Source: an uncultured Gemmataceae bacterium
Lineage (GTDB): Bacteria > Planctomycetota > Planctomycetia > Gemmatales > Gemmataceae
DNA length: 64,000 bases
Reading direction: 5' to 3'
NCBI GenBank assembly: GCA_963750165.1
Contig: CAVVPN010000003.1
Span: forward strand, 288,001 to 352,000
Shown: positions 1-64,000 of the stretch, piece by piece
Layout of the letters: each line of letters begins with the position of its first letter
How positions within the stretch are numbered: position 1 is the first letter of the stretch
Translations under genes and position numbers: made by a program
The notes under the pieces: generated by a model
Databases searched by the model: none
Seen by the model: the letters and a program-made list of their open reading frames with translations, nothing else
What the model was told of the DNA's origin: nothing

Positions 1-66
1 TGGATCGTCGAGAGGGGTGGATATGTAGCGACCGGGCCGCTTCCTGGCAAGCCCAATCCTTGCCTG

Positions 67-110
67 GAATGATGAATGATGAATGGTCTTTCATTCATCA
101 TTCATCATTT
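67..110. repeat. Inverted heptamer tandem repeat (GAATGAT)n / (ATCATTC)n hairpin downstream of rex
   Basis: aatgatgaatgatgaatg-gtcttt-cattcatcattcatcatt, read directly. Confidence 0.8.
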
Positions 111-112
111 GG

Positions 113-808
113 TCAAGCGCTGTCAGTCAACTGCACCAGGAACGCGAGTTGCTCCAGTTGCACCGTCAGGTCCACCGACACCAGGCTGACCTGCGGCGGC
201 AGTCGCAAGACCGTCGGCGCGAAGTTGAGAACGCCGCGCACCCCCGCCGCCACCAGGGCGTCGGCCACCGTCTGGGCCACCTCGGACGGCACGGTCAGGA
301 TGCCCAGTTCCGCGCCGGTGGCGGCGATCACTTCCGTCATCCGCTCCGGCGCGAACACCCGCAGGCCCTCGACCTCCTGGCCGACCTTGGCCGGGTCGGC
401 GTCGAACAGCGCCACAATGCGAAAGCCCTGCTGCTGGAAGCCGCGGTAGCGCAGCAGCGCCCGCGCCAGGTTGCCGACGCCCACCACTGCCACCGACCAC
501 ACCCGGTCGATGCCCAGTCGCCGCCGCAGCGCCGCAATCAGCTCGCGCGTCGGGTAGCCGACGCCCGGGTGGCCCAGGTTGCCCAGGTACGCCAGGTCCT
601 TGCGCACCTGGGCGTCGGTGACGCCCAGGGCCTCGCCTAGCTGACTGCTGGAGACGGTGCGGACGTTTTCGCTGTTGAGCTGTTGCAGGCGGCGCAGGTA
701 CAGGCTGAAGCGGGCGACGCTGGCCCGCGACAGGCGCGGCTCGCCGTTGGGGTGGTTCGGCTCTGAGGGAAAGTCTGCCTTGTCAGTGGGGCCGCCGGTC
801 GGCATCAC
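113..808 (-). CDS. rex: Redox-sensing transcriptional repressor Rex
   Basis: RFSLYLRRL...VSSSQLGEALGVTDAQVRKDLAYLG..G.GY wHTH followed by Rossmann VVGVGNLA, FDADPAKVG, LNFAP; exact start uncertain. Confidence 0.95.
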   Translation of the reverse strand: MMPTGGPTDKADFPSEPNHPNGEPRLSRASVARFSLYLRRLQQLNSENVRTVSSSQLGEALGVTDAQVRKDLAYLGNLGHPGVGYPTRELIAALRRRLGIDRVWSVAVVGVGNLARALLRYRGFQQQGFRIVALFDADPAKVGQEVEGLRVFAPERMTEVIAATGAELGILTVPSEVAQTVADALVAAGVRGVLNFAPTVLRLPPQVSLVSVDLTVQLEQLAFLVQLTDSA

Positions 809-913
809 GTGTGCATCCTCATCACCATCAATTCAATCCACGGCCAAGCCGAAGGCTGAGGGAGAGCAATTCATCGTAGCCGCTGGGTCCGGCCCGGTCA
901 AGTTGACCACCGC

Positions 914-1723
914 TTACGCCGCCAGCGTCGCCAGCAGCGTCAGAAACGCCTCGACCAATCGCGTGAGCCTGTCGCCCTGTGCCGCCGCCGTGGCCAGCAC
1001 TTCCTCGTGGTTCAGCGGCGTGCCGCTCAGGCCGGCGGCGCGGTTGGTGATGCACGACACGGCCGCACACGCCATCCCCAGGTCGGCGGCCGCCTGCGCC
1101 TCGCGCGCCGTGGACATGCCGACCGCGTCGGCGCCCCACGCCCGCAGCGCCCGGATTTCCGCCGGCGTCTCGTAGCACGGCCCCGTCACGGCGCCGTAGA
1201 CGCCCTGGTGCAGCTCGATGCCCTGGTCGGCCGCCGCGTGCGCCAGCAGCGCGAGCAGCGCCGGCGCGTAGGGACTCGGCCGCGCCGGGCCGAGTCCGCC
1301 CGGCCCCGGTTCCCGCCAGCAGTACGGCCGGGTCCAGTCGATGTGGTCGCGGAGGGCCATGAGGCTGCCGGGCACGAGCGCGTCGTGGATGCCGCCCGCG
1401 GCGTTGGTCAACAGGAGGTGGCGGGCGCCGAGCTGGTGCGCGACCGCGACGGGCCGCACCACGTCGTCCCAGGAATGGCCCTCGTAGAAATGCAGCCGGC
1501 CCTCGAAGACCAGCACGCGGCGGTCGAGCCACTCGCCGAGGGTCAGACAGCCGCGGTGGCCGGCGACGGTCGATGCGCCCAGGCCGGGCACGGCCGCGAA
1601 CGGCACGCCGACCAGTGGCGTCAGCCGCCCGGCGACGCCGCCCATGCCGGAGCCGAGCACCAGCGCCAGCGCCGGCGGCGCCGCCTGCGCCAGCCGGGTC
1701 AGCTCGGTAAACGCCGCCGTCAT
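914..1723 (-). CDS. punA: Purine nucleoside phosphorylase (trimeric PunA/XapA type)
   Basis: LVLGSGMG, GRLHFYEG, TNAAGG, GPCYETPAE, DAVGMST, SCITN motifs; start taken at MTAAF. Confidence 0.92.
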   Translation of the reverse strand: MTAAFTELTRLAQAAPPALALVLGSGMGGVAGRLTPLVGVPFAAVPGLGASTVAGHRGCLTLGEWLDRRVLVFEGRLHFYEGHSWDDVVRPVAVAHQLGARHLLLTNAAGGIHDALVPGSLMALRDHIDWTRPYCWREPGPGGLGPARPSPYAPALLALLAHAAADQGIELHQGVYGAVTGPCYETPAEIRALRAWGADAVGMSTAREAQAAADLGMACAAVSCITNRAAGLSGTPLNHEEVLATAAAQGDRLTRLVEAFLTLLATLAA

Positions 1724-1743
1724 TGCCGCCTCAACGTCGATCC

Positions 1744-2481
1744 TCACGTCTGGTCCGACTCCCCCGCCGACCAGCACGCCTGCTTGGCCCGCGCCGCCTG
1801 GGCGATCAGCTGGGCGCACAACTCCTCGCCCAGCAGGCTCGTGTTCAGCACCAGATCATAGTGATACGGCTCGGCGGCGTCGCGGAAGTAATGGTCCTGC
1901 AGGAACCGCGCGCGGCGCTCGTCGCGCAGCCGCACCTGCTCCGCCGCCTCGTCCCCCGTCAGCCGCAGCCATTGCGCCATGTAGGCGATGCGGTCCTGCA
2001 GCGGCGCCACCAGCCGCACGTGCAGGGTGGAGCGTGCCGGCAGCAAAAAACCGGCCCCGCGGCCGATGAGCACGCACTCGCCGGCCACGCCCAGCGCCAG
2101 CAGCAATCGGGCCATGTCCGCCAGCGACGGGTGCGGGCTGACGCGGCCGCTGCGCTGCTCCTGCTCCAGATGCTCCTCGACCCAGTGGACCGCCGTCGGC
2201 GCCAGCTGGTCGAACAGATCCTGGCGGAAATTGTCTTGCTGGGCGAGATACTCCAGCGTCTCCTGCGGGTAGACCTGCCAGCCGAGTTTGGCGCCGGCGC
2301 GGTGGGCGATGCTGGTGCCGCGCGAGCCGGCCTCCCGGCTGACGGCGATGGTCAGCGCCGCGGGGACGCCGTGCAGCTCGCCGCCGCCGCGGTCGCCCTG
2401 GAAGCCGTGGCGTGGCGACTCCGGTCCCGGCGCAGTGGTCGGGTCGTTGTCGTCGTTCAACCTGGGGAAGGGGTCCGGCAT
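1744..2481 (-). CDS. Cytidylate kinase-like family protein
   Basis: TIAVSREAGSRG, CVLIGRGAGFLL, LHVRLVAP, YDLVLNTS. Confidence 0.85.
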   Translation of the reverse strand: MPDPFPRLNDDNDPTTAPGPESPRHGFQGDRGGGELHGVPAALTIAVSREAGSRGTSIAHRAGAKLGWQVYPQETLEYLAQQDNFRQDLFDQLAPTAVHWVEEHLEQEQRSGRVSPHPSLADMARLLLALGVAGECVLIGRGAGFLLPARSTLHVRLVAPLQDRIAYMAQWLRLTGDEAAEQVRLRDERRARFLQDHYFRDAAEPYHYDLVLNTSLLGEELCAQLIAQAARAKQACWSAGESDQT

Positions 2482-2506
2482 CGCAGCACTCGTACAGAAC
2501 AGGCCT

Positions 2507-2576
2507 TGGCGAGCGGCGCGGCGTCAGCCCGCCGGTGGTCTACAGTACCGGCGGGCTGACGCCGCGCCGCTCGCCA
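2507..2576. repeat. REP-like palindrome, family A (GGCGAGCGGCGCGGCGTCAGCCCGCCGG arms)
   Basis: Near-perfect inverted repeat; same arms at 8120-8187, variants at 6807 and 44189. Confidence 0.9.
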
Positions 2577-2616
2577 GTATTAGTAATATAGCCCGGCGGC
2601 GGCCCGACACGAAGCG

Positions 2617-3579
2617 TTAATTCAGATCGAGGTATTCCGCCCGGCGGAAGGCGAGCATCCCGACCGTCAGCAGAAGCACGGTCAACGCCGCCAGCACGCA
2701 CCACGCCGTCGTGCCGCTCACGGGCAGAAAAATCTCCGGCCGGCCCGGCCCGACGCCGTAGGCCTCGCCCTCCTGGAACATCAGGCAGCGCGTGTAAAAG
2801 CTGATGCTGCCGCGCTTGAGGTGGCCGGGTAGATTGCCCATGACGGTTTCCAGGAAGAACGAGTACAAAATGGCAACCACGGCGGCCCGGCGGAACAGGG
2901 CGCCCATGAGGTGGAACAGGGCGGCGAAGGCCAGCGCCCCCCAGAAAACCGCCGGCCAGTACAGCCGCAGCGCCAGCAGACCCGGCGGTCCTGCCGCCAG
3001 GCAGATCAGCGCGAAGCCGCCCAGATTGATCGCCAGGCACCACGGCAGCAGTGCCACGAACTTGGCCAGGTAGATGGCGGGCCGGGACAGCGGCCGCGTC
3101 AGCACCCACAGCAAATTCTGCTGCTCGCGCTCACGGCCCAGCGCCTCCGTCGCAAAGCTCAAACTCCACAACGGCAGCAGGAACGTCGCGAACATCGAGA
3201 AGACGATTTGCCAGCTGAAGCGGACGAAGCCGGCCTGTTCGCGGAATTGCCGGTTCTGCAAGGCGGCGTCGTAGGCGCCGCGCACGGCGTCGCTGAGGCT
3301 CAGCGCGGCGGGGTTGCGCGGCAGGGCGTGCTGCGTCACCCCCAGGCGAATGACCGCCTCCTGATGGGTCAGGCGGCGCGTGTTCGGCGCCCGCCAAAAG
3401 CGCATGTCCCAGGCGGTCGGCGAGATGACCCAGACCAGGAAGACCATGAACACCAACAGGCCCAGGGCGATCCAGACCATCAGGTGCGCCCGCGCCTGCC
3501 GCTGCCAGCTCAGCCAGACCAGGTAGCGCCACGCCCGCCACGCCGAGGGCGATGCGACGGCTCCTTCCAACGGGGACAT
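2617..3579 (-). CDS. ABC transporter permease (ABC-2 type)
   Basis: Multiple TM segments, E-R-E...LLWVLTRPLSRPAIYLAKF motif. Confidence 0.85.
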   Translation of the reverse strand: MSPLEGAVASPSAWRAWRYLVWLSWQRQARAHLMVWIALGLLVFMVFLVWVISPTAWDMRFWRAPNTRRLTHQEAVIRLGVTQHALPRNPAALSLSDAVRGAYDAALQNRQFREQAGFVRFSWQIVFSMFATFLLPLWSLSFATEALGREREQQNLLWVLTRPLSRPAIYLAKFVALLPWCLAINLGGFALICLAAGPPGLLALRLYWPAVFWGALAFAALFHLMGALFRRAAVVAILYSFFLETVMGNLPGHLKRGSISFYTRCLMFQEGEAYGVGPGRPEIFLPVSGTTAWCVLAALTVLLLTVGMLAFRRAEYLDLN

Positions 3580-3599
3580 GGGGACTCCTTGAGTGAGGA

Positions 3600-3673
3600 G
3601 CGCTAAACCGCAAGCGGCGGCCCAGTTGGGTTGGGGCGTGAGAACCTGCTTCGCGCCGCTTGCGGCTTAGCGC
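3600..3673. repeat. REP-like inverted repeat, family B (CCGCAAGCGG core)
   Basis: gcgctaaaccgcaagcggcg ... cgccgcttgcggcttagcgc; related copies at 33301 and 40663. Confidence 0.8.
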
Positions 3674-3684
3674 GGCCCAACCCG

Positions 3685-4602
3685 CTAGCGCCGTCCGCCC
3701 AGCAGGTAGCTCAGGATCGCCTGCGTCGATTCGTCGAGCGTCTCCAGGTGGCGCACCTCGAATGACTCCTCCAGCACCAGCGTCGCCAGACGGCGAAAGA
3801 AGGTCCGCGGTTGCCGCACGCGCACCACCAGCGCGTCCTCCGGCAGCAGGTCCACGCCCTCGACCTCGGGCAGTTCCAGCAGCGCGACGGCCAGTTGTCG
3901 GCTCTGGTCGCAGACGATGCGCACCGACAGCGGGTGGCGGTCCAGCAAATCGCGGATTTGCGGCAGGGTGCCCACGGCGGCGATGCGGCCGCGGGCCATG
4001 ATCGCGACGTGATCGGTCAACTTTTCCAGTTCGTCCAGCTCATGGCTCGACACCAACAGGCATTTGCCCGCCTGCGCCAGCCGCGTGAACAGCTCCAGCG
4101 ATTCCCGGCGGCCGATGGGGTCGATACCGCTCAGCGGCTCGTCGAGCAGCAGCAGTTCCGGCCCGTGCAGCAGCGCCTGGGCCAACTTGACGCGCTGCCG
4201 CATACCCTTGGAATAGCCTCGCAACTTCAGGTCAGCGCGATCGCCCATGCCGACCAGCTCCAGTGTTTCCTCGGTGCGCCGCCGGGCCTCGCGGGCCGTG
4301 TAGCCGCACAGCCGGGCCATCGTCAGCACGAAGCGGCGGCCGGACATTTCCTCATAAAAGCGGTCCAGTTCGGGGCAGTAGCCGATGTGCCGCCGGGCCG
4401 CGGCGCTCCAGGCGTTGTGGCCGCAGACGCGGACACTGCCGAGGTCGGGCCGGATGTGGCCGCCGGCCAACCGCAGCAACGTGCTCTTGCCGGCGCCATT
4501 GCTGCCGACCAGGCCGGTGATGCCCGGCCGCAGTTCCAGCGTCACCTGGTTGAGGCCAATGACGGGGCCGTACCACTTGGAAACGCGGTCGAAGAGCAAC
4601 AC
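3685..4602 (-). CDS. ABC transporter ATP-binding protein
   Basis: Walker A GSNGAGKST, signature YSKGMRQR, Walker B LLLDEP, H-loop SSH. Start uncertain (GTG at 4602 or inside the upstream palindrome); the 511-aa ORF extension overlaps the permease. Confidence 0.9.
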   Translation of the reverse strand: MLLFDRVSKWYGPVIGLNQVTLELRPGITGLVGSNGAGKSTLLRLAGGHIRPDLGSVRVCGHNAWSAAARRHIGYCPELDRFYEEMSGRRFVLTMARLCGYTAREARRRTEETLELVGMGDRADLKLRGYSKGMRQRVKLAQALLHGPELLLLDEPLSGIDPIGRRESLELFTRLAQAGKCLLVSSHELDELEKLTDHVAIMARGRIAAVGTLPQIRDLLDRHPLSVRIVCDQSRQLAVALLELPEVEGVDLLPEDALVVRVRQPRTFFRRLATLVLEESFEVRHLETLDESTQAILSYLLGGRR

Positions 4603-4609
4603 TGGGGGA

Positions 4610-4686
4610 GCTGCTTCGTTCGTGGTACCGCCTTTAGGCGGTCTTCGCTCAAGACCGCCTAAAGGCGGTACCACGAACGAAGCAGC
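4610..4686. repeat. Perfect palindrome with 36-bp arms, family C (TTCGTGGTACCGCCTTTAGGCGG)
   Basis: gctgcttcgttcgtggtaccgcctttaggcggtctt-cgctc-aagaccgcctaaaggcggtaccacgaacgaagcagc. Confidence 0.9.
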
Positions 4687-4700
4687 CGCATCCGGGGTCG

Positions 4701-5681
4701 CTACTTCACGATCTCCACCGCGCGCGTCCGCAGGTTCAAGTAAATCAGGCATACGATGCCAATGCCTCCCAGCACCAGGGCGGCCTCCCAGGTCTGCGGC
4801 TGGGGCCGCGGGGAGATGTCCCCGTGACGGATGCCCAGGCACGCATAGCCCACCAGCCGCAGGTTGTTCCACAGGTCGATCAGGCGCCAGTGCTCGTCGT
4901 GCTCCAGCCCGTCCACCACAATGCTCGCCAGCAGCCGGAAGAACAGGAACAGGCTCGTCCACACCATAATCATCGGCACCGTTCGCCGCACCCAGCTCGC
5001 GACCGCCACCAGTAATACGCTCAAAAACACCGTCAGGACCAGGCCATAACCAAGGATGCCCAGCAACAGCGGCAGCCCCGCCGGGCCGCGGCCGGTGTTG
5101 GTGTTGATGAAATAATCCGGGTCGGCGACGTAGTCCCAGTCGTCCAGGCCGTGCTGCGCATATAGCACCACCGCCGGCAGCGTCGTCAGCAAGTTGACGA
5201 CCACGCCGACCGCCAGACACTTGCCGAGGATGTAATGCCAGCGCGATAGCGGCTTGGCGAGGTAGAACGGCAGCGTGCCGAAGTGGAAGTCGTTGCCGAC
5301 CAGCACCGAACCGGCCAGCGCCAGCACCACCATGAGCATCGCACCCTGGTAGAGGAAGAAATAGCCGAACGTCTCCTGACTGCCGTTGAGGATTCTCAGG
5401 CCCTGGCGCACGACCTTGAGGATCTGGTCGGAGCCAGTCTTTTGCTCCTCACGGACGACGACCTTGACCTGGGCATCGCCGACCTGCGACTCGGCCCAGT
5501 CCAGCAGGAAGGTGCCAAAGAAGAACATCAGGAAGATGAGCAGGCCGGCGGCGTACAGCCACCAGAATAGTTTGCGCCGCAGCAGATTGCCCAGGGCAGT
5601 GCGGGCGATTGGCCAGACACCTGCGAACGGCCGGCGAAATTGTCCGCGCCAGGCTCGGTAGTGGAGCAGCGTGATTTGCAT
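4701..5681 (-). CDS. ABC transporter permease
   Basis: TM-rich; GSVLVGND...LPFYLAKPLSRWHYILGK motif. Confidence 0.85.
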   Translation of the reverse strand: MQITLLHYRAWRGQFRRPFAGVWPIARTALGNLLRRKLFWWLYAAGLLIFLMFFFGTFLLDWAESQVGDAQVKVVVREEQKTGSDQILKVVRQGLRILNGSQETFGYFFLYQGAMLMVVLALAGSVLVGNDFHFGTLPFYLAKPLSRWHYILGKCLAVGVVVNLLTTLPAVVLYAQHGLDDWDYVADPDYFINTNTGRGPAGLPLLLGILGYGLVLTVFLSVLLVAVASWVRRTVPMIMVWTSLFLFFRLLASIVVDGLEHDEHWRLIDLWNNLRLVGYACLGIRHGDISPRPQPQTWEAALVLGGIGIVCLIYLNLRTRAVEIVK

Positions 5682-5682
5682 G

Positions 5683-5790
5683 TTAGTCATTAGTCATTAG
5701 TCATTAGTCATTAGTTTTGAACTCTGCCGTTTGGGAACTCATAATGTCATTCAGTTGTTCTCCTAATGACTAATGACTAATGACTAATGA

Positions 5791-5795
<5 letters not shown>
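5683..5795. repeat. Inverted heptamer arrays (TTAGTCA)n ... (TGACTAA)n
   Basis: 4-5 units on each side; same unit at 56194-56310. Confidence 0.9.
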
Positions 5796-6789
<994 letters not shown>

Positions 6790-6806
6790 GCAGCGCCCCG
6801 TGTTCG

Positions 6807-6871
6807 GCGAGCGGGGTCGCGTCAGCGCCCCGTGAGGCCCATGCACGGGGCGCTGACGCGACCCCGCTCGC
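6807..6871. repeat. REP-like palindrome, family A variant
   Basis: gcgagcggggtcgcgtcagcgccccgtg ... cacggggcgctgacgcgaccccgctcgc. Confidence 0.88.
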
Positions 6872-6880
6872 TGGGCTGAG

Positions 6881-8083
6881 TCACGTCGTGTAGTCCGCGT
6901 TCAGCCGCACGTAGTCGTAGGTGAGGTCGCAGGTCCAGAACGTGCATTTGCCCGTGCCGAGCGTGAAGGCGAGGCGCAGCGTCAGTTCGCGGTGGCCCTT
7001 GAGGTACGCCGACAGCGCCGCCGCGTCGAACGACAGCGGCGCGCCCGCGTGATACAGCGGGATGTCACCGACCCATAGCGAAAGTTGTTCCTCCTCGAAC
7101 GGCACCCCTGCGTAGCCGGCCGCGGACACGATGCGCCCCCAGTTCGGATCGGCTCCGAAGATGGCGGTCTTGACCAGCGCGCTCTCGGCGACGGTTTTCG
7201 CGATTCGCCGCGCCTCGTCGTTGTCGCGGGTGCCGGTGACTTCCACGGTAACCAGATGGGTCGCGCCCTCGGCATCCCCGGCAATCGCCTGCGCCAACTC
7301 GGCACACACCGCGGCGACCGTCTCGTGGAAGCGGGTCAGTCCCGGGTTGCGCAGCGGTGATCTGGTGCCGTTCGCCAGGAACAGCAGCGTATCGTTGGTG
7401 CTCGTGTGGCCCTCGACGCTGACGCAGTTGAACGTGCGCTCCGCGACCGCCGGGGCCAGCACCGCCAGGTCCTCCGCGGTAACGGGTGCGTCCGTCAGCA
7501 CGAACGCCAGCAGCGTCGCCATGTTCGGGCCGATCATCGCGGCGCCCTTGCAAAAGCCGGTCAGCCGATAATCCTGGCCGTCGACGGCCACGGTGCGCGT
7601 CGCTACCTTGATGCGCGTGTCGGTGGTCAGGATGGCGCGGGCGGCTCGTTCAAAGCCCGCGGTGTTGGCGGCGAGCTTGCTCGCGGCGAGGCGGACGCCC
7701 GGCTCGATTTTCTCCATCGGCAGCGGGCGGCCGATGACGCCGGTGGAGCAGACGAGCATTTGTTCCGGCCGGCACCCGATCCCCTCCGCGGCGACGGCGG
7801 TCATGCGGCGGGCGTCGGCGAGACCCTGCTGGCCGGTGCAGGCGTTGGCATTGCCCGAGCAGATGACGACGCCGCGCACGTCCACGGCCGGCAGCCGTTC
7901 ACGGCAGACGCGCACCGGGGCGGCGACGATACGGTTCTGCGTGAACGCCCCGGCGGCGCGGGCCGGGCGGTCGCTGACGATCAGCGCCAGGTCGAGGCGA
8001 TCCGGCTCGACCGGCCGCAGGCCGCAGGGGACGCCGGCGTAACGGTAGCCGGTTGCCAGGTGCCATTCGGGTGTGCTCATCAC
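6881..8083 (-). CDS. argJ: Bifunctional glutamate N-acetyltransferase / amino-acid acetyltransferase ArgJ
   Basis: SGNANACTG, STGVIG, KGAAMIGPNMATLL (autocleavage), STND, DPNWGRI, TCDLT..YV..NADYTT. Confidence 0.97.
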   Translation of the reverse strand: MMSTPEWHLATGYRYAGVPCGLRPVEPDRLDLALIVSDRPARAAGAFTQNRIVAAPVRVCRERLPAVDVRGVVICSGNANACTGQQGLADARRMTAVAAEGIGCRPEQMLVCSTGVIGRPLPMEKIEPGVRLAASKLAANTAGFERAARAILTTDTRIKVATRTVAVDGQDYRLTGFCKGAAMIGPNMATLLAFVLTDAPVTAEDLAVLAPAVAERTFNCVSVEGHTSTNDTLLFLANGTRSPLRNPGLTRFHETVAAVCAELAQAIAGDAEGATHLVTVEVTGTRDNDEARRIAKTVAESALVKTAIFGADPNWGRIVSAAGYAGVPFEEEQLSLWVGDIPLYHAGAPLSFDAAALSAYLKGHRELTLRLAFTLGTGKCTFWTCDLTYDYVRLNADYTT

Positions 8084-8119
8084 TCGTGATTGCCCTTTCC
8101 TGAGAAACGCAGATTTGTC

Positions 8120-8187
8120 GGCGAGCGGCGCGGCGTCAGCCCGCCGGTACTTTGCGAGACCGGCGGGCTGACGCCGCGCCGCTCGCC
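8120..8187. repeat. REP-like palindrome, family A
   Basis: Arms identical to 2507-2576. Confidence 0.9.
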
Positions 8188-8194
8188 AAAAACC

Positions 8195-10693
8195 TCAATG
8201 CCCCTTCAAATCCGGCCGCAGCTGATACAGCACCGCCGCGCTGGCGATGCGCAGCGCGCTCTCCGGCGTGTAGCCGAGGCAGTCCGCCGACTGATGCCGC
8301 TCCAGGGCGCAGCCGATGTCGTACTTGCTGTAAATCACCGCCCAGCGGCCGTCGATCTTGACGCCCTTCAGCAGCGGCGGCATCGCCTGCACCAGTCCCT
8401 TGTTCACCGTCCGGCCGCGGATGGTGTCCTGCGTCAGCGCCGTGCCGTTCAGTTCCTTGCTAAACAGACGGTCGCTCGGCGGAATGGGTTCGAGTTTGTG
8501 TTTCGGCAGCAAAACGTGCAGGAACTCGCGGAACGCGGCGTCAAAGTCCTTCGAGCCGCAGCAGGCGTCCGCGAACAGCAGACCGCCGTTCTCCAGGTTG
8601 AAGCGCAGTTCATTCAAGTCTTCTTTCGCAAACTTGAATTCCTTGCGGCCGTGCATGTAGATGAACTTGTAGTCGAGCGCCTTGCGCGTGCCGACGTTCA
8701 CCTCCTCCCACTTGACCGCCACGTCCACGCCGATGGTTTTGTGCAGATGCACCACCACATTCGACATGGCCCGCGGCGCCAGCTTCCAGTCGCCGCCGTG
8801 GTTCAGCTGGCCGACCTTGAGCACGTTGGGCGGAATGTCCGGCGGGTCGTCCTTGACGACGGCCAGGTCCACGCGCGACAGCCGCGGCCGCGGCGGTTCG
8901 TTGCCGGTGGCGTAGGCGATGATGTTCAGCCCCATCTTGAACGCCAGGGCGCACTGCGGATCCTCCGGCTTGCCCGTCTCCCAGCGGCACGACAGGTCTT
9001 GCGGGCTGTAGATCATCACCCACTTGCAGCCCATGCGCAGCCCCTTCAGGCCGAACGAGCCCGGCTTCACCCCCGAATTCGCGGTCCACACCGGATGGTC
9101 CGCCGGCAGGTCTTCCAGCTCCTGCTCGAAGACTTCCTCAACCCACTTGTGGAACCCCTTGTTGAAGCGCGGGTCGCCGCAGCACGCTTCCGCCAGGATG
9201 AAGCCGCCGTTCTCGACGTACTTCTTTAGCAGTTCCTCCTCCTGCGGTGTGAATCGTCTTCCCCCGCGTTCGCCGCCCGTCATCAGCGACTTGTGGCCGG
9301 TGATATACACGATCGGTGATTGCAACAGGTCCGACGCGACCTCCAGTATCTCCTCGTCGGTCAGGCGCACCGCGGCGCCCTCCTGGATGGACAGCGCCCG
9401 CGCCATGTCGAAGGTCTGCCAGGCCATCGGCGCACGCTTGAACAGCTCCTTGCTGGCGTGAGCGACCAGGTGACGCAGGTCGTTGCGGTCATTGTTCCAG
9501 TCCTGATCGTTGGCGTTGCCGAAGCCTTGCTCCAGGCTGCTGCGCGGCTGCCGGCCGTGCGCCAGTTTGCTGATGAGCACGGGCGTGCGGCCCTTCGACA
9601 AAAACAGCAGCGCGAACGCAGTGTTGATGAGGTGGTATTCCTCCGTGTCCCAGCGCGACGACAGAAACCACTTGCCGTCGTTCTTCTGCGCCTTGACCAG
9701 GAACTCGCAGCCCTCGCGGTACCAGTCGTGCGAGTAGAAGAAGCGCAGCCCCGACAGCCGGCCGGCCCGCTCGATGCCGTAGAGGTTGTAAAAGGTCGCG
9801 TGCGGCGTTGCCAGCTGAAAGCGGTCGTGGTTGGTGCCGCTGATCCAGTCCAGGCCGCGACGCAGCGCCAGCTTGCCGCCCTCGTCGTAGACGCCGCAGT
9901 TCTGGGCGGTGCCGTCCTTCAGCAGCACCTCGCGGCCGGCGTTCAGTTCCATGCCGGCGATCAACAGGCCGCAGATGCCCGCGGTCGTCATGCTCAGCTT
10001 GGAATTCTTGCCGAACGGCCCCAGGCCGCCCTCGCTGTAGCCCCAACCACCGTCGTCGTTCTGATCGGCCTCGTAACACTTGCGGATGGCCTTCCAGATG
10101 TCCGGGTTGATGGTCGCGCCGCCGAGCTTCGCGGCGTACAGGCCCAGCAGCGCGTACTGCGTGTTCGAGTTGTCCGCCTTGCCGCCGGGCAGTTCGGGCC
10201 GGTCATAGCCCCAACCCTGTAGCGGGCCGGTGGGCGGGATGCGCGTCTTCAGGAAGTGGTCCGCGTTCCGCTGCACAACTTCCAGAAACTTCTTGCCGAA
10301 CTGCCGCCCCTCGCGCGCCGCGGCGATGTCGGCCTCGACGAAGGCCATCGTTTGCAGCGACCGCACGTAGGTCGTGGGCTTCTGCAACTTCATCAGGTAG
10401 TCGAGCCCATCGGTGACAGCCGGATCGCTGGACTTGACGCCGGCGTTGAGCAGCGCCAGCACCACCAGGGCCGTCGAGCCGCCGGGGTGCGGTTCCTTGA
10501 CGCCCGAGTCTTCCCAGGCGCCCGTGCCCTTGTGCTGCTGTGTGCGCAGGTAATGGACGCCCTTGTCGATGGCCTTGCGCACCTGGTCCACCAGCGGCTC
10601 TTTTTTGGATGGGCTCTTGTCCTGCGGCGCCGCGGGGGTCAGACCGGGCAGCACCGCCAGGAAGACAGCCACAAGGATCAGGGGAGACTTCAT
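8195..10693 (-). CDS. Secreted DUF4159-domain protein with N-terminal prenyltransferase/squalene-oxidase-like repeats
   Basis: Signal peptide MKSPLILVAV; DNSNTQYALLGL, QNDDGGWGY, SMTTAG; two DUF4159-like halves (GGFILAEACCG, GGLLFADACCG). The 1653-aa ORF N-extension is an antisense shadow. Confidence 0.85.
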   Translation of the reverse strand: MKSPLILVAVFLAVLPGLTPAAPQDKSPSKKEPLVDQVRKAIDKGVHYLRTQQHKGTGAWEDSGVKEPHPGGSTALVVLALLNAGVKSSDPAVTDGLDYLMKLQKPTTYVRSLQTMAFVEADIAAAREGRQFGKKFLEVVQRNADHFLKTRIPPTGPLQGWGYDRPELPGGKADNSNTQYALLGLYAAKLGGATINPDIWKAIRKCYEADQNDDGGWGYSEGGLGPFGKNSKLSMTTAGICGLLIAGMELNAGREVLLKDGTAQNCGVYDEGGKLALRRGLDWISGTNHDRFQLATPHATFYNLYGIERAGRLSGLRFFYSHDWYREGCEFLVKAQKNDGKWFLSSRWDTEEYHLINTAFALLFLSKGRTPVLISKLAHGRQPRSSLEQGFGNANDQDWNNDRNDLRHLVAHASKELFKRAPMAWQTFDMARALSIQEGAAVRLTDEEILEVASDLLQSPIVYITGHKSLMTGGERGGRRFTPQEEELLKKYVENGGFILAEACCGDPRFNKGFHKWVEEVFEQELEDLPADHPVWTANSGVKPGSFGLKGLRMGCKWVMIYSPQDLSCRWETGKPEDPQCALAFKMGLNIIAYATGNEPPRPRLSRVDLAVVKDDPPDIPPNVLKVGQLNHGGDWKLAPRAMSNVVVHLHKTIGVDVAVKWEEVNVGTRKALDYKFIYMHGRKEFKFAKEDLNELRFNLENGGLLFADACCGSKDFDAAFREFLHVLLPKHKLEPIPPSDRLFSKELNGTALTQDTIRGRTVNKGLVQAMPPLLKGVKIDGRWAVIYSKYDIGCALERHQSADCLGYTPESALRIASAAVLYQLRPDLKGH

Positions 10694-10963
10694 CTGCGGG
10701 CCCTCCGGCATCAAACCCCAAGGAGACGGGCAACCTCCATTGTTGCGAACCACAGCACATCTGACAATCGTTTGTCCGACAAAGCGCCAACGCCAGCGGC
10801 GGTAGCTTGTCGATGGGGGGAACTGGACAGGCTGGGAGTTTGGCGAGCAGGCTGACGCCCTCGCTCGCCAGGGTTTGATTTTCTCTTGCCCGGTCGGCGC
10901 GGGATGCCGTACATTCATCAATGGCACAACCCCCATTCCTCCTGCCCAGGAAGCCAGCACCGC

Positions 10964-12403
10964 ATGGACCCTCTGCACGAACACCACCGTCTGCTGACGC
11001 GCCGCACTTTCCTGGGCCGCTCCGGCCTCGGCCTTGGTGCCGTGGCGCTGGCGTCGCTGTTCGGCGAGCGTGGTGACGGCCAGCAGGCGCGACCGGGACT
11101 GCCGCACCACCCACCGCGGGCGCGGCGCATCATCTGCCTGTTCCAGTCCGGCGCACCGTCGCAACTGGACCTCTTCGACCACAAGCCCCGGCTGCGCGAC
11201 TGGTTCGACCGGGACCTGCCCGACTCGGTGCGCCGCGGCCAGCGTTTCACCGGTATGACCGCGACGCAGGAGCGCTTCCCGATTGCGCCGTCGCGCTTCG
11301 CCTTCGCCCGACACGGCCAGAGTGGGGCGTGGGTCAGCGAACTGCTGCCGCACACTGCCCGCACGGTCGATGACCTGTGCTTCATCAAGTCGATGCACAC
11401 CGAGGCGATCAACCACGATCCGGCGATCACGTTCTTCCAGAGCGGCGCCCAGTTGGCGGGCCGGCCGAGCATGGGGGCGTGGGTGAGTTACGGGCTGGGC
11501 AGCGCGTCGCGCGAGCTGCCGGCGTTCGTGGTGCTGGTGTCGCAGGGCAGCGGCAACCCTGCTGACCAACCGCTGTACGACCGGCTGTGGGGCAGTGGCT
11601 TTCTGCCGTCGCGGCACCAGGGCGTGAAGTTCCGCGCTCAGGGCGATCCGGTGCTGTTCCTGGCGAACCCGCCCGGTGTGGACGCCGACACGCGCCGCCG
11701 CTTCCTGGACGATCTGGCTGCCCTGAACCAGCTGCGACACGCCGAGATGGGCGACCCGGAGATTGCGACGCGCACCGCCCAGTACGAACTGGCCTGCCGG
11801 ATGCAGACGAGCGTGCCGGAGCTGACCGACGTGTCGCGCGAGCCGGCGTCCACGTTCGCGCTGTACGGCGAGGACGCACGGACGCCCGGCAGTTACGCGG
11901 CGAACTGTCTTTTGGCGCGGCGGTTGGCGGAGCGTGGCGTGCGTTTCATCCAGCTGTACCACCGCGGCTGGGATCAGCACACGAACCTGCCGCGGCAGAT
12001 CGCCGGCCAGTGCCGCGACACGGACCGGGCGTCGTGGGCGCTGGTGCAGGACCTGAAGCGGCGCGGCCTGCTCGAAGACACGCTGGTGTTCTGGGGGGGC
12101 GAGTTCGGCCGCACGGTGTACTGTCAGGGCACGCTGACGACGGCGAATTATGGCCGCGACCATCACCCGCGCTGCTTCACGGTCTGGCTGGCTGGTGGCG
12201 GCATCCGGCCGGGCATGACCTTCGGCCAGACGGATGATTTCTCGTACAACGTGGAGCGCGACCCCGTGAGCGTGCATGACCTGCACGCGACGCTCCTGCA
12301 CTGCCTGGGCATTGACCATCGGCGGCTGACGTTCCGTTTCCAGGGGCGGGATTTTCGGCTGACGGATGTGTTCGGCAACGTGCTGAATGGGGTGTTGCGC
12401 TAA
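10964..12403 (+). CDS. DUF1501 family protein (planctomycete sulfatase-like), Tat motif
   Basis: TRRTFL, LFQSGAPSQLDLFDHKP, GRPSMGAWVSYGLGS, GWDQH, WGGEFGRT, GRDHHP, RLTDV. Confidence 0.93.
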   Translation: MDPLHEHHRLLTRRTFLGRSGLGLGAVALASLFGERGDGQQARPGLPHHPPRARRIICLFQSGAPSQLDLFDHKPRLRDWFDRDLPDSVRRGQRFTGMTATQERFPIAPSRFAFARHGQSGAWVSELLPHTARTVDDLCFIKSMHTEAINHDPAITFFQSGAQLAGRPSMGAWVSYGLGSASRELPAFVVLVSQGSGNPADQPLYDRLWGSGFLPSRHQGVKFRAQGDPVLFLANPPGVDADTRRRFLDDLAALNQLRHAEMGDPEIATRTAQYELACRMQTSVPELTDVSREPASTFALYGEDARTPGSYAANCLLARRLAERGVRFIQLYHRGWDQHTNLPRQIAGQCRDTDRASWALVQDLKRRGLLEDTLVFWGGEFGRTVYCQGTLTTANYGRDHHPRCFTVWLAGGGIRPGMTFGQTDDFSYNVERDPVSVHDLHATLLHCLGIDHRRLTFRFQGRDFRLTDVFGNVLNGVLR

Positions 12404-12424
12404 TGTGGCAATGGCCTCCAACTC

Positions 12425-12631
12425 GTGGCGGGGTGGGCCGGCGGTGGCGAAACAATTCTCATTCACGATCCGGCAGTGGGTGTCCGGTTCGTAGTACCGC
12501 AGCGGACGGACTCCATCCAGCTGCACTTCGTCACCGAACTGGGCGTACTGACCGTGCTCATCCTGACACTGGCCGTGGCGCTGATGCTGCTGCGGAAACG
12601 GGGCGCGCCCGTGGTCGCCGAACGGGCCTGA
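12425..12631 (+). CDS. Possible small single-TM protein
   Basis: Hydrophobic LGVLTVLILTLAVALMLL followed by RKR; start uncertain. Confidence 0.35.
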   Translation: MAGWAGGGETILIHDPAVGVRFVVPQRTDSIQLHFVTELGVLTVLILTLAVALMLLRKRGAPVVAERA

Positions 12632-12792
12632 TGCGCGGGCGGCACGCCCCGCGGGGTCACGGCGGCCGAACTCCACTTGAATCAAAATTGTCTTTTTGTT
12701 ATCAGACCGCCTCTCAACATGAAATAGCCAGTTTATTTCGATGCGGCCGGAGCGCTCCGGCGCTCCCGGACCCTTTTCCCTACGGAGGTGCG

Positions 12793-14538
12793 ATGTCGCC
12801 GCGAACACGGTCTGGCAAGTTCCTCCGGACGCCCCTGGTACTGCTGGGCTGCGTGTTCGCCGCCTGGGCCGCCGTCGCCGCGGGGCAGCAAGCCGTTCTG
12901 TCACCGCCGCTGACCGCCGCGCCGCCGGCGGCCTCGTTGTCCACCGGTGCCACTCCGGACCTTGCCGAGCGCCTCGGCAAACTGGAGGCGCGCCTCGACT
13001 GGTTGATGAACCAGAACCAGGCCCTCCTGCACGAGAACCAGGTACTCGCAGGGAAGGTGGTGGCTCCCATCCACACAGTCGGCAGCCCCGTGCCGCAAGG
13101 CGTGACCAGCGGCCCCTTGCCGGGGATGGCGTTAACCAGCGGGGCCGGCTCGGCAAGCAAGGTGGGGGCGTCGGATTCCTCGGACAAGGGGGGCAAATCC
13201 GACAGTAAGGGTACCGATACCGAGAAGAGCGAAACGCCGCCCTCGGACCCGGAGGCCGTCGGCCGGGCCCAGGAGATCGGCAACCTGCACCTCGGCAAGG
13301 TCGCGCTCAAGGCCACCTACGACTTCGATGACGGCGGCTTCCGGGTGGCCACCGAGGACGGGGAATACTCCTTCGCCATCCGCGGCATGACCCAACTCGA
13401 CGGGATGCTCTACGGCCGGCCGGCCCCTGGGGCGGTCAGCAGCGGCTTCTACAACCCCCGCAGCCGCATCTACTTCGAGGGTCAAGCCACCAAGCCCATC
13501 TCCTGGGAGTTCTCGTTCCAGAACTTTTACGACACCGTCTCCCTGCTCGACGCCTACGTCAACTTCAACTACGACCCGCGCTTCCAGGTGCAACTCGGCC
13601 GCTACAAGAACCCGTTCACCTACGAGTTCTACCACCAGCACATCTGGGATCTGATGGCCCCGGAACGGTCGCTCTTCGCCAACAACTTCGAGGCCAACCG
13701 GCGCTTCGGCCTGATGGCCCACGGCGACCTGTTCGACGACCGCCTTGAGTACGCCCTGGGCAGCTTCGACACGCAGCGGAATTCGCTACGGCCGTTCAAC
13801 AACCGCCAGGACTTCGAGGCGTTCCTCAACGCCAAGCCGTTCTACCCGCGGGAGGCGGGCTTCGTGCTGCGCGACCTCCAGTTCGGCGGCTCGGTCGATC
13901 TGGGCAACGAGCACCAGCCGCCGGTGCCCGCGGTGCTGCGGACCAACCAGGCGCCGGGCGGCGCCGCGGTCAATGGCACCGCGGCCAGCAACGCCGCCGG
14001 CCTGCCGTTCCTGGCGTTCGGCCCGAACGTGCTCGAGCGCGGGCCGCGGGCCCTGTGGGAACTGCACCTGGCCTACTACTACGGGGGGTTGTCGTTCGTG
14101 TCGGCGCTGCAGGGCGGCCACGAGAGCTACGCCAACGGGGCCGTGGCGCCGCCGGTGCGCGTCCCGCTCCACGGCTGGTTCGTGCAGGCCGGCTACCTCC
14201 TCACCGGCGAGACGATCCGCGACCGCACCAACGTGCAGCCGCTCCACCCTTTTGACGTGCGCCCGGGCCACTGCAGCCTGGGCGCCTGGGAAGTGACCGC
14301 CCGCTACAGCGAGCTGATCCTTGACGGCCGGGTCTTCACCGAAGGCCTGGCCGACCCGACGCTGTGGACCAACCACGTCGAACTGATCGACGTCGGCGCC
14401 AACTGGTATCTCAACCAGTTCATCCGGGTTTACCTCGGCTGGGAGCGCTCCCTGTTCGGCAGCCTGGTCTTCTCCGACTCGGGCCACCCCCGGAGGTCAA
14501 ACGACCTGTTCTGGCTGCGGACCCAGGTCTACTTCTGA
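12793..14538 (+). CDS. OprO/OprP-like porin
   Basis: RBS GGAGG, signal peptide, coiled coil, R-IYFEG, LLDAYVN, APERSLF, WEVTARYS, GANWYLN, C-terminal Phe. Confidence 0.85.
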   Translation: MSPRTRSGKFLRTPLVLLGCVFAAWAAVAAGQQAVLSPPLTAAPPAASLSTGATPDLAERLGKLEARLDWLMNQNQALLHENQVLAGKVVAPIHTVGSPVPQGVTSGPLPGMALTSGAGSASKVGASDSSDKGGKSDSKGTDTEKSETPPSDPEAVGRAQEIGNLHLGKVALKATYDFDDGGFRVATEDGEYSFAIRGMTQLDGMLYGRPAPGAVSSGFYNPRSRIYFEGQATKPISWEFSFQNFYDTVSLLDAYVNFNYDPRFQVQLGRYKNPFTYEFYHQHIWDLMAPERSLFANNFEANRRFGLMAHGDLFDDRLEYALGSFDTQRNSLRPFNNRQDFEAFLNAKPFYPREAGFVLRDLQFGGSVDLGNEHQPPVPAVLRTNQAPGGAAVNGTAASNAAGLPFLAFGPNVLERGPRALWELHLAYYYGGLSFVSALQGGHESYANGAVAPPVRVPLHGWFVQAGYLLTGETIRDRTNVQPLHPFDVRPGHCSLGAWEVTARYSELILDGRVFTEGLADPTLWTNHVELIDVGANWYLNQFIRVYLGWERSLFGSLVFSDSGHPRRSNDLFWLRTQVYF

Positions 14539-14931
14539 CCCGCGCCGGCCCGGGGCGCCTGCGCCCGTTATGGGGCAGGCGGCTTCGGCCGGGGCGGTTT
14601 CGGGCCGAAAGCCCTCTTCATGTCGCGCTGGGGGTGGTTCGTAACGACCACCCTTCCCTCCGGAGAAACGCAGGGTGCCGTGCCGAACTGCGGTCCGCCG
14701 TCTGTCAGGGGGCGCGTTCTCCTGACCCAAGGTGCGTCGCGGACTTGAGCAGCACGACAATTCCCTCACAGTTTCTCACGCATCAGGTGTCCACCCGCAC
14801 ACGGCTGGTGCGTTGACGAAAGTCCCAGATAGAACTGGTGATTTTCGCCCCGATGCTCTGAGCATGGCAGGCTTTTTGCCAGTTGGACAACATTCCTTTC
14901 ACCCACCGCTTCCCGCTTGCTGATCATTCCG

Positions 14932-14975
14932 CTTCCCCACACCAGGCACCCGCCTTCCCCACGCCAGGCACCCGC
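14932..14975. repeat. 22-bp tandem duplication
   Basis: cttccccac(a/g)ccaggcacccgc x2. Confidence 0.8.
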
Positions 14976-15086
14976 CTGAGGAGCGCGGCCACGCACGGCT
15001 GCTTGCGGAGCGGGCGGAGAGGGGATTGTGGCAGGCGAGACTAATCCTTTTGGGAGACCGCAACTCTCCTGGCACGGCCCTTGCAG

Positions 15087-15118
15087 GCGATTGTGCGATC
15101 CCGCGATTGTGCGATCCC
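15087..15118. repeat. 16-bp perfect tandem duplication
   Basis: gcgattgtgcgatccc x2. Confidence 0.8.
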
Positions 15119-15176
15119 GGACACCCAATCACCTGTTGGAGGAACAGCCTATGCAGGCGGTGAACAAATGAGAGGT

Positions 15177-15322
15177 CAAGAGCGCTACGACCTGGCGCGG
15201 CGCGTGGACCCGAAGGTGACGATGACGCGCGGCAAGCCGATCCCGGTGGGGCCGGCAACGAAACTGCCCCCGGGCATGCCGTGGAGAAGCTGGCGGCGCT
15301 GACGCCGGACGATATGCTGTGA
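15177..15322 (+). pseudogene. Short remnant resembling the N-terminal region of MauG/CCP-like proteins often annotated 'cytochrome B6'
   Basis: ERYDL....PKVTMTRGKP..G...KLP.G.PW(fs)EKLAALTPDD; family recalled from memory, not searched. Confidence 0.5.
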
Positions 15323-15388
15323 GCGTACTGAATCTGGTCGAATAGTGTGTTGGAACTTCCCAGGAACCCCTCAGCCAAGGAGAACCCC

Positions 15389-16570
15389 ATGTCCGAGATC
15401 CAACGTCGGGACTTTCTGAAAGGGACGGCGGCGTTCGCGGCCGGCGTAACCGCGGCCCTGACCGCGGCCGGGCGCGCCCAGGCTGGCGACCCGAGCTTCA
15501 TGAACAACGTCCCCGACCCGCTGCTCTCCGACAAGCAGCTGCCGAACTTCAAGTTCGCCCTGGAGAAGTCCAAGCCGGGGCGGGTGCAGGGCCAGAGCAC
15601 CGCGAAGGAGGCCAGCGTCCATCAGCTGCCGATCTCCAAGGGCATCGCCGGTGTATCCATGACGCTCGGGCCGGGGGACATGCGCGAGCTGCACTGGCAC
15701 GCCACCGCCGCCGAGTGGGCCTTCGTGAACCGCGGGCGGGTGCGTACCACCGTCCTCGGCCCAGGAGGCATTGCTGAGACGAACGACTTCGAGCCGGGAG
15801 ACGTGTGGTACTTCCCGCGCGGCCACGGCCACATGCTCGAGTGCCTGGGCAAGGAGCCGTGCCACTTCGTGCTAATGTTCGACAACGGCTACTTCTCGGA
15901 GTTCGGCACCTTCAGCATCAGCGACTGGATCGCCCAGGCCCCCAAGCCGCTCGTGGCGAAAAATTTTGGGCTGCCGCAGGCGACCTTCGACAACTTCCCG
16001 CAGCGCGAGGTGTACTTCGCCCACGGGGCGGCGCCGCCGCAGCCGGCCGCCGCCCCGATGGGGGTCGTGCAGCGCTCGCCGCAGACGCACAAGTGGCGGC
16101 TGCTCGCCACTGACCCCATCGTCAACAACCGGGGCGGCAAGCTGTGGATGGTCGATTCCCGGCTGTTCCCGATCTCCAAGACTTTCACCGGCGCGGTCCT
16201 CGAACTGGAGCCGGGGGCGCTGCGCGAACTGCACTGGCACCCGACCGCCGACGAGTGGCAGTACGTCCTGCAGGGGCGGGTGAGCGTGACGCTGTTCGGC
16301 GCCAAGGGACGCTTCCGGACCGAGACACTGGACCAGGGCGACGTCGGCTACATGCCACAGGGCTACGGGCACTCCCTGGAGAACACCGGCGAGGGGGTGG
16401 CCCGGGTGCTCATCGGCTTCAACTCCGGGGTCTACGAGGACATCGACCTGTCAGAGTGGATGGCGGGGAACCCGGTGGACGTGCTGGCCACCAACTTCGG
16501 CCGGCCGGCCGAGGTGTTCCGCAAGTTCCCGACCCGCGACGTCTTCATCGCGCCCAGGCCCGCGAAGTAA
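15389..16570 (+). CDS. oxdC: Oxalate decarboxylase family bicupin with Tat signal peptide
   Basis: QRRDFLKG Tat motif; two cupin Mn sites RELHWH..AAEW and RELHWHPTADEWQY, GHGH/GYGH; lid FSEFGT. Confidence 0.88.
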   Translation: MSEIQRRDFLKGTAAFAAGVTAALTAAGRAQAGDPSFMNNVPDPLLSDKQLPNFKFALEKSKPGRVQGQSTAKEASVHQLPISKGIAGVSMTLGPGDMRELHWHATAAEWAFVNRGRVRTTVLGPGGIAETNDFEPGDVWYFPRGHGHMLECLGKEPCHFVLMFDNGYFSEFGTFSISDWIAQAPKPLVAKNFGLPQATFDNFPQREVYFAHGAAPPQPAAAPMGVVQRSPQTHKWRLLATDPIVNNRGGKLWMVDSRLFPISKTFTGAVLELEPGALRELHWHPTADEWQYVLQGRVSVTLFGAKGRFRTETLDQGDVGYMPQGYGHSLENTGEGVARVLIGFNSGVYEDIDLSEWMAGNPVDVLATNFGRPAEVFRKFPTRDVFIAPRPAK

Positions 16571-16590
16571 TTCGGTCCAGGTCACGACAG

Positions 16591-16625
16591 TACACCCGGC
16601 GCGGCTCACAGCCGCGCCGGGTGTA
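16591..16625. terminator. GC-rich hairpin between convergent genes (possible terminator)
   Basis: tacacccggcgcggct-cac-agccgcgccgggtgta; no U-tract. Confidence 0.5.
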
Positions 16626-17050
16626 TCGTCATGCCGGAAGTTACGCCCAGATCCTTGGTTTCGTGGAGCATGACGCGCCCAACGCCGAGCACGTCGCCGA
16701 AGCTGCTACTGCCCGGGACGAGGCTATCGACGAACGGCACGAAGATGACCATTTCCAGCCGGCGGCTCAGGGGCAAGAAGAGGAGGGTTTCGCCAATATG
16801 TTCGTCCGGCATGCCGTGGAGGCCGCAGGTGTATGAGTAGAGCTGATCCATTTCGCGGCGGAAGAAGCCGTCGGGGGCGTTCACCCAGCCAGTGCGATAG
16901 GCGCCGCTGGAGCCGGCGCCAGGCGGGATCCAGGGGTCGAGCCAACCTGTGAAGAAGTTGCCCAGGCCCAGCGGCATGTGACAGCTGGGGTCATACTTGC
17001 CGCAAATCGATCCGATGATGGATTCAAACAGGCCGTGCTCGTCTCGGCAG
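16606..17050 (-). pseudogene. 3'-truncated fragment of a hypothetical (probably exported/outer-membrane) protein
   Basis: Coding-like GLFESIIGS...GWLDPWIPP..GSSGA.R.GWVN..DGFF.RE...LPLSRRL...VPFV...FGD; ends abruptly in the hairpin. Confidence 0.55.
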
Positions 17051-17424
17051 TAACTGGCCGGACTGCTGGGGGCGCTGCGGCAAGCGGCCGCGAAGACGCC
17101 CGGGGCCGTGCGGGAGCAGTTGCTGCGGTTCGTGAAGGTAAGGGGGTCAAGTTTCGTTTTCGTTCGGCAGAGGCTACGCGGGTTGCTTCGCCGACAGCGT
17201 TTCCGCCAATAACCCTCGGGGCGTCTCGACCAGAAACTGCACGGCCCCGGGATCAATCTCGGGTGCCAAAAAACCATGCGCGGTTTCTGCACAGGCCGGC
17301 AAGGCGATCTTGTTGGGGCTCCCGCGCACGATGACCTCCTTGCCTCACGGGAGCAGAGCAACCGAGTAGAATAACGGCGTCGCCCCCAACCGCTCGCCTT
17401 TCCCCCGATCCCGTGCAGGTGTTC

Positions 17425-19753
17425 ATGGACCCCGCTGCCCCGTCCCGCGACGACCTCGCCACACGCTACCTCGACCAGCTGCCCTACCCGCCCTACCCCG
17501 TGCAGGAGGAGGCGCTGCTGACGTGGTTCACCACCGACCAGGGCGTCCTCGTCTGCGCCCACCGGGACCGGCAAGACACTCATCGCCCAGGCCGCCCTGT
17601 TCGAGGCGCTGCACACCAACCAGATCGCGTACTACACCACGCCGCTGATCGCGCTCACGGAGCAGAAGTTCCGCGAGATGCAGGAGTCCGCGGTGCGCTG
17701 GGGCTTCAGCGCCGATGATGTCGGCCTGGTCACCGGCAACCGCCGCGTCAACCCCAACGCCCGCGTCCTGGTCGTGGTTGCCGAAATCCTCCTCAACCGC
17801 CTGCTGCACGAGGAAGCGTTCGACTTCAGCAACGCCGCCACCGTCGTCATGGACGAGTTCCACAACTTCGCGGACTACGAGCGCGGCATCGTCTGGGAAC
17901 TGACGCTCGCCATGCTGCCGAAGCACGTCCGGTTGCTGCTGCTGTCCGCGACGGTCGGCAACGCCACGGAGTTCTTGAGCTGGCTCGACCACAGCCACGG
18001 CCGCAAATTGCAGCTGGTCGAGGGCCGCGAACGCAAGGTGCCGTTGACGTATAAATGGGTGCCGGACCAGCTGTTGACCGAGCAACTGGTCATCCTGGCG
18101 AAGGGCGACGGCCACACCCGCTACACCCCGGCGCTGGTGTTCTGCTTCAACCGCGACGAGTGCTGGAGCGTCGCCGAGCAGCTCAAGGGCTTGCCGCTGG
18201 TGACGCCGGCGCAGCAGTCCGCCCTGCACGCGGAGGTCAACAAGCTCGACTGGACGCAGGGCGTCGGGCCGAAGTTCAAGCAAATGCTCCACCGCGGCGT
18301 CGGCGTTCACCACGCCGGACTGCTGCCGAAGTACCGCCGCGTCGTCGAGGAGTTGTTCCACCGCAAGATGCTGCCGGTGGTCATCTGCACCGAGACGCTG
18401 GCCGCGGGCATCAACCTGCCGGCGCGCTCGGTCGTGCTCACAGCGCTGGTCAAGGGACCGTTCGGCAAGGAAAAACTTGTGGACCCGAGCACCGCCCACC
18501 AGATCTTCGGCCGCGCCGGCCGGCCGCAGTTCGACGACAAGGGCTTCGTCTTCGCGCTGGCCCACGAGGACGACGTGAAAATCCTGCGCTGGAAGGAGAA
18601 GTACGACCAGATCCCGGAGAACGCGAAGGACCCGAACCTCATCCGGGCGAAGAAGGCCCTGAAAAAGAAGAAACCGACACGCAGCGAAACCCGGCAGTAC
18701 TGGGGCGAGGCGCAGTTCAAGCAGTTGCAGGCCGCGCCGCCGGGCAAGCTCTACAGCAAGGGGCCGCTGCCGTGGCGGCTGCTGGCGTACCTGCTCAAGC
18801 TGTCGCCGGAGGTGTCGCGGGTGCGGTCGGTGGTGCGCAAGCGGCTGATGGACGAGCCGCGCATCCGCGCCGGCGAAATCGCCCTGGAGCAGATGTTGTT
18901 GACGCTGGCGTCCGGCGGTTACGTGACGCTGCACCCCGAGCCGCCGCCGCTGGGGGAGGATGGCAACCCGACACCGGAACGCAAGGCGTACCGCTCCGAA
19001 CTGGCGTCGCCGACGCCGCTGCTCGACCGTCTGCTGGTCTTCCGCGGCGTCCACCCGCTGTACGGGGCATTCCTGGTCGAGCACCTGGGCATCGCCAACC
19101 GTGATGAGCGCCTCCAGGCGTTCGAGAGCGTGCTGGAGGTGCCGCGGGCGATCCTCAAGTTCGTGCGGGTGCCGTGGGAGGACCGCCTGCCGCCGGGGCC
19201 GCTGGCGACGACCCGGCTCGACCAGGAACTGATCCAGCGCGGCCTGATGGTCGCCAAGCCGGAGCCGTCGCCGGAGGACGAGGAAGAGCAGGACGAGTGG
19301 ATCGCCCCGGAGGACCGGCCGCCGACGCTGGCGGAGAAGCTACGGATGCTGTTCGACGCGAAGTACCCGGACGTGACGGACGTTTCGACGCAGTCGGTGT
19401 GGGCGGCGGGCGAACTGCTGCGCTTCGGCGGCAATTTCAACAAGTTCGTGCAGGCGCGCGACCTGGTCAAGCAGGAGGGCATTGTCTTCCGCCACTTCCT
19501 GCGGCTGATCCTGCTGCTGGGCGAATTCCAGGCACTGACCCCGCCTGAGGCCAATGCCGAGGAGTGGCAGAAGGAGCTGCGCGACATTGCCGAGCAGCTA
19601 ACGGCGAGCTGCCGGGCGGTCGATCCGCAGAGCACCGATGAGGTGATTGAGCTGGCGCACGCGGCGGATGTGGTCGAGGGCGAGACGGTGGCGGCGCCGG
19701 CCCCCCCCCCGCAGGCGCCGCCGGAGCGGGTGTTCGGCGAGGGAATTCTTTGA
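17425..19753 (+). CDS. Ski2/HelY-like DEAD/DEAH-box helicase (DUF3516 type); frameshift near 17558
   Basis: PYPVQEEA, (A)PTGTGKT split by the indel, [44 protein letters not shown]. Confidence 0.92.
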
Positions 19754-19877
19754 CTCGGCCGTTGGGAAGCGGCGCAACTGCACAACATGCCAACCGAAGG
19801 GATTATAGAATCCAATTCTGTTCTCAGGATGGTCACATGGGTATTACCGACCGCTATTACGGAAGGCGGTGCCAGCC

Positions 19878-20726
19878 ATGAGATGGGAGCAACCGTTTTT
19901 GACAGTGACCCCAGCAGTCGCATTCCTCGGCCTCATCCTGCTCGGCTGGGACGTCGTGGAGACGTTCGCCATGTATGCTCCTACCTGGCTGCTCTGGATT
20001 CCCCTGGTTTGCCTGCTTCCGCTGAGCATTCATATTTGCCGGTGGGTCTGGTCGTCAGGTAAGAAAGTCCCCCACCCGTTCGGAATCCTGCTTCCCGTTG
20101 GCCTCGTAATCGTCTTCCCCCTCTGGTTTGCTGGTGAGCGGCTAGCGCGTGAGATTCCGGGATTCTGCAGTTTGGGGACAGGGTACGAGGTAAAGCCCCT
20201 TCGTCCGGGGAAGGTTGATCCGACTGCGACGTTCTCTGTAGGTGCTCTGGGGTGGGGAAATTCACACTACTTCGAGTTTACGTTGGTAACGTTCCGGTAC
20301 GCGAGCGCGCATTGCGACGACGATTTGTACGTCAGCCTTCCCCAATGGCACGGTCACTACACCGACACCTATACGACCAACTTCCCGGTCACGCGCGAGA
20401 AGGTGCTTGAGTACGTCCGGCAGTGCGACGAGTTTCCGCCCGGTGATGCGGAGGTGCTGGCCGATCAGTTATGGGAACTCCTGCAAAAATATCAAGAAAA
20501 GCGCGACATGCCGCCTATCGTCTACGGCAGTGACCGTCTCCCGGAGGGACAGCCGCAGATCATCTATTCGGTCTCGGGGCGGGCCATTTACGGGGTAACG
20601 CTACTCCTGGCCGTTCCCATCCTGATTATCGTCGCCTGGTTCCTTGCGGGCTGGTATTGCCGCCGTGTACTGGTGGCGGCTTCCAAAGCCACGGCGTCGC
20701 ATGGCAGTCAATCCTCTGGGTGCTGA
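19878..20726 (+). CDS. Hypothetical membrane protein (lower GC)
   Basis: 3 N-terminal TMs, soluble domain, C-terminal TM; visibly more AT-rich codon usage. Confidence 0.7.
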   Translation: MRWEQPFLTVTPAVAFLGLILLGWDVVETFAMYAPTWLLWIPLVCLLPLSIHICRWVWSSGKKVPHPFGILLPVGLVIVFPLWFAGERLAREIPGFCSLGTGYEVKPLRPGKVDPTATFSVGALGWGNSHYFEFTLVTFRYASAHCDDDLYVSLPQWHGHYTDTYTTNFPVTREKVLEYVRQCDEFPPGDAEVLADQLWELLQKYQEKRDMPPIVYGSDRLPEGQPQIIYSVSGRAIYGVTLLLAVPILIIVAWFLAGWYCRRVLVAASKATASHGSQSSGC

Positions 20727-20821
20727 CGGGGGATGGAGGCCGAGTTGCCGGTGGACTGGCCATTCCATCGCTTGAGCACAACGGTTAGAATCGATACGCC
20801 CTCATGATGGAGGTGTGAACA

Positions 20822-21028
20822 ATGTCCACGCTCATCACCGGCGTCGTCAAGGACGGGGTCGTTGTCCCCAGCGTGCCGCTGCCCGACGGGACGTGGGTGG
20901 AAATTCATGTGCCCGATGCGCCCCCGGCGGTATCGCCGGAGTTGCAGGAAGAGATGGACGCCTGGGACCGCGCCAGCGATCGCGCCCTGGAACTGGTCGA
21001 TCGTTTGGCGGAAGAGCTGGACTCCTGA
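20822..21028 (+). CDS. Putative antitoxin (DUF104/AF2212-like)
   Basis: RBS GGAGG; GVVKDGVVVPSVPLPDGTWVEI N-terminus, acidic C-terminus, directly upstream of toxin. Confidence 0.7.
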   Translation: MSTLITGVVKDGVVVPSVPLPDGTWVEIHVPDAPPAVSPELQEEMDAWDRASDRALELVDRLAEELDS

Positions 21029-21363
21029 AAAAAGGTGAGGTGTGGCGAGTCCGAATACTGCCGGGCGGTGGCCGCGTTCAGGCTGGCGACCGCCCGGCCG
21101 TTATCCTGCAAGAAGATGTTTACATCCAATCGCTGCCGACCGTTTTGCTCGTGCCTTTTACCAGCTCCCTGGCGGCGGCCCGGTTCGACTGCACGCTGGT
21201 CGTTCAACCCGACAACCAGAACGGCCTGACCGTGCCGTCCGTTGCCCTCGTGTTTCAAGCGCGGGCACTGGATAAACGTGATTTCTTGCAGCGCCTGGGA
21301 GCACTGGATGCCGCCACCCTCGGCCAGGTGTTTGCGATCCTCGATCAGTTGACCGGACGGTAA
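21025..21363 (+). CDS. mazF: PemK/MazF family toxin (type II TA)
   Basis: KKGEVWRV....GRVQAGDRPAVILQ...TVLLVPFTS...NGL..PSVAL..Q.RALDK..F..RLG. Confidence 0.88.
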   Translation: MKKGEVWRVRILPGGGRVQAGDRPAVILQEDVYIQSLPTVLLVPFTSSLAAARFDCTLVVQPDNQNGLTVPSVALVFQARALDKRDFLQRLGALDAATLGQVFAILDQLTGR

Positions 21364-21512
21364 CGCCGGGCTGCGCGGTCAAATCGTTCGCGTCCCTTCA
21401 AATGTATGGCTTTTGTAACAACCCGCCGCCCGCGCCTGGACAGCGCGGCCGCGCAGACGGTACGCTGCACGGGGTTTTTCGCACCCCATCCGATTCGCTC
21501 TGCCTGGAGGGA

Positions 21513-22499
21513 ATGGCCATGCTGATCCGCCCTGGGCTCCTGCCGCGGGCCGCCCTGATACTCGCCGTCCTGCTGTTGACCGCCGGCCCGCTGCGGGCGC
21601 AGGCCCCGACCCTGCGGCGAACGCTGGAGGGGCACGGCGGCCAGGCGGCCAACCCGTCCTTCTCCCGGGACGGCAAGCTGCTGGCGGTCCCGTGCGGCGA
21701 CGGCGAAATCAAGGTGTGGGACGTGGCCACCGGCCGGCTTCAGTTTTCCCTGCGCGGCCACAGTCAGAACACGCTCTCCGCGGTGTTTTCACCAGACGGT
21801 CACCTGCTGGCCACGGCGTCGGACGACGGCACCATTCGCCTTTGGGACTTTGGGCGCCGGCAAGAAAAAATCACCCTCAAGGGCAACGGCCAGGTGTACA
21901 CCGCGGCCTTCGCCCCGCACGGCCGCACCCTCGCTACCGCCGGCCAGGACGGCGTCGTGCGCCTTTGGGACGTTGAGAGCGGCCGCGAAGTCATGGCCCT
22001 CAAGGGAGCCACGCGGTTTATCTATGGCGTGGCCTATGTGACGGGCGGCCGCACCCTGCTGGGCGTCGGCGGCGACGGGAAATTGCTCGTCTGGGACGTC
22101 GTCAAGGGCGAGCAGCGGTCCGCCTACCAGGGCGGCGCGGGGCAACTGTACTGCGTGGCGATTTCCCCGGACGGACGCACGGCCGCGTTCGGCGGTGACG
22201 CCAACCTCGTCAAATTGTGGGACCTGGAGACGGGCAAGGAGCGCCTGACGCTGCGCGGTCACGGCGGGCTGATCCTCGGCGTCGCCTTTTCGCCGGACGG
22301 CAAGACGGTGGCCTCATCGAGCGACGACGGCACGGTCAAGTGGTGGGACGCCGCTACCGGCCGGGAACTGGCCACACTCAAAGGACACTCGCAAGGGGTT
22401 TGGGGCGTGGCCTTCTCCTCGGACGGCCGCACCCTCGCCTCCGGCAGCCGTGACGGCACGGTCAAGCTGTGGGACCTCAATCCCAAAGCGGACAAGTAA
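21513..22499 (+). CDS. Secreted WD40 beta-propeller protein
   Basis: Signal peptide, ~7 GH...FSPDG..LA..S.DG.V.LWD repeats. Confidence 0.93.
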   Translation: MAMLIRPGLLPRAALILAVLLLTAGPLRAQAPTLRRTLEGHGGQAANPSFSRDGKLLAVPCGDGEIKVWDVATGRLQFSLRGHSQNTLSAVFSPDGHLLATASDDGTIRLWDFGRRQEKITLKGNGQVYTAAFAPHGRTLATAGQDGVVRLWDVESGREVMALKGATRFIYGVAYVTGGRTLLGVGGDGKLLVWDVVKGEQRSAYQGGAGQLYCVAISPDGRTAAFGGDANLVKLWDLETGKERLTLRGHGGLILGVAFSPDGKTVASSSDDGTVKWWDAATGRELATLKGHSQGVWGVAFSSDGRTLASGSRDGTVKLWDLNPKADK

Positions 22500-22540
22500 C
22501 GTCTGGAAGACAGAAGCACATTACTGCCGGAGGGACGATC

Positions 22541-23514
22541 ATGCATCGACTCGGTTGCGCGGCGTTGCTGGTGCTGCTGGCCGCCGCCCCGCTGCGGGCG
22601 CAGGCTCCGACGCTGCGGCGGACGTTGGAGGGCCATCTCGGCAGAATTGTATCGCACCTGGCGTTCTCGCCGGACGGCAAGCTGCTGGCGGCGCCGTGCG
22701 GCGAGGGCACCGTCAAGGTCTGGGACGCGACCACCGGCCGCGCGCGCTTCACTCTGAAAGGCCACACCGACTGGGCGTTCGCCACGGCCTTCGCGCCGGA
22801 CGGCAACGCCCTGGCCACGGTCTCCATTGACGGCACGGCGCGGTTCTGGGACCTGACCAGCGGCCGCGAGAAGTTGACGCTACGGGTGAATAACGTGCAG
22901 CTGTACACGGTGGCGTTCGCCCAGCACGGCCGCACGGTCGCCGCCGGCGGCCAGGACAACATCGTCCGCCTCTGGGACGTGGCCAGCGGCCGCGAGGTCA
23001 TGATCCTCAACGGGCACACGTCCTTCGTCCACGGCATCGCCTTCGCGCCGGGCAGCCGCACCCTGCTGTCCGTCGGTGGTGACGGCCAGATGATCGTCTG
23101 GGATCTGGTCAAGGGCGCAAGCGCGCCGCGTACCAGTGCGGCGCGGGCACCCTGCGGTGCGTGGCGGTGTCGCCGGACGGCAAGACAGCAGCGCTGGCCG
23201 GCGACTCCCATCTGGTCAAACTCTGGAACCTGGAAACGGGCCAGGAGCGCCTCACCTTGAAGGGGCACACCTTGCCAATTTACGGCGTCGCCTTTGCGCC
23301 GGACGGCAAGACGGTGGCCTCGGCGAGCGACGATGGCACGGTCAAGTTGTGGGACGCCGCCACTGGCGGTGAACTGGCCACGGTGAAGGGACACACGCAG
23401 GGAGTCTGGGGCGTGGCCTTCTCGCCGGACGGTCGCACCCTCGCCTCCGGCAGCCGCGATGGCACCGTCAAGTTCTGGGACCTGAAGGCCGCGGGGGGAA
23501 GTGGCGGACGGTGA
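22541..23514 (+). CDS. Secreted WD40 protein, tandem paralog; frameshift near 23118
   Basis: Same architecture (PLRAQAPTLRRTLEGH); frame change restores KRAAYQCGAGTLRCVAVSPDG. Confidence 0.88.
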
Positions 23515-23666
23515 CCCTTTTTCCGGGCGACGCAGGGTCTGTCAGGCACCTCGGCTGGACTGCCGGGCCATCATTCGCTAGACTCCGTTCGCGCGGTTCG
23601 GTCGCCCCGACGAACGCATCCCCTCCTGGTACGGAAGTCGCCCCAGCGAGGATACGCAGGCTCGGC

Positions 23667-24380
23667 ATGGCGAACTGGGAACTATTCCGCGAACGTTACC
23701 GCAGCGGCCGCTGGCGGGCGCCATTGTTCCGCGACCTCATCCTGGCGGATGTGTTGGCCCGCAGCCCGGGCCCGACGCTGCTGGACATCGGTTGCGGCCG
23801 CGGCTTCGACGACGACCCACGGTTGCAGGCGTCCCTGGCCCGGCACGCCAATCACTACATCGGCGTCGAGCCCGACGCGGCCGCCCCGCTGGCGGACTGC
23901 TTCGATGAGGTGCATCGCTGCCCGCTGGAGCACGCGGCGCTGGCGCCCGGCTCGGTCGATGTCGCCTTTTCGGTCATGGTGCTGGAACATCTGCGCCGGC
24001 CGCAGTCCTTCTTCGACCAGCTGCACATGGCTCTGGCTGAAGGCGGCGTCTTCTGGGCGCTGACGATGGACGCGCGGCACTGGTTTTGCACCGCCTCGAT
24101 GGCCATCGGCCGCCTGGGCGTCAAGGGGTTGTACCTGGACTGGGTCTGGGGCCGCGGCCGTTACCGCAACTATCCAGCGTACTACCGGGCCAACACACCG
24201 GCACAAATTCGGCAGCTGGCGCGGCGCTTCCGCGATGCGCGTTGCGCCAACTTCGCCCGAGAGGGGCAGCTGGACCCGTACCTGCCGCGGTCACTGCGGC
24301 CGCTGGGCCGGCTGCTGGACCGGCGCGAGGTCGCCGGGAAACGGCCCGGCCCGCTGCTCGCCGTCCGGCTGGAAAAGTGA
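23667..24380 (+). CDS. Class I SAM-dependent methyltransferase
   Basis: LLDIGCGRG, GVEPD, VLEHL, GGVF. Confidence 0.85.
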   Translation: MANWELFRERYRSGRWRAPLFRDLILADVLARSPGPTLLDIGCGRGFDDDPRLQASLARHANHYIGVEPDAAAPLADCFDEVHRCPLEHAALAPGSVDVAFSVMVLEHLRRPQSFFDQLHMALAEGGVFWALTMDARHWFCTASMAIGRLGVKGLYLDWVWGRGRYRNYPAYYRANTPAQIRQLARRFRDARCANFAREGQLDPYLPRSLRPLGRLLDRREVAGKRPGPLLAVRLEK

Positions 24381-24499
24381 GCCGAGCCCCTGTATACCAA
24401 AACCCTGGGCCGGTGGGAATCGCAGGCGTCTTGACAGCACCGCGACCTGACCCGCCGGCCCGTTCTCCAGATCCCATGCGGGTACCCGCGCCCGGCCGC

Positions 24500-24845
24500 T
24501 CAGGTTCCCTTTTTGTCGGAACGACGGAGCAGTCGCCGAACCACCCTTCGCCAATCCATCTCCACCCAATTGTCGCCGAGTGGGGCGACTCGCCAGTGTC
24601 GCCACCCCGCCAGGTCGAACTCGCCAGCCATCCAGTCCGAGCGCACGCCGTTGCTGGTGTGGATGACGACCGGGCCAGGGGTGGGAGTTGATGTTGCCGC
24701 GCCAGGGCCGTAATGCCGACCTCTTCCTGCCAAACCTGGGCTTCGTAATACAGGGCTTCGGTCAGGACGACCACCAGATCCAGCGCCGCATAAACGGTAC
24801 GCTGAGTGGAGGTGTGATACCGGCCCATCGTTAGGCTGCCCAGCT
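24500..24845 (-). pseudogene. Remnant of a RES-domain-like protein joined to unrelated coding-like sequence
   Basis: GRYH...TVYAALDL...LTEAL resembles the RES N-terminal R...E motif; frame breaks near 24675. Confidence 0.4.
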
Positions 24846-24934
24846 ACGACCCCAGGCCGGTCAAGACTTGGTTCTGGCGGACTTTCTGGTTCGCGCGGCG
24901 AGCCGGAAACGGGGTTCCTGTGCTCCGACCGCGC

Positions 24935-27900
24935 TCATCCCGGCTGTGCCGGCACCGGCTCCGCAGGCGCCGGTGCTGGCTCTTCCTGAGGCGGCGGAGC
25001 GGGCTGCGTCTCCGGCATTGGCGGCGGTGGCGTGGACGCTTCCGGCTCAGCGGGGGCAGGGGCTGAGGCCGGCGGTTCCGGAGGCGGTGGTGGCTGCTCA
25101 GCCGCGGGCGGGGCCGGTGGTGGCGGCGGTGGCGCGTTCTTGGCCGCGAACAGCGCACTCAGTTCGCCGAACGTCCGCAGCGGCACCTTGCCCTCGATGG
25201 CCGCCTGCGTCAACTTCGGCTTGGGCGGTTCGCGGCGCGGCTTGCGCGGCGGCTCTGGCGGCCGGGGCGGCGGCTTGGTGCCGCCTTCGGCCGGCGGTGG
25301 CGTGGACCCCTGGGAACCCGAAACGGGCCTGCCTCCGCCCGGCCGACGCGGCGGCGGACCACCGCGCCCCTGACCGGGACGCCCGCCACCTTGCGGCGGC
25401 CCCTGGCCAGCGCCGGCGCCCTGCGGCGGCCCCTGGCCCTGACCCTGGCGCTGCTGCGGCGGCCGGGCGCCGCGCGGCGGTGGCCGACGCGCGCCCTCCG
25501 GCCGAGCGCCCTCGGGCCGACCACCCTCCTGACGTTGCTGCTGGGGCGGCCGACGCTCCGGCGGCTTGCGCTCGGTGCCGGGCTTAATCATCGTCAGCGA
25601 CACCCGGTGCCGCTGCGTGTCCACCGACAGCACCCACACCGTCACCACATCGCTGACCGCCACCACGTCATACGGGCTCTTGATATAGCGGTTGGCCATC
25701 TGGCTGATGTGAACCAGGCCGCTGTCCTTCAGACCGATGTCCACGAACGCGCCGAAATCGACCACGTTCAGCACCGTGCCCTTTAGCTCCATGCCCGGCT
25801 GCAAATCCTCCAGCTTGAGGATGCCCTTCTTGAAGATCGGCGGCGGCAAATCTTCGCGCGGATCGCGGCCGGGCCGGGCCAGTGAGTCCAGGATGTCGCG
25901 CGCCGTCGGCACGCCGAGCGCCAGGGTTCGGGCCAGCTCCTCCGGCGACAGCGACTGCAACTTGCCGTGGAACTCCGCCGCCTGGCTCTTGTCATCGATC
26001 ACGGCCGGCTGATAGCCCAGTTCGCCCAGCAGTTTCTCGGCGGCGGGATAGCTTTCGGGGTGAATCCACGTGCGGTCGAGCGGGTTCGGGCCGTTGGGAA
26101 TCTTCAGGAAGCCGGCCGCCTGCGTGTAGCGGGCCTCGCCAATGCCGGGCACCTGCAGCAGTTGATCGCGGCTCTGGAAGGGGCCGTGCTGCTTGCGATA
26201 CTCCACCAGGTCGCGGGCCACCATCTGGTTCATGCCGGACACGTGCCGCAACAGCGGCACGCTGGCAGTGTTCAGGTCCACGCCAACCTGGTTGACGCAC
26301 GATTCGATGACCGCCTCCAGCGACTCCTTCAAATGCTTGGGGTTCACGTCGTGTTGGTACAGGCCGACGCCGATGCTCTGCGGATCCACCTTGACCAGCT
26401 CGCTGAGCGGATCCTGCAACCGGCGGCCGATGGAGATGGTGCCGCGCAGTGTGGCGTCGTAGTCGGGGAACTCCTCGCGACCGACCTGGCTGGCGGAGTA
26501 GACGCTGGCCCCGGCCTCGTTGACGATGACGTAGGCCAGCTCCGGCAGCTTCTCGCCAATCAGCTCGGAGACGAACTCCTCGGTTTCCCGGCAGGCGGTG
26601 CCGTTGCCGATGGCGATGACGTTGAGTTGATGCTTCCGCACCAGGTCTTCCAACCGGTTCTTGGCTTCATCGCGTTTGCTGATCGGCGGCGCGGGCGGTG
26701 GTGGAGGCGGCGGCACCTCGGCGGCCGGCAAACCAGCCTCGGCCGCCTGCGCAGTCGGCGGCGTCTCGGTGAACGTCGGCGTGTCCGCGACGGCTTCGGG
26801 GGCTGGCGGCGCCTCGACGGCGACAGGCGGCGCCTCGGCAGACGGTGGCGTTTCCACCGCGAGCACGGGCGGCGGCGCCTCGGCCGATGGCGCAGGCGGG
26901 GCCTCGGTGGGCGGCGGCGCTTCCGCGACGGGCGCAGGCGGGGCCTCGGCGGCGGGCGCCGGGGGTGGCGCGGCCTCTTGTGGCTTGGGTTCCTGCGGTT
27001 TGGCTTCCTGGCGGCGGCCGTCGCCGCGGCCCTTCTTGCTGGTCTGGTGCGGGTAAATGATGTCGTGTTCGAGGAGGTTGCCATGCTCGTCGAGCGCGGC
27101 GACCTTGCAGCCGGTGCGGAAGCCAGGATCGATGGCCAGCACACGACGGCCGTGCAGCGGCGGTTGCAGCAGCAGACTGCGCAGGTTGCGGGCGAACACC
27201 TGCACGGCATGGCCCTCGGCCTCGTCGCTCAATTCGCGGCGGATTTCACGTTCCAGGCTTGGCAGCAGCAGCCGCTGCAATGCGTCATCCAGAACGGTGC
27301 GCAGAAAGGCAGCGTGTGGCGTCGTGTAGTCGGAGTCGGGAGAAAGCGGTTCGCCCGCGACCGGCGCGGCGGGCGGCGGCACCTCGGCCGGCGCCGGCAC
27401 CTCGGCGGGCGGCGCAGCCGGTTCGCCCGACCCGGCCTCGACCGCCGGCGCACCAGCGGCGGGGGGCGGCGGGGCGTGTTGCAGGCTCTCGGCCAGGCCG
27501 TGCAGTGCCGCACCACGAACCGCATCGGTGAGCCATTCCATGTGGACCTTGAGCGAGTTCTCCTTCTCGCCGCGGTTCAGCGCCAGAATGCGGTGCGGCG
27601 GAATTTGTCGCACGGACTCGGTGAACTGGAAGTAGTCCTTGTATTCGAGGCCCTGGCCCTCCGCGAGCTTGTCGCTCCTGGCGGAGCAGAGCTTGCCGGT
27701 CTCCCACAGGACGCTGCGGGCCGCGGCGCGGACGTCGGCGGTCTCCGCGATCATTTCCGCGAGGATGTGCTGCACGCCCTGGCGCACCTCCTCAACGGTC
27801 GGCAGTTCCTGCTCGGGGTTGACCAGCGCCGGCAGCAGTTCGTCAAGATTGGCGGCGGCGGGGTCGCGGTGCCAGATGGCCAGCGCCAGCGGTTCAAGGC

Positions 27901-28303
27901 CCTTCTCGCGCGCGATCGTTGCCAGGGTGCGCTTCTTCGGCTTGTAGGGCAAGTAGAGGTCTTCGAGGCGCTTGGCGGTGTCGGCGTGGAGGATGGCGCG
28001 ACGGAGCTGGTCGCTGAGCTTGCCCTGGTGCTCGATGCTTTTGAGGATGGTGCGCTTGCGGTCGGCCAGCTGGCGGAGCAGTTGCACGCGGCCCTGGATT
28101 TGACGAAGGACCTCCTCGTTGAGGCCGCCGGTGCGCTCCTTGCGGTAGCGCGTGATGAACGGCACCGTGTTGCCCTCGTCGAGCAACTGCACGACGGCCT
28201 CGACCTGCACTTTACGGATCTGCAAATCCTGCGCAATCCGCGAGAAGTCCAGGGAAGAGACTTCCGGAGTTTCGGCCGCAGGCGCCGTCACGAGATTCTG
28301 CAT
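24935..28303 (-). CDS. tex: Tex/YhgF RNA-binding transcriptional accessory protein with Pro/Ala-rich insertions
   Basis: LLDEGNTVPFITRYRKERTG, LEDLYLPYKPK, IDPGFRTGCK, IGNGTACRETE, RRLQDPL, S1 domain GAFVDIG..GLVHIS. Confidence 0.96.
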   Translation of the reverse strand: MQNLVTAPAAETPEVSSLDFSRIAQDLQIRKVQVEAVVQLLDEGNTVPFITRYRKERTGGLNEEVLRQIQGRVQLLRQLADRKRTILKSIEHQGKLSDQLRRAILHADTAKRLEDLYLPYKPKKRTLATIAREKGLEPLALAIWHRDPAAANLDELLPALVNPEQELPTVEEVRQGVQHILAEMIAETADVRAAARSVLWETGKLCSARSDKLAEGQGLEYKDYFQFTESVRQIPPHRILALNRGEKENSLKVHMEWLTDAVRGAALHGLAESLQHAPPPPAAGAPAVEAGSGEPAAPPAEVPAPAEVPPPAAPVAGEPLSPDSDYTTPHAAFLRTVLDDALQRLLLPSLEREIRRELSDEAEGHAVQVFARNLRSLLLQPPLHGRRVLAIDPGFRTGCKVAALDEHGNLLEHDIIYPHQTSKKGRGDGRRQEAKPQEPKPQEAAPPPAPAAEAPPAPVAEAPPPTEAPPAPSAEAPPPVLAVETPPSAEAPPVAVEAPPAPEAVADTPTFTETPPTAQAAEAGLPAAEVPPPPPPPAPPISKRDEAKNRLEDLVRKHQLNVIAIGNGTACRETEEFVSELIGEKLPELAYVIVNEAGASVYSASQVGREEFPDYDATLRGTISIGRRLQDPLSELVKVDPQSIGVGLYQHDVNPKHLKESLEAVIESCVNQVGVDLNTASVPLLRHVSGMNQMVARDLVEYRKQHGPFQSRDQLLQVPGIGEARYTQAAGFLKIPNGPNPLDRTWIHPESYPAAEKLLGELGYQPAVIDDKSQAAEFHGKLQSLSPEELARTLALGVPTARDILDSLARPGRDPREDLPPPIFKKGILKLEDLQPGMELKGTVLNVVDFGAFVDIGLKDSGLVHISQMANRYIKSPYDVVAVSDVVTVWVLSVDTQRHRVSLTMIKPGTERKPPERRPPQQQRQEGGRPEGARPEGARRPPPRGARPPQQRQGQGQGPPQGAGAGQGPPQGGGRPGQGRGGPPPRRPGGGRPVSGSQGSTPPPAEGGTKPPPRPPEPPRKPRREPPKPKLTQAAIEGKVPLRTFGELSALFAAKNAPPPPPPAPPAAEQPPPPPEPPASAPAPAEPEASTPPPPMPETQPAPPPQEEPAPAPAEPVPAQPG

Positions 28304-28365
28304 TGTGCTGTGCTCAACGATGCGGCTGTTCCGCGATTGCCAACCATTACCGGCCCGGTCGGGAT

Positions 28366-28394
28366 ACTGTAGCGCGTTGAGGTGCGGGTGTCAA
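28366..28394 (-). promoter_or_regulatory. Sigma70-type promoter for tex
   Basis: TTGACA-17 nt-TACAGT on the minus strand, ~60 nt upstream of the ATG. Confidence 0.65.
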
Positions 28395-28477
28395 GCCGGC
28401 TCTCGAAAGATGGTTGCTCGGTTGGGGTTGACAATGGCTGACGCTACCGTTCGCCGCCACCGGGAGGCACCCCCGCG

Positions 28478-28654
28478 TCAGGGCGCCTTGCCCATTTTTT
28501 GCACCAGCACCCCGGCGAAGAACACCAGGATACCGACCGCCGACCAGAACAGCGAGTCCTTCAACTCCAGCGAATGGTTGATCTCCGCGGAGATGGCGAG
28601 GGGCACGATGATGAGCCCGATCAGTTGCAGGATGCGGCCAAGGAGGTACAGCAT
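28478..28654 (-). CDS. Small two-TM membrane protein
   Basis: MLYLLGRILQLIGLIIVPLA...SLFWSAVGILVFFAGVLVQ. Confidence 0.7.
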   Translation of the reverse strand: MLYLLGRILQLIGLIIVPLAISAEINHSLELKDSLFWSAVGILVFFAGVLVQKMGKAP

Positions 28655-28763
28655 GGTGCGTTCCGCCGCCGTCTCGAAAGCGAGAAGCGGCCCGCCGCCG
28701 CTTCTCAAATCTGGTACATCCGGGCCCCCGAGCCGCGGTGGCGGTTTGTTCATTCTAAGCGCT

Positions 28764-28824
28764 CCGAGCCGCGCACGCAGCGCAGCGGAGTAAGCGCCGC
28801 CCCAGCGCTGCGTGCGCGGCTCGG
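28764..28824. repeat. REP-like palindrome, family E (CCGAGCCGCGCACGCAGCG arms)
   Basis: Partial copy of 38507-38586. Confidence 0.85.
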
Positions 28825-28922
28825 TCGAAATAATGACCGTTTTTTCGACTCGGGGGACCGGCACGCGAATTGCGTTCCGACTTTTGCCCATCCAGTGCGG
28901 AAGATCGGCGGAGCTGGGGTTC

Positions 28923-28950
28923 TTGACATCGCGCCGGGGACGGCTACAAA
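28923..28950 (+). promoter_or_regulatory. Candidate sigma70 promoter for the cox operon
   Basis: TTGACA-16 nt-TACAAA about 95 nt upstream of the cytochrome c gene. Confidence 0.45.
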
Positions 28951-29044
28951 ACCCCTGTCCCGGTCAAACGGTTGACTCCCGTGGCAGTAGGAGGCGGCGT
29001 CACGTCCCGTGCCGTTGCGGTGCGGCGGCCATGCCGAGAATTCG

Positions 29045-30322
29045 GTGACTTCCCGTTGGTTCCCTTCCAGATACGTCTCCCCCTGGTTGCTGACGGTGCC
29101 GGTGCTGATCGGCGTCGTGCTGCTGCCGGGCTGCAACGAAGATACCTACTCCGAGTCGATGAGCTACCCTGTGCGCATCGACCCCATCGTGCGTGACCTG
29201 GACAAGACGAAGGAGTTCAACGACCCGGTGCCGCCCGGCGTGCTGCCGCTGACGGTCTTCAACGACATCTACAAGTCGGGGCCGTACAACCCCTACTACG
29301 AGGATCGCGACAAAATCTGGAAGAACGAGAAGCTGCGCGACCCCTTCTGTCTCTCCGACCAGGACAAGGCCGAGATCAAGAAGTCCCTGGATGAAGCGTT
29401 CGGCAAGCCGGCCCAACCGACCGTCAAGGTGGAGGGCGTGCCGGCGGCGACGCTCCAGGCGCTGCAACTCGACGAGAAGACGCTGGAACTCGGCAGCCGG
29501 TATTATCGGCTGCACTGCCTGCACTGCCACGGCCTGACCGGCGACGGTCGCGGTCCGAGCGGCAAGTGGCTCAACCCGCATCCGCGCGACTACCGCCAGG
29601 GCCTGTTCAAGTTCCAGTCCACCGACCAGACCATCGTTGTAGACAACAGCAACGTCCGCAAGCCGGCCCGTGAGGATCTCTACCGGACCATCCACGAGGG
29701 CATTGAAGGCACGTCGATGCCGGCCCACAACCTGCTCTCGGAGAAGGACAAGAACGCGCTGGTCAGCTACGTGATGCACCTGAGCATCCGCGGCCAGACG
29801 GAGTATCTGACGCTGGCCAACCCCAACGGCTTCAAGTACGACAGCGGCCCGGACGTGTTGTACTGGAGCAACAAGCAGAACAGCATCAAGAAATACATGA
29901 CTGACCGCGCCCGCGAGGTCATCCAGGAGTGGCTGTCCTCGCAGACCATGCGAATTCACCCCGGCGCCTACCACACGACTGACGCGGACATGAAGAAGTC
30001 GGTGCTGGCGGGGCAAAAGCTGTTCCTGGGTAGCAAGGCGGCGTGCGTGAGCTGCCACAAGGATTACGGCCGGCAATCGGTCTACAAGTGGGACGACTGG
30101 GGCACCGTCACGGCCAAGCCGCGCGACTTCACCAAGGGCATTTTCCGTGGCGGCCGGCGGCCGATTGACATTTACCACCGCATCCACTCCGGCATCAATG
30201 GCGTTGGTATGCAGCCGTTCGGCGCCACGCTGACCTCGGACGAAATCTGGCACCTGGTCAATTTTGTCCGCAACCTGTCCTATCCCGCCATGCGGAAGTC
30301 CTACGGCATTCAGATTGACTGA
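29045..30322 (+). CDS. Di-haem cytochrome c lipoprotein of the oxidase operon
   Basis: LPGC lipobox; CLHCH and CVSCH; PRD(Y/F)..G.F motifs, GTSMP/GVGMQPF distal Met. Confidence 0.9.
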   Translation: MTSRWFPSRYVSPWLLTVPVLIGVVLLPGCNEDTYSESMSYPVRIDPIVRDLDKTKEFNDPVPPGVLPLTVFNDIYKSGPYNPYYEDRDKIWKNEKLRDPFCLSDQDKAEIKKSLDEAFGKPAQPTVKVEGVPAATLQALQLDEKTLELGSRYYRLHCLHCHGLTGDGRGPSGKWLNPHPRDYRQGLFKFQSTDQTIVVDNSNVRKPAREDLYRTIHEGIEGTSMPAHNLLSEKDKNALVSYVMHLSIRGQTEYLTLANPNGFKYDSGPDVLYWSNKQNSIKKYMTDRAREVIQEWLSSQTMRIHPGAYHTTDADMKKSVLAGQKLFLGSKAACVSCHKDYGRQSVYKWDDWGTVTAKPRDFTKGIFRGGRRPIDIYHRIHSGINGVGMQPFGATLTSDEIWHLVNFVRNLSYPAMRKSYGIQID

Positions 30323-30336
30323 AAGGGAGTTGGCCC

Positions 30337-31449
30337 GTGGTGAAGATGTGGAGTGTATTGTTCGCGATCATGACGCTGGCGAGCCTGGGCCTGTTCATCA
30401 TTTCGCCGGCCATGGGCTGGTGGCTGCCCAAGCAGGCGTCCACGCACGCGCACAACATTGATGATTTGTTTTACATCATCCTGTACATCACGGGATTTTT
30501 CTTCATCCTGACGGAAACCCTGCTGTTCGTGTTCATGTGGAAGTACGCGGTGGAGCCCGGCCAGAAGCGCGTGCCGGCGCCGGTGGCCCAGGCGCACACG
30601 CCTCCACAGGGCGGCCTGTTCGCCAAGGTCAAGGACCTCATCCACGACGAGCACCGGCTGGAAATGCTGTGGACGATTGTGCCGGCGGTGATCCTGCTAT
30701 ACATCGCTTTTGCCCAGGTCGGCGCCTGGGCGGAGGTCAAGTACCAGGCCCGTATGCCGCAGGCCGGCCGGGACGGCTTGAAGGCCAACCAATCGCCGCT
30801 GCACCTGGCGGTGACCGCCCGCCAGTGGGAGTGGCGCGTGCGTTACCCCAGCCTCAAGACGCTCGACCACTGGAATACCAAGCCTGCCGACGGCGATGTC
30901 TGGGGCCGCAAGGCTCAGTTCGATGATGTGCATGTCGTGAATGAGATTCACACCTGGGTTGGCCAGCCGACCGTCGTCCATTTGCGCACCAACGACATCA
31001 TTCACAGCTTTTTCCTGCCGCAGATGCGCGTCAAGCAGGACGCGCTGCCGGGCAAGATCATTCCGGTGTGGTTCACGGTGAAGCCGGACATGTACAATTG
31101 CAAGCCGCACCTGGTGTACATCAAATCAAATACGACCCCGCCGGACAGCAAGCAGCCGTGGGTGCTGTACGACAACAAGGAGACGAAGGACGGCTACGCC
31201 TGGGTGAGCCACTGGAAGGACGGCTACGATGCCGACCCCAAAAACGAGGCCGGACAGCAGTTCAAGGACAAGAGCCAGATCTGGGAACTCAACTGTGCCG
31301 AGCTGTGTGGCGCGTTTCACTATCGCATGATCGGCCGGGTTTATGTCCACGAGAATGAGGCTGACTTCCGCCGCTGGCTGGAGCTGGCCGAGAAGCACCA
31401 GAACGATCACGGAACACCCGCGGCGCCGGGCGGGCCCGCGCACAAATAG
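30337..31449 (+). CDS. coxB: Cytochrome c oxidase subunit II
   Basis: LEMLWTIVP, QWEW, DIIHSFFLP..RVKQDALPG, CuA CAELCGAFHYRM. Confidence 0.95.
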   Translation: MVKMWSVLFAIMTLASLGLFIISPAMGWWLPKQASTHAHNIDDLFYIILYITGFFFILTETLLFVFMWKYAVEPGQKRVPAPVAQAHTPPQGGLFAKVKDLIHDEHRLEMLWTIVPAVILLYIAFAQVGAWAEVKYQARMPQAGRDGLKANQSPLHLAVTARQWEWRVRYPSLKTLDHWNTKPADGDVWGRKAQFDDVHVVNEIHTWVGQPTVVHLRTNDIIHSFFLPQMRVKQDALPGKIIPVWFTVKPDMYNCKPHLVYIKSNTTPPDSKQPWVLYDNKETKDGYAWVSHWKDGYDADPKNEAGQQFKDKSQIWELNCAELCGAFHYRMIGRVYVHENEADFRRWLELAEKHQNDHGTPAAPGGPAHK

Positions 31450-31469
31450 CAGAAATCGAAGGAACAGAC

Positions 31470-33293
31470 ATGAGCACCACACACTCTCCCGAGGTCCACG
31501 CCCACCCACACCCCGAGCTTGGGTTTTTGCGGAAGTACATCTTCTCCGAAGACCACAAGATCATCGGCATTCAGTTCCTGTTCACGACGCTGATCTTCCT
31601 GGGCATCGGCGGTATGCTGGCGATGTTCGTGCGCATGCAGCTGGGCTGGCCGCACGGCGAACTGCCCGGCTTCAGCCAGATGTTCCAGCGCAGTAACGGC
31701 GGCCGCATGTCCGGCGATTTTTATAACATGCTGTTCACCATGCACGCCTCGGTGATGATCTTCTTCGTCATCATCCCAATCCTGGTGGGCGCCTTCGGTA
31801 ACTTCACGATCCCGTTGATGATCGGCGCCCGCGACATGGCGTTTCCGAAGTTAAATATGCTGTCGTACTGGTTCATGTGGCCGGCGATGGTGTTCATCCT
31901 GTTGAGCTTCACCGTCCAGGGCGGTGCCGCCGCGGCCGGCTGGACCTCGTACCCGACGCTGGCCAGCGCCTCGATGCCGTGGGGCGGCGGCTTTAACGCG
32001 CCGGCGGCGCCGGGCTCTGGCATGGGTCAAATCTGGTGGCTGACGGCGCTGCTGTTCGTCGGCATCTCGTCGATGATGGGCTCGGTGAACTACATCACGA
32101 CTATTGTGAACCTGCGGGCCGCCGGCATGACGCTGTACCGCATGCCGATGACGACCTGGGCCATGTTCATCACCGCCATCCTGCAGGCGTTCGCGCTGCC
32201 GGTGCTGACGGTCGGCCTGATCCTGCAACTGCTCGACAAGACCATCGGCACGACCTTCTTCCTGCCTCCGGCGGGCATTGACTTCGGCAACTATCACATC
32301 GGCCCCGGCGGCGGCCAGCCGCTGCTGTGGCAGCATGTGTTCTGGTTCTACTCGCACCCGGCGGTGTACATCATGATCCTGCCGGCGATGGGCATGGTGT
32401 CGGACATTATTTCCACGTTCGCGCGGCGGCCGCTGTTCGGCTACCGGGCGATGGTGTATTCCATTGCGGGCATTGCCGGCCTGGGCTTCATTGTCTGGGG
32501 CCATCACATGTTCCAGAGCGGCATGGACCCGCGGCTGGGCACCGGTTTCATGATTGCCACCATCATGATCGCGCTGCCGTCCGCCGTGAAGGTGTTCAAC
32601 TGGCTGGGCACGGTCTGGAACGGCAACCTGCAATTGACGACGCCGATGTTGTTCGCGCTGGCGTTCGTGGCCATGTTCATCATTGGCGGCCTGAGCGGTA
32701 TTTTCATGGCCGCGACGCCGGTGGACATCTTCATCCACGATACCTATTTCATCGTCGCCCATCTGCACTACGTGCTGTTCGCCAGTAGTTTGATGGGCAT
32801 CTTCGCCGGCATCTATTACTGGTTTCCCAAGATGTTCGGCCGGTTGATGAATGAGCCCTGGGGCAAGGTCCACTTTTTCCTCACGTTCGTGGCGGGCAAC
32901 TGTGTGTTCTTCCCGATGCACATCCTGGGCGTGGCCGGCCTGCGCCGCCGCATCGCGGACGTAACCGCCTCGAACCTGGAGGCGCCGCTGCTGGGCATGA
33001 ATCAGTTCATCAGCATTAGCGCCTTCGTGCTGGGGGCCGTCCAGGTGATTTTCTTTGTGAACTTCTTGTGGAGCCTGTTCCGCGGCAAGGTCGCGGGCCG
33101 CAATCCGTGGAACAGCAACACGCTGGAGTGGAGCGCTCCGTCGCCGCCGCCGCACGGCAACTTTGAGGTGGACCCGGTGGTGTTCCGCGGCCCGTATTTC
33201 TATGGCGAACTGGGCATTGAGGAGGACCATGTGCCGCAGTTTCAGGCGCCGGATGGCAAGTCCGGCAACCTCACGCCGGCGGGGCATCATTAA
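31470..33293 (+). CDS. coxA: Cytochrome c oxidase subunit I, type A2
   Basis: DHKIIG, FTMH, FWFYSHPAVY (YS motif), WGHHMF, VAHLHY, RR. Confidence 0.97.
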   Translation: MSTTHSPEVHAHPHPELGFLRKYIFSEDHKIIGIQFLFTTLIFLGIGGMLAMFVRMQLGWPHGELPGFSQMFQRSNGGRMSGDFYNMLFTMHASVMIFFVIIPILVGAFGNFTIPLMIGARDMAFPKLNMLSYWFMWPAMVFILLSFTVQGGAAAAGWTSYPTLASASMPWGGGFNAPAAPGSGMGQIWWLTALLFVGISSMMGSVNYITTIVNLRAAGMTLYRMPMTTWAMFITAILQAFALPVLTVGLILQLLDKTIGTTFFLPPAGIDFGNYHIGPGGGQPLLWQHVFWFYSHPAVYIMILPAMGMVSDIISTFARRPLFGYRAMVYSIAGIAGLGFIVWGHHMFQSGMDPRLGTGFMIATIMIALPSAVKVFNWLGTVWNGNLQLTTPMLFALAFVAMFIIGGLSGIFMAATPVDIFIHDTYFIVAHLHYVLFASSLMGIFAGIYYWFPKMFGRLMNEPWGKVHFFLTFVAGNCVFFPMHILGVAGLRRRIADVTASNLEAPLLGMNQFISISAFVLGAVQVIFFVNFLWSLFRGKVAGRNPWNSNTLEWSAPSPPPHGNFEVDPVVFRGPYFYGELGIEEDHVPQFQAPDGKSGNLTPAGHH

Positions 33294-33300
33294 TGATTGT

Positions 33301-33378
33301 TCTGCCGCTTGCGGCCTGGCGGGCTGCAACCCTTCTGAGACTCAATTGGGTTGCAGGCGCCAGGCCGCAAGCGGCAGA
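33301..33378. repeat. REP-like inverted repeat, family B
   Basis: tctgccgcttgcggcctggcg ... cgccaggccgcaagcggcaga. Confidence 0.85.
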
Positions 33379-33428
33379 CAAGACGGGTCGCAGCGTCAGG
33401 TTATTGGGTTGGGTTCTTTGAAACGGAT

Positions 33429-34411
33429 ATGGCCACCACCCTCACCACTCCTGTCCGCCACGGGATCCGGCCCGGCGCCTGGGCCCACGGCTGGGCGGTG
33501 CTGACGGCCGCGTGTACGCTGCCGCTACTGACGCTCGGCGCGGAGGTGACCACGCACGGCGTCGGCATGGTGGACCGCCGCGGCTTCCGCGAACCGTGGC
33601 ACCTGCTCGCCCTGTGGCTGCAGGGCGAACCGCTGACGCCGGGCTACGTGATCGAGCATTCGCACCGGACGTTTGGCTTTCTGGTCGGCATCTGTGTGAT
33701 CGTGCTGACGGTGAGCCTGTGGCTGTGTGAGCCGCGCCGCTGGGTGCGCTGGACGGGCGTGGCGGCTTTGGCGGGCGTCTGCATTCAAGGGGTACTCGGC
33801 ATCCTGCGCATCGATCTCAACGCCCTGATGGGCGGTACGCTGCCGCTGGTCCACGGCCTGTTCGCCCAGCTGGTGTTCGCGCTGCTGGTGGGCCTCGCCG
33901 TGGTGACCTCGGGCGGCTGGCAGACGGCTCAGCCCGCGGCGGACACGGAGCGCGTCGCCAACCTGCGGCGCTGGTCGGTGACAGCGGCCGGGCTGGTGTA
34001 CGGTCAGATCATCCTGGGGGCGCTGGTGCGGCACAAGGATTTCGCGCTGGGGCGCGGGCGCACCTGCTCCTGGCGTTCGGCGTGGTCGCGGCGCTGGTCT
34101 GGCTGGCGAAAATGATCTTCACCGAGGTCGAACCGGATCGGCCGGTGCGGCGCGGCATGGGTGTGGTGCTGGTGATCCTGGTGGTGCAACTTTGGCTGGG
34201 CGTCGAATCGTGGCTGAGCAAATTTGCGGGGATGGGGCAAGCGCTGCGCCAGGCGGAGCCGCTGCCGGTACACGCCGAGCTGGTGCGGTCGCTGCACTAC
34301 CTGACCGGGGCGTTGCTGTTCTCAACGACGGTGGCGCTGGCGCTGCTGGCGCACCGCTCCGTGATCGCCGCCTGGCAGTCCGCGGCGCCGACCAGGGAGG
34401 GGGCAGCATGA
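33429..34411 (+). CDS. ctaA: Haem A synthase (COX15/CtaA); frameshift near 34052
   Basis: IEHSHR, QGVLG, VHGLFAQ, GALVRH, then AHLLLA and RSLH in the next frame. Confidence 0.85.
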
Positions 34412-35334
34412 AGACCGAACTCATCGCCACCGCTGCCCTGCCCGTGGCCCGCTCGCGCCTGGCCGATTACGTCGAACTGACCAAGCCGCGTATCGCCGTG
34501 CTGGTGCTGTTCACCGTCGCCGCCGGCTACTGGCTCGGCAGCCTCGGCAGCACGGATCCGCTCGGATTGCTGCACACGGTCTGCGCCACCGCTCTGATCG
34601 CCGCCGGGGCCAGCGCCCTCAACCAGCTGCTGGAGCGCCACAGCGACTCCCGTATGCGCCGCACCGATCAACGGCCGCTGCCCGCCGGCCGGCTGCTGCC
34701 CGTGGAAGTGCTGGTGTTCGGCCTGGCGCTGGGACTGTTCGGGCTGGCGTACCTGGCGCTGGCGGTGGGCCGGCCCCTGCCGGTGCTGGTCGCCGCGGTG
34801 ACCTTCCTCGGCTACGTCGCGGTGTACACGCCGCTGAAACGGCTGACGGTCTGGAACACGCTGGTGGGCGCGGTCCCCGGGGCGTTGCCGCCGGTCATCG
34901 GCTGGGCGGCGGCACGCGGCACGCTGGACGCGGACATCGGCGCGGTGTTTTTGATCCTGTTCCTGTGGCAGGTGCCGCACTTCCTGGCCATCGCCTGGAT
35001 TTACCGCGACGACTACGGTCGGGCCGGGCTGCGGATGCTGCCGGTGGGCGACCCGCTGGGCAACCGTACTGCCCGGCACATGGTCGGCTTCTGCGCGGCG
35101 CTGGTGCTGGCGAGTCTGCTGCCGGTGCTGCTGCGGTTGGCGGGGCCGGTGTACCTGGTGGGTGCCTTGCTGCTGGGGCTGCTGTTCCTGCGGGCGACGC
35201 TGCGGTTCTGGCTGGAGCGGACTGCCGTGCAGGCTCGGGGCGTCCTGCGGGCGTCGCTACTGTATCTGCCGTTGCTGCTCGCGCTGTTGTTGTTGGAAGG
35301 GGTGTTGCGCCTGACCATCCACGACCCAGGATAG
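34408..35334 (+). CDS. cyoE: Protohaem IX farnesyltransferase (haem O synthase)
   Basis: ELTKPRI, NQLLERHSD.RMRRT..RPLP.GR, YTPLKR, GAVPGALPP, WQVPHF. Confidence 0.95.
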   Translation: MKTELIATAALPVARSRLADYVELTKPRIAVLVLFTVAAGYWLGSLGSTDPLGLLHTVCATALIAAGASALNQLLERHSDSRMRRTDQRPLPAGRLLPVEVLVFGLALGLFGLAYLALAVGRPLPVLVAAVTFLGYVAVYTPLKRLTVWNTLVGAVPGALPPVIGWAAARGTLDADIGAVFLILFLWQVPHFLAIAWIYRDDYGRAGLRMLPVGDPLGNRTARHMVGFCAALVLASLLPVLLRLAGPVYLVGALLLGLLFLRATLRFWLERTAVQARGVLRASLLYLPLLLALLLLEGVLRLTIHDPG

Positions 35335-35347
35335 AAGTTGATCTCTC

Positions 35348-36883
35348 ATGACACAAACGCTTCTGCAAGAGCCGAAACCGACGACCCACGCCGAACACGC
35401 TCCGGGGCACCCGGCCGGGCACATGGGCCTGCCGCTGCCGCACGGCAAACTGGCCATGTGGCTGTTCCTCATCACGGAGATCATGTTCTTCACCGGGCTG
35501 ATCGGCGTGTACATTATCCTGCGCAACGGCCAGCCAACCCGCAGCGAGCCGTGGCCCACCCCGCATGACGTTCACCTGGTTGAGTGGATCGGAGCGCTGA
35601 ACACCTTCGTGCTCATTTGCAGCAGTTTCACCGTCGTGCTCGCCCACCTCGCCCTGGGCAAGAAGAACGTCCGGGCGGCGGTCGGCTACATCGCCGTCAC
35701 GCTGGCCCTGGGCTGCGTCTTCCTGGGCATCAAGGCCTACGAATATCAGGCCAAGTTCCAGCACGAAATCCTGCCCGGCAAGATTCCGGAAAAGCTCGAC
35801 ACCCCCGCTGGCTTCCGCTACGTCAACCACGTTCGCGACCAGCTGGAAAAGATCGTCAAGGAGCCGGCCAAGTTCACCGGTGCCTCGAACCTGTCGATGT
35901 GGCACTGGAACTACTTCCTGCGCCAGGTGGACAGGCTCAAGACCGCGAACAACGCCGCCCGGGTCGAAATCGACAACAAGTACAAGGAGGCCGGCACGAA
36001 CTTCGACACGCTCGACCCGGAACTGGCTAATCAGGTGGCCAAGCCGCTGGAGAGACGCAAGAAGATCGAGGCGGACTTCTCGGACATCAAGAACCTCGAA
36101 AAGGTCGATCCGGCGCTGGCGAAACAGATCGCCGGCCTGGACGCGAAAAAGGCCGCCGTCGAGAAGAAGTACGCGACCACCAAGGACTTCAGCAAGCTCG
36201 ACCCGGAACTGGCGAAAACGCTGGCCGGGCTGAAGGGCAAGGAGAAGGACAAGGCTGCGGCGAAAGCGATTACGGACGCCCGGGAGAAGAAACTGTTGCC
36301 CCTGGAGAACGCCAAAACCGCGGCCATCGAAAAGGCCAAGGGCTTGCTGATTGCCCCCATTGATGCCCAGGTCGCCAGTGAGGTGAACGCCGCCAAGGAC
36401 CGAAAAAAGAAGATCATCGACGACGCCATGGCCGCGGCGATCGAGAAGGAACGCAAGGTCCTGTACGACCTGCACCGCGACCTGCACCCGGTCATCGACA
36501 GCTGGGAACTGCTGGAAAAGCTGCCGAACCTGACGCCGAAGCAGCTCAACCTGGAAGTCGCCGGCAGTCACGTCAAGCCCGTGGACCGGGTGCCGGGCTA
36601 CAAGGTGGACAAGGGGTTGCTGGAGAAACACGAGGACAGGGATTTGCAGGTCGCGCATGCCATCCCGTTCGGCAACATGTGGGCGTCGTGCTACTTCGCC
36701 ATGACGGGCTTCCACGCCCTGCACGTCTTCGGCGGGTTGGTGATTTTCGTCATCGTCCTCGTCCTGGCGGCCAGGGGCCGCTTCGGGCCGCAGCACGAGA
36801 GCATGCTCGAACTGACCGGGCTGTACTGGCACTTTGTTGACATCGTGTGGATTTTCCTGTTCCCGCTGCTATACCTGGTGTGA
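35348..36883 (+). CDS. coxC: Cytochrome c oxidase subunit III with a large soluble insertion
   Basis: [30 protein letters not shown]-terminal [27 protein letters not shown]. Confidence 0.92.
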
Positions 36884-36916
36884 CGCAAGCGCCGTTCGCG
36901 GCGAGGAGAAGGCAAC

Positions 36917-37279
36917 ATGGCGGAAAGTCACGGCGGCGAGCACGGACACCACGGCCCCACTATCATGCTCTACCTGGGCGTGTTCGCGGCTCTGTGCGTG
37001 TTCACGGCAATGTCGTTCGGCATTTTCGAGGTGCTGAGCGAGCAGAAAATGATTGCCATGCTGATTATCCTCCTCGTGGCTGTCTGCAAGGCGTTTCTGG
37101 TCGCCACCTACTTCATGCACCTGAAGTGGGATTGGGGCAAGGTCTACTTCATCATGATTCCGGTGATGATCGTCGCCCTGATGATGATGCTCGTGCTGCT
37201 GCCGGACATCGTGCTCGACTGGCACCACGAGCACGAGCGCGACGAACCCGCCGCTGAGATCACCCACGATCATCACTAA
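36917..37279 (+). CDS. coxD: Cytochrome c oxidase subunit IV
   Basis: KAFLVATYFMHLKWD motif, 3 TMs. Confidence 0.88.
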   Translation: MAESHGGEHGHHGPTIMLYLGVFAALCVFTAMSFGIFEVLSEQKMIAMLIILLVAVCKAFLVATYFMHLKWDWGKVYFIMIPVMIVALMMMLVLLPDIVLDWHHEHERDEPAAEITHDHH

Positions 37280-37289
37280 CGAGGCCCTC

Positions 37290-38381
37290 ATGCGTGCCGC
37301 GGTTGTCGCCCTGATACTGCTCGCCCTGGCCGCCCCGGCCCGGACCGACGAGCCGACAGGCGCCCCCGCATCCTTGCGCACCCATGTCGGCGCCGTGCCG
37401 GACTTCACGCTGACCGAGCGCAGCGGCAAGCAGGTGCGGCGCGACGACCTCAAGGGCAAGGTCTGGGTCGCCGCCTTCACCTACACCTGCTGCGACACCG
37501 GCTGCGACAAGCTCACCGCCAACCTGGTCAAACTGCAAAAGCGCCTCGCTGACTGCCCGGACGCGCGGATCGTCACCTTCAGCGTTCACCCGGAGCAGGA
37601 CACGCCGGCAGTGCTGGAAAAGTACGCGAAAAAGCACGAGGCCGACGCCGACCGCTGGCTGTTCCTGACCGGCGACGAGAAGGCCATGTACGCGCTGGTG
37701 GAGCAGGGGTTCAAGCTGGCCGTCTCCCGCAACAAGGACGCCCCGAAGGGGCAGGACGTCCAGCACAGCTTTTTCTTCATGGTGGTGGACCGCCGGGGCC
37801 AGATCCGCGGTTACCTCGACGGCCGCAAGGCGGAAAACATGCAACACCTGGAAAAGCGTGTCCGGGAACTGGTCGCGGCCAGGGCGGGTGACCCCGACGC
37901 CAGCGCCGCGGACGACCTTGACGCACCGCAGCCACGCCCGGAGCCGCCACAGACCAGCGTCTTGCCCGCCGTCAACGCCTTGCTCAACGGGGCCTGTGCG
38001 CTGCTGCTCATCCTCGGTTACGTGTCGGTGCGGCATGGGCGGATCACCCTGCACAAGGTCTGCATGCTGACGGCGCTGTGCGTGTCGGTGGTGTTCCTCG
38101 GCTGCTACCTGTATTACCACTTCGCTGTCAAGAACGGCGAACCGACCCGCTTCCCCGGAGTGGGCTGGGTGCAGCCGGTCTACTACGGCATCCTCGGGAC
38201 GCACACCGTCCTGGCGGCCCTGGTGGCGCCGCTCGCCCTGCTGACGACGTACCGCGGCCTGCGCGGCACCATCACGAAGCACACGCGGCTGGCGCGCTGG
38301 ACGCTGCCGATCTGGTTGTACGTGTCCGTTACCGGCGTGGTTGTGTACTGGATGCTGTATCAGCTGTATCCTGCCCACTAA
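37290..38381 (+). CDS. SCO copper chaperone fused to a DUF420 membrane domain
   Basis: PDFTLTERSG, CDTGC (CxxxC), SVHPEQDTP, QHS; then NALLNG, H..CML, HTVLA, H.RLARWTLPIWLYVSVTGV. Confidence 0.88.
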   Translation: MRAAVVALILLALAAPARTDEPTGAPASLRTHVGAVPDFTLTERSGKQVRRDDLKGKVWVAAFTYTCCDTGCDKLTANLVKLQKRLADCPDARIVTFSVHPEQDTPAVLEKYAKKHEADADRWLFLTGDEKAMYALVEQGFKLAVSRNKDAPKGQDVQHSFFFMVVDRRGQIRGYLDGRKAENMQHLEKRVRELVAARAGDPDASAADDLDAPQPRPEPPQTSVLPAVNALLNGACALLLILGYVSVRHGRITLHKVCMLTALCVSVVFLGCYLYYHFAVKNGEPTRFPGVGWVQPVYYGILGTHTVLAALVAPLALLTTYRGLRGTITKHTRLARWTLPIWLYVSVTGVVVYWMLYQLYPAH

Positions 38382-38392
38382 AGCGGATTGCG

Positions 38393-38480
38393 GTTGGGTG
38401 TAGCGGAAGTCGCCAGACTTCCGTCCGGTGCTGCTCGGAAGTCTGGCGACTTCCGCTACACCCATTCGAAATCTGCAATA
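38393..38480. repeat. GTAG-type REP doublet (REPIN-like), family D
   Basis: gggtgtagcggaagtcgccagacttccg...cggaagtctggcgacttccgctacaccc; 87/88 identical to the inverted copy at 47437-47524. Confidence 0.92.
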
Positions 38481-38506
38481 AGCAGGCGGACAAGGTCGGC
38501 CATGCT

Positions 38507-38586
38507 CTCCGAGCCGCGCACGCAGCGCAGCGGAGTAAGCGGCCGCACCAGAGCTTACTCCGCTGCGCTACGTGCGCGGCTCGGAG
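38507..38586. repeat. REP-like palindrome, family E
   Basis: ctccgagccgcgcacgcagcgcagcggagtaagc ... gcttactccgctgcgctacgtgcgcggctcggag. Confidence 0.88.
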
Positions 38587-38643
38587 GAAAAAGTGCTACC
38601 CGGTTTTCGCGTCCGGGTTACAATAGGTGAGAAGGAGGCGGTC

Positions 38644-38970
38644 ATGCGCTGGTTGCTGCTGCTGTTGGTCCTGACCGGGGTGGCGTTTCTGCTGACACCG
38701 CACGCCGCTGTGGCGTGTCCGCTGTGCCGCGATGCCGTGGCGGCATCCACCATTCTCGAAGGGGACGACGGCGAGACCGAGGAAGAGGACGGCATCAGCG
38801 TCGGCGCCGCCTATAATTACAGCATCTATCTGATGATCGCCGTGCCCTATCTGTCGTTGGCCGTCGTGTCCTTTCTGATCTACCGTGGCCTGAAGAAGAA
38901 CGCGGACTATCTCCGAGCCCACGGCAAACTGGTCGAGAACCCGCTGGCCCCACCCGCCAGCCAGTGCTGA
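38644..38970 (+). CDS. Small exported membrane protein with CxxC (ACPLC)
   Basis: RBS AGGAGG, signal peptide, CPLC, TM YNYSIYLMIAVPY. Confidence 0.8.
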   Translation: MRWLLLLLVLTGVAFLLTPHAAVACPLCRDAVAASTILEGDDGETEEEDGISVGAAYNYSIYLMIAVPYLSLAVVSFLIYRGLKKNADYLRAHGKLVENPLAPPASQC

Positions 38971-39105
38971 CCCGCTGCCACGGCTCCTGGGCTGTTCGGG
39001 CGTGGGCGGCTCGCAACCCTGCCGCTTGTCGGTGAGATGGTCCGCACGGACGTTTCCAGTCACTGACCGCCGGCGACCCACCGCCGGCCCGGCAAGGGGC
39101 CTCTC

Positions 39106-40653
39106 ATGCTCTCCAGCTACAGCCGCCGCGAATTCGTCACGCAGTCCGCCGCCGCCGCCACTCTGGCCAGCCTCGGCGACTTCCGCTTCCTGGACGGTCT
39201 GCCGTCACTCAGCGCCGCCCAGGTGCAGGTCCAGCCCAACATGGTGCAGTTCAGCCCGGACATCGAACCGCTCGTCCGCTTCCTCGAAACCACCGACCGC
39301 AATGACCTCATCGCCGCCGCCGCCCAGCGCGTCCGCAGCGGCACCAGCTATCAGCAAATGCTCAGCGCCCTGCTGCTGGCAGGCGTGCGCAGCATCAAGC
39401 CGCGGCCGGTCGGCTTCCAGTTCCACGCGGTACTGGTGACCAACAGCGCCCACCTGGCCAGCATCGCCGCCCAGGACCGCGACCGCTGGCTGCCACTGTT
39501 CTGGGCCATCGACAACTTCAAAAACTCGCAGGCCACCAACAACCGCCAGAACAACGGCTGGGTGATGCCGCCCGTCGCCGAGGCCCAGGTGCCCGCCGCC
39601 GGCCAGGCCCGCCAGCGCTTCCACGAGACGATGGACAACTGGGATGTGGACGGTGCCGACCGTGCGGTCGTCGGCCTGGTGCGCTCCGCCGCCGCGGCCG
39701 AGGTGATCGAGCCGTTCTGGCGCTACGGTGCCCGCGACTTCCGCGACATCGGCCACAAGGCCATTTATGTCGCCAACGCCTGGCGCACCCTGAACACCAT
39801 CGGTTGGCGGCACGCCGAGCCGGTGATGCGTTCGCTGGCGTTCGCGCTGCTCGACCACGAGGCCGGCAACCCCGCGCAGCGCGACGCCGAGCCGGATCGG
39901 CCGTGGCGTGAGAACCAGCAGCGTGTGCTGCGCATCCGCCCCGACTGGCAGCGCGGCCGCCTGGCCGAGACGGCGGCGCGCGACGTGGTGCAGGCGCTGC
40001 GTACCGCCACGCCCGGCGAGGGCTCCGAACTGATGGTGCGGCTGCTGAACCAGGGTGTGAGCCCGGCGAGCCTGTGGGACGGTATCTTCCTGACCTCCGG
40101 CGAACTGCTGATGCGGGCGCCGGGCATTGTCGGGTTGCACTGCGTCACCAGCGTCAACGCCCTGCACTTCGCCTTCCAGAACTGCGGCAACGACGAGACG
40201 CGGCAACTGATGCTGCTGCAGGCGCCGGCGTTCCTGGTGATGTTTCGCCAGCGTCTGGGCAACAACCTGCGCAACCTGCACGTGGATATGTTGGAACCGC
40301 TGAACCCGACCGCCCAGGGCGCCGAGGCGGTGCAGGAAATCCTGACCGACTTCAGCGGCGCCGGCAACGGCAACAGCCGGGTGAACGCGGCCCGCAAGAC
40401 CATTGCGCTGCTGCAGGGCGACAACACCGGCGCCCGCGCCGAAATGCTGATGGCGGGGGCGCGGCGGCTGATCTTCAGCAAGGGCCGCGATTCGCACGAC
40501 TACAAGTTCAGTTCGGCGGCGCTGGAGGATTTCTATCACACGACGCCGGCGTGGCGCAACCGTTTCCTGGCGATGGGCGCCTTCTATCTCAAGGGCGCCA
40601 ACGACGCCAACAATAACCTCATTCAGCGCGCCGAGGCGGCGCTGTCGGCGTGA
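39106..40653 (+). CDS. Tat-exported hypothetical helical protein with His motifs
   Basis: SRREFV Tat motif; FHAV, IGHKAIY, LHCVT, DSHDYKF. Confidence 0.8.
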   Translation: MLSSYSRREFVTQSAAAATLASLGDFRFLDGLPSLSAAQVQVQPNMVQFSPDIEPLVRFLETTDRNDLIAAAAQRVRSGTSYQQMLSALLLAGVRSIKPRPVGFQFHAVLVTNSAHLASIAAQDRDRWLPLFWAIDNFKNSQATNNRQNNGWVMPPVAEAQVPAAGQARQRFHETMDNWDVDGADRAVVGLVRSAAAAEVIEPFWRYGARDFRDIGHKAIYVANAWRTLNTIGWRHAEPVMRSLAFALLDHEAGNPAQRDAEPDRPWRENQQRVLRIRPDWQRGRLAETAARDVVQALRTATPGEGSELMVRLLNQGVSPASLWDGIFLTSGELLMRAPGIVGLHCVTSVNALHFAFQNCGNDETRQLMLLQAPAFLVMFRQRLGNNLRNLHVDMLEPLNPTAQGAEAVQEILTDFSGAGNGNSRVNAARKTIALLQGDNTGARAEMLMAGARRLIFSKGRDSHDYKFSSAALEDFYHTTPAWRNRFLAMGAFYLKGANDANNNLIQRAEAALSA

Positions 40654-40662
40654 GCTCTGCTG

Positions 40663-40712
40663 TTCTGCCGCTTGCGGCGTAGCGGGGAAGCGCTACGCCG
40701 CAAGCGGTAGAA
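40663..40712. repeat. REP-like hairpin, family B (may act as terminator)
   Basis: ttctgccgcttgcggcgtagcg-gggaag-cgctacgccgcaagcggtagaa. Confidence 0.85.
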
Positions 40713-40869
40713 ACAGGAAGTTGCGCGATGCCATTTCAGCCGATGACATGTTGAAGCACCTCGGCGGCGCCCTCCTCACCACCGGTCCTCTTCTGCCGGC
40801 TCGATCGGTGGCACCTTGCCAGGTACTTGACGAAAGGTCTCGAGTTCCAGCGCCGGCTACGCAGGACAG

Positions 40870-42205
40870 TCATTTCCCAATACAGAATCGGCTGAAAATG
40901 CGGTCCAGCAAATCCTCCGTGTAGACAGCGCCGACCAGCGCCCCCAGTTGGTCGAGCGCCCGCGCAGCTCCAGCGCCAGGATTTCGGGCGGATCCTCGTG
41001 CAGCGCCACGCCGTGCGCCAGCCGCAGATGGTTCAGGCACGCCTCGACGTGATGACGGCAGCGGCTCAGACTCGGCGCCAGCGCCGGCTGCCGTCGCGCC
41101 CGCGCCCGCTCCGCCAGCAGCCGCCGCAGTGCGTCCAGCCCCGTGCCGCTGTGGGCGCTGGTCGCCAGCAGACCGGGCGGCGCCGCGGCCAGGTCGCACT
41201 TGGTCGCGATCATCACGACCGGCGGCCGACCCGCCTCCACCAGCCGTCGCTGCTCCGCGTCCAGTGCCGGCGCGGCAGCCTCGACGCACAGTAGCAGCAG
41301 GTCCGCCTGCGCCGCCTCGGCGCGGCCGAGCGCCTGGGCCCGGCCCTCGACCGCATTGACAGCGGTGCGCCAGCCGGCCGTGTCGAGCAGGTCCAACGCG
41401 ACACCGCCGAGGTCGAGGCGGCGCTGCAGATAGTCGCGCGTCGTGCCCGGCTGTGGGCTGACCAGCGCCGCGGCGGCCCCGGCCAGGGCGTTGAACAGGC
41501 TGCTCTTGCCGACGTTCGGCCGCCCCGCCAGCACCACGCGGAACGGTCGCTCGGAGACAGCCCGCTCCTGCAACTGTTTCCGCAACAGCGTCACCAGCGC
41601 CAGCCCCTTGCTCAGCCGCAGCAGCAAAGCGTCCTGGGCGATGAAGTGAATGTCCTCGTCGGCGAAGTCCAGGCCCGCCTCCACGTCGGCCAGCAGGTTG
41701 AGCAGATCCTCGCGGCAGTCCTGCAGCGGCCGCGTCACGCCGCCGGCCAGCTGGGCCAGCGCCTGCTTCAACTCGTCGCGGCTGCCGGCCTCGATGACGC
41801 CGAGCACCGCCTCCGCGCGCGGCAGGTCCAGCTTGCCGGCCAGGAACGCACGCAGCGTGAACTCGCCTGGCTGCGCCGCCCGCGCCCGGCGTTCAGACAC
41901 TCCGCGATCAGCACTTCGAGCAAGGGTGGACAGGAGATGGTGTGCAGCTCGACTAGCGGTTGGCCGGTGTAGGTGCGCGGCGCCGGCCAGATGTAAAGGT
42001 CGGCGGGCAGCGGCGCGGTCACGTCGGGCAGCCGAACCGCCCCGGGGTGGAGGCGGCGCTGTTGTGGGTCCACGTCGTCCGCCGTGTGGAAGACGCGCAG
42101 CGCGACGGTCAACGCCGCCGGCCCCGTCAGCCGCACGATGGCGCGGCCGCCGGGGCCGGGGGCGGTGGCGAGGGCAACAATGGTGTCCTGCGGATCGGGC
42201 AGCAT
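40870..42205 (-). CDS. mnmE: tRNA modification GTPase MnmE; frameshifts near 41886 and 40960
   Basis: DTIVALATAPG, PRTYTG, PGEFTLRAFLAGKLDL, GRPNVGKSS, GTTRD, DTAG, TKCD, IFSRFCIGK. Confidence 0.93.
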
Positions 42206-42258
42206 GGTGCTCTGAGTTTACTCCCCCTCGCCCCCTAGCAGTGGGTGAGAGGGCCCTG

Positions 42259-42446
42259 GTTCGTAGTACCGGCTTTAGCCGGAATCAGACTGTCTGTTTC
42301 CGCCTGGAGCGGTTCACACTTGGTTTGCGCACAGCCTGTGGGACGGCTCTCCAGAGCCGTCCTTGTCTCGGAGACGGCTCTGGAGAGCCGTCCTACGGGG
42401 CGTGATCCACGCGGCTGTGAACCGCTCTAAAGGCGCTACTACGAAC
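42259..42446. repeat. Composite nested palindrome: family C-like outer arms around a family F REP doublet (42338-42396)
   Basis: gttcgtagta.../...tactacgaac outer; gagcggttcaca/tgtgaaccgctc middle; gtgggacggctctccagagccgtc/gacggctctggagagccgtcctac inner. Confidence 0.85.
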
Positions 42447-42450
42447 AAGG

Positions 42451-44165
42451 TCACACTTCCTCCGCGGATCGCTTCCGCCGTCGCAGCACCGCCGGCGCCG
42501 CGATCAGCAGACCGAGGCCGCCGAGGAAGCCGAGGTACACCAGGCTGTGCATCTGCGGCACGACCAGGCCGCGCACGCCCACGTCCGACTTCTTCGTCTC
42601 GCTGACCTGCACCCGGCGGGCTTTGCCGTGCGCGTCCCGCTCGTTCGACAGCTCCTGCTCCACGGAAATGCTGATCTCCCGCCGCGTACCATCCTGCGCC
42701 TGCCGCCGGCTTGGCACGATCATGGTGGTGTAATTCTCCTGCACTTCCCGGACGACGACCTTGAACGTGTCGCGCAGTTTGGCCACGTCGCGGGCGGGGA
42801 GGTACTTGCCGCCGGTGGCCTGGGCGATCTGCTGCAGGGCCTTCTCATCGATGCCCTGGGTGTGTAACTCGATGGACAGATCCTGGAAGCGTTTGATGAG
42901 TTCGTCCTGATTGTGGGCGTGCGAGAAACTGCCGTGCGTGGCCTTCGCCAGGGCGCTCATGGTGACCGCGTCCAGTTCGTCCTTGCGGCCGAAGGCAAGC
43001 ATGTGCAGCACCACGTCGGCGTCCCGGGCGCGTGCGATCACGTCCTCCTGACGGTGCCGGCTGCTGTTGTCCTTGCCGTCGGTCAACACCACCACGAAGC
43101 GCTTGCCCGGCGGGTTGTAGGCGTCCAGGGCGGCCACGGCGTCATAGGTCGCGTCCAGGAACGCTGTCTCCCCCTCCGGCTTCAGGTTGGCGACCTGGGT
43201 TTTCAAGGCGGCCTTGTTCCGGGTGAACGCGCCCAGGGCGCCCACGCGGGTGCTGAACGGCAGCAGAGCGGTCTCGGCCTGGGGGTGGGACTTGTCAATG
43301 AACAGCGTGGCGGCCCGCCGCAGGGCATCCATCTTGGGCGCGGTATCCTGGTCGTCGGCCGGCTCCTTCATGCTGCCGCTCTGGTCCAGGGCCATGATGG
43401 TCGTGATGCGCTGGCTGAGGCCCGGTTCGCCGACGCCAATCGTCCAGACCTGGACGCCGGCGCCCTGGCCGCGCGGATGACCTCCTCCCGTTTGGTCCGG
43501 CTGTAGACATCCACGCCGTCGGTCACCACCACCACGGCCTTGCGGCCCTTGACGCCCTTGAGCATCTGCACCGCCTGGGCGATGGCGTCATAGTAGGCGG
43601 TGCCATTTTTGGGTGCGGTGGCCTGCACCAGCTTGACCAGCTCGGCGCGGTGCTGCAACACGCGCTCGGGTTCCTGACAGGGTTCGCGTTTCAGTCGCAC
43701 CTGGTCGTCGAACAGAATGAGGCCGCAGTCCACCTTCGGGTCGAGAGTGTTGAAAAAGACCCGCGCCGCCTCCTGGGCCGCCTCGATGCGTGTCTTGCCC
43801 TTGCGCGGATCCTCCGGGTCGTTGTTGGCGTTGCTGCCGCGCACGTCCACGGCGAGCACGATCGTCAGACCGGTGTCGGGCTGCTCCTCAATGAGCTTCT
43901 CGCCGACTTTCTTGCCGTCCTCCTTGATGACGATCCAGTACTTACCCGCGCCGGCCGCCGGCAGCGCGCCGGTGCGCCGCACCCGGAACGTGACGCGCAG
44001 GTACAGGCCCTGCTTCTCGCCGGTTTCGTCGGTGCCGACGACCTGCACGCCTTCGTTGGGGTCAAAATCAATTTTGTAAAGTTCATTGCCGGCGGTCTGC
44101 CCGGAAGCCCCCGGTAGAGTGCAGAGCCAACCGACGGTGACCAGCGCAGCCAGGGTGAGTCGCAT
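42451..44165 (-). CDS. Membrane-anchored exported protein with two VWA domains; frameshift near 43461
   Basis: Signal peptide; LAVDVRGS..TAYYDA..VVVTDG; MALDQSGSM..TAFLDA..VLTDG; C-terminal TM plus RRRKR. Confidence 0.85.
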
Positions 44166-44188
44166 GGTATATTTCCCTTCTCCGGAAA

Positions 44189-44268
44189 GGCGAGCGGGGT
44201 TGCGTCAGCGCTCCGTGCGTCAGCGCTCCGTGCGTATTCCACGGGGCGCTGACGCGACCCCGCTCGCC
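44189..44268. repeat. REP-like palindrome, family A variant with an internal 15-bp duplication
   Basis: ggcgagcggggttgcgtcagcgctccgt(gcgtcagcgctccgt)...acggggcgctgacgcgaccccgctcgcc. Confidence 0.85.
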
Positions 44269-44275
44269 AGCCGGG

Positions 44276-46894
44276 TTATTTCTTCTTCGCCTCTTTCAGC
44301 ACGTCCTGCCACCAGTTCTTGAGCTTCTGCATGGCCGTGTCGGGTTCCTTCTCCTTCTTGACGGGTCGCTGCTTGCCGCGGCCGCCCGGCTTGCCACCGC
44401 CCGGCTTGCCGCCGCCGCCGCCGCCACCGCCGCCCGACGGGCCGCCGCCCGGTGTCGGCCCCGGCCCCACAGCGGTCGCGGCCGCCAGGGTCTTCTTCGG
44501 CAGCAGTCTCCGCTCCATCAGGCCCCACAGGCTGCTGGCGATGAAGTAGAGGCACAACCCGGCCGCCACCTTGTAGAAGAAGACGCCGAACACGATCATC
44601 ATGTACTTCATCATCTTCTGCTGCATTTCCTGCTGCTCGTCCGCCGGCGGCGGCGTCATCATCTTCTGCTGCGCCAGCATCAGAAACACCGCGATCACCG
44701 GCAACAGGTTCAGGTACGGCCCCAGGTAGAAGAACCAGCCGTAATAGTCTGGGTCGCTGATATACCAGATATTCTGGCCCCAGCGCAGGAGCATGTCCGG
44801 CGCCGCCAGGTTCTGAATCCACAGGAACGGTGCCAGCCGAAAGTGAATGCTCTCCTGCAGGGCGTAGTACAGGCCCAGGAAGATCGGCATTTGCAGCAGC
44901 AGCGGCAGGCAGCTGCCCAGTGGGTTGACGCCGTGCTTGCGGTACAGTTCCATCACCGCCTGATTACGCTTGGTCGGGTCGTCCTTGTATTTTTCCTGGA
45001 CCAGTTTCATTTCCGGCGCCAGGGCCTGCATCTTGATGCTCATCAGCGCCTGCCGGCGGCTGACGGGGAACATCAGGCCGCGCACCAGCACCGTGAGCAC
45101 GATGATCGTCAGGCCGTAAACGGGCACGACCGAGTGCAGCAGGTTCAGCAGCCAGTGCATCAGGTTCGTGCAATAGATGAGCAGCCACGTCCAGCCGATG
45201 GCCTGCGAGATGCCGCCGAACCAGCCGGCCGAGCGGTAGTCGGTGATGGTGCGCAGGTGCAGCGTCTCGGCGTAGCGCTTGACCAGGGCGGGGTCCACTT
45301 CCTTGTCGCCGGTGAACTGGTCGAGCAGGCCGACCTTGGCCGGGCCGTGGTAGAGCACATACTTGTGGATGAGTTTGCCGCGCGGCTTCAGCTCCGGCGA
45401 CGGGTTGCTGACGACACGGACGGTGAAGTCGTCGATCTGCGGCCGATGCTCCTTGCCGCGGCGAATCTCCACCGCCGCCAGGGCCAGCCGACCGCGGTCG
45501 TCGCGGCACTCGTAGAACGACACCAGCACGTCGTTGCCCTTCTCGAACTTGTGATGCCGCATTCGTTCGATGACGTGGGGCGTCAGCAGGAAACTGAGCT
45601 GCTTGTTTTTCAGGTCGGGAAAATGGTCGTCGAGGGCCATGACCACGAGGAGGCCCTTGCTGCCGTCGGTCTCGGCGAGGATGACGCGGCAGCGGAGTTC
45701 CTCGCTCTCCAGCGTGGGCCGGACGTAGGAGAGCACATCTTCCTTTTTGACGCCGCCCCTGGCGCGGTCGGCCTGCTTGTCATCGACGGCGGTGACGCTG
45801 GCGAAGAACTGATTCGAGGTGCCGGCGTACTGCACGTACCATTCGCCGGCGCGGACGACCTCGCCGCCCTTGCGGTTGCTGATGCGAATCTGGGTCTCGT
45901 CCAGGTCGCGGCGCAGGTTGCCGGACCCGTCCACCAGGCCGATCAGCGGCGTGCGGTAGGGGTTGGCGTAATACAGCCCTTCGATGGGCGTGCCGTGAGA
46001 ACCGGACAACTGGTAGCGGAAGGCACGGGCGGACTGGTCCGGCGACTTCTCGTCGCGCTGGTCGATGATCTCGATGGTCAGCCCAAGATGGTATTCCTTC
46101 GGGGCCAGGGTGAAGCGCTTGACGATCTTCAACTTGTCGTAGCCCGGGATTTGATCGCACGACAGCACAACCTGCTGCACCTGTTTGGTCAAGTCGGTGT
46201 CCGGCTCGACCTTCCAGACGATCTCGCCGAGCCGCGCCTGGACGGATTCTTCCTTTTTGGGGTCCGCGTAGTGGTAGAGCAGGAACGAGGCGTAAAACGG
46301 ATCGTCGCGGATCAGCCGAAGCGGGACTTTTTCGCCGTCGGCGTCGAAGACGGGGTGGCCCTCATCGTCGGCGGCCTGGAACATGGGCAGGATCAGCTCG
46401 CGGACGCCGCCGCCCCTGGTCGTGATGCTGGCCTGGATGAAATAGTCCTTGCCCTTGCCCAGGACGAGGGTGCGCGGCCCTTCCGGCGCCGGCGCCGGTT
46501 TGAGTTTGGGCAGCGGCAGCAAGGGGTTGAACGGTAGCTGCGCCAGCAGGGAGGCGGCCGCCAATTTCTTGTGCCCTTCGGGCGACACCTTCTTGAACAG
46601 CTCCCAGAAGGTGAAGCGCACGGTGCGCTCCTCCGCGAGGCGGGCGTCAATGGCCAGGCGGGCGGCGGTAAGCAGGCCAGCGCCGTCGGGCGCGGCGCTG
46701 AGGACCATCTGCGGCAGGATTTCCTTTTGCGCCTGCCGCGACTTCGGCCAGACGGGCGGGGCCGGCTTGTTGGCCTCTTGGTTCTCACCGTCCTGTTTGG
46801 TTTTCGGCGGCCACAGCTGGCTCTGCAAATACATCCAACCCACCCAGGTGGCGGCGGACAGGATGATGAACAGGATGAAGTTTCGTTGCTGCAT
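44276..46894 (-). CDS. yidC: Membrane protein insertase YidC (large periplasmic domain)
   Basis: YGLTIIVLTVLVRGLMFP, KHGVNPLGSCLPLLLQMPIF..LY, FLWIQNLAAPD, GLCLYFIASSLWG..E. Confidence 0.95.
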   Translation of the reverse strand: MQQRNFILFIILSAATWVGWMYLQSQLWPPKTKQDGENQEANKPAPPVWPKSRQAQKEILPQMVLSAAPDGAGLLTAARLAIDARLAEERTVRFTFWELFKKVSPEGHKKLAAASLLAQLPFNPLLPLPKLKPAPAPEGPRTLVLGKGKDYFIQASITTRGGGVRELILPMFQAADDEGHPVFDADGEKVPLRLIRDDPFYASFLLYHYADPKKEESVQARLGEIVWKVEPDTDLTKQVQQVVLSCDQIPGYDKLKIVKRFTLAPKEYHLGLTIEIIDQRDEKSPDQSARAFRYQLSGSHGTPIEGLYYANPYRTPLIGLVDGSGNLRRDLDETQIRISNRKGGEVVRAGEWYVQYAGTSNQFFASVTAVDDKQADRARGGVKKEDVLSYVRPTLESEELRCRVILAETDGSKGLLVVMALDDHFPDLKNKQLSFLLTPHVIERMRHHKFEKGNDVLVSFYECRDDRGRLALAAVEIRRGKEHRPQIDDFTVRVVSNPSPELKPRGKLIHKYVLYHGPAKVGLLDQFTGDKEVDPALVKRYAETLHLRTITDYRSAGWFGGISQAIGWTWLLIYCTNLMHWLLNLLHSVVPVYGLTIIVLTVLVRGLMFPVSRRQALMSIKMQALAPEMKLVQEKYKDDPTKRNQAVMELYRKHGVNPLGSCLPLLLQMPIFLGLYYALQESIHFRLAPFLWIQNLAAPDMLLRWGQNIWYISDPDYYGWFFYLGPYLNLLPVIAVFLMLAQQKMMTPPPADEQQEMQQKMMKYMMIVFGVFFYKVAAGLCLYFIASSLWGLMERRLLPKKTLAAATAVGPGPTPGGGPSGGGGGGGGGKPGGGKPGGRGKQRPVKKEKEPDTAMQKLKNWWQDVLKEAKKK

Positions 46895-47120
46895 AATGGG
46901 CCATCGGCTGGGCGATCCTGGCCGCGGCGCGGCGCGGCGTTGTGCTCCCCGGAACATTGTTAGCATAGCAACTGGCGGCGACAACAGGGAGGTGACTTGG
47001 CGCCCGCGGTGCGCGAACGGCCCTTCGGTTTGACCGCCCGGGCCTGGGGGAGCTATCTTTCCGATACACCCGTCAAGACTCCGCCGCTCGGACACTTACA
47101 GCTTCACCCAGGACGCCACC

Positions 47121-47433
47121 AATCACGGCGCTGTTGCTGCGACGGACGGGTGCGGCGGCGGAAATTCAGGCGTGGCTGCCGGCGGTGGCGACGTATGGAC
47201 GGCAGACGGTGGCGGCGCTACTGCTCGGCAGCGGCGAATTTCGCAACGACGCCGTGCGCACCTTCTACGGCGACCCAAGCGAGAGGCTGCTGCCGTGGGA
47301 GCCGTAGTTCGTGAACCTGCTGCGCCGCCGAGCAGCGCCGGCCGCCGCGGACATCAGCGGCTGGGTGAACTCGGGGTTCGACTTCCTGGCCCTGGAGGTG
47401 ACGCTGGCGGGGAGCCAGGAGTATTACGATCTG
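47121..47433 (+). pseudogene. Remnant of a DUF4214-like C-terminal repeat domain, in-frame TAG at 47305
   Basis: LLRR..AAAEI.AW...GRQTVAA.LLGS.EFR...V..FY...LLRR...A.I.GWVNSG.D.....LAGSQEYY; no start codon; family recalled from memory. Confidence 0.55.
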
Positions 47434-47436
47434 TAC

Positions 47437-47524
47437 TATTGCAGATTGCGAATGGGTGTAGCGGAAGTCGCCAGACTTCCGAGCAGCACCGGACGGAAGT
47501 CTGGCGACTTCCGCTACACCCAAC
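47437..47524. repeat. GTAG-type REP doublet, family D (inverted copy of 38393-38480)
   Basis: Direct sequence comparison. Confidence 0.92.
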
Positions 47525-47749
47525 TGCGAACCGCACTAAAAATACTCCTGCTCGTCCTTGTCAAGCCGGTCTTGAGTACTGCTCATTAGTTGGCTGCGGT
47601 TACGTTCCAGGAATAAGACGAGGGCCCGTGTGGAACAGAACCTCTCAACCAGGGTCGATCAGGTGCTGACTGCGGTCCCAGAAGAGTGCCAAGCCTGACC
47701 GCCACGGTTCGGATCTGACGGGCACTTGCTGGCCGAATCAGGATGGGTG

Positions 47750-47977
47750 TCAGCTGCGCTCCGACACAAACGCCTTGATCCGCTCCTCAAGCGGCCCCGC
47801 CGCCGCGCGCTCCGGGGCGAAGGCGTGCGACAGCGATTCGTCCAACCGCCGCACCACCTCCAACTCCTCGCGGCAGGCGGTGCAGGTGGCGAGGTGCCGA
47901 TTCAACGCCTCGTCCTCGAACAGCAGTTCGCAGTCCACCCGGGCGGAAATCAATTGCAGGACGCGGTCGCAGTTCAT
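47750..47977 (-). CDS. Stand-alone zinc-binding anti-sigma (zf-HC2/ZAS) domain protein
   Basis: MNCDRVLQLISARVD.E......HLATCTAC (HxxxCxxC); paralog of the N-terminus of 48060-49352. Confidence 0.82.
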   Translation of the reverse strand: MNCDRVLQLISARVDCELLFEDEALNRHLATCTACREELEVVRRLDESLSHAFAPERAAAGPLEERIKAFVSERS

Positions 47978-48017
47978 GGCCGGATGCCCTCGCAGTGCGG
48001 CACAACTCACACTTTTT

Positions 48018-48045
48018 TAGTCGAACGAGCCCGGCAAAAGGTTCC
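48018..48045 (-). promoter_or_regulatory. Candidate ECF-sigma promoter upstream of the stand-alone ZAS gene
   Basis: GGAACC-16 nt-CGACTA on the minus strand. Confidence 0.5.
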
Positions 48046-48059
48046 CGCCGCGGCGCCGC

Positions 48060-49352
48060 TCAGGCCGACGCAACCTCGCCCGCGCCGGGGGCCGCCTCGG
48101 CGGGCGGCGGCGCCACCGGCTCGACCTCGACGCAGTTGCGGCCGCTGGCCTTGGCCCGCCGCAGCGCCGTCTCCGCCGCCTTCTTGACCTGCTCGTAGTC
48201 CGCCGGCCGATCCGCCTCCACCACCGCCAGGCCGACGCTGACCGTCACCGGGATTTCCTGGCCGTCGTAGACGAACTTGTGCGCCGCCACCTGCGCCCGC
48301 AGCCGTTCGGCCAGCGCCAGGCCGCCGGCGCGGTGCGTCTGCGGCGCGATCAGCAGGAACTCCTCGCCCCCCATGCGGCCCAGCACGTCGATCTTGCGCA
48401 ACTCCGCCGTCAGCACCCGGGCCAGTTCGCGCAGCACGTAGTCGCCGCCGGAGTGCAAATAGAGCGTGTTGACCTGCTTGAAGAAGTCCAGGTCGATGAC
48501 GCCCACCGTCAGCGCCGACGGGAAGCGCCGCCGCAGGTGCAACTCGCGCTCGACGAGGTGGTCCAGGGCCCGCCGGTTGGGCAACTGCGTCAGCGTGTCG
48601 GTCAGGGCGAACTTCTCCAGCGTCTGCGTCTTCTGCTCCAGTTCGCGGTTGGCCTCCTCCAGGGCGCGCGTCCGCTGCCGCACGCGCTCCTCCAGCTGGA
48701 CGTTCAGCTCGCTCAGTTGGGCCAGCACGCGGCCGTAGTCGCGCTCCAGCTGCAGCTGGCGGCTGGCGTCTCGCAGGGCGTTCAGCAGCGATGCGTTGTT
48801 GCCGAACGGCTTGAGCAGGTAGCGGAAGACGTGGCCGCGGTTGATGGCCTCGACCGCCTCTTCCAGGTCGCCCAGGCCGGTCATCATCAGCCGTTTGGTC
48901 TGGGGGTGGTGCGCCACGGCCCACTCCAGCAGGGTGACGCCGTTCATGCCCGGCATGCGCTGGTCGGTGAGCAGGATGTCGAAGTCGCGGCGCGCGAACC
49001 ACTCCTGGGCCTCGCGGCCGCCGCGGGCGGTCTCGACCTCGAACTCCTCGGACAGGAAGGTGCGCAGGAACAGCAGCGTTGCGGGCTGGTCGTCCACCGC
49101 CAGGACGGTGCAGCGGCGCACCGGCCGGCCGTGCGCCTGCAGGGACGCCTTGACCCGGTCCACCAGCACCTCGGCGGCCTCGCGCTCCGGCTCGTAGGCC
49201 CGCATCAGGAACTCGTCGAGCCGGCGCAGGCCGTCCAGCTCGTGGCGGCAGCCGGCGCAGCCCTCCAGGTGTTCGCCCAGCACCTTGTCCTCGAACAGGA
49301 TTTCACTGTCGATCCGGGCGGAGATCAGTTCCAGGGCTCGGTCGCAGTTCAT
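48060..49352 (-). CDS. ZAS anti-sigma domain - REC - GGDEF diguanylate cyclase fusion
   Basis: HLEGCAGC; REC VDD...TDQRMP...MTG...KPF; coiled coil; TDTLTQLPNRR, IDLDFFKQVN, RKID I-site, GGEEF. Confidence 0.92.
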   Translation of the reverse strand: MNCDRALELISARIDSEILFEDKVLGEHLEGCAGCRHELDGLRRLDEFLMRAYEPEREAAEVLVDRVKASLQAHGRPVRRCTVLAVDDQPATLLFLRTFLSEEFEVETARGGREAQEWFARRDFDILLTDQRMPGMNGVTLLEWAVAHHPQTKRLMMTGLGDLEEAVEAINRGHVFRYLLKPFGNNASLLNALRDASRQLQLERDYGRVLAQLSELNVQLEERVRQRTRALEEANRELEQKTQTLEKFALTDTLTQLPNRRALDHLVERELHLRRRFPSALTVGVIDLDFFKQVNTLYLHSGGDYVLRELARVLTAELRKIDVLGRMGGEEFLLIAPQTHRAGGLALAERLRAQVAAHKFVYDGQEIPVTVSVGLAVVEADRPADYEQVKKAAETALRRAKASGRNCVEVEPVAPPPAEAAPGAGEVASA

Positions 49353-49388
49353 CGCTCGTCTCTCCCGTAGATGTGCGTGGAAAGTCGC

Positions 49389-49416
49389 AGATCGTGGCTG
49401 GGCTCGTGGGCGTTCC
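49389..49416 (-). promoter_or_regulatory. Second candidate ECF-type promoter, upstream of the ZAS-REC-GGDEF gene
   Basis: GGAACG-16 nt-CGATCT on the minus strand, same spacing as 48018-48045. Confidence 0.35.
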
Positions 49417-49431
49417 GTGGTCCCCGAAGTC

Positions 49432-49992
49432 TCACGGCTTCGGCTCCTTGGGCCCGGCCGTGTCCTCCGGCTCCAGGCAGGCGCGCAGCAGCTTGCGGGC
49501 GCGCGTCAGGCGCTGGTTGATGGTGGCGAACGTCACCCCGAGCCGCTCGGCCAGTTCGTCGTAGGTGGTCCGGCCCCCGGAGTAGTAAATCTCCACGACC
49601 TCGCGCAGCTCCACCGGCAGGCGGCGGACGCACTCCTTCAGGTCGTGGGAGCGCTCGCGCCGGGCGTCCGTGTCCGCGTCCGTGTCCGAGATCAGGTCCG
49701 GGGCATCGGCGTCGAGCGACAGATGCCGTCGGGCGGGGTCGCCGAGCCACTCCCGGCACAGGTTGCGGGCGACGGCGTACAGCCAGGAACCGAAGGAGGC
49801 CGGCTCGCGCAGGCTGGTGAGCTTGTCCAGGCCGCGGAGGAAGGTTTCCTGGGTCAGGTCCTCGACCACCTCGGGCCGGCGCACATGGGCCCGGCACAGC
49901 GCGGCGACCTGGCCCGTGTAGCGCTCCACCAGCCGGCCGTAAGCGCCGAGGTTGCCTTGCAACACCTGGCGCACCAGTTCCGCGTCGTCCAT
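49432..49992 (-). CDS. ECF (sigma-70 group 4) RNA polymerase sigma factor
   Basis: RBS GGAGG; DDAELV..AYGRLVERY, EDLTQETFL, FGSWLYAVARN, LP..LREVV..YY...TYDELA..LG....I..RL.RARK.L. Confidence 0.93.
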   Translation of the reverse strand: MDDAELVRQVLQGNLGAYGRLVERYTGQVAALCRAHVRRPEVVEDLTQETFLRGLDKLTSLREPASFGSWLYAVARNLCREWLGDPARRHLSLDADAPDLISDTDADTDARRERSHDLKECVRRLPVELREVVEIYYSGGRTTYDELAERLGVTFATINQRLTRARKLLRACLEPEDTAGPKEPKP

Positions 49993-50250
49993 TAACAGCA
50001 CCTCCGAGCAAGGGCGGGCTTGACAGGGCGGCCGGCTTTTTTTGCAACCGGCCCGGGCCGGGCGGCTGCCGCGGTGCGGGCACAGCAGTTCCTCGTCGTG
50101 CATCGCTTCGCCTCCCGGTTGGGTCGGGACTTCTCGCTGTCCTCCCCCTTCCAGAAGGCCATCGGCCCGAAGTTATTACTGTAACATGCCGATTTTTTCT
50201 GCAAGAGTAGAATAAGTGCCGTTACCCGCTTACTCTGGAGGCCCCTCGCG

Positions 50251-50627
50251 ATGGCACACCAACACTCCCCGCAGTTCCTGAAGCTGGTCGAAGATGCCAA
50301 ATCGCGCGTCCGGGAGACGACAGTTGATGAGGTGAAGGCCCGGCTGGACCGTGGCGAGCGGTTCCATTTGGTGGACGTGCGCGAGGACGGTGAGTGGGCG
50401 AAGGACCATTTGCCGGTGCTGTCCACCTGGGCCGCGGCGTCATTGAGCGCGACATCGAGCAGACGATCCCCGACAGGGCGGCGCCGATCGTGCTGTACTG
50501 CGGTGGCGGCTTCCGCTCGGCGCTGGCGGCGGACAACTTGCAGAAGATGGGTTATACCAACGTGCTGTCGATGGACGGCGGGCACCGCGGCTGGCGCGAG
50601 AAGGGCTACCCGTTGACGACGGGCTGA
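50251..50627 (+). CDS. Rhodanese-like sulfurtransferase; frameshift near 50415
   Basis: LVDVRED.EW..HLPGA.HLG, LYCGGGFRSAL, SMDGG..GW. Confidence 0.88.
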
Positions 50628-51700
50628 CGGCGGCCGAATACCAGGGCCGGCAGCAAACGGCCGCGTGCGACGAAGTACAGGCCGGCGCCGCTGACCAGTG
50701 CCCAGTCCAGGGCGTGCGTGACGGCGGCGAAGGCCAGCGCCGCCTCGCCGCTGCCCAGCGCCACCAGGTACAGGCCCAGCCGGGCGAAGCCGTGGAAGGT
50801 GCCGACCGAACCCGGCGCCGCCGGGATCAGCGCCTCCGAACGAGGTTACCACCAAAACCGGCACGTAATGCCACGGCGCCAGGCCGAGCCCCAGTGCCTG
50901 GCCGACGCAGTAGTACGCCGCCGCCGCCGTCGCCCACCAGGCCGCCGACAGGCCCAGCACAAGCACCGTCTGTCCCGGCGACGCAAACACCTGCAACCCT
51001 TCCAGAAAACGGCCGGTCAGATGTTCCACCCTGTCGCCCAGGGCCGGGCTTACCCAGCGCACCGGCGCCGCGACCACGCGCTGCAGCCACGCCCGCCACC
51101 AGTAGCCGACCACCAGCACCAGGGCCAATCCGCCGCCGGCCAGCAGCGCCAGCCGGCCGGCGACCAGCAACTCGGGCCGGTCGGCGCCCACCAGCAGCAC
51201 GTAGACACCCAGCAGGCAAACCAGCGTCAGCACGTCCAGCACGCGCTCGACGGCGACCGTGCCGAGGCCGCGGGCACTGCTGCCGCCCTCGTGGTGGCGC
51301 AGCACGCCGACGCGCACCAGGTCCCCGAGGCGGAAAGGCAGGACGTTGTTGGCCAGCAGGCCGACGCAGATGCCGCTGAGGCAGGAGTGCAGCCGCACCT
51401 GCTGCTGCGCCGCCAGCAAGGCCCGCCAGCGCCACGCCCGCAGCGCCAGGGTGCTCAGAACGAGCGCGGCGGCAGCCAGCAATTCCGGCCCGCGGCACTG
51501 GCAGATCAATTGCCAGCTGTGCGCCAGGTCCACACCGCGGAAGGCCAGCAGCGGCAGTGCGATGCTCAACGCCACCGCCACCGCCAGGGTCACGCCGACG
51601 CGGACACCCGGGCTGCGCGCGCGCGCCGTGCGGGTGGTTCGGTAAGGTCCGGGCAGGTCGGTCGGGCCATCGGCCCGGGAATGGTCAGCGTCTGCACAGG
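50606..51700 (-). CDS. Lysylphosphatidylglycerol synthase TM / UPF0104 flippase-like protein; frameshift near 50835, start uncertain
   Basis: LRAWRWRALL, ANNVLPFRLGDLVR, VAVERVLD, P.APGSVGTFH. Confidence 0.82.
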
Positions 51701-51878
51701 CAAATCTCCGCGCGGGTGTCCTGCGGGATGGCTCTCTGTTCCGGCCCCGGGGCGTGACACCCTTCGCCATAACATAGCTCACGCGCCGCCAAAAAACCCG
51801 ACCGCTGTGCCATCCGTGTGCCAGAGTTAAGTAGAGCGGCGCCGTCTGCCTCTCTCGTAACCTGCAGAGAGCCTCCCC

Positions 51879-53618
51879 ATGATTGCTCCCCCACAGCCCG
51901 CGCCAGTTGCAGTCCCCGTCCCGGCCTCGGATGCCATCACGGTTTACTGTCCTGCGCCGGCCGCAATCCGGTCGCCCCTCTGCTGGCCGCTGGCATTGGC
52001 CGGCCAGTTCGTGCTCGTCTTCGCCGTCGTCACCCTGTCCGCCCCCGGCCGCATTGACATCGTCGATGGCCAGACGCGCTACGAGGTGGCCCGCAGTCTG
52101 GTCGATCACGGCGATTCGAAGATCCGCGACGAGAAGACCTGGTTCGCCGTCTACAACGGCCGCGATGGCGACCTGTACACCGACTACCGCTTCCCGCAGT
52201 CCAGCCTCGGCGTGCTGCTCATCTGGGCCGCCGACGCCACCGGCCCCGTCTGCGAACTGCGCCGCCAGTTCTTCTACGCGCTGATGAGTCCCCTGGCGTG
52301 TGCGCTGCTGGCGCTGGCTTATTCCGTCTGGTTCCGGGCGCTGGGCTACCGCCCCCGGGTCAGCCTGTTCTGGGCGACCGCCGGCATCTTCTGCACGCCG
52401 AACTGGTTCTACGGCACCAGCACCTTCGACGACATTCTCGGCACCGCGACGGTGGTGCTGGCGGTGGTGGTGATGTGGCTGGGCAGCGCCCGGCGACCAC
52501 TGCTGGCGGCGGTGGTGACGGGGCTGCTGTTCGGCTGGGCGTACAACTGCAAGCCGCCGCTGGTGTTCTTCGCGCTGCCGGCACTCGTGGCCGGCTGGCG
52601 CGGCGCCTGGCCGGGCCGGCGGCAGTTCGCCCAGGCGGCCGTGGTGGCCGGCGGCGTCCTGCTCGGCATGGTCGCCATGAAGCTGTACCACGCCCACAAG
52701 TTCCCCGACTACGTCCTCGACCCGATGGAGGAGTACGAGAGTCTGTACGGGCCGTATTTCACATCAAACCCGCTGCCGGGCCTGGTCAGCCTGATCTTCA
52801 GCCCGTCGGCCGGGGCACTGTGGTATTGCCCGACGCTGCTGCTGGTGGTCCACGGGCTGGTGGCGTGGCGCGGCCGATACCGGGCGTTCACGGTAGCGGC
52901 GCTGGCGGCGTGCCTGGCGTTCTTCGGGTTCGTGTCGTGCCTGTCCTTCTTCAAGGGCGAGCCCTGCTGGGGGCCGCGCTACCTGACACCGCTGTTCGCG
53001 CTGCTGTGGGTCTGGGCGCCGGCGGCCCTGGAGCGCGTCGGCCGCGGTCTGGTAGTGAGCGTGCTCGGCCTGGGACTGCTGATGCAACTGCTCGGCCTGA
53101 GCATGGACCCGCACCGGCTGTTCCTCGAAGTGCCGCTGCACTGGAACTACTATGTACGCTATCCCTGGCTGAGCTTCGCCCCGACGACCTCGCATCTGCT
53201 GTATCGGCCCGGTGAGATTGTGGACGTGCTGACTTCTGGCCGCCGGTCGCCGGAGTTCGGCCCCGGGCCGCTGGCGACGCACGTCGGCGGCTTCGAGACC
53301 GAGCGGCGTGTGGTGCCGATGAGCCTGGCGACTCTGCTCGGCACCCTGGCCATGCCAGTGGGGCCGGCGCCGGTGGTGGCGGTGTCGTCAATGAGGATGT
53401 CCACCGTGCCGCAGAACATGGAAGCGATGCAGGCGGCGTGCGGCCGGTATCACATTTTTAACGCATTCCGGCCGTGGTGGGCGTCACAGGGCTACCTGGC
53501 CCCGGCGGATCGGCCGGTGGACCTGGAACGCACGCTCGTGCTGCTGCTCGCGCTGATCGGCGGCGGGTTGGGGTTGATGCTGATCGGCGGCCGACTGCCG
53601 CGGGGCGAACGGGCATGA
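51879..53618 (+). CDS. Polytopic membrane protein, GT-C-like glycosyltransferase
   Basis: PGRIDIVDGQTRYEVARS acidic loop after TM1, WFYGTSTFDD, SP..G.LWY.P, WGPRYLTP. Confidence 0.7.
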   Translation: MIAPPQPAPVAVPVPASDAITVYCPAPAAIRSPLCWPLALAGQFVLVFAVVTLSAPGRIDIVDGQTRYEVARSLVDHGDSKIRDEKTWFAVYNGRDGDLYTDYRFPQSSLGVLLIWAADATGPVCELRRQFFYALMSPLACALLALAYSVWFRALGYRPRVSLFWATAGIFCTPNWFYGTSTFDDILGTATVVLAVVVMWLGSARRPLLAAVVTGLLFGWAYNCKPPLVFFALPALVAGWRGAWPGRRQFAQAAVVAGGVLLGMVAMKLYHAHKFPDYVLDPMEEYESLYGPYFTSNPLPGLVSLIFSPSAGALWYCPTLLLVVHGLVAWRGRYRAFTVAALAACLAFFGFVSCLSFFKGEPCWGPRYLTPLFALLWVWAPAALERVGRGLVVSVLGLGLLMQLLGLSMDPHRLFLEVPLHWNYYVRYPWLSFAPTTSHLLYRPGEIVDVLTSGRRSPEFGPGPLATHVGGFETERRVVPMSLATLLGTLAMPVGPAPVVAVSSMRMSTVPQNMEAMQAACGRYHIFNAFRPWWASQGYLAPADRPVDLERTLVLLLALIGGGLGLMLIGGRLPRGERA

Positions 53619-55381
53619 ACACGTGCGCGTGGCCCTGGGTACTGGTCTGTGCGGGCCAGTTCGTGGCGGTGTTCGCGCTGGCGGCGCTGTCCGGGCCGGG
53701 TCGCATTGACATTGTGGATGGCCAGACACGCTACGAGGTGGCGCGCAGTGTTGTCGAACACGGCGACGTGAAAATCCGCGACGAGCGGGTCTGGTTCCTG
53801 GTATTCCCCGGCCGCGACGGCGCGCGCTACACCAAATATCGGCTGCCGCAGAGCGTGCTGGGCGTGGCCGCGATCACACTGGCGGACGCGACCGGCCCCG
53901 CGACGGAACCGCGGCGACGCTTCTGCTTTGTGCTGACCAGCGCGTTCGCGTGCGCCCTGGTGTCGGTGGCGTTCGCGCTGTGGTTTCGCCGCACCGTGGG
54001 GCAGACATTCCTGTCTGCCAGTCCCGCGGCAGACAGGAATGTCTGCCCCACGAGCCGAAGCGCCGTCGCCTGGGCGCTGCTGGGCATCGTGGCGACGCCG
54101 TGCTGGTTCTACGGCACCAGCACCTTCGACGACATCCTCGGCACGGCGGGCCTGGTCTGGGCGGTCGTGCTGGCGTACCTCAGCCGCGAACACCGGCCGC
54201 TGCTCGGCGCCGCCGCGGCGGGGCTGCTGCTCGGCTGGACGTTTCACTGCAAGGAACCGCTGGGCGTTTTCGTGCTGGCCGTGCTGGCCGCCAACCTCGA
54301 CTGGCGACGGCCGCTGCGGGCTCAATGGCCGCGAGTCGCCCTGATCGTCGGCGGACTGGCGCTGGGCGTTGCCACCTACCAGGCTTACGAAGCCTACAAA
54401 TTTCCCCCCGAAGCGACGGCGAACCACGCGGAACTGCTGCGGCGCTACGTGCCCTACTGGACCGCCAATCCGCTGCCGGCGCTGGCGGCGTTCACGCTGA
54501 GCCCGGGCGCCGGCGTCCTGTGGTACTGCCCGCCGCTGCTGCTGTGCCTGGTCGGCCTCTACCGCTGGTGCGCCGCCGAACCGTGGTTGTGCCGGGCGGT
54601 CGTGGTCGGTTGCGTCGTCTTCATCGGCTTCCTGTCGTTCCTGACGTTCTTCAACGGCGACCCGGCGTGGGGGCCGCGCTACCTGACGCCGCTGTTCGCG
54701 CTGCTGTGGTTGTTCGCGCCGGCCGGCGCCGCGGTGCTGCGGCCGCTGCCGGTGCGGGCGCTGCTGGTGCTCGGCGTCGTCGTGCAGCTGCTCGGCCTGA
54801 GCGTGGACCCGCACCGTCTGTTCCTGGCTCGCAACCTGCCGTCGGCGTTCTACCACAACCTGCCCGGTGGGCCGTGGCTGTACTTCGATGCGAACGTCTC
54901 GCAGCTGGTCAACCGGCCACGGCTGATCGGCGAAATCCTGCAGTCCAATGGCGAACAGGAGGTCGCGTTCACGCCGGGGCCGGAGCCGACCTTCGCGTTC
55001 CCGGTTCTGGATTTCGTCGATCGCGCCGACTCGGTGCTGCTGACCAGTACCGTCGGCCTGGCGGCGGGTCTGCCGCTGACGAGCCCGGCCGTGTTTCTGA
55101 CGCGCGACCTGCACGAACGCCGGCGCACGGACGCGGTTCACCGTTACCACGTTCTGAACTCGTTCCGCCCGTGGTGGGCGAACCAGTGGTATCTGCCGCC
55201 GGCGGCCCGGCCAGTGGACCTCGCGGCGACGGCGGCACTGCTGGCGGCACTGCTGCTGGGCGGTCTCGGCGCGGTGACCCTGGGGCTGCGGGTGGCCAGG
55301 AACCGTTTGCCTCCCCCGGAGCCGCGACCTATGTTTGAACAACCTGGAAAAGCTGGGACGGAAGAGGCGTTATCCCCTTAA
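53615..55381 (+). CDS. GT-C-like paralog carrying an in-frame REP-like insertion
   Basis: Same motifs as 51879-53618; ATGA-coupled. Confidence 0.72.
   Translation: MNTCAWPWVLVCAGQFVAVFALAALSGPGRIDIVDGQTRYEVARSVVEHGDVKIRDERVWFLVFPGRDGARYTKYRLPQSVLGVAAITLADATGPATEPRRRFCFVLTSAFACALVSVAFALWFRRTVGQTFLSASPAADRNVCPTSRSAVAWALLGIVATPCWFYGTSTFDDILGTAGLVWAVVLAYLSREHRPLLGAAAAGLLLGWTFHCKEPLGVFVLAVLAANLDWRRPLRAQWPRVALIVGGLALGVATYQAYEAYKFPPEATANHAELLRRYVPYWTANPLPALAAFTLSPGAGVLWYCPPLLLCLVGLYRWCAAEPWLCRAVVVGCVVFIGFLSFLTFFNGDPAWGPRYLTPLFALLWLFAPAGAAVLRPLPVRALLVLGVVVQLLGLSVDPHRLFLARNLPSAFYHNLPGGPWLYFDANVSQLVNRPRLIGEILQSNGEQEVAFTPGPEPTFAFPVLDFVDRADSVLLTSTVGLAAGLPLTSPAVFLTRDLHERRRTDAVHRYHVLNSFRPWWANQWYLPPAARPVDLAATAALLAALLLGGLGAVTLGLRVARNRLPPPEPRPMFEQPGKAGTEEALSP
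53995..54052. repeat. REP doublet, family G (GTGGGGCAGACATTCCTGTCTGCC), inside a CDS
   Basis: 25-bp perfect arms with an 8-nt loop; encodes VGQTFLSA...ADRNVCPT. Confidence 0.93.
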
Positions 55382-55396
55382 CGGCAGGAGAGACTC

Positions 55397-56200
55397 GTGG
55401 CAACTTCCGAACTGACCTGCGCCGACACGTCCAAACAATCCCCACGGCTGCACCCGCCCGAGCCCGGCACCCCTCGGCTCGAAGCCCTGCTGTCGAGCCG
55501 GCTGCAGCGCTACATCCTGTTCGACCGCATCAACCGTCCGTACCTGCGCTGGCAGGTGGAGCAGTTTGACAAATTCCTCGGCGCGCGCGTGCTGGAGATT
55601 GGCTGCGGCGTCGGCGGCATCATCAACCTGCTGAAGCCGCGCGAGCTGATTTACGGCCTCGACGTGGAAAGCGACGTGCTGGAGTACGCCGCCGAGCGCT
55701 TCAGTGATCGGCCGGAGTGCAAGTTCGCCCTGCTGGACATCAACAACACCACGCCCGAGAAGTTCGCGGAGTTGCAGGCCCAGCGTTTTGACAGCATCGT
55801 CTGCATCAACGTGCTGGAGCACATCGAGGACGACGTGGCGGCCCTGCGGCGCATGGAGAGCCTGCTGCAACCTGGCGGCACGTTGGCCCTGCTGGTGCCG
55901 GCGCACATGGCCCTCTACGGCCCCTATGACAAGCTCGACGGCCACTACCGCCGCTACAGCAAGTCCTACTTCCGCAAGATCGTCGCCCAGACTTCGCTTC
56001 AGGTCCGCAGGCTGCGTTACTTCAACTTCCTGGGCGCGATGGGCTGGTGGGTGCAGTACAAACTGCTCCGGCGCACCATCCACGGCGAGGGCCAGTTCGG
56101 CATCATGAACTACGCGCTGCCGGTGGTGCGGCTGCTGGAGAAACTGTGCCCGCCGCCGTTCGGCCTGTCACTGGTCACCGTCTGTCAAAAGCCCGTTTAG
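55397..56200 (+). CDS. Class I SAM-dependent methyltransferase
   Basis: VLEIGCGVG, GLDV, INVLEHIEDD, PGG..LLVPAH..LYG.YD..GHYRRY. Confidence 0.9.
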   Translation: MATSELTCADTSKQSPRLHPPEPGTPRLEALLSSRLQRYILFDRINRPYLRWQVEQFDKFLGARVLEIGCGVGGIINLLKPRELIYGLDVESDVLEYAAERFSDRPECKFALLDINNTTPEKFAELQAQRFDSIVCINVLEHIEDDVAALRRMESLLQPGGTLALLVPAHMALYGPYDKLDGHYRRYSKSYFRKIVAQTSLQVRRLRYFNFLGAMGWWVQYKLLRRTIHGEGQFGIMNYALPVVRLLEKLCPPPFGLSLVTVCQKPV

Positions 56201-56310
56201 TCATTAGTCATTAGTCATTAGTTCAGAGGATGAGCGCCGGGAGAAGCGCCCATCCTCTGAACTAATGACTAATGACTAATGACTAATGACTAATGACTAA
56301 TGACTAAACG
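56194..56310. repeat. Long hairpin of (TTAGTCA)n / (TGACTAA)n heptamers
   Basis: cgtttagtcattagtcattagtcattagttcagaggatg...catcctctgaactaatgactaa...tgactaaacg. Confidence 0.92.
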
Positions 56311-56390
56311 AAAATTTGCCCGCGGCGTGAGTGTGATCTATGGTTTGGCAGGTTTTGACAAACCAACGTCATCCCCTCCGAGGCGCACTC

Positions 56391-57626
56391 ATGCAAGCGA
56401 CCCACTCCGACCCCGCCATCCTGCCCTTGCCGGTCGATCCGAACAACATCGAGGTCACCATCGTCATGCCGTGCCTGAATGAGGCGCTGACGGTCGGCAC
56501 CTGCATCCAGAAGGCGCTGGCGGCGCTGCAGAAGGCCAACATCAACGGCGAAGTGGTCATCGGCGACAACGGCAGCACCGATGGCTCGCAGGAGATCGCC
56601 ACGAAGCTCGGCGCCCGCGTGGTGCCGGTGGCGAAGCGCGGCTACGGGGCGGCGCTGCAGGCCGGCATCGCCGCCGCCCGCGGCCGCTACATCATCATGG
56701 GCGACTCGGATGATTCCTACGACTTCAGCAACATCGACCCGTTCGTGGAACGGCTGCGCTCCGGCGACGAGCTGGTCATGGGCAACCGTTTCCGCGGCGG
56801 TATCAAGCCGGGCGCCATGCCCTGGCACCACCGCTACATCGGCAACCCGGTGCTGACCGGCATTCTGAACCTGTTCTTCCGCACGCCCATCGGCGACGCC
56901 CACTGCGGCCTGCGCGGCTTCCGCAAGGACGCCTACGAACGCCTCGGCCTGACCACCACCGGCATGGAGTTCGCCAGCGAGATGGTAGTCAAGGCGTCGC
57001 TGAGCAAGCAGAAGATCAGCGAGGTGCCGATCATCCTCTACCCCGATGGCCGCGACCGGCCGCCGCACCTGCGCAGCTTCCGCGACGGCTGGCGGCACCT
57101 GCGCTTCCTGCTGCTGCTCTGCCCGCTGTGGCTGTACCTGATTCCGGCTGCGTTCCTGCTGACGGTCGGCCTGGGCCTGATGGCCTGGCTGACGCCGGGA
57201 CCGCAAACGGTCGGCCGCGTGGTCTTCGATGTGAACACCATGCTCATGGGCACCATGATGGTGTTCGTCGGCTACCAGCTGGCGTGGCTGGGCGGCTTCG
57301 CCAAAACGCACGGCTGGACCAGCGGCCTGTTGCCACCGGACACCTTCTCGCTGCGCCTGTTCGACTACTTCTACCTGGAACGCGGCCTGATCTTCGGGGC
57401 CACGCTGTTCCTGTCCGGCGTCGGTCTGACGGGCTACCTGGGCTGGTTCTGGTGGGCCAACAATATGGGCACTCTGGACATGCAGGTGACCGTTCGCGCT
57501 ACTCTGTGGGCCTTCACGACGTTGGTCCTCGGCCTGCAAACGATGTTCGGCAGCTTCTTCCTGAGCATGCTGGGCATGACCGAAAAGGCCCGCGAAGCGC
57601 GGTCCAAAGCCCGCGTCGCCGCGTAA
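56391..57626 (+). CDS. GT2 polyprenol-phosphate glycosyltransferase (DPM/DPG synthase-like) with C-terminal TMs
   Basis: IVMPCLNE, DNGSTDGS, RGYGAAL, MGDSDDSYD, DAHCGLR, MEFASEM, LRSFRDGWRHL. Confidence 0.92.
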   Translation: MQATHSDPAILPLPVDPNNIEVTIVMPCLNEALTVGTCIQKALAALQKANINGEVVIGDNGSTDGSQEIATKLGARVVPVAKRGYGAALQAGIAAARGRYIIMGDSDDSYDFSNIDPFVERLRSGDELVMGNRFRGGIKPGAMPWHHRYIGNPVLTGILNLFFRTPIGDAHCGLRGFRKDAYERLGLTTTGMEFASEMVVKASLSKQKISEVPIILYPDGRDRPPHLRSFRDGWRHLRFLLLLCPLWLYLIPAAFLLTVGLGLMAWLTPGPQTVGRVVFDVNTMLMGTMMVFVGYQLAWLGGFAKTHGWTSGLLPPDTFSLRLFDYFYLERGLIFGATLFLSGVGLTGYLGWFWWANNMGTLDMQVTVRATLWAFTTLVLGLQTMFGSFFLSMLGMTEKAREARSKARVAA

Positions 57627-57638
57627 CCTGACCTTCTT

Positions 57639-57668
57639 CGTGGGGCAGACATTCCTGTCTGCCCCACG
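57639..57668. repeat. Single/collapsed family G REP palindrome
   Basis: cgtggggcagaca-ttcc-tgtctgccccacg. Confidence 0.88.
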
Positions 57669-57742
57669 CAGAAACGCCTTGTCCGCCGCCGCCGGGGCCG
57701 GTATACCTCGTGCCGCCCACCCCCCGCACGGAGGCCCCCGGC

Positions 57743-59029
57743 ATGGCGTCCCCCCAACTGCCCACCCCAGCCAAACCGCTGCCGTCGCAGCGCACCTTGC
57801 TCATCCTGGGCGTGCTGCTGCTCGTCGGCTGGGCGGCGCTCTGGACAGTCAGCCTGACGCGCAACCGCCTCGTCGGCGGCCGGCACACCTGGCTGCCTGC
57901 GTGGGAGTTTCTCGGCCTCGACTTCCTCAGCAACTATTACGCCGCCAACCACTGGCTCCGCGGTGGCGACCCGTACTCCGAGCCGTTCAACGACCCCCTC
58001 GGCCGGCCGATTTGCTATCCGCCCGTCGTTCTGCCGCTGTTCGCCTGGTGCGGTCTGCTGTCGGCGCGCGCGGCCGTCGTCGTCTGGACGGTGGCGCTCG
58101 CGGCGTTCGCGGTCCTGGGCGCCGTCGTGGCCTGGCGGACGCGGCGGCAACTGGGGCTGACGGACCTGCCGCTGCCGTTCGTGCTCGCCGCAGTGCTGTG
58201 CAGCACGCCGGTGCTGTTCGCCCTGGAACGCGGCAACTGGGACCTGATGGTGCTGGTGCCGCTGACCATCGCGGCCTGGGCGCTGCGCGAAAAGTCGGCG
58301 GCGCGCGACGGCCTGGCCGGCGCCTGCCTGGCGCTGGCGGCGTGGCTCAAACTCTATCCGGCGCTGCTGGTGTTGGTGTTCCTCGTCCAGCGCCGGTATC
58401 GCGCCCTGGGCGTCTTCGCCGCGGTCTGTGCCGGCCTGGTCGCGCTGTACTGGCCGCAGTTCCCGCAGATGTACGCCAACATGCAGGCGGTCATCCAGCA
58501 CAACACGCCTGGCGGCTTCGACCCGACCGCCCACACCATCAGCGGCTTCTGGAAGTATTTCTTCGAGGGCTGGACGGGCACCCGACTCGCGTTCCTGGCG
58601 CGGCTGCCGGCGACGGTCGCGGCCTGCGTCCTGGTGCTGCCCGTGGTGCTCGGCGTGTCGTGGCGGCTGTGGCAGACGCCGCAGCGTGAGCGACTCGTCT
58701 TCCCGTACCTGCTCTGGCTCGCCGCCGCGGCGACCTTTATGCCGAAGACCGCCAACGACTATAACTTCTTCTTCCTGCCGCTGGCCGTGCTCGCCGTGTG
58801 CGACCGCCGCGACGGCGTTGTCGTCCACATGCTGCTGGGCCTGCTGCTGCTGTGGTGGCAGCCGAAACTGCTGCTCATCCACCCGAAACTGCTCTTCTGC
58901 TTCAAGGTCGGCGGCTTCCTGGCGCTGACGTACTGCCTGCTCCGCCGCGCCGCGGAACTCCGTGCGGCGGCGGTGGAAGGCACCGCGCCGCCGGTGCCGG
59001 ACGCTGTGCCGCAGCGCCGCGCGGCGTGA
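57743..59029 (+). CDS. GT87 (DUF2029) membrane glycosyltransferase
   Basis: DF..NY.AA....GGDPY, YPP..LPLF, ERGNWD, LA.WLKLYP. Confidence 0.85.
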   Translation: MASPQLPTPAKPLPSQRTLLILGVLLLVGWAALWTVSLTRNRLVGGRHTWLPAWEFLGLDFLSNYYAANHWLRGGDPYSEPFNDPLGRPICYPPVVLPLFAWCGLLSARAAVVVWTVALAAFAVLGAVVAWRTRRQLGLTDLPLPFVLAAVLCSTPVLFALERGNWDLMVLVPLTIAAWALREKSAARDGLAGACLALAAWLKLYPALLVLVFLVQRRYRALGVFAAVCAGLVALYWPQFPQMYANMQAVIQHNTPGGFDPTAHTISGFWKYFFEGWTGTRLAFLARLPATVAACVLVLPVVLGVSWRLWQTPQRERLVFPYLLWLAAAATFMPKTANDYNFFFLPLAVLAVCDRRDGVVVHMLLGLLLLWWQPKLLLIHPKLLFCFKVGGFLALTYCLLRRAAELRAAAVEGTAPPVPDAVPQRRAA

Positions 59030-59140
59030 AGTGCCAGCGGTGGGGGTGGCACTGAACGGGAAGGTGAGGTTTACGAAGCCAGGACACGTTTCCGAGACCT
59101 GCTGACTACCGGTTGGCTTGCGCCGCCTCGTGGGTTCGGT

Positions 59141-59305
59141 TTATTTACACGACGCGCGTGGTGGACATCGCGTGCGGCGCAACAAAACGAAGTCGGCCTG
59201 ACGCGGCACGTCGCCGACCGGCATGTTGAGTTCCAGCTGGTAGTGGCTCTCCACCAGCGGCCGCAGGAGTTCGGCGAATACCGGATGCCATTGCTTCTTC
59301 GTCAC
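59141..59305 (-). pseudogene. 5' fragment (54 aa) of a putative PD-(D/E)xK/Rpn-like planctomycete protein
   Basis: RBS GGAGG + GTG; KQWHPVFAELLRPLVESHYQLELNMPVGDVPRQADFVLLRRT then loses coding character; family recalled from memory. Confidence 0.5.
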
Positions 59306-59410
59306 GCCTGCCTCCGGGAAAAGTGGTCAGGCGAGGCTGGACGGAGCAGCAGTTCGCCGGGGATTCGCTCGGGTATTCTTGGCGCGTGTGCAGGGAAGTC
59401 AACGCGCCGG

Positions 59411-59564
59411 ATCTCGACATATGAAAAAGTTGGCGTCCCTGGCGTTCTTGGCGTCCTTGCTGTGGCAACCGCCGCCATCAGGCGCCGCACCGTGCCGGCA
59501 AGGCTGCCCAATCTCGACGTATGAAAAAGTTGGCCCCCTTGGCCTCCTTGGCCCCCTTGCTGTG
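59411..59564. repeat. Two 54-bp direct repeats with an exact 100-bp period, containing CTTGGCNYC nonamers
   Basis: atctcgac(a/g)tatgaaaaagttggc...cttgctgtg at 59411 and 59511. Confidence 0.85.
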
Positions 59565-59677
59565 TAGCCCGGCGCCGCCCGCTGCCTGCCCGTGCCAGCC
59601 GCCCGCGGTTGCGAATCGCCCGGCCGGTCCCCTATACTACAACAGTGTCCAGCACGCCAACGAGGGGAGTGTGTACC

Positions 59678-61113
59678 GTGGCCATCCCGCAAGTCGCGAT
59701 TGTCGGCCGGCCGAACGTCGGCAAGTCGTCGCTGTTCAACTGGCTCGCGGGCCGGCGTATCGCCATCGTCGATCCGACGGCCGGCGTCACGCGCGATCGC
59801 CTCACGACCCTGGTGCGCGCCGACGACCGCTTCTTCGAACTGGTGGACACCGGCGGCCTGGGCATTGAGGACGTGGACGGCCTGACCGCCGACATCGAAC
59901 GCCAGATCAACAACGCCATCGAACAGGCCGCCGTGATTCTGTTCATCGTGGACGCGCGCCGGCCTGATGGCCCTGGACGAGGAAGTGGTCCAGCGGCTGC
60001 GGCACGTGACGCCACCGGTGATCCTGGTGGCGAACAAGTGCGACACGCCGGAACTGGAGCCGCAGGTCGCGGAGTTCTACAAGCTCGGCCAGGGCCGGCC
60101 GGTCTGCGTCAGCGCTCGAGCAGAACCGTGGCCGCCAGCTGTTGCTGGACCTGATCCGGGCGCGACTGCCGGCCGCCAGCGACGAGGCGCTGCCGGACCC
60201 GCACGCGGCGTTGAAGTTGGCCATCGTCGGCCGCCGTAACACCGGCAAGAGCACGTTCATCAACTGCCTGGCGGAGGGCGACCGGGTCATCGTCAGCGAG
60301 GTGCCCGGCACCACCCGCGACAGCGTGGACGTGCGCTTCGAGCGCGACGGCAAGGCGTTCATCGCCATCGACACGGCGGGCGTGCGGCGCAAGGGCAGCC
60401 TGGCGTCGGACATTGAGTTTTACAGCCTGGCGCGTGCGGAGCGTTCGATCCGTCGGGCCGATGTGGTGCTGCTGTTCTTCGACGCCGCGGAGTCGGTCAG
60501 CAAGGTGGACAAGCAGCTGGCGCACTACATTCTGGAGGAGCACAAGCCGGCGATCTTCGTGGTGAACAAGTGGGACCTGATGAAGGGGCTGGCGACGGGC
60601 GAGTTCGGGACGTATTTGCGGAAGACGTTCCCGAACCTGGACCATGTGCCGCTGGCGTTCATCACGGCGAAGGACGGCAAGAACGTCAAGGCGGTGCTGA
60701 ACCTGGCCCAGGCGCTGCACAAGCAGGCGAGCGCCCGCGTGAGCACAGCCGACCTGAACCGGGTGTTGCGGCAGGCACTGGAGCAGGCGCCGCCACCGAT
60801 GCGGCAGAACCGGCGGGCGAAGGTGTACTACGCGACGCAGGTGGCGGCCAACCCGCCGACCATCGTGCTGTTCACCAATGGGCCGGAGCTGTTCGACAAC
60901 ACATATCAGCGCTACTTGCTGAAGGCGTTCCGCGATCACCTGCCGTTCCATGAGGTGGCGATCAATCTGTACCTGCGCCGCAGCAAGAGCGAGGAGCGGC
61001 CGGACGCCGCAGCGGAAACCGCGGCGCCGGCGCGGCTGGGGTCGAAGGCAAAGCGGGCGCGGGGGGCGGGCCAGAAGGCGGACGGGGTGCCGGAACTGTG
61101 GCAGGATCTGTAA
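59678..61113 (+). CDS. der: Ribosome biogenesis GTPase Der; frameshifts near 59958 and 60116
   Basis: GRPNVGKSS, GVTRD, DTGG, NKCD; second G domain GRRNTGKST, GTTRD, DTAG, NKWD; KH-like C-terminus. Confidence 0.94.
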
Positions 61114-61125
61114 GGGGGTCCGGGC

Positions 61126-61605
61126 ATGAAGACAGCGAAACGGCGGCTGGGGCTGCTGGCGGCGCTGCTGCTGGGGCTGAGTCCGGTGCTGACGGCGGTG
61201 GCGACGCCGCGGCAGGGGGGCGGGTTCAAGACGGCGGAGTTCAAGGGGAAGGTGCTGCCGCTGGCGAAGGTGCTGGAGCAGCGCGGCGCCAAACTGGACC
61301 CGGACGCGGCGCCGCAGTGGCTGGCGCTGGTGACGGACGACGGCAAGGCGTATCCACTGGTCAAGGACGACGGCAGCCGCATGTTTTTCAAGGACGCCAA
61401 ACTGCTGGGCCGGCCGATGCGGTTGACTGGCCGCCTGGTGGAGGGCACGGGGCTGCTCCAGGTCGTCAACGTGCATAGCTACGTGAAGGGCCAGTTGCAC
61501 GAGGTGTATTACTGGTGCGACATCTGTTCGATCCGCCGCAATGAGTTGAACAAGTGCGACTGCTGCGGTGAGATCCTGGTGCTGCGTGAGGCGCCGGTCA
61601 AGTAA
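61126..61605 (+). CDS. Exported hypothetical protein with a C-terminal CxxC...CxCC metal-binding motif
   Basis: Signal peptide; YYWCDIC...CDCCG. Confidence 0.8.
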   Translation: MKTAKRRLGLLAALLLGLSPVLTAVATPRQGGGFKTAEFKGKVLPLAKVLEQRGAKLDPDAAPQWLALVTDDGKAYPLVKDDGSRMFFKDAKLLGRPMRLTGRLVEGTGLLQVVNVHSYVKGQLHEVYYWCDICSIRRNELNKCDCCGEILVLREAPVK

Positions 61606-61617
61606 CGCGGTAAACAC

Positions 61618-61653
61618 AGGGCCCTGAAGAAGTCAACGCCTCTTCAGGGCCTT
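61618..61653. terminator. Hairpin between convergent genes
   Basis: agggccctgaaga...tcttcagggcctt. Confidence 0.55.
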
Positions 61654-61680
61654 GCTCATTTTCCATTCGCCACTGGCCGA

Positions 61681-63576
61681 TCAACGACCGCCGTCCCGCG
61701 CCGGGTAGACGACGTAACTGCGGCCCTCACCGTCCGAAACCAGTCCGCAGCCGAGGCAGCGCAGGGCGCCCTCGCCCTCGGCGATCAGCCGGCCGAGCCG
61801 GGCCGCGTCGATCTTCAGGTACACGCCGCTCGGCCGCGACGCCACCAGCTGCCGCAGCCAGTCGCTCAGGTCCAGGCAGGCGTCGCGCCGGTCGTTGTGG
61901 CAGTCTTCCTGCCCGACGAGCCGCAGGGCACGCGGATCGACCGGGACGTACACGGACGCCAGCCGATCAACCGCCGGCAACTCCTGCTCCTCCGAATCCT
62001 CGGTCGCCGGCGTGGACGACTCTTCCGTCGTGACGGTGATCGCCGGCGGCACCTCGGTAATTTCCCACAGCACGCGGTCCAGCGCCTCGATCATGTCCCA
62101 CGCGCCGCTGTCCTTCGGTGGCTCCTGCTCCTCCGCGGGCATCTCGCTGGCGCGCTGCTGCTCGATCTGAAACATGCGCTCGATGGCCAGGCGGCCGACG
62201 AGGCTTTCGGGACAGACCATGTGAACTTCCTGGAAGAAGGCATACGCCCGCTCCAGGTCGTTGGCGTTGAAGCAGCGCTCCGCCTCGTGGAACAACTCTT
62301 CCGCCTTGCTCTGGCGGTCGTCGGCGGGCCGCGGCGGCACGGTGGCCGGCGGCACCAGCGGATACCACTGCGGCTCCGGTCGCAGTTCGCGGCGCTGATG
62401 CGGCGACGGCGGCTCTTCCGCCTCCTCCACGCCGGATTCCCATTCCACGGCGCGGCGCAACTTGATCTGGGTGACGCGCACCGCCGCCTTGTGGGCGTAG
62501 CTGCTGGCGGGGCACGCTTCCATCGCTTCCTTGTAAAAGCGGCACGCCATGTCCCGGTCGCCGTTGCGACGGCAGTGCTCGCCGATGAGGTACAGATCAC
62601 GGGCGTCCTTCATGTTCTGCACGTCCGTCTCGCGCAGCACTGGCCGCGCCGGCAACATATGGGCGAACGGGCAGCACGGGCTGCCGTGCTCGTTCTCGTA
62701 ACACGGGCCGTCGTGCTGCGCCCCCGGCCGACAAGCTTCCGCCGCCTGCGCCAGCTCCTCGGCCAGCTCGCGCAGGAACCGCGCCAACTCTTCGACCTCT
62801 TCGCGAGCCGCCTGCTCCTCTTCGGTCGTGTTCGGCTCCTCGGGCATTTGCAGGCTGTCGTCGGACCACGTCTTCCAAAATTCGGACAGGGTGAACAGCC
62901 GGACCTCGGCCATCGCGGCCAGGTTGCTGTTGGGGCACAGGCGCTGCACTTCCTCGTAGCAGTTGCGGGCCATGTCGTCATCGCCCCGGACGCGGCAGCG
63001 TTCGCCGATCAGGAACAGATGTCGGGCCTCCTTCAACCGGACGGTCACGGCCGGCTCCGGCGGGATGTCGCGCTCGAGGATTGTCGAGGATACCGTGGGC
63101 GGCTCAGTGCAGAGCGTGCGGAACGAGCCGGTCCAGCCGTTCCACTCGTACGTCAGGCCGCCGCCGGGCAGAAAGGGCTCGCCGTCGGGGAACAGTTCCG
63201 TCTTGTCGGAAACGAAGTCATCAATCTTACGGATCGATGACCCCTCTCTGAAAGTCGGGAGCATTTCCCCGGTTTTCTCCGGCGTCCGCTCCTGACCGAA
63301 ATTCAGTTCGATGCCACTCGCGGGCGTGGCGGCCACCGCCTGCCAGACGTGGCGCACGACGGTCAGTACGGACGTGGTGAGATGCCTGCAGCCCGTGACG
63401 GCGGCCGTGGGCTGCTTCTCCTGGTCCACGATGGGGTCCGCGGCGAAGGCGGCACAACTGGGCCGCGGGTCGAGCGGCAGGTCGGCCGGGTGCTGGGCGG
63501 CGGCCGTCGCCGGGGTCAGGCCGGCCAACGTCAGCACGGCCGCGGTGAGTGTGGCGCTCACAAAGCGCTTGGACAT
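61681..63576 (-). CDS. Exported hypothetical protein with three dispersed TPR-like Cys-containing units
   Basis: Signal peptide MSKRFVSATLTAAVLTLAG; three A..L(F/Y)..(G/A)E.C...D...A...(Y/F).E....CP.S units. Confidence 0.75.
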   Translation of the reverse strand: MSKRFVSATLTAAVLTLAGLTPATAAAQHPADLPLDPRPSCAAFAADPIVDQEKQPTAAVTGCRHLTTSVLTVVRHVWQAVAATPASGIELNFGQERTPEKTGEMLPTFREGSSIRKIDDFVSDKTELFPDGEPFLPGGGLTYEWNGWTGSFRTLCTEPPTVSSTILERDIPPEPAVTVRLKEARHLFLIGERCRVRGDDDMARNCYEEVQRLCPNSNLAAMAEVRLFTLSEFWKTWSDDSLQMPEEPNTTEEEQAAREEVEELARFLRELAEELAQAAEACRPGAQHDGPCYENEHGSPCCPFAHMLPARPVLRETDVQNMKDARDLYLIGEHCRRNGDRDMACRFYKEAMEACPASSYAHKAAVRVTQIKLRRAVEWESGVEEAEEPPSPHQRRELRPEPQWYPLVPPATVPPRPADDRQSKAEELFHEAERCFNANDLERAYAFFQEVHMVCPESLVGRLAIERMFQIEQQRASEMPAEEQEPPKDSGAWDMIEALDRVLWEITEVPPAITVTTEESSTPATEDSEEQELPAVDRLASVYVPVDPRALRLVGQEDCHNDRRDACLDLSDWLRQLVASRPSGVYLKIDAARLGRLIAEGEGALRCLGCGLVSDGEGRSYVVYPARDGGR

Positions 63577-63669
63577 GAACGATTCCCTCCGTTCCTGGGA
63601 AAAAACGTCGGCCACCCTTAGCGGGAGACGGTCGCCGACGATCCGACACAAGACATGAACTCTGTACCG

Positions 63670-64000
63670 TCAGGCGAAGCGCAGGTGGCGCACTGTCGCC
63701 GGCGGCACGTTGAGAAAGACCCATTGCTCGCGGAACTGGTGGGCGCGGAGTTGCCGTCCCAGCAGGTCGCCGAGCCGGCGCAACCGCTGCCGCTCCGCGG
63801 CGGCAGACAGCAGCCCTTTCAGATCGCGAACCCACAGGTACTCGAAGTAGGACAGGACACCGCCCGGCCGCAGCAGCCGCCGATAGGCCGCGAAGACCTC
63901 CGCCACCAACGACAGGGAGAAGTTGTTCAGCGGCAGCCCCGAAACCAGAAAGTCGTAACACCCCGAGCCGGGCACGTCCTGCAGCGGGGTGTGCAGCAGT
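63670..64000 (-). CDS. PmtA/OlsG-like lipid N-methyltransferase (3' part; runs off the window)
   Basis: YDFLVSGLPLNNF, LRPGGVLSYFEY, V.LNVPPA.V. Confidence 0.75.
   Translation of the reverse strand, partial: LLHTPLQDVPGSGCYDFLVSGLPLNNFSLSLVAEVFAAYRRLLRPGGVLSYFEYLWVRDLKGLLSAAAERQRLRRLGDLLGRQLRAHQFREQWVFLNVPPATVRHLRFA

Follow-up and report, generated by a model that had tools for sequence, protein, structure and literature searches.

Signalling by ECF sigma factors, by the receivers of two-component systems and by the lifestyle signal c-di-GMP usually takes place in separate tiers. The locus described here, in which a 430-aa fusion protein is encoded next to an ECF sigma factor, shares features with several described systems and coincides with none of those compared below. 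As in the pairs RsiW/SigW, RsrA/SigR and ChrR/RpoE, the fusion gene is located at position +1 of the ECF gene and its product begins with a four-helix domain carrying the Cys...Hx3Cx2C pattern; however, its C-terminal partner is a REC-stalk-GGDEF module instead of a transmembrane (TM) or extracytoplasmic sensor or a cupin, and the protein is soluble with a standing -xSA end, whereas the ends of the former are exposed by cleavage. With WspR, PleD and DgcR it shares a receiver, a helical stalk and a GGDEF domain with an RxxD I-site, but it differs from them in its N-terminal anti-sigma domain and in the AGDEF sequence of most of its close homologs, and its scores lie far under the curated PleD and DgcR cut-offs.

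Where c-di-GMP is known to be linked directly to the sequestration of a sigma, this is a sigma28 factor of actinobacteria, and the proteins involved are separate. In the Streptomyces RsiG-(c-di-GMP)-sigma WhiG and RmdB systems, c-di-GMP metabolism is tied to sigma availability and a GGDEF-bearing protein contacts sigma; as outlined in PMC7005675 and PMC13232838, the target is of the sigma28 family, the proteins are separate and the anti-sigma is a coiled coil, whereas here the partner is an ECF. The RsiG motif E(X)3S(X)2R(X)3Q(X)3D, sought in 25 rows, was found in none (0/25). Receiver phosphorylation governs an ECF also in PhyR-NepR-EcfG (ECF15), but there, according to the account in PMC8999054, the REC belongs to a sigma-mimic anti-anti-sigma, while here it is carried by the anti-sigma and has a cyclase output in addition; the protein studied carries a ZAS (class I anti-sigma) domain and no sigma-like domain, which separates it from the ECF15 type.

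The anti-sigma is cleared by way of a small-residue C-terminus in CalpL-CalpT-CalpS and in RsgI/RseA, and Calp release is gated by a nucleotide messenger; unlike here, those degrons are described as exposed by prior cleavage and mostly ending in -AA, with the messenger made by a separate enzyme (bioRxiv 2024.05.08.593097, PMC12203970). Among the ECF groups of Casas-Pastor 2021 (PMC7826278), similarities were found to ECF270 (soluble ZAS at +1, sometimes ECF-fused; includes Zavarzinella), ECF46 (planctomycete TM FecR-like anti-sigma) and ECF290s2 (REC-diguanylate cyclase at +3, which, unlike here, has its own gene next to that of a TM anti-sigma); the descriptions of these three groups in PMC7826278, by which they were compared, include no cyclase-fused anti-sigma. 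Likewise, no anti-sigma–diguanylate cyclase class was found in the literature searched, outside which lay the catalogue of planctomycete ECFs by Wiegand 2020.

Locus organization and the upstream motif

The minus strand of the window (i.e., the whole 64,000-nt stretch of an uncultured Gemmataceae genome analyzed here) encodes an ECF sigma factor, a soluble ZAS–REC–stalk–GGDEF fusion and a free ZAS copy. The sigma factor (186 aa; 49432..49992) matched Pfam Sigma70_r2 with 54.1 bits and r4_2 with 34.6 bits and has 69 close clusters; an in-frame ATG is present upstream, at 50103, and its homologs begin at MDDAE. Directly downstream, after a gap of 79 nt, lies the fusion ORF (430 aa; 48060..49352). 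The motifs reported in an earlier, sequence-only reading of this DNA (ZAS, REC catalytic residues, RKID and GGEEF) were all located on the minus strand where it had placed them, and its statements that the fusion has no TM segment (maximal 19-residue hydropathy 1.18) and that no cognate histidine kinase is encoded in the window (no HATPase_c match) were borne out. In the genome there are 68 HATPase_c matches, the nearest about 15 kb from the sigma gene. Frameshift-split genes are present near the locus in this assembly.

A candidate autoregulatory promoter, assigned by its motif, was distinguished at 50149..50178 (minus strand), where TAATAACT (50171-50178) is separated by a 15-nt spacer from TCTGGAA (50149-50155). 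This bipartite motif was retrieved by EM upstream of the sigma genes of the clade with a log-likelihood of 375, compared with 92-99 in three shuffles. Its second form, TAGTAACT-N14-TCTAGTA, is paired with its own sigma, and the parent and fusion lineages differ in the motif as well as in the recognition helix of the sigma. Since the upstream motif changes together with the sigma, these sequences suggest that the sigma autoregulates its operon. In all three other type-A genomes, the exact motif has one site per genome, at the operon itself. A weight-matrix scan for a wider regulon was uninformative, because it gave 48 sites in the genome against 258 in the reversed-genome control.

The sigma helix-turn-helix has its own consensus in the 69 type-A clusters (0.66 identity); among 70 sigma rows, it was flagged as missing in only one, and two more look truncated or frameshifted. 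Four sequences had suggested degeneration of the fusion-linked sigma4, a view overturned for type A by the 69 clusters. The sigma of one two-gene locus has no helix-turn-helix.

Anti-sigma domain and its free copy

The ZAS domain of the fusion (residues 1-73; 49134..49352, minus strand) consists of four helices (4-14, 22-31, 33-52 and 54-73 in the AF2 model) with the zinc ligands C3-H28-C32-C35, and its profile has RsiW as the best PDB match (E 1.3e-6). Its zf-HC2 score is borderline, 19.4 bits on the whole protein (cut-off 22.2) and 23.7 in the genome search; the cut-off was passed by 5 of 14 two-gene-form homologs, and the parent proteins reach 25-39 bits. A one-residue deletion distinguishes the fused ZAS from that of the parents. 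Among close fusions, mean identity is 0.69 for ZAS versus 0.67 for REC, with maxima within ZAS at helix 1 (0.80) and helix 4 (0.78), i.e., the two helices for which contacts with sigma4 and sigma2 are reported (PMC7406223).

The borderline score and the deletion could mean that sigma binding by the ZAS has been lost and that the domain, stabilised by zinc, now serves the cyclase in dimerisation or sensing, adjacency to the sigma gene being a relic. This is very improbable, as the sigma is kept upstream in every two-gene genome with a full-length ZAS and conservation within the domain peaks in the sigma-contact helices. Moreover, G004, the only fusion found that is not preceded by its cognate sigma, has a ZAS shortened to a form with no helix 4; a search for hidden ZAS domains in 20 stand-alone cyclases with long upstream frames revealed a remnant in G004 only. 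Binding is also consistent with the predicted fold of a natural sigma-ZAS chain (G044), which forms one unit (pLDDT 92, pTM 0.89) with the sigma nearest to RsiW-bound SigW (TM 0.71, versus 0.27-0.45 for polymerase-bound ECFs); it should be stressed that this in-cis model is uncontrolled, comes from a genome other than that of the window, has an imperfect alignment and resembles a solved textbook pair.

The zinc ligands are kept in 15/15 close (type-A) fusions and lost in 8 of 23 parents, which would fit a sigma freed by oxidation or zinc loss, in the manner of RsrA/ChrR, with the cyclase merely co-expressed and the fusion fixing stoichiometry. Zinc motifs are described as enriched among soluble class I anti-sigmas, for which a link to redox sensing is frequent (PMC7406223), and the free ZAS copy can exist without a cyclase. 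On the other hand, RsiW, the nearest solved relative, is reported to bind its sigma independently of zinc (PMC7406223), and the fusion has been kept across several genera, its joint apparently remade or maintained repeatedly, so that we regard such uncoupled passengers as rather doubtful.

The free ZAS gene (47750..47977, minus strand; 75 aa, zf-HC2 23.1 bits), a paralogue of the fused domain, falls within the region covered by the sequence-only reading and was absent from its description. The two copies are 59% identical in amino acids and 71% in nucleotides (dN 0.30, dS 0.54, GC3 0.91), and relatives of equal length were found (P0014 and P0024). A duplication artefact is therefore ruled out by the 71% nucleotide identity, dN below dS and the same-length relatives.

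Receiver-cyclase half and the C-terminal end

The receiver domain (residues 82-185; 48798..49109, minus strand, as are all parts of the fusion) matched PF00072 over residues 83-192 (74.6 bits) and contains D87, D88, D130, T158, Y178 and K181. It is followed by a WspR-like coiled-coil stalk of 64 residues (186-249, one helix in the AF2 model; 48606..48797) and the GGDEF domain (residues 250-410; 48123..48605; PF00990, match 249-406, 127.8 bits), with the A-site GGEEF at 328-332 and the I-site RKID at 319-322. WspR, PleD and DgcR were the top Foldseek matches. In 15/15 close fusions, D87, D88, D130 and K181 of REC and D287, N295, D304, E331, K401, R405, R319, D322 and R350 of GGDEF are present, position 158 being T in 14 and S in one.

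The window protein has an intact GGEEF A-site together with D287, K292, N295 and D304, which makes it an exception among the 15 close fusions, where AGDEF (12) prevails and SGEEF occurs once; a non-canonical A-site was found in only 1 of 68 stand-alone cyclases. An AGDEF A-site can be active, as reported in PMC3974145. With a phosphorylatable REC, metal and guanine ligands, the RxxD I-site (R319, D322, R350) and a coiled stalk all present, the window protein is, judging by its residues, probably a phosphorylation-dependent c-di-GMP synthase.

The protein closes with a disordered Pro/Ala tail (48060..48122; pLDDT <50 at 420-430) ending in -VASA before the stop. A -xSA C-terminus was found in 14 of 15 close fusions, compared with 2 of 68 stand-alone cyclases and 38 of 3643 ORFs of the genome, while the tail preceding it is hypervariable (0.34 identity in close fusions); the 15 carriers of this set form one clade and are therefore not independent. 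ClpXP is reported to clear anti-sigma fragments through small-residue C-termini, and the C-degron ends tested in those reports were XAA and SVA, the -xSA end differing from the canonical -AA (PMC12203970, bioRxiv 2024.05.08.593097). Two clpX genes above the cut-off are present in the genome. The -xSA end is thus a candidate ClpXP-type degron and points to regulated proteolysis, a release route that the sequence-only reading had not raised. The tail is missing in 4/4 type-B and triple fusions (sigma, ZAS and REC(-GGDEF) in one reading frame), and it therefore cannot be general to the architecture.

Release could, alternatively, be directly allosteric, with stalk dimerisation by phosphorylation or c-di-GMP cross-linking pairing two ZAS domains and ejecting sigma without proteolysis. 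It would serve also the tailless type-B and triple fusions, and the invariant REC and I-site residues agree with it, as does the linker between ZAS helix 4 and REC, which is of about 8 residues only and near-constant in length in all fusions. However, the AF2 monomer shows no fixed ZAS-REC packing (pTM 0.50), the conserved -xSA end is left unexplained, and class I anti-sigma complexes are usually disrupted by proteolysis or zinc loss; we consider this route unlikely. It was the main gating route put forward by the sequence-only reading.

Distribution, descent and the proposed circuit

Among 252 Gemmataceae genomes, the sigma and the two-gene fusion were found in five, and in all five the same sigma clade lies directly upstream, i.e., the fusion is at +1. 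A single sigma-ZAS-REC(-GGDEF) reading frame occurs in three more genomes (3/3 of genus g35). These triple fusions join sigma to REC through the ZAS and with GGDEF. Five further pairs of sigma and fusion clusters lie on contigs of equal size, the adjacency itself not being seen. An assembly chimera, which the sequence-only reading had named as a danger, is excluded by independent homologs, since 10 other protein clusters, and other genomes, contain the fusion as well.

A search of the order gave five more sigma-bearing genomes, from a second family, four of which have open reading frames 453-491 aa long where the ZAS matches lie. No match was found in a phylum sample of 400 other genomes (E<=1e-70), the metagenome scan gave five loci and no fusions, the related-locus search from a single fusion protein returned generic REC proteins only, and when proteins of 288-917 aa were screened for further forms fused to sigma, only the query and one unrelated architecture appeared. 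Carriers were found in a single family only, where they make up a minority of its uncultured members, so that the reach of the architecture is limited.

At the other loci of the sigma clade (n=23; Pfam run on four of them), ZAS is followed, in most cases with a membrane helix between the two, by a FecR-like domain in 22 and a TM-like helix is present in 21, while REC occurs in none. The ZAS-FecR order of 22/23 parent loci indicates descent of the fusion from a membrane anti-sigma; in sequence terms, it is a rewired membrane anti-sigma joined to a duplicate of the family-wide REC-GGDEF. The cyclase half of the fusions is non-monophyletic (AU p 0.00013; the cyclase tree is unrooted, its outgroup having been dropped because four rows were too short), whereas the sigma-ZAS half is confined to one side of the tree (support 94/91), which suggests repeated remaking or maintenance of the joint.

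The sigmas of the triple fusions have long branches (1.1-2.6) and no promoter motif (0/3), while their GGEEF cyclase is intact; zinc ligands are lost in G045, and G046, without part of sigma4 and half of ZAS, keeps only sigma2 and ZAS helices 3-4. The wiring might then be reversed, the sigma or its sigma2 half acting as a regulatory subunit that blocks or promotes cyclase dimerisation, with transcription secondary, for which the single exact motif site at the type-A operons also speaks; that sigma could gate the cyclase was likewise among the routes named by the sequence-only reading. The helix-turn-helix conserved in the 69 type-A clusters, as for a working transcription factor, argues against it and makes it quite unlikely; the losses in G045, G046 and the one two-gene sigma could reflect decay rather than function.

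On the best explanation, the 430-aa protein acts in the cytoplasm as a class I anti-sigma, its membrane sensor having been swapped for a response-regulator diguanylate cyclase; that the state of the cyclase gates sigma release, probably via proteolysis, is our tentatively preferred reading. The ZAS would, very probably, wrap the co-transcribed ECF in the RsiW style and hold it off RNA polymerase, as descent, synteny and fold imply. An unlinked histidine kinase would then probably phosphorylate D130, upon which the stalk dimerises and c-di-GMP is made until feedback at RxxD, a behaviour established for WspR/PleD/DgcR-type enzymes. As no membrane cleavage is available, we propose that sigma is released by degradation of the whole fusion, which a ClpXP-type protease may begin from the exposed -xSA end at a rate governed by the state of REC-GGDEF with respect to phosphorylation or c-di-GMP; this is the weakest step. 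Starting at the upstream motif, free sigma would transcribe the operon that encodes it, which renews sigma and cyclase and, in this sublineage, also supplies free ZAS to reset or damp the loop. With the operon transcribed by the released sigma, the cyclase would control its own expression, and the main output of the circuit may be c-di-GMP. Of the original proposal that one soluble protein couples sigma release, phosphorelay input and c-di-GMP synthesis, the architecture stood, being conserved, located at +1 of sigmas from a single ECF clade and of membrane anti-sigma descent, and the coupling is what we infer.

It is possible, and advanced with still more reserve than the preferred reading, that a new class of ECF regulators is represented here, in which the anti-sigma is a phosphorylation-activated diguanylate cyclase converting a kinase signal into a c-di-GMP pulse and, by way of a degron built into its C-terminus, sigma release, with the cyclase operon as the chief sigma target in a self-resetting circuit. 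Gemmataceae would then show its whole history, from the membrane FecR-type parent through a soluble form, encoded by two genes and of altered promoter specificity, to the single sigma-ZAS-REC-GGDEF polypeptide. Such a natural rewiring series, comprising a sensor-to-enzyme swap, a joint shift of promoter and recognition helix, a new C-terminal tag and a sigma fusion, is rare, and the circuit, with two genes and a predicted promoter, is tractable in E. coli or in vitro. If true, one small soluble protein would unite ECF control, receiver input and c-di-GMP synthesis.

Operon and anatomy of the fusion protein

On the minus strand of the window, an ECF sigma factor gene (49432–49992; 186 aa) is followed, 79 nt further on, by a 430-aa ORF (48060–49352) and, 82 nt past it, by a 75-aa ORF (47750–47977) encoding a free copy of the zf-HC2-type anti-sigma domain (ZAS). 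The sequence-only reading, which had placed a ZAS-REC-GGDEF protein directly after the sigma factor, was borne out: Pfam located Response_reg at residues 83–192 (74.6 bits) and GGDEF at 249–406 (127.8 bits), AlphaFold2 (pLDDT 84, pTM 0.50) predicted four helices at the N-terminus, then a receiver joined to a GGDEF fold by a single 64-residue helix, and a profile built from six such N-termini found RsiW as its best PDB sequence (E 1.3e-6). The zf-HC2 match (residues 3–36) scored 19.4 bits, under the 22.2 cut-off, and 23.7 bits for the same stretch in the genome-wide search. The predicted structure is closest to WspR, PleD and DgcR; residues 1–73 would work like RsiW and the remainder like WspR. 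As previously noted, the protein has no TM-like stretch and the window no histidine kinase (none of the 68 genomic HATPase_c matches lies there); seven GGDEF matches were found in the whole genome. The free and fused ZAS share 59% amino acid and 71% nucleotide identity (dN 0.30, dS 0.54), and relatives of the free form with the same length occur elsewhere.

Downstream of the free ZAS there is an inverted repeat with 45-bp arms (47437–47538; z −11). A 26-nt piece of its arm has 214 genome matches, so the element is a dispersed palindromic repeat, which may end the operon. It is overlapped by a plus-strand 92-aa ORF (47311–47589) with no Pfam match, probably not a gene. Further downstream, on the operon's strand, lies yidC (44276–47095; about 870 aa with a long periplasmic region), which was not found next to the fusion in the two other loci checked. 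The window also carries a complete cytochrome c oxidase cluster (29009–38378: cytochrome c, COX2, COX1, CtaA, UbiA, COX3, COX4, SCO-DUF420).

Distribution and descent

Several genes of the window are split across frames (mnmE, 40857–42205; a vWA gene, 42451–44165; a WD40 gene, 21402–23511; rhodanese, 50251–50628), which suggests indel errors of assembly, and the reality of the fusion therefore needed checking. A search with residues 1–78 among 236–753-aa proteins retrieved 10 other clusters, all of which contain REC and GGDEF and are about 430 aa long. Moreover, 5 of 252 family genomes encode a ZAS fusion immediately after the same sigma, i.e., four of type A (G000, G051, G167, and G169; 61–66% identical to the window protein) and one of type B (G177; 48%). 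These independent clusters and genomes exclude an assembly chimera, which had been named as a possible refutation; the fusion is real and conserved. Two named records (Gemmataceae and uncultured Planctomycetota) also contain the full fusion and were kept out of the counts, since they may overlap with the 252 genomes. Further sigma clusters were of type A in 69 of 72 cases, and five sigma clusters are candidate pairings, each on a contig equal in size to that of a fusion cluster. The sigma adjacent to the fusion in G167 (L211, 6301–6792) lacks the sigma4 helix-turn-helix owing to an in-frame deletion of 21 residues, which is either real or an assembly error.

The fusion alignment was matched by 202 of the 252 family genomes (E ≤ 1e-80) and by none of 400 other genomes of a phylum sample (E ≤ 1e-70). 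Nearly all family matches, among the 150 of 212 that were listed, are stand-alone REC-stalk-GGDEF proteins without ZAS, also kept in all five two-gene fusion genomes and all three genomes of genus g35, discussed below. So far, the fusion is known from one planctomycete family, where a minority of members carry it. The stand-alone form itself is near-universal in the family (about 200 genomes; e.g., G000:C3:1164277-1165308, L015), with a weak sigma4 match beside it on the opposite strand in 13 of 20 loci checked; at L250 the neighbouring sigma was typed as sigma70 (regions 2, 3, and 4). In G004 (L294, 4484–5653), a REC-GGDEF protein retains a short piece of ZAS that has HxxxCxxC but lacks helix 4; the cognate sigma is absent upstream, and a different ECF-like gene is encoded some 800 nt away on the opposite strand.

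A sigma of this clade was found in 31 of the 252 genomes. ZAS was readable in 23 of its 24 non-fusion (parent) loci, the remaining one being cut by a contig end; it leads into a FecR-like domain in 22, with a TM-like helix in 21 and REC in none, and its zinc ligands are lost in eight. Four parents resolved by Pfam were zf-HC2+FecR+VIT(+vWA, TPR) or zf-HC2+FecR+HEAT, and two forms were distinguished, a zf-HC2-TM-FecR-VIT-vWA-TPR protein of roughly 2000 aa and a zf-HC2-TM-FecR-HEAT protein of roughly 450 aa (L253 1375–7344, L251 3469–8001, L231, L233). When 1.84 billion representatives were searched with a profile, REC or GGDEF followed ZAS in 8 of the best 150 hits, and a TM-like segment was present in 73 of 122 other long ones. 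Proteins of roughly 300 aa in which three tandem zf-HC2 domains precede a TM helix recurred among the hits (P0025, P0028).

The sigma+ZAS tree (G045, G046, and G073 excluded) separated six fusion-linked rows from 23 parents (support 94/91, not starred). In a quick, unrooted cyclase tree the fused halves do not come together: the 15 type A rows form a long branch with support 100, and type B and the triple fusions of g35 fall among stand-alone copies different from type A's, beside those of their own genomes. A constraint uniting 12 fused rows was rejected (AU p 0.00013; 38 of 87 rows used). These trees point either to a single rewiring, after which the cyclase half was replaced, or to capture on several occasions.

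In all three genomes of genus g35 the sigma is joined to the rest in one frame. The G044 frame comprises sigma, intact ZAS (zf-HC2 36.4 bits) and REC, running to the contig end; G045 (585 aa) has lost the zinc ligands, with sigma2 below score, and G046 (524 aa) lacks the sigma4 end and the first half of ZAS. GGEEF and the I-site are retained in both complete frames (G045 and G046). Such fusions lend Rosetta-stone support to a functional link; they could also reflect decay, since their sigmas sit on long branches.

Conserved residues, tail and upstream motif

Among 15 type A proteins, mean identity was 0.69 for ZAS (helix 1 0.80, helix 4 0.78), 0.67 for REC, 0.76 for GGDEF, and 0.34 for the tail. 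Invariant in ZAS are C3, H28, C32, and C35. RsrA and ChrR anti-sigmas release their sigma upon redox change, and such release here, uncoupled from the cyclase, is a rather unlikely alternative. D87, D88, D130, Y178, and K181 are invariant in REC, as are D287, N295, D304, G329, E331, K401, and R405 in GGDEF; WspR and PleD exemplify activation of REC cyclases. That the sigma instead gates this cyclase seems quite improbable. The I-site residues R319, D322, and R350 are also invariant. Direct allosteric release of the sigma is judged unlikely. At position 328, 12 proteins carry Ala, two Gly, and one Ser, versus Gly in 67 of 68 stand-alone copies; AGDEF was shown to be active in VCA0965 (PMC3974145).

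A C-terminal -xSA end, a candidate ClpXP-type degron, is present in 14 of 15 type A proteins, against 2 of 68 stand-alone copies and 38 of the 3643 ORFs of the genome, and is absent from all four type-B/triple proteins; as the type A rows are kin, it counts as one event under selection, not 14. The genome has two clpX genes. ClpXP degrades anti-sigma fragments ending in XAA or SVA (PMC12203970) and an LAA end removes CalpT (bioRxiv 2024.05.08.593097); these ends differ from -xSA, which is likened to them by analogy.

The recognition-helix consensus is GVSFGQVNKLLT in type A versus GVSxAT[IV]NARLT in parents, the window sigma's helix (GVTFATINQRLT) being intermediate. A two-part motif, TATTAACT-N12-TCTACTA (spacer 12 in 20 of 22), precedes 22 of 24 parent sigma genes. 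The G177 sigma (type B) has the parent form, the three other type-A sigmas TAGTAACT-N14-TCTAGTA, and the window sigma TAATAACT-N15-TCTGGAA; none of the three triple fusions has the motif. In exact searches, the TAGTAACT-N14-TCTAGTA form occurred once in each of those three type-A genomes, at the operon, and was absent from G000 and G177; the parent form occurred once each in G051 and G177 (at their sigma genes) and in G000 (elsewhere). This motif may represent an autoregulated promoter.

Novelty and probable coupling of sigma and cyclase

No cyclase-fused anti-sigma factor was found described in the full-text literature searched (subscription papers lying mostly outside its scope), in agreement with the initial impression. 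Wiegand 2020 reportedly added 30 planctomycete ECF groups, and the fusion's sigma clade could be described there or in its supplements; these groups aside, the fusion is apparently an undescribed variant of class I anti-sigma factor. Within the accessible portions, 'GGDEF' and 'di-GMP' do not appear in the main text of PMC7826278, nor 'GGDEF' in PMC7406223, PMC8999054, and PMC8103513; PMC12943098 mentions only a PrsW-PilZ fusion. The PMC7826278 supplement, as far as accessible, names diguanylate cyclases twice, for ECF35s2 and ECF290s2, where, unlike here, the cyclase is a separate neighbour gene.

The natural sigma-ZAS chain of G044 was predicted as one confident unit (pTM 0.89), its sigma superposing best on RsiW-bound SigW (TM 0.71); this single, uncontrolled model may reflect mere likeness to the solved SigW-RsiW pair. 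A ZAS that does not bind the sigma is considered very improbable.

Anatomy, residues, synteny, descent, and conservation of tail and motif are established here. We tentatively favour, at somewhat under even chances, a coupled, proteolysis-led model, in which the fusion would sequester the sigma, a kinase would drive cyclase activity, and state-dependent degradation from the -xSA end would release the sigma. The free sigma would then activate its own operon in a positive loop, which newly made fusion and free ZAS would damp. Sigma and cyclase functions are likely coupled in this fusion.
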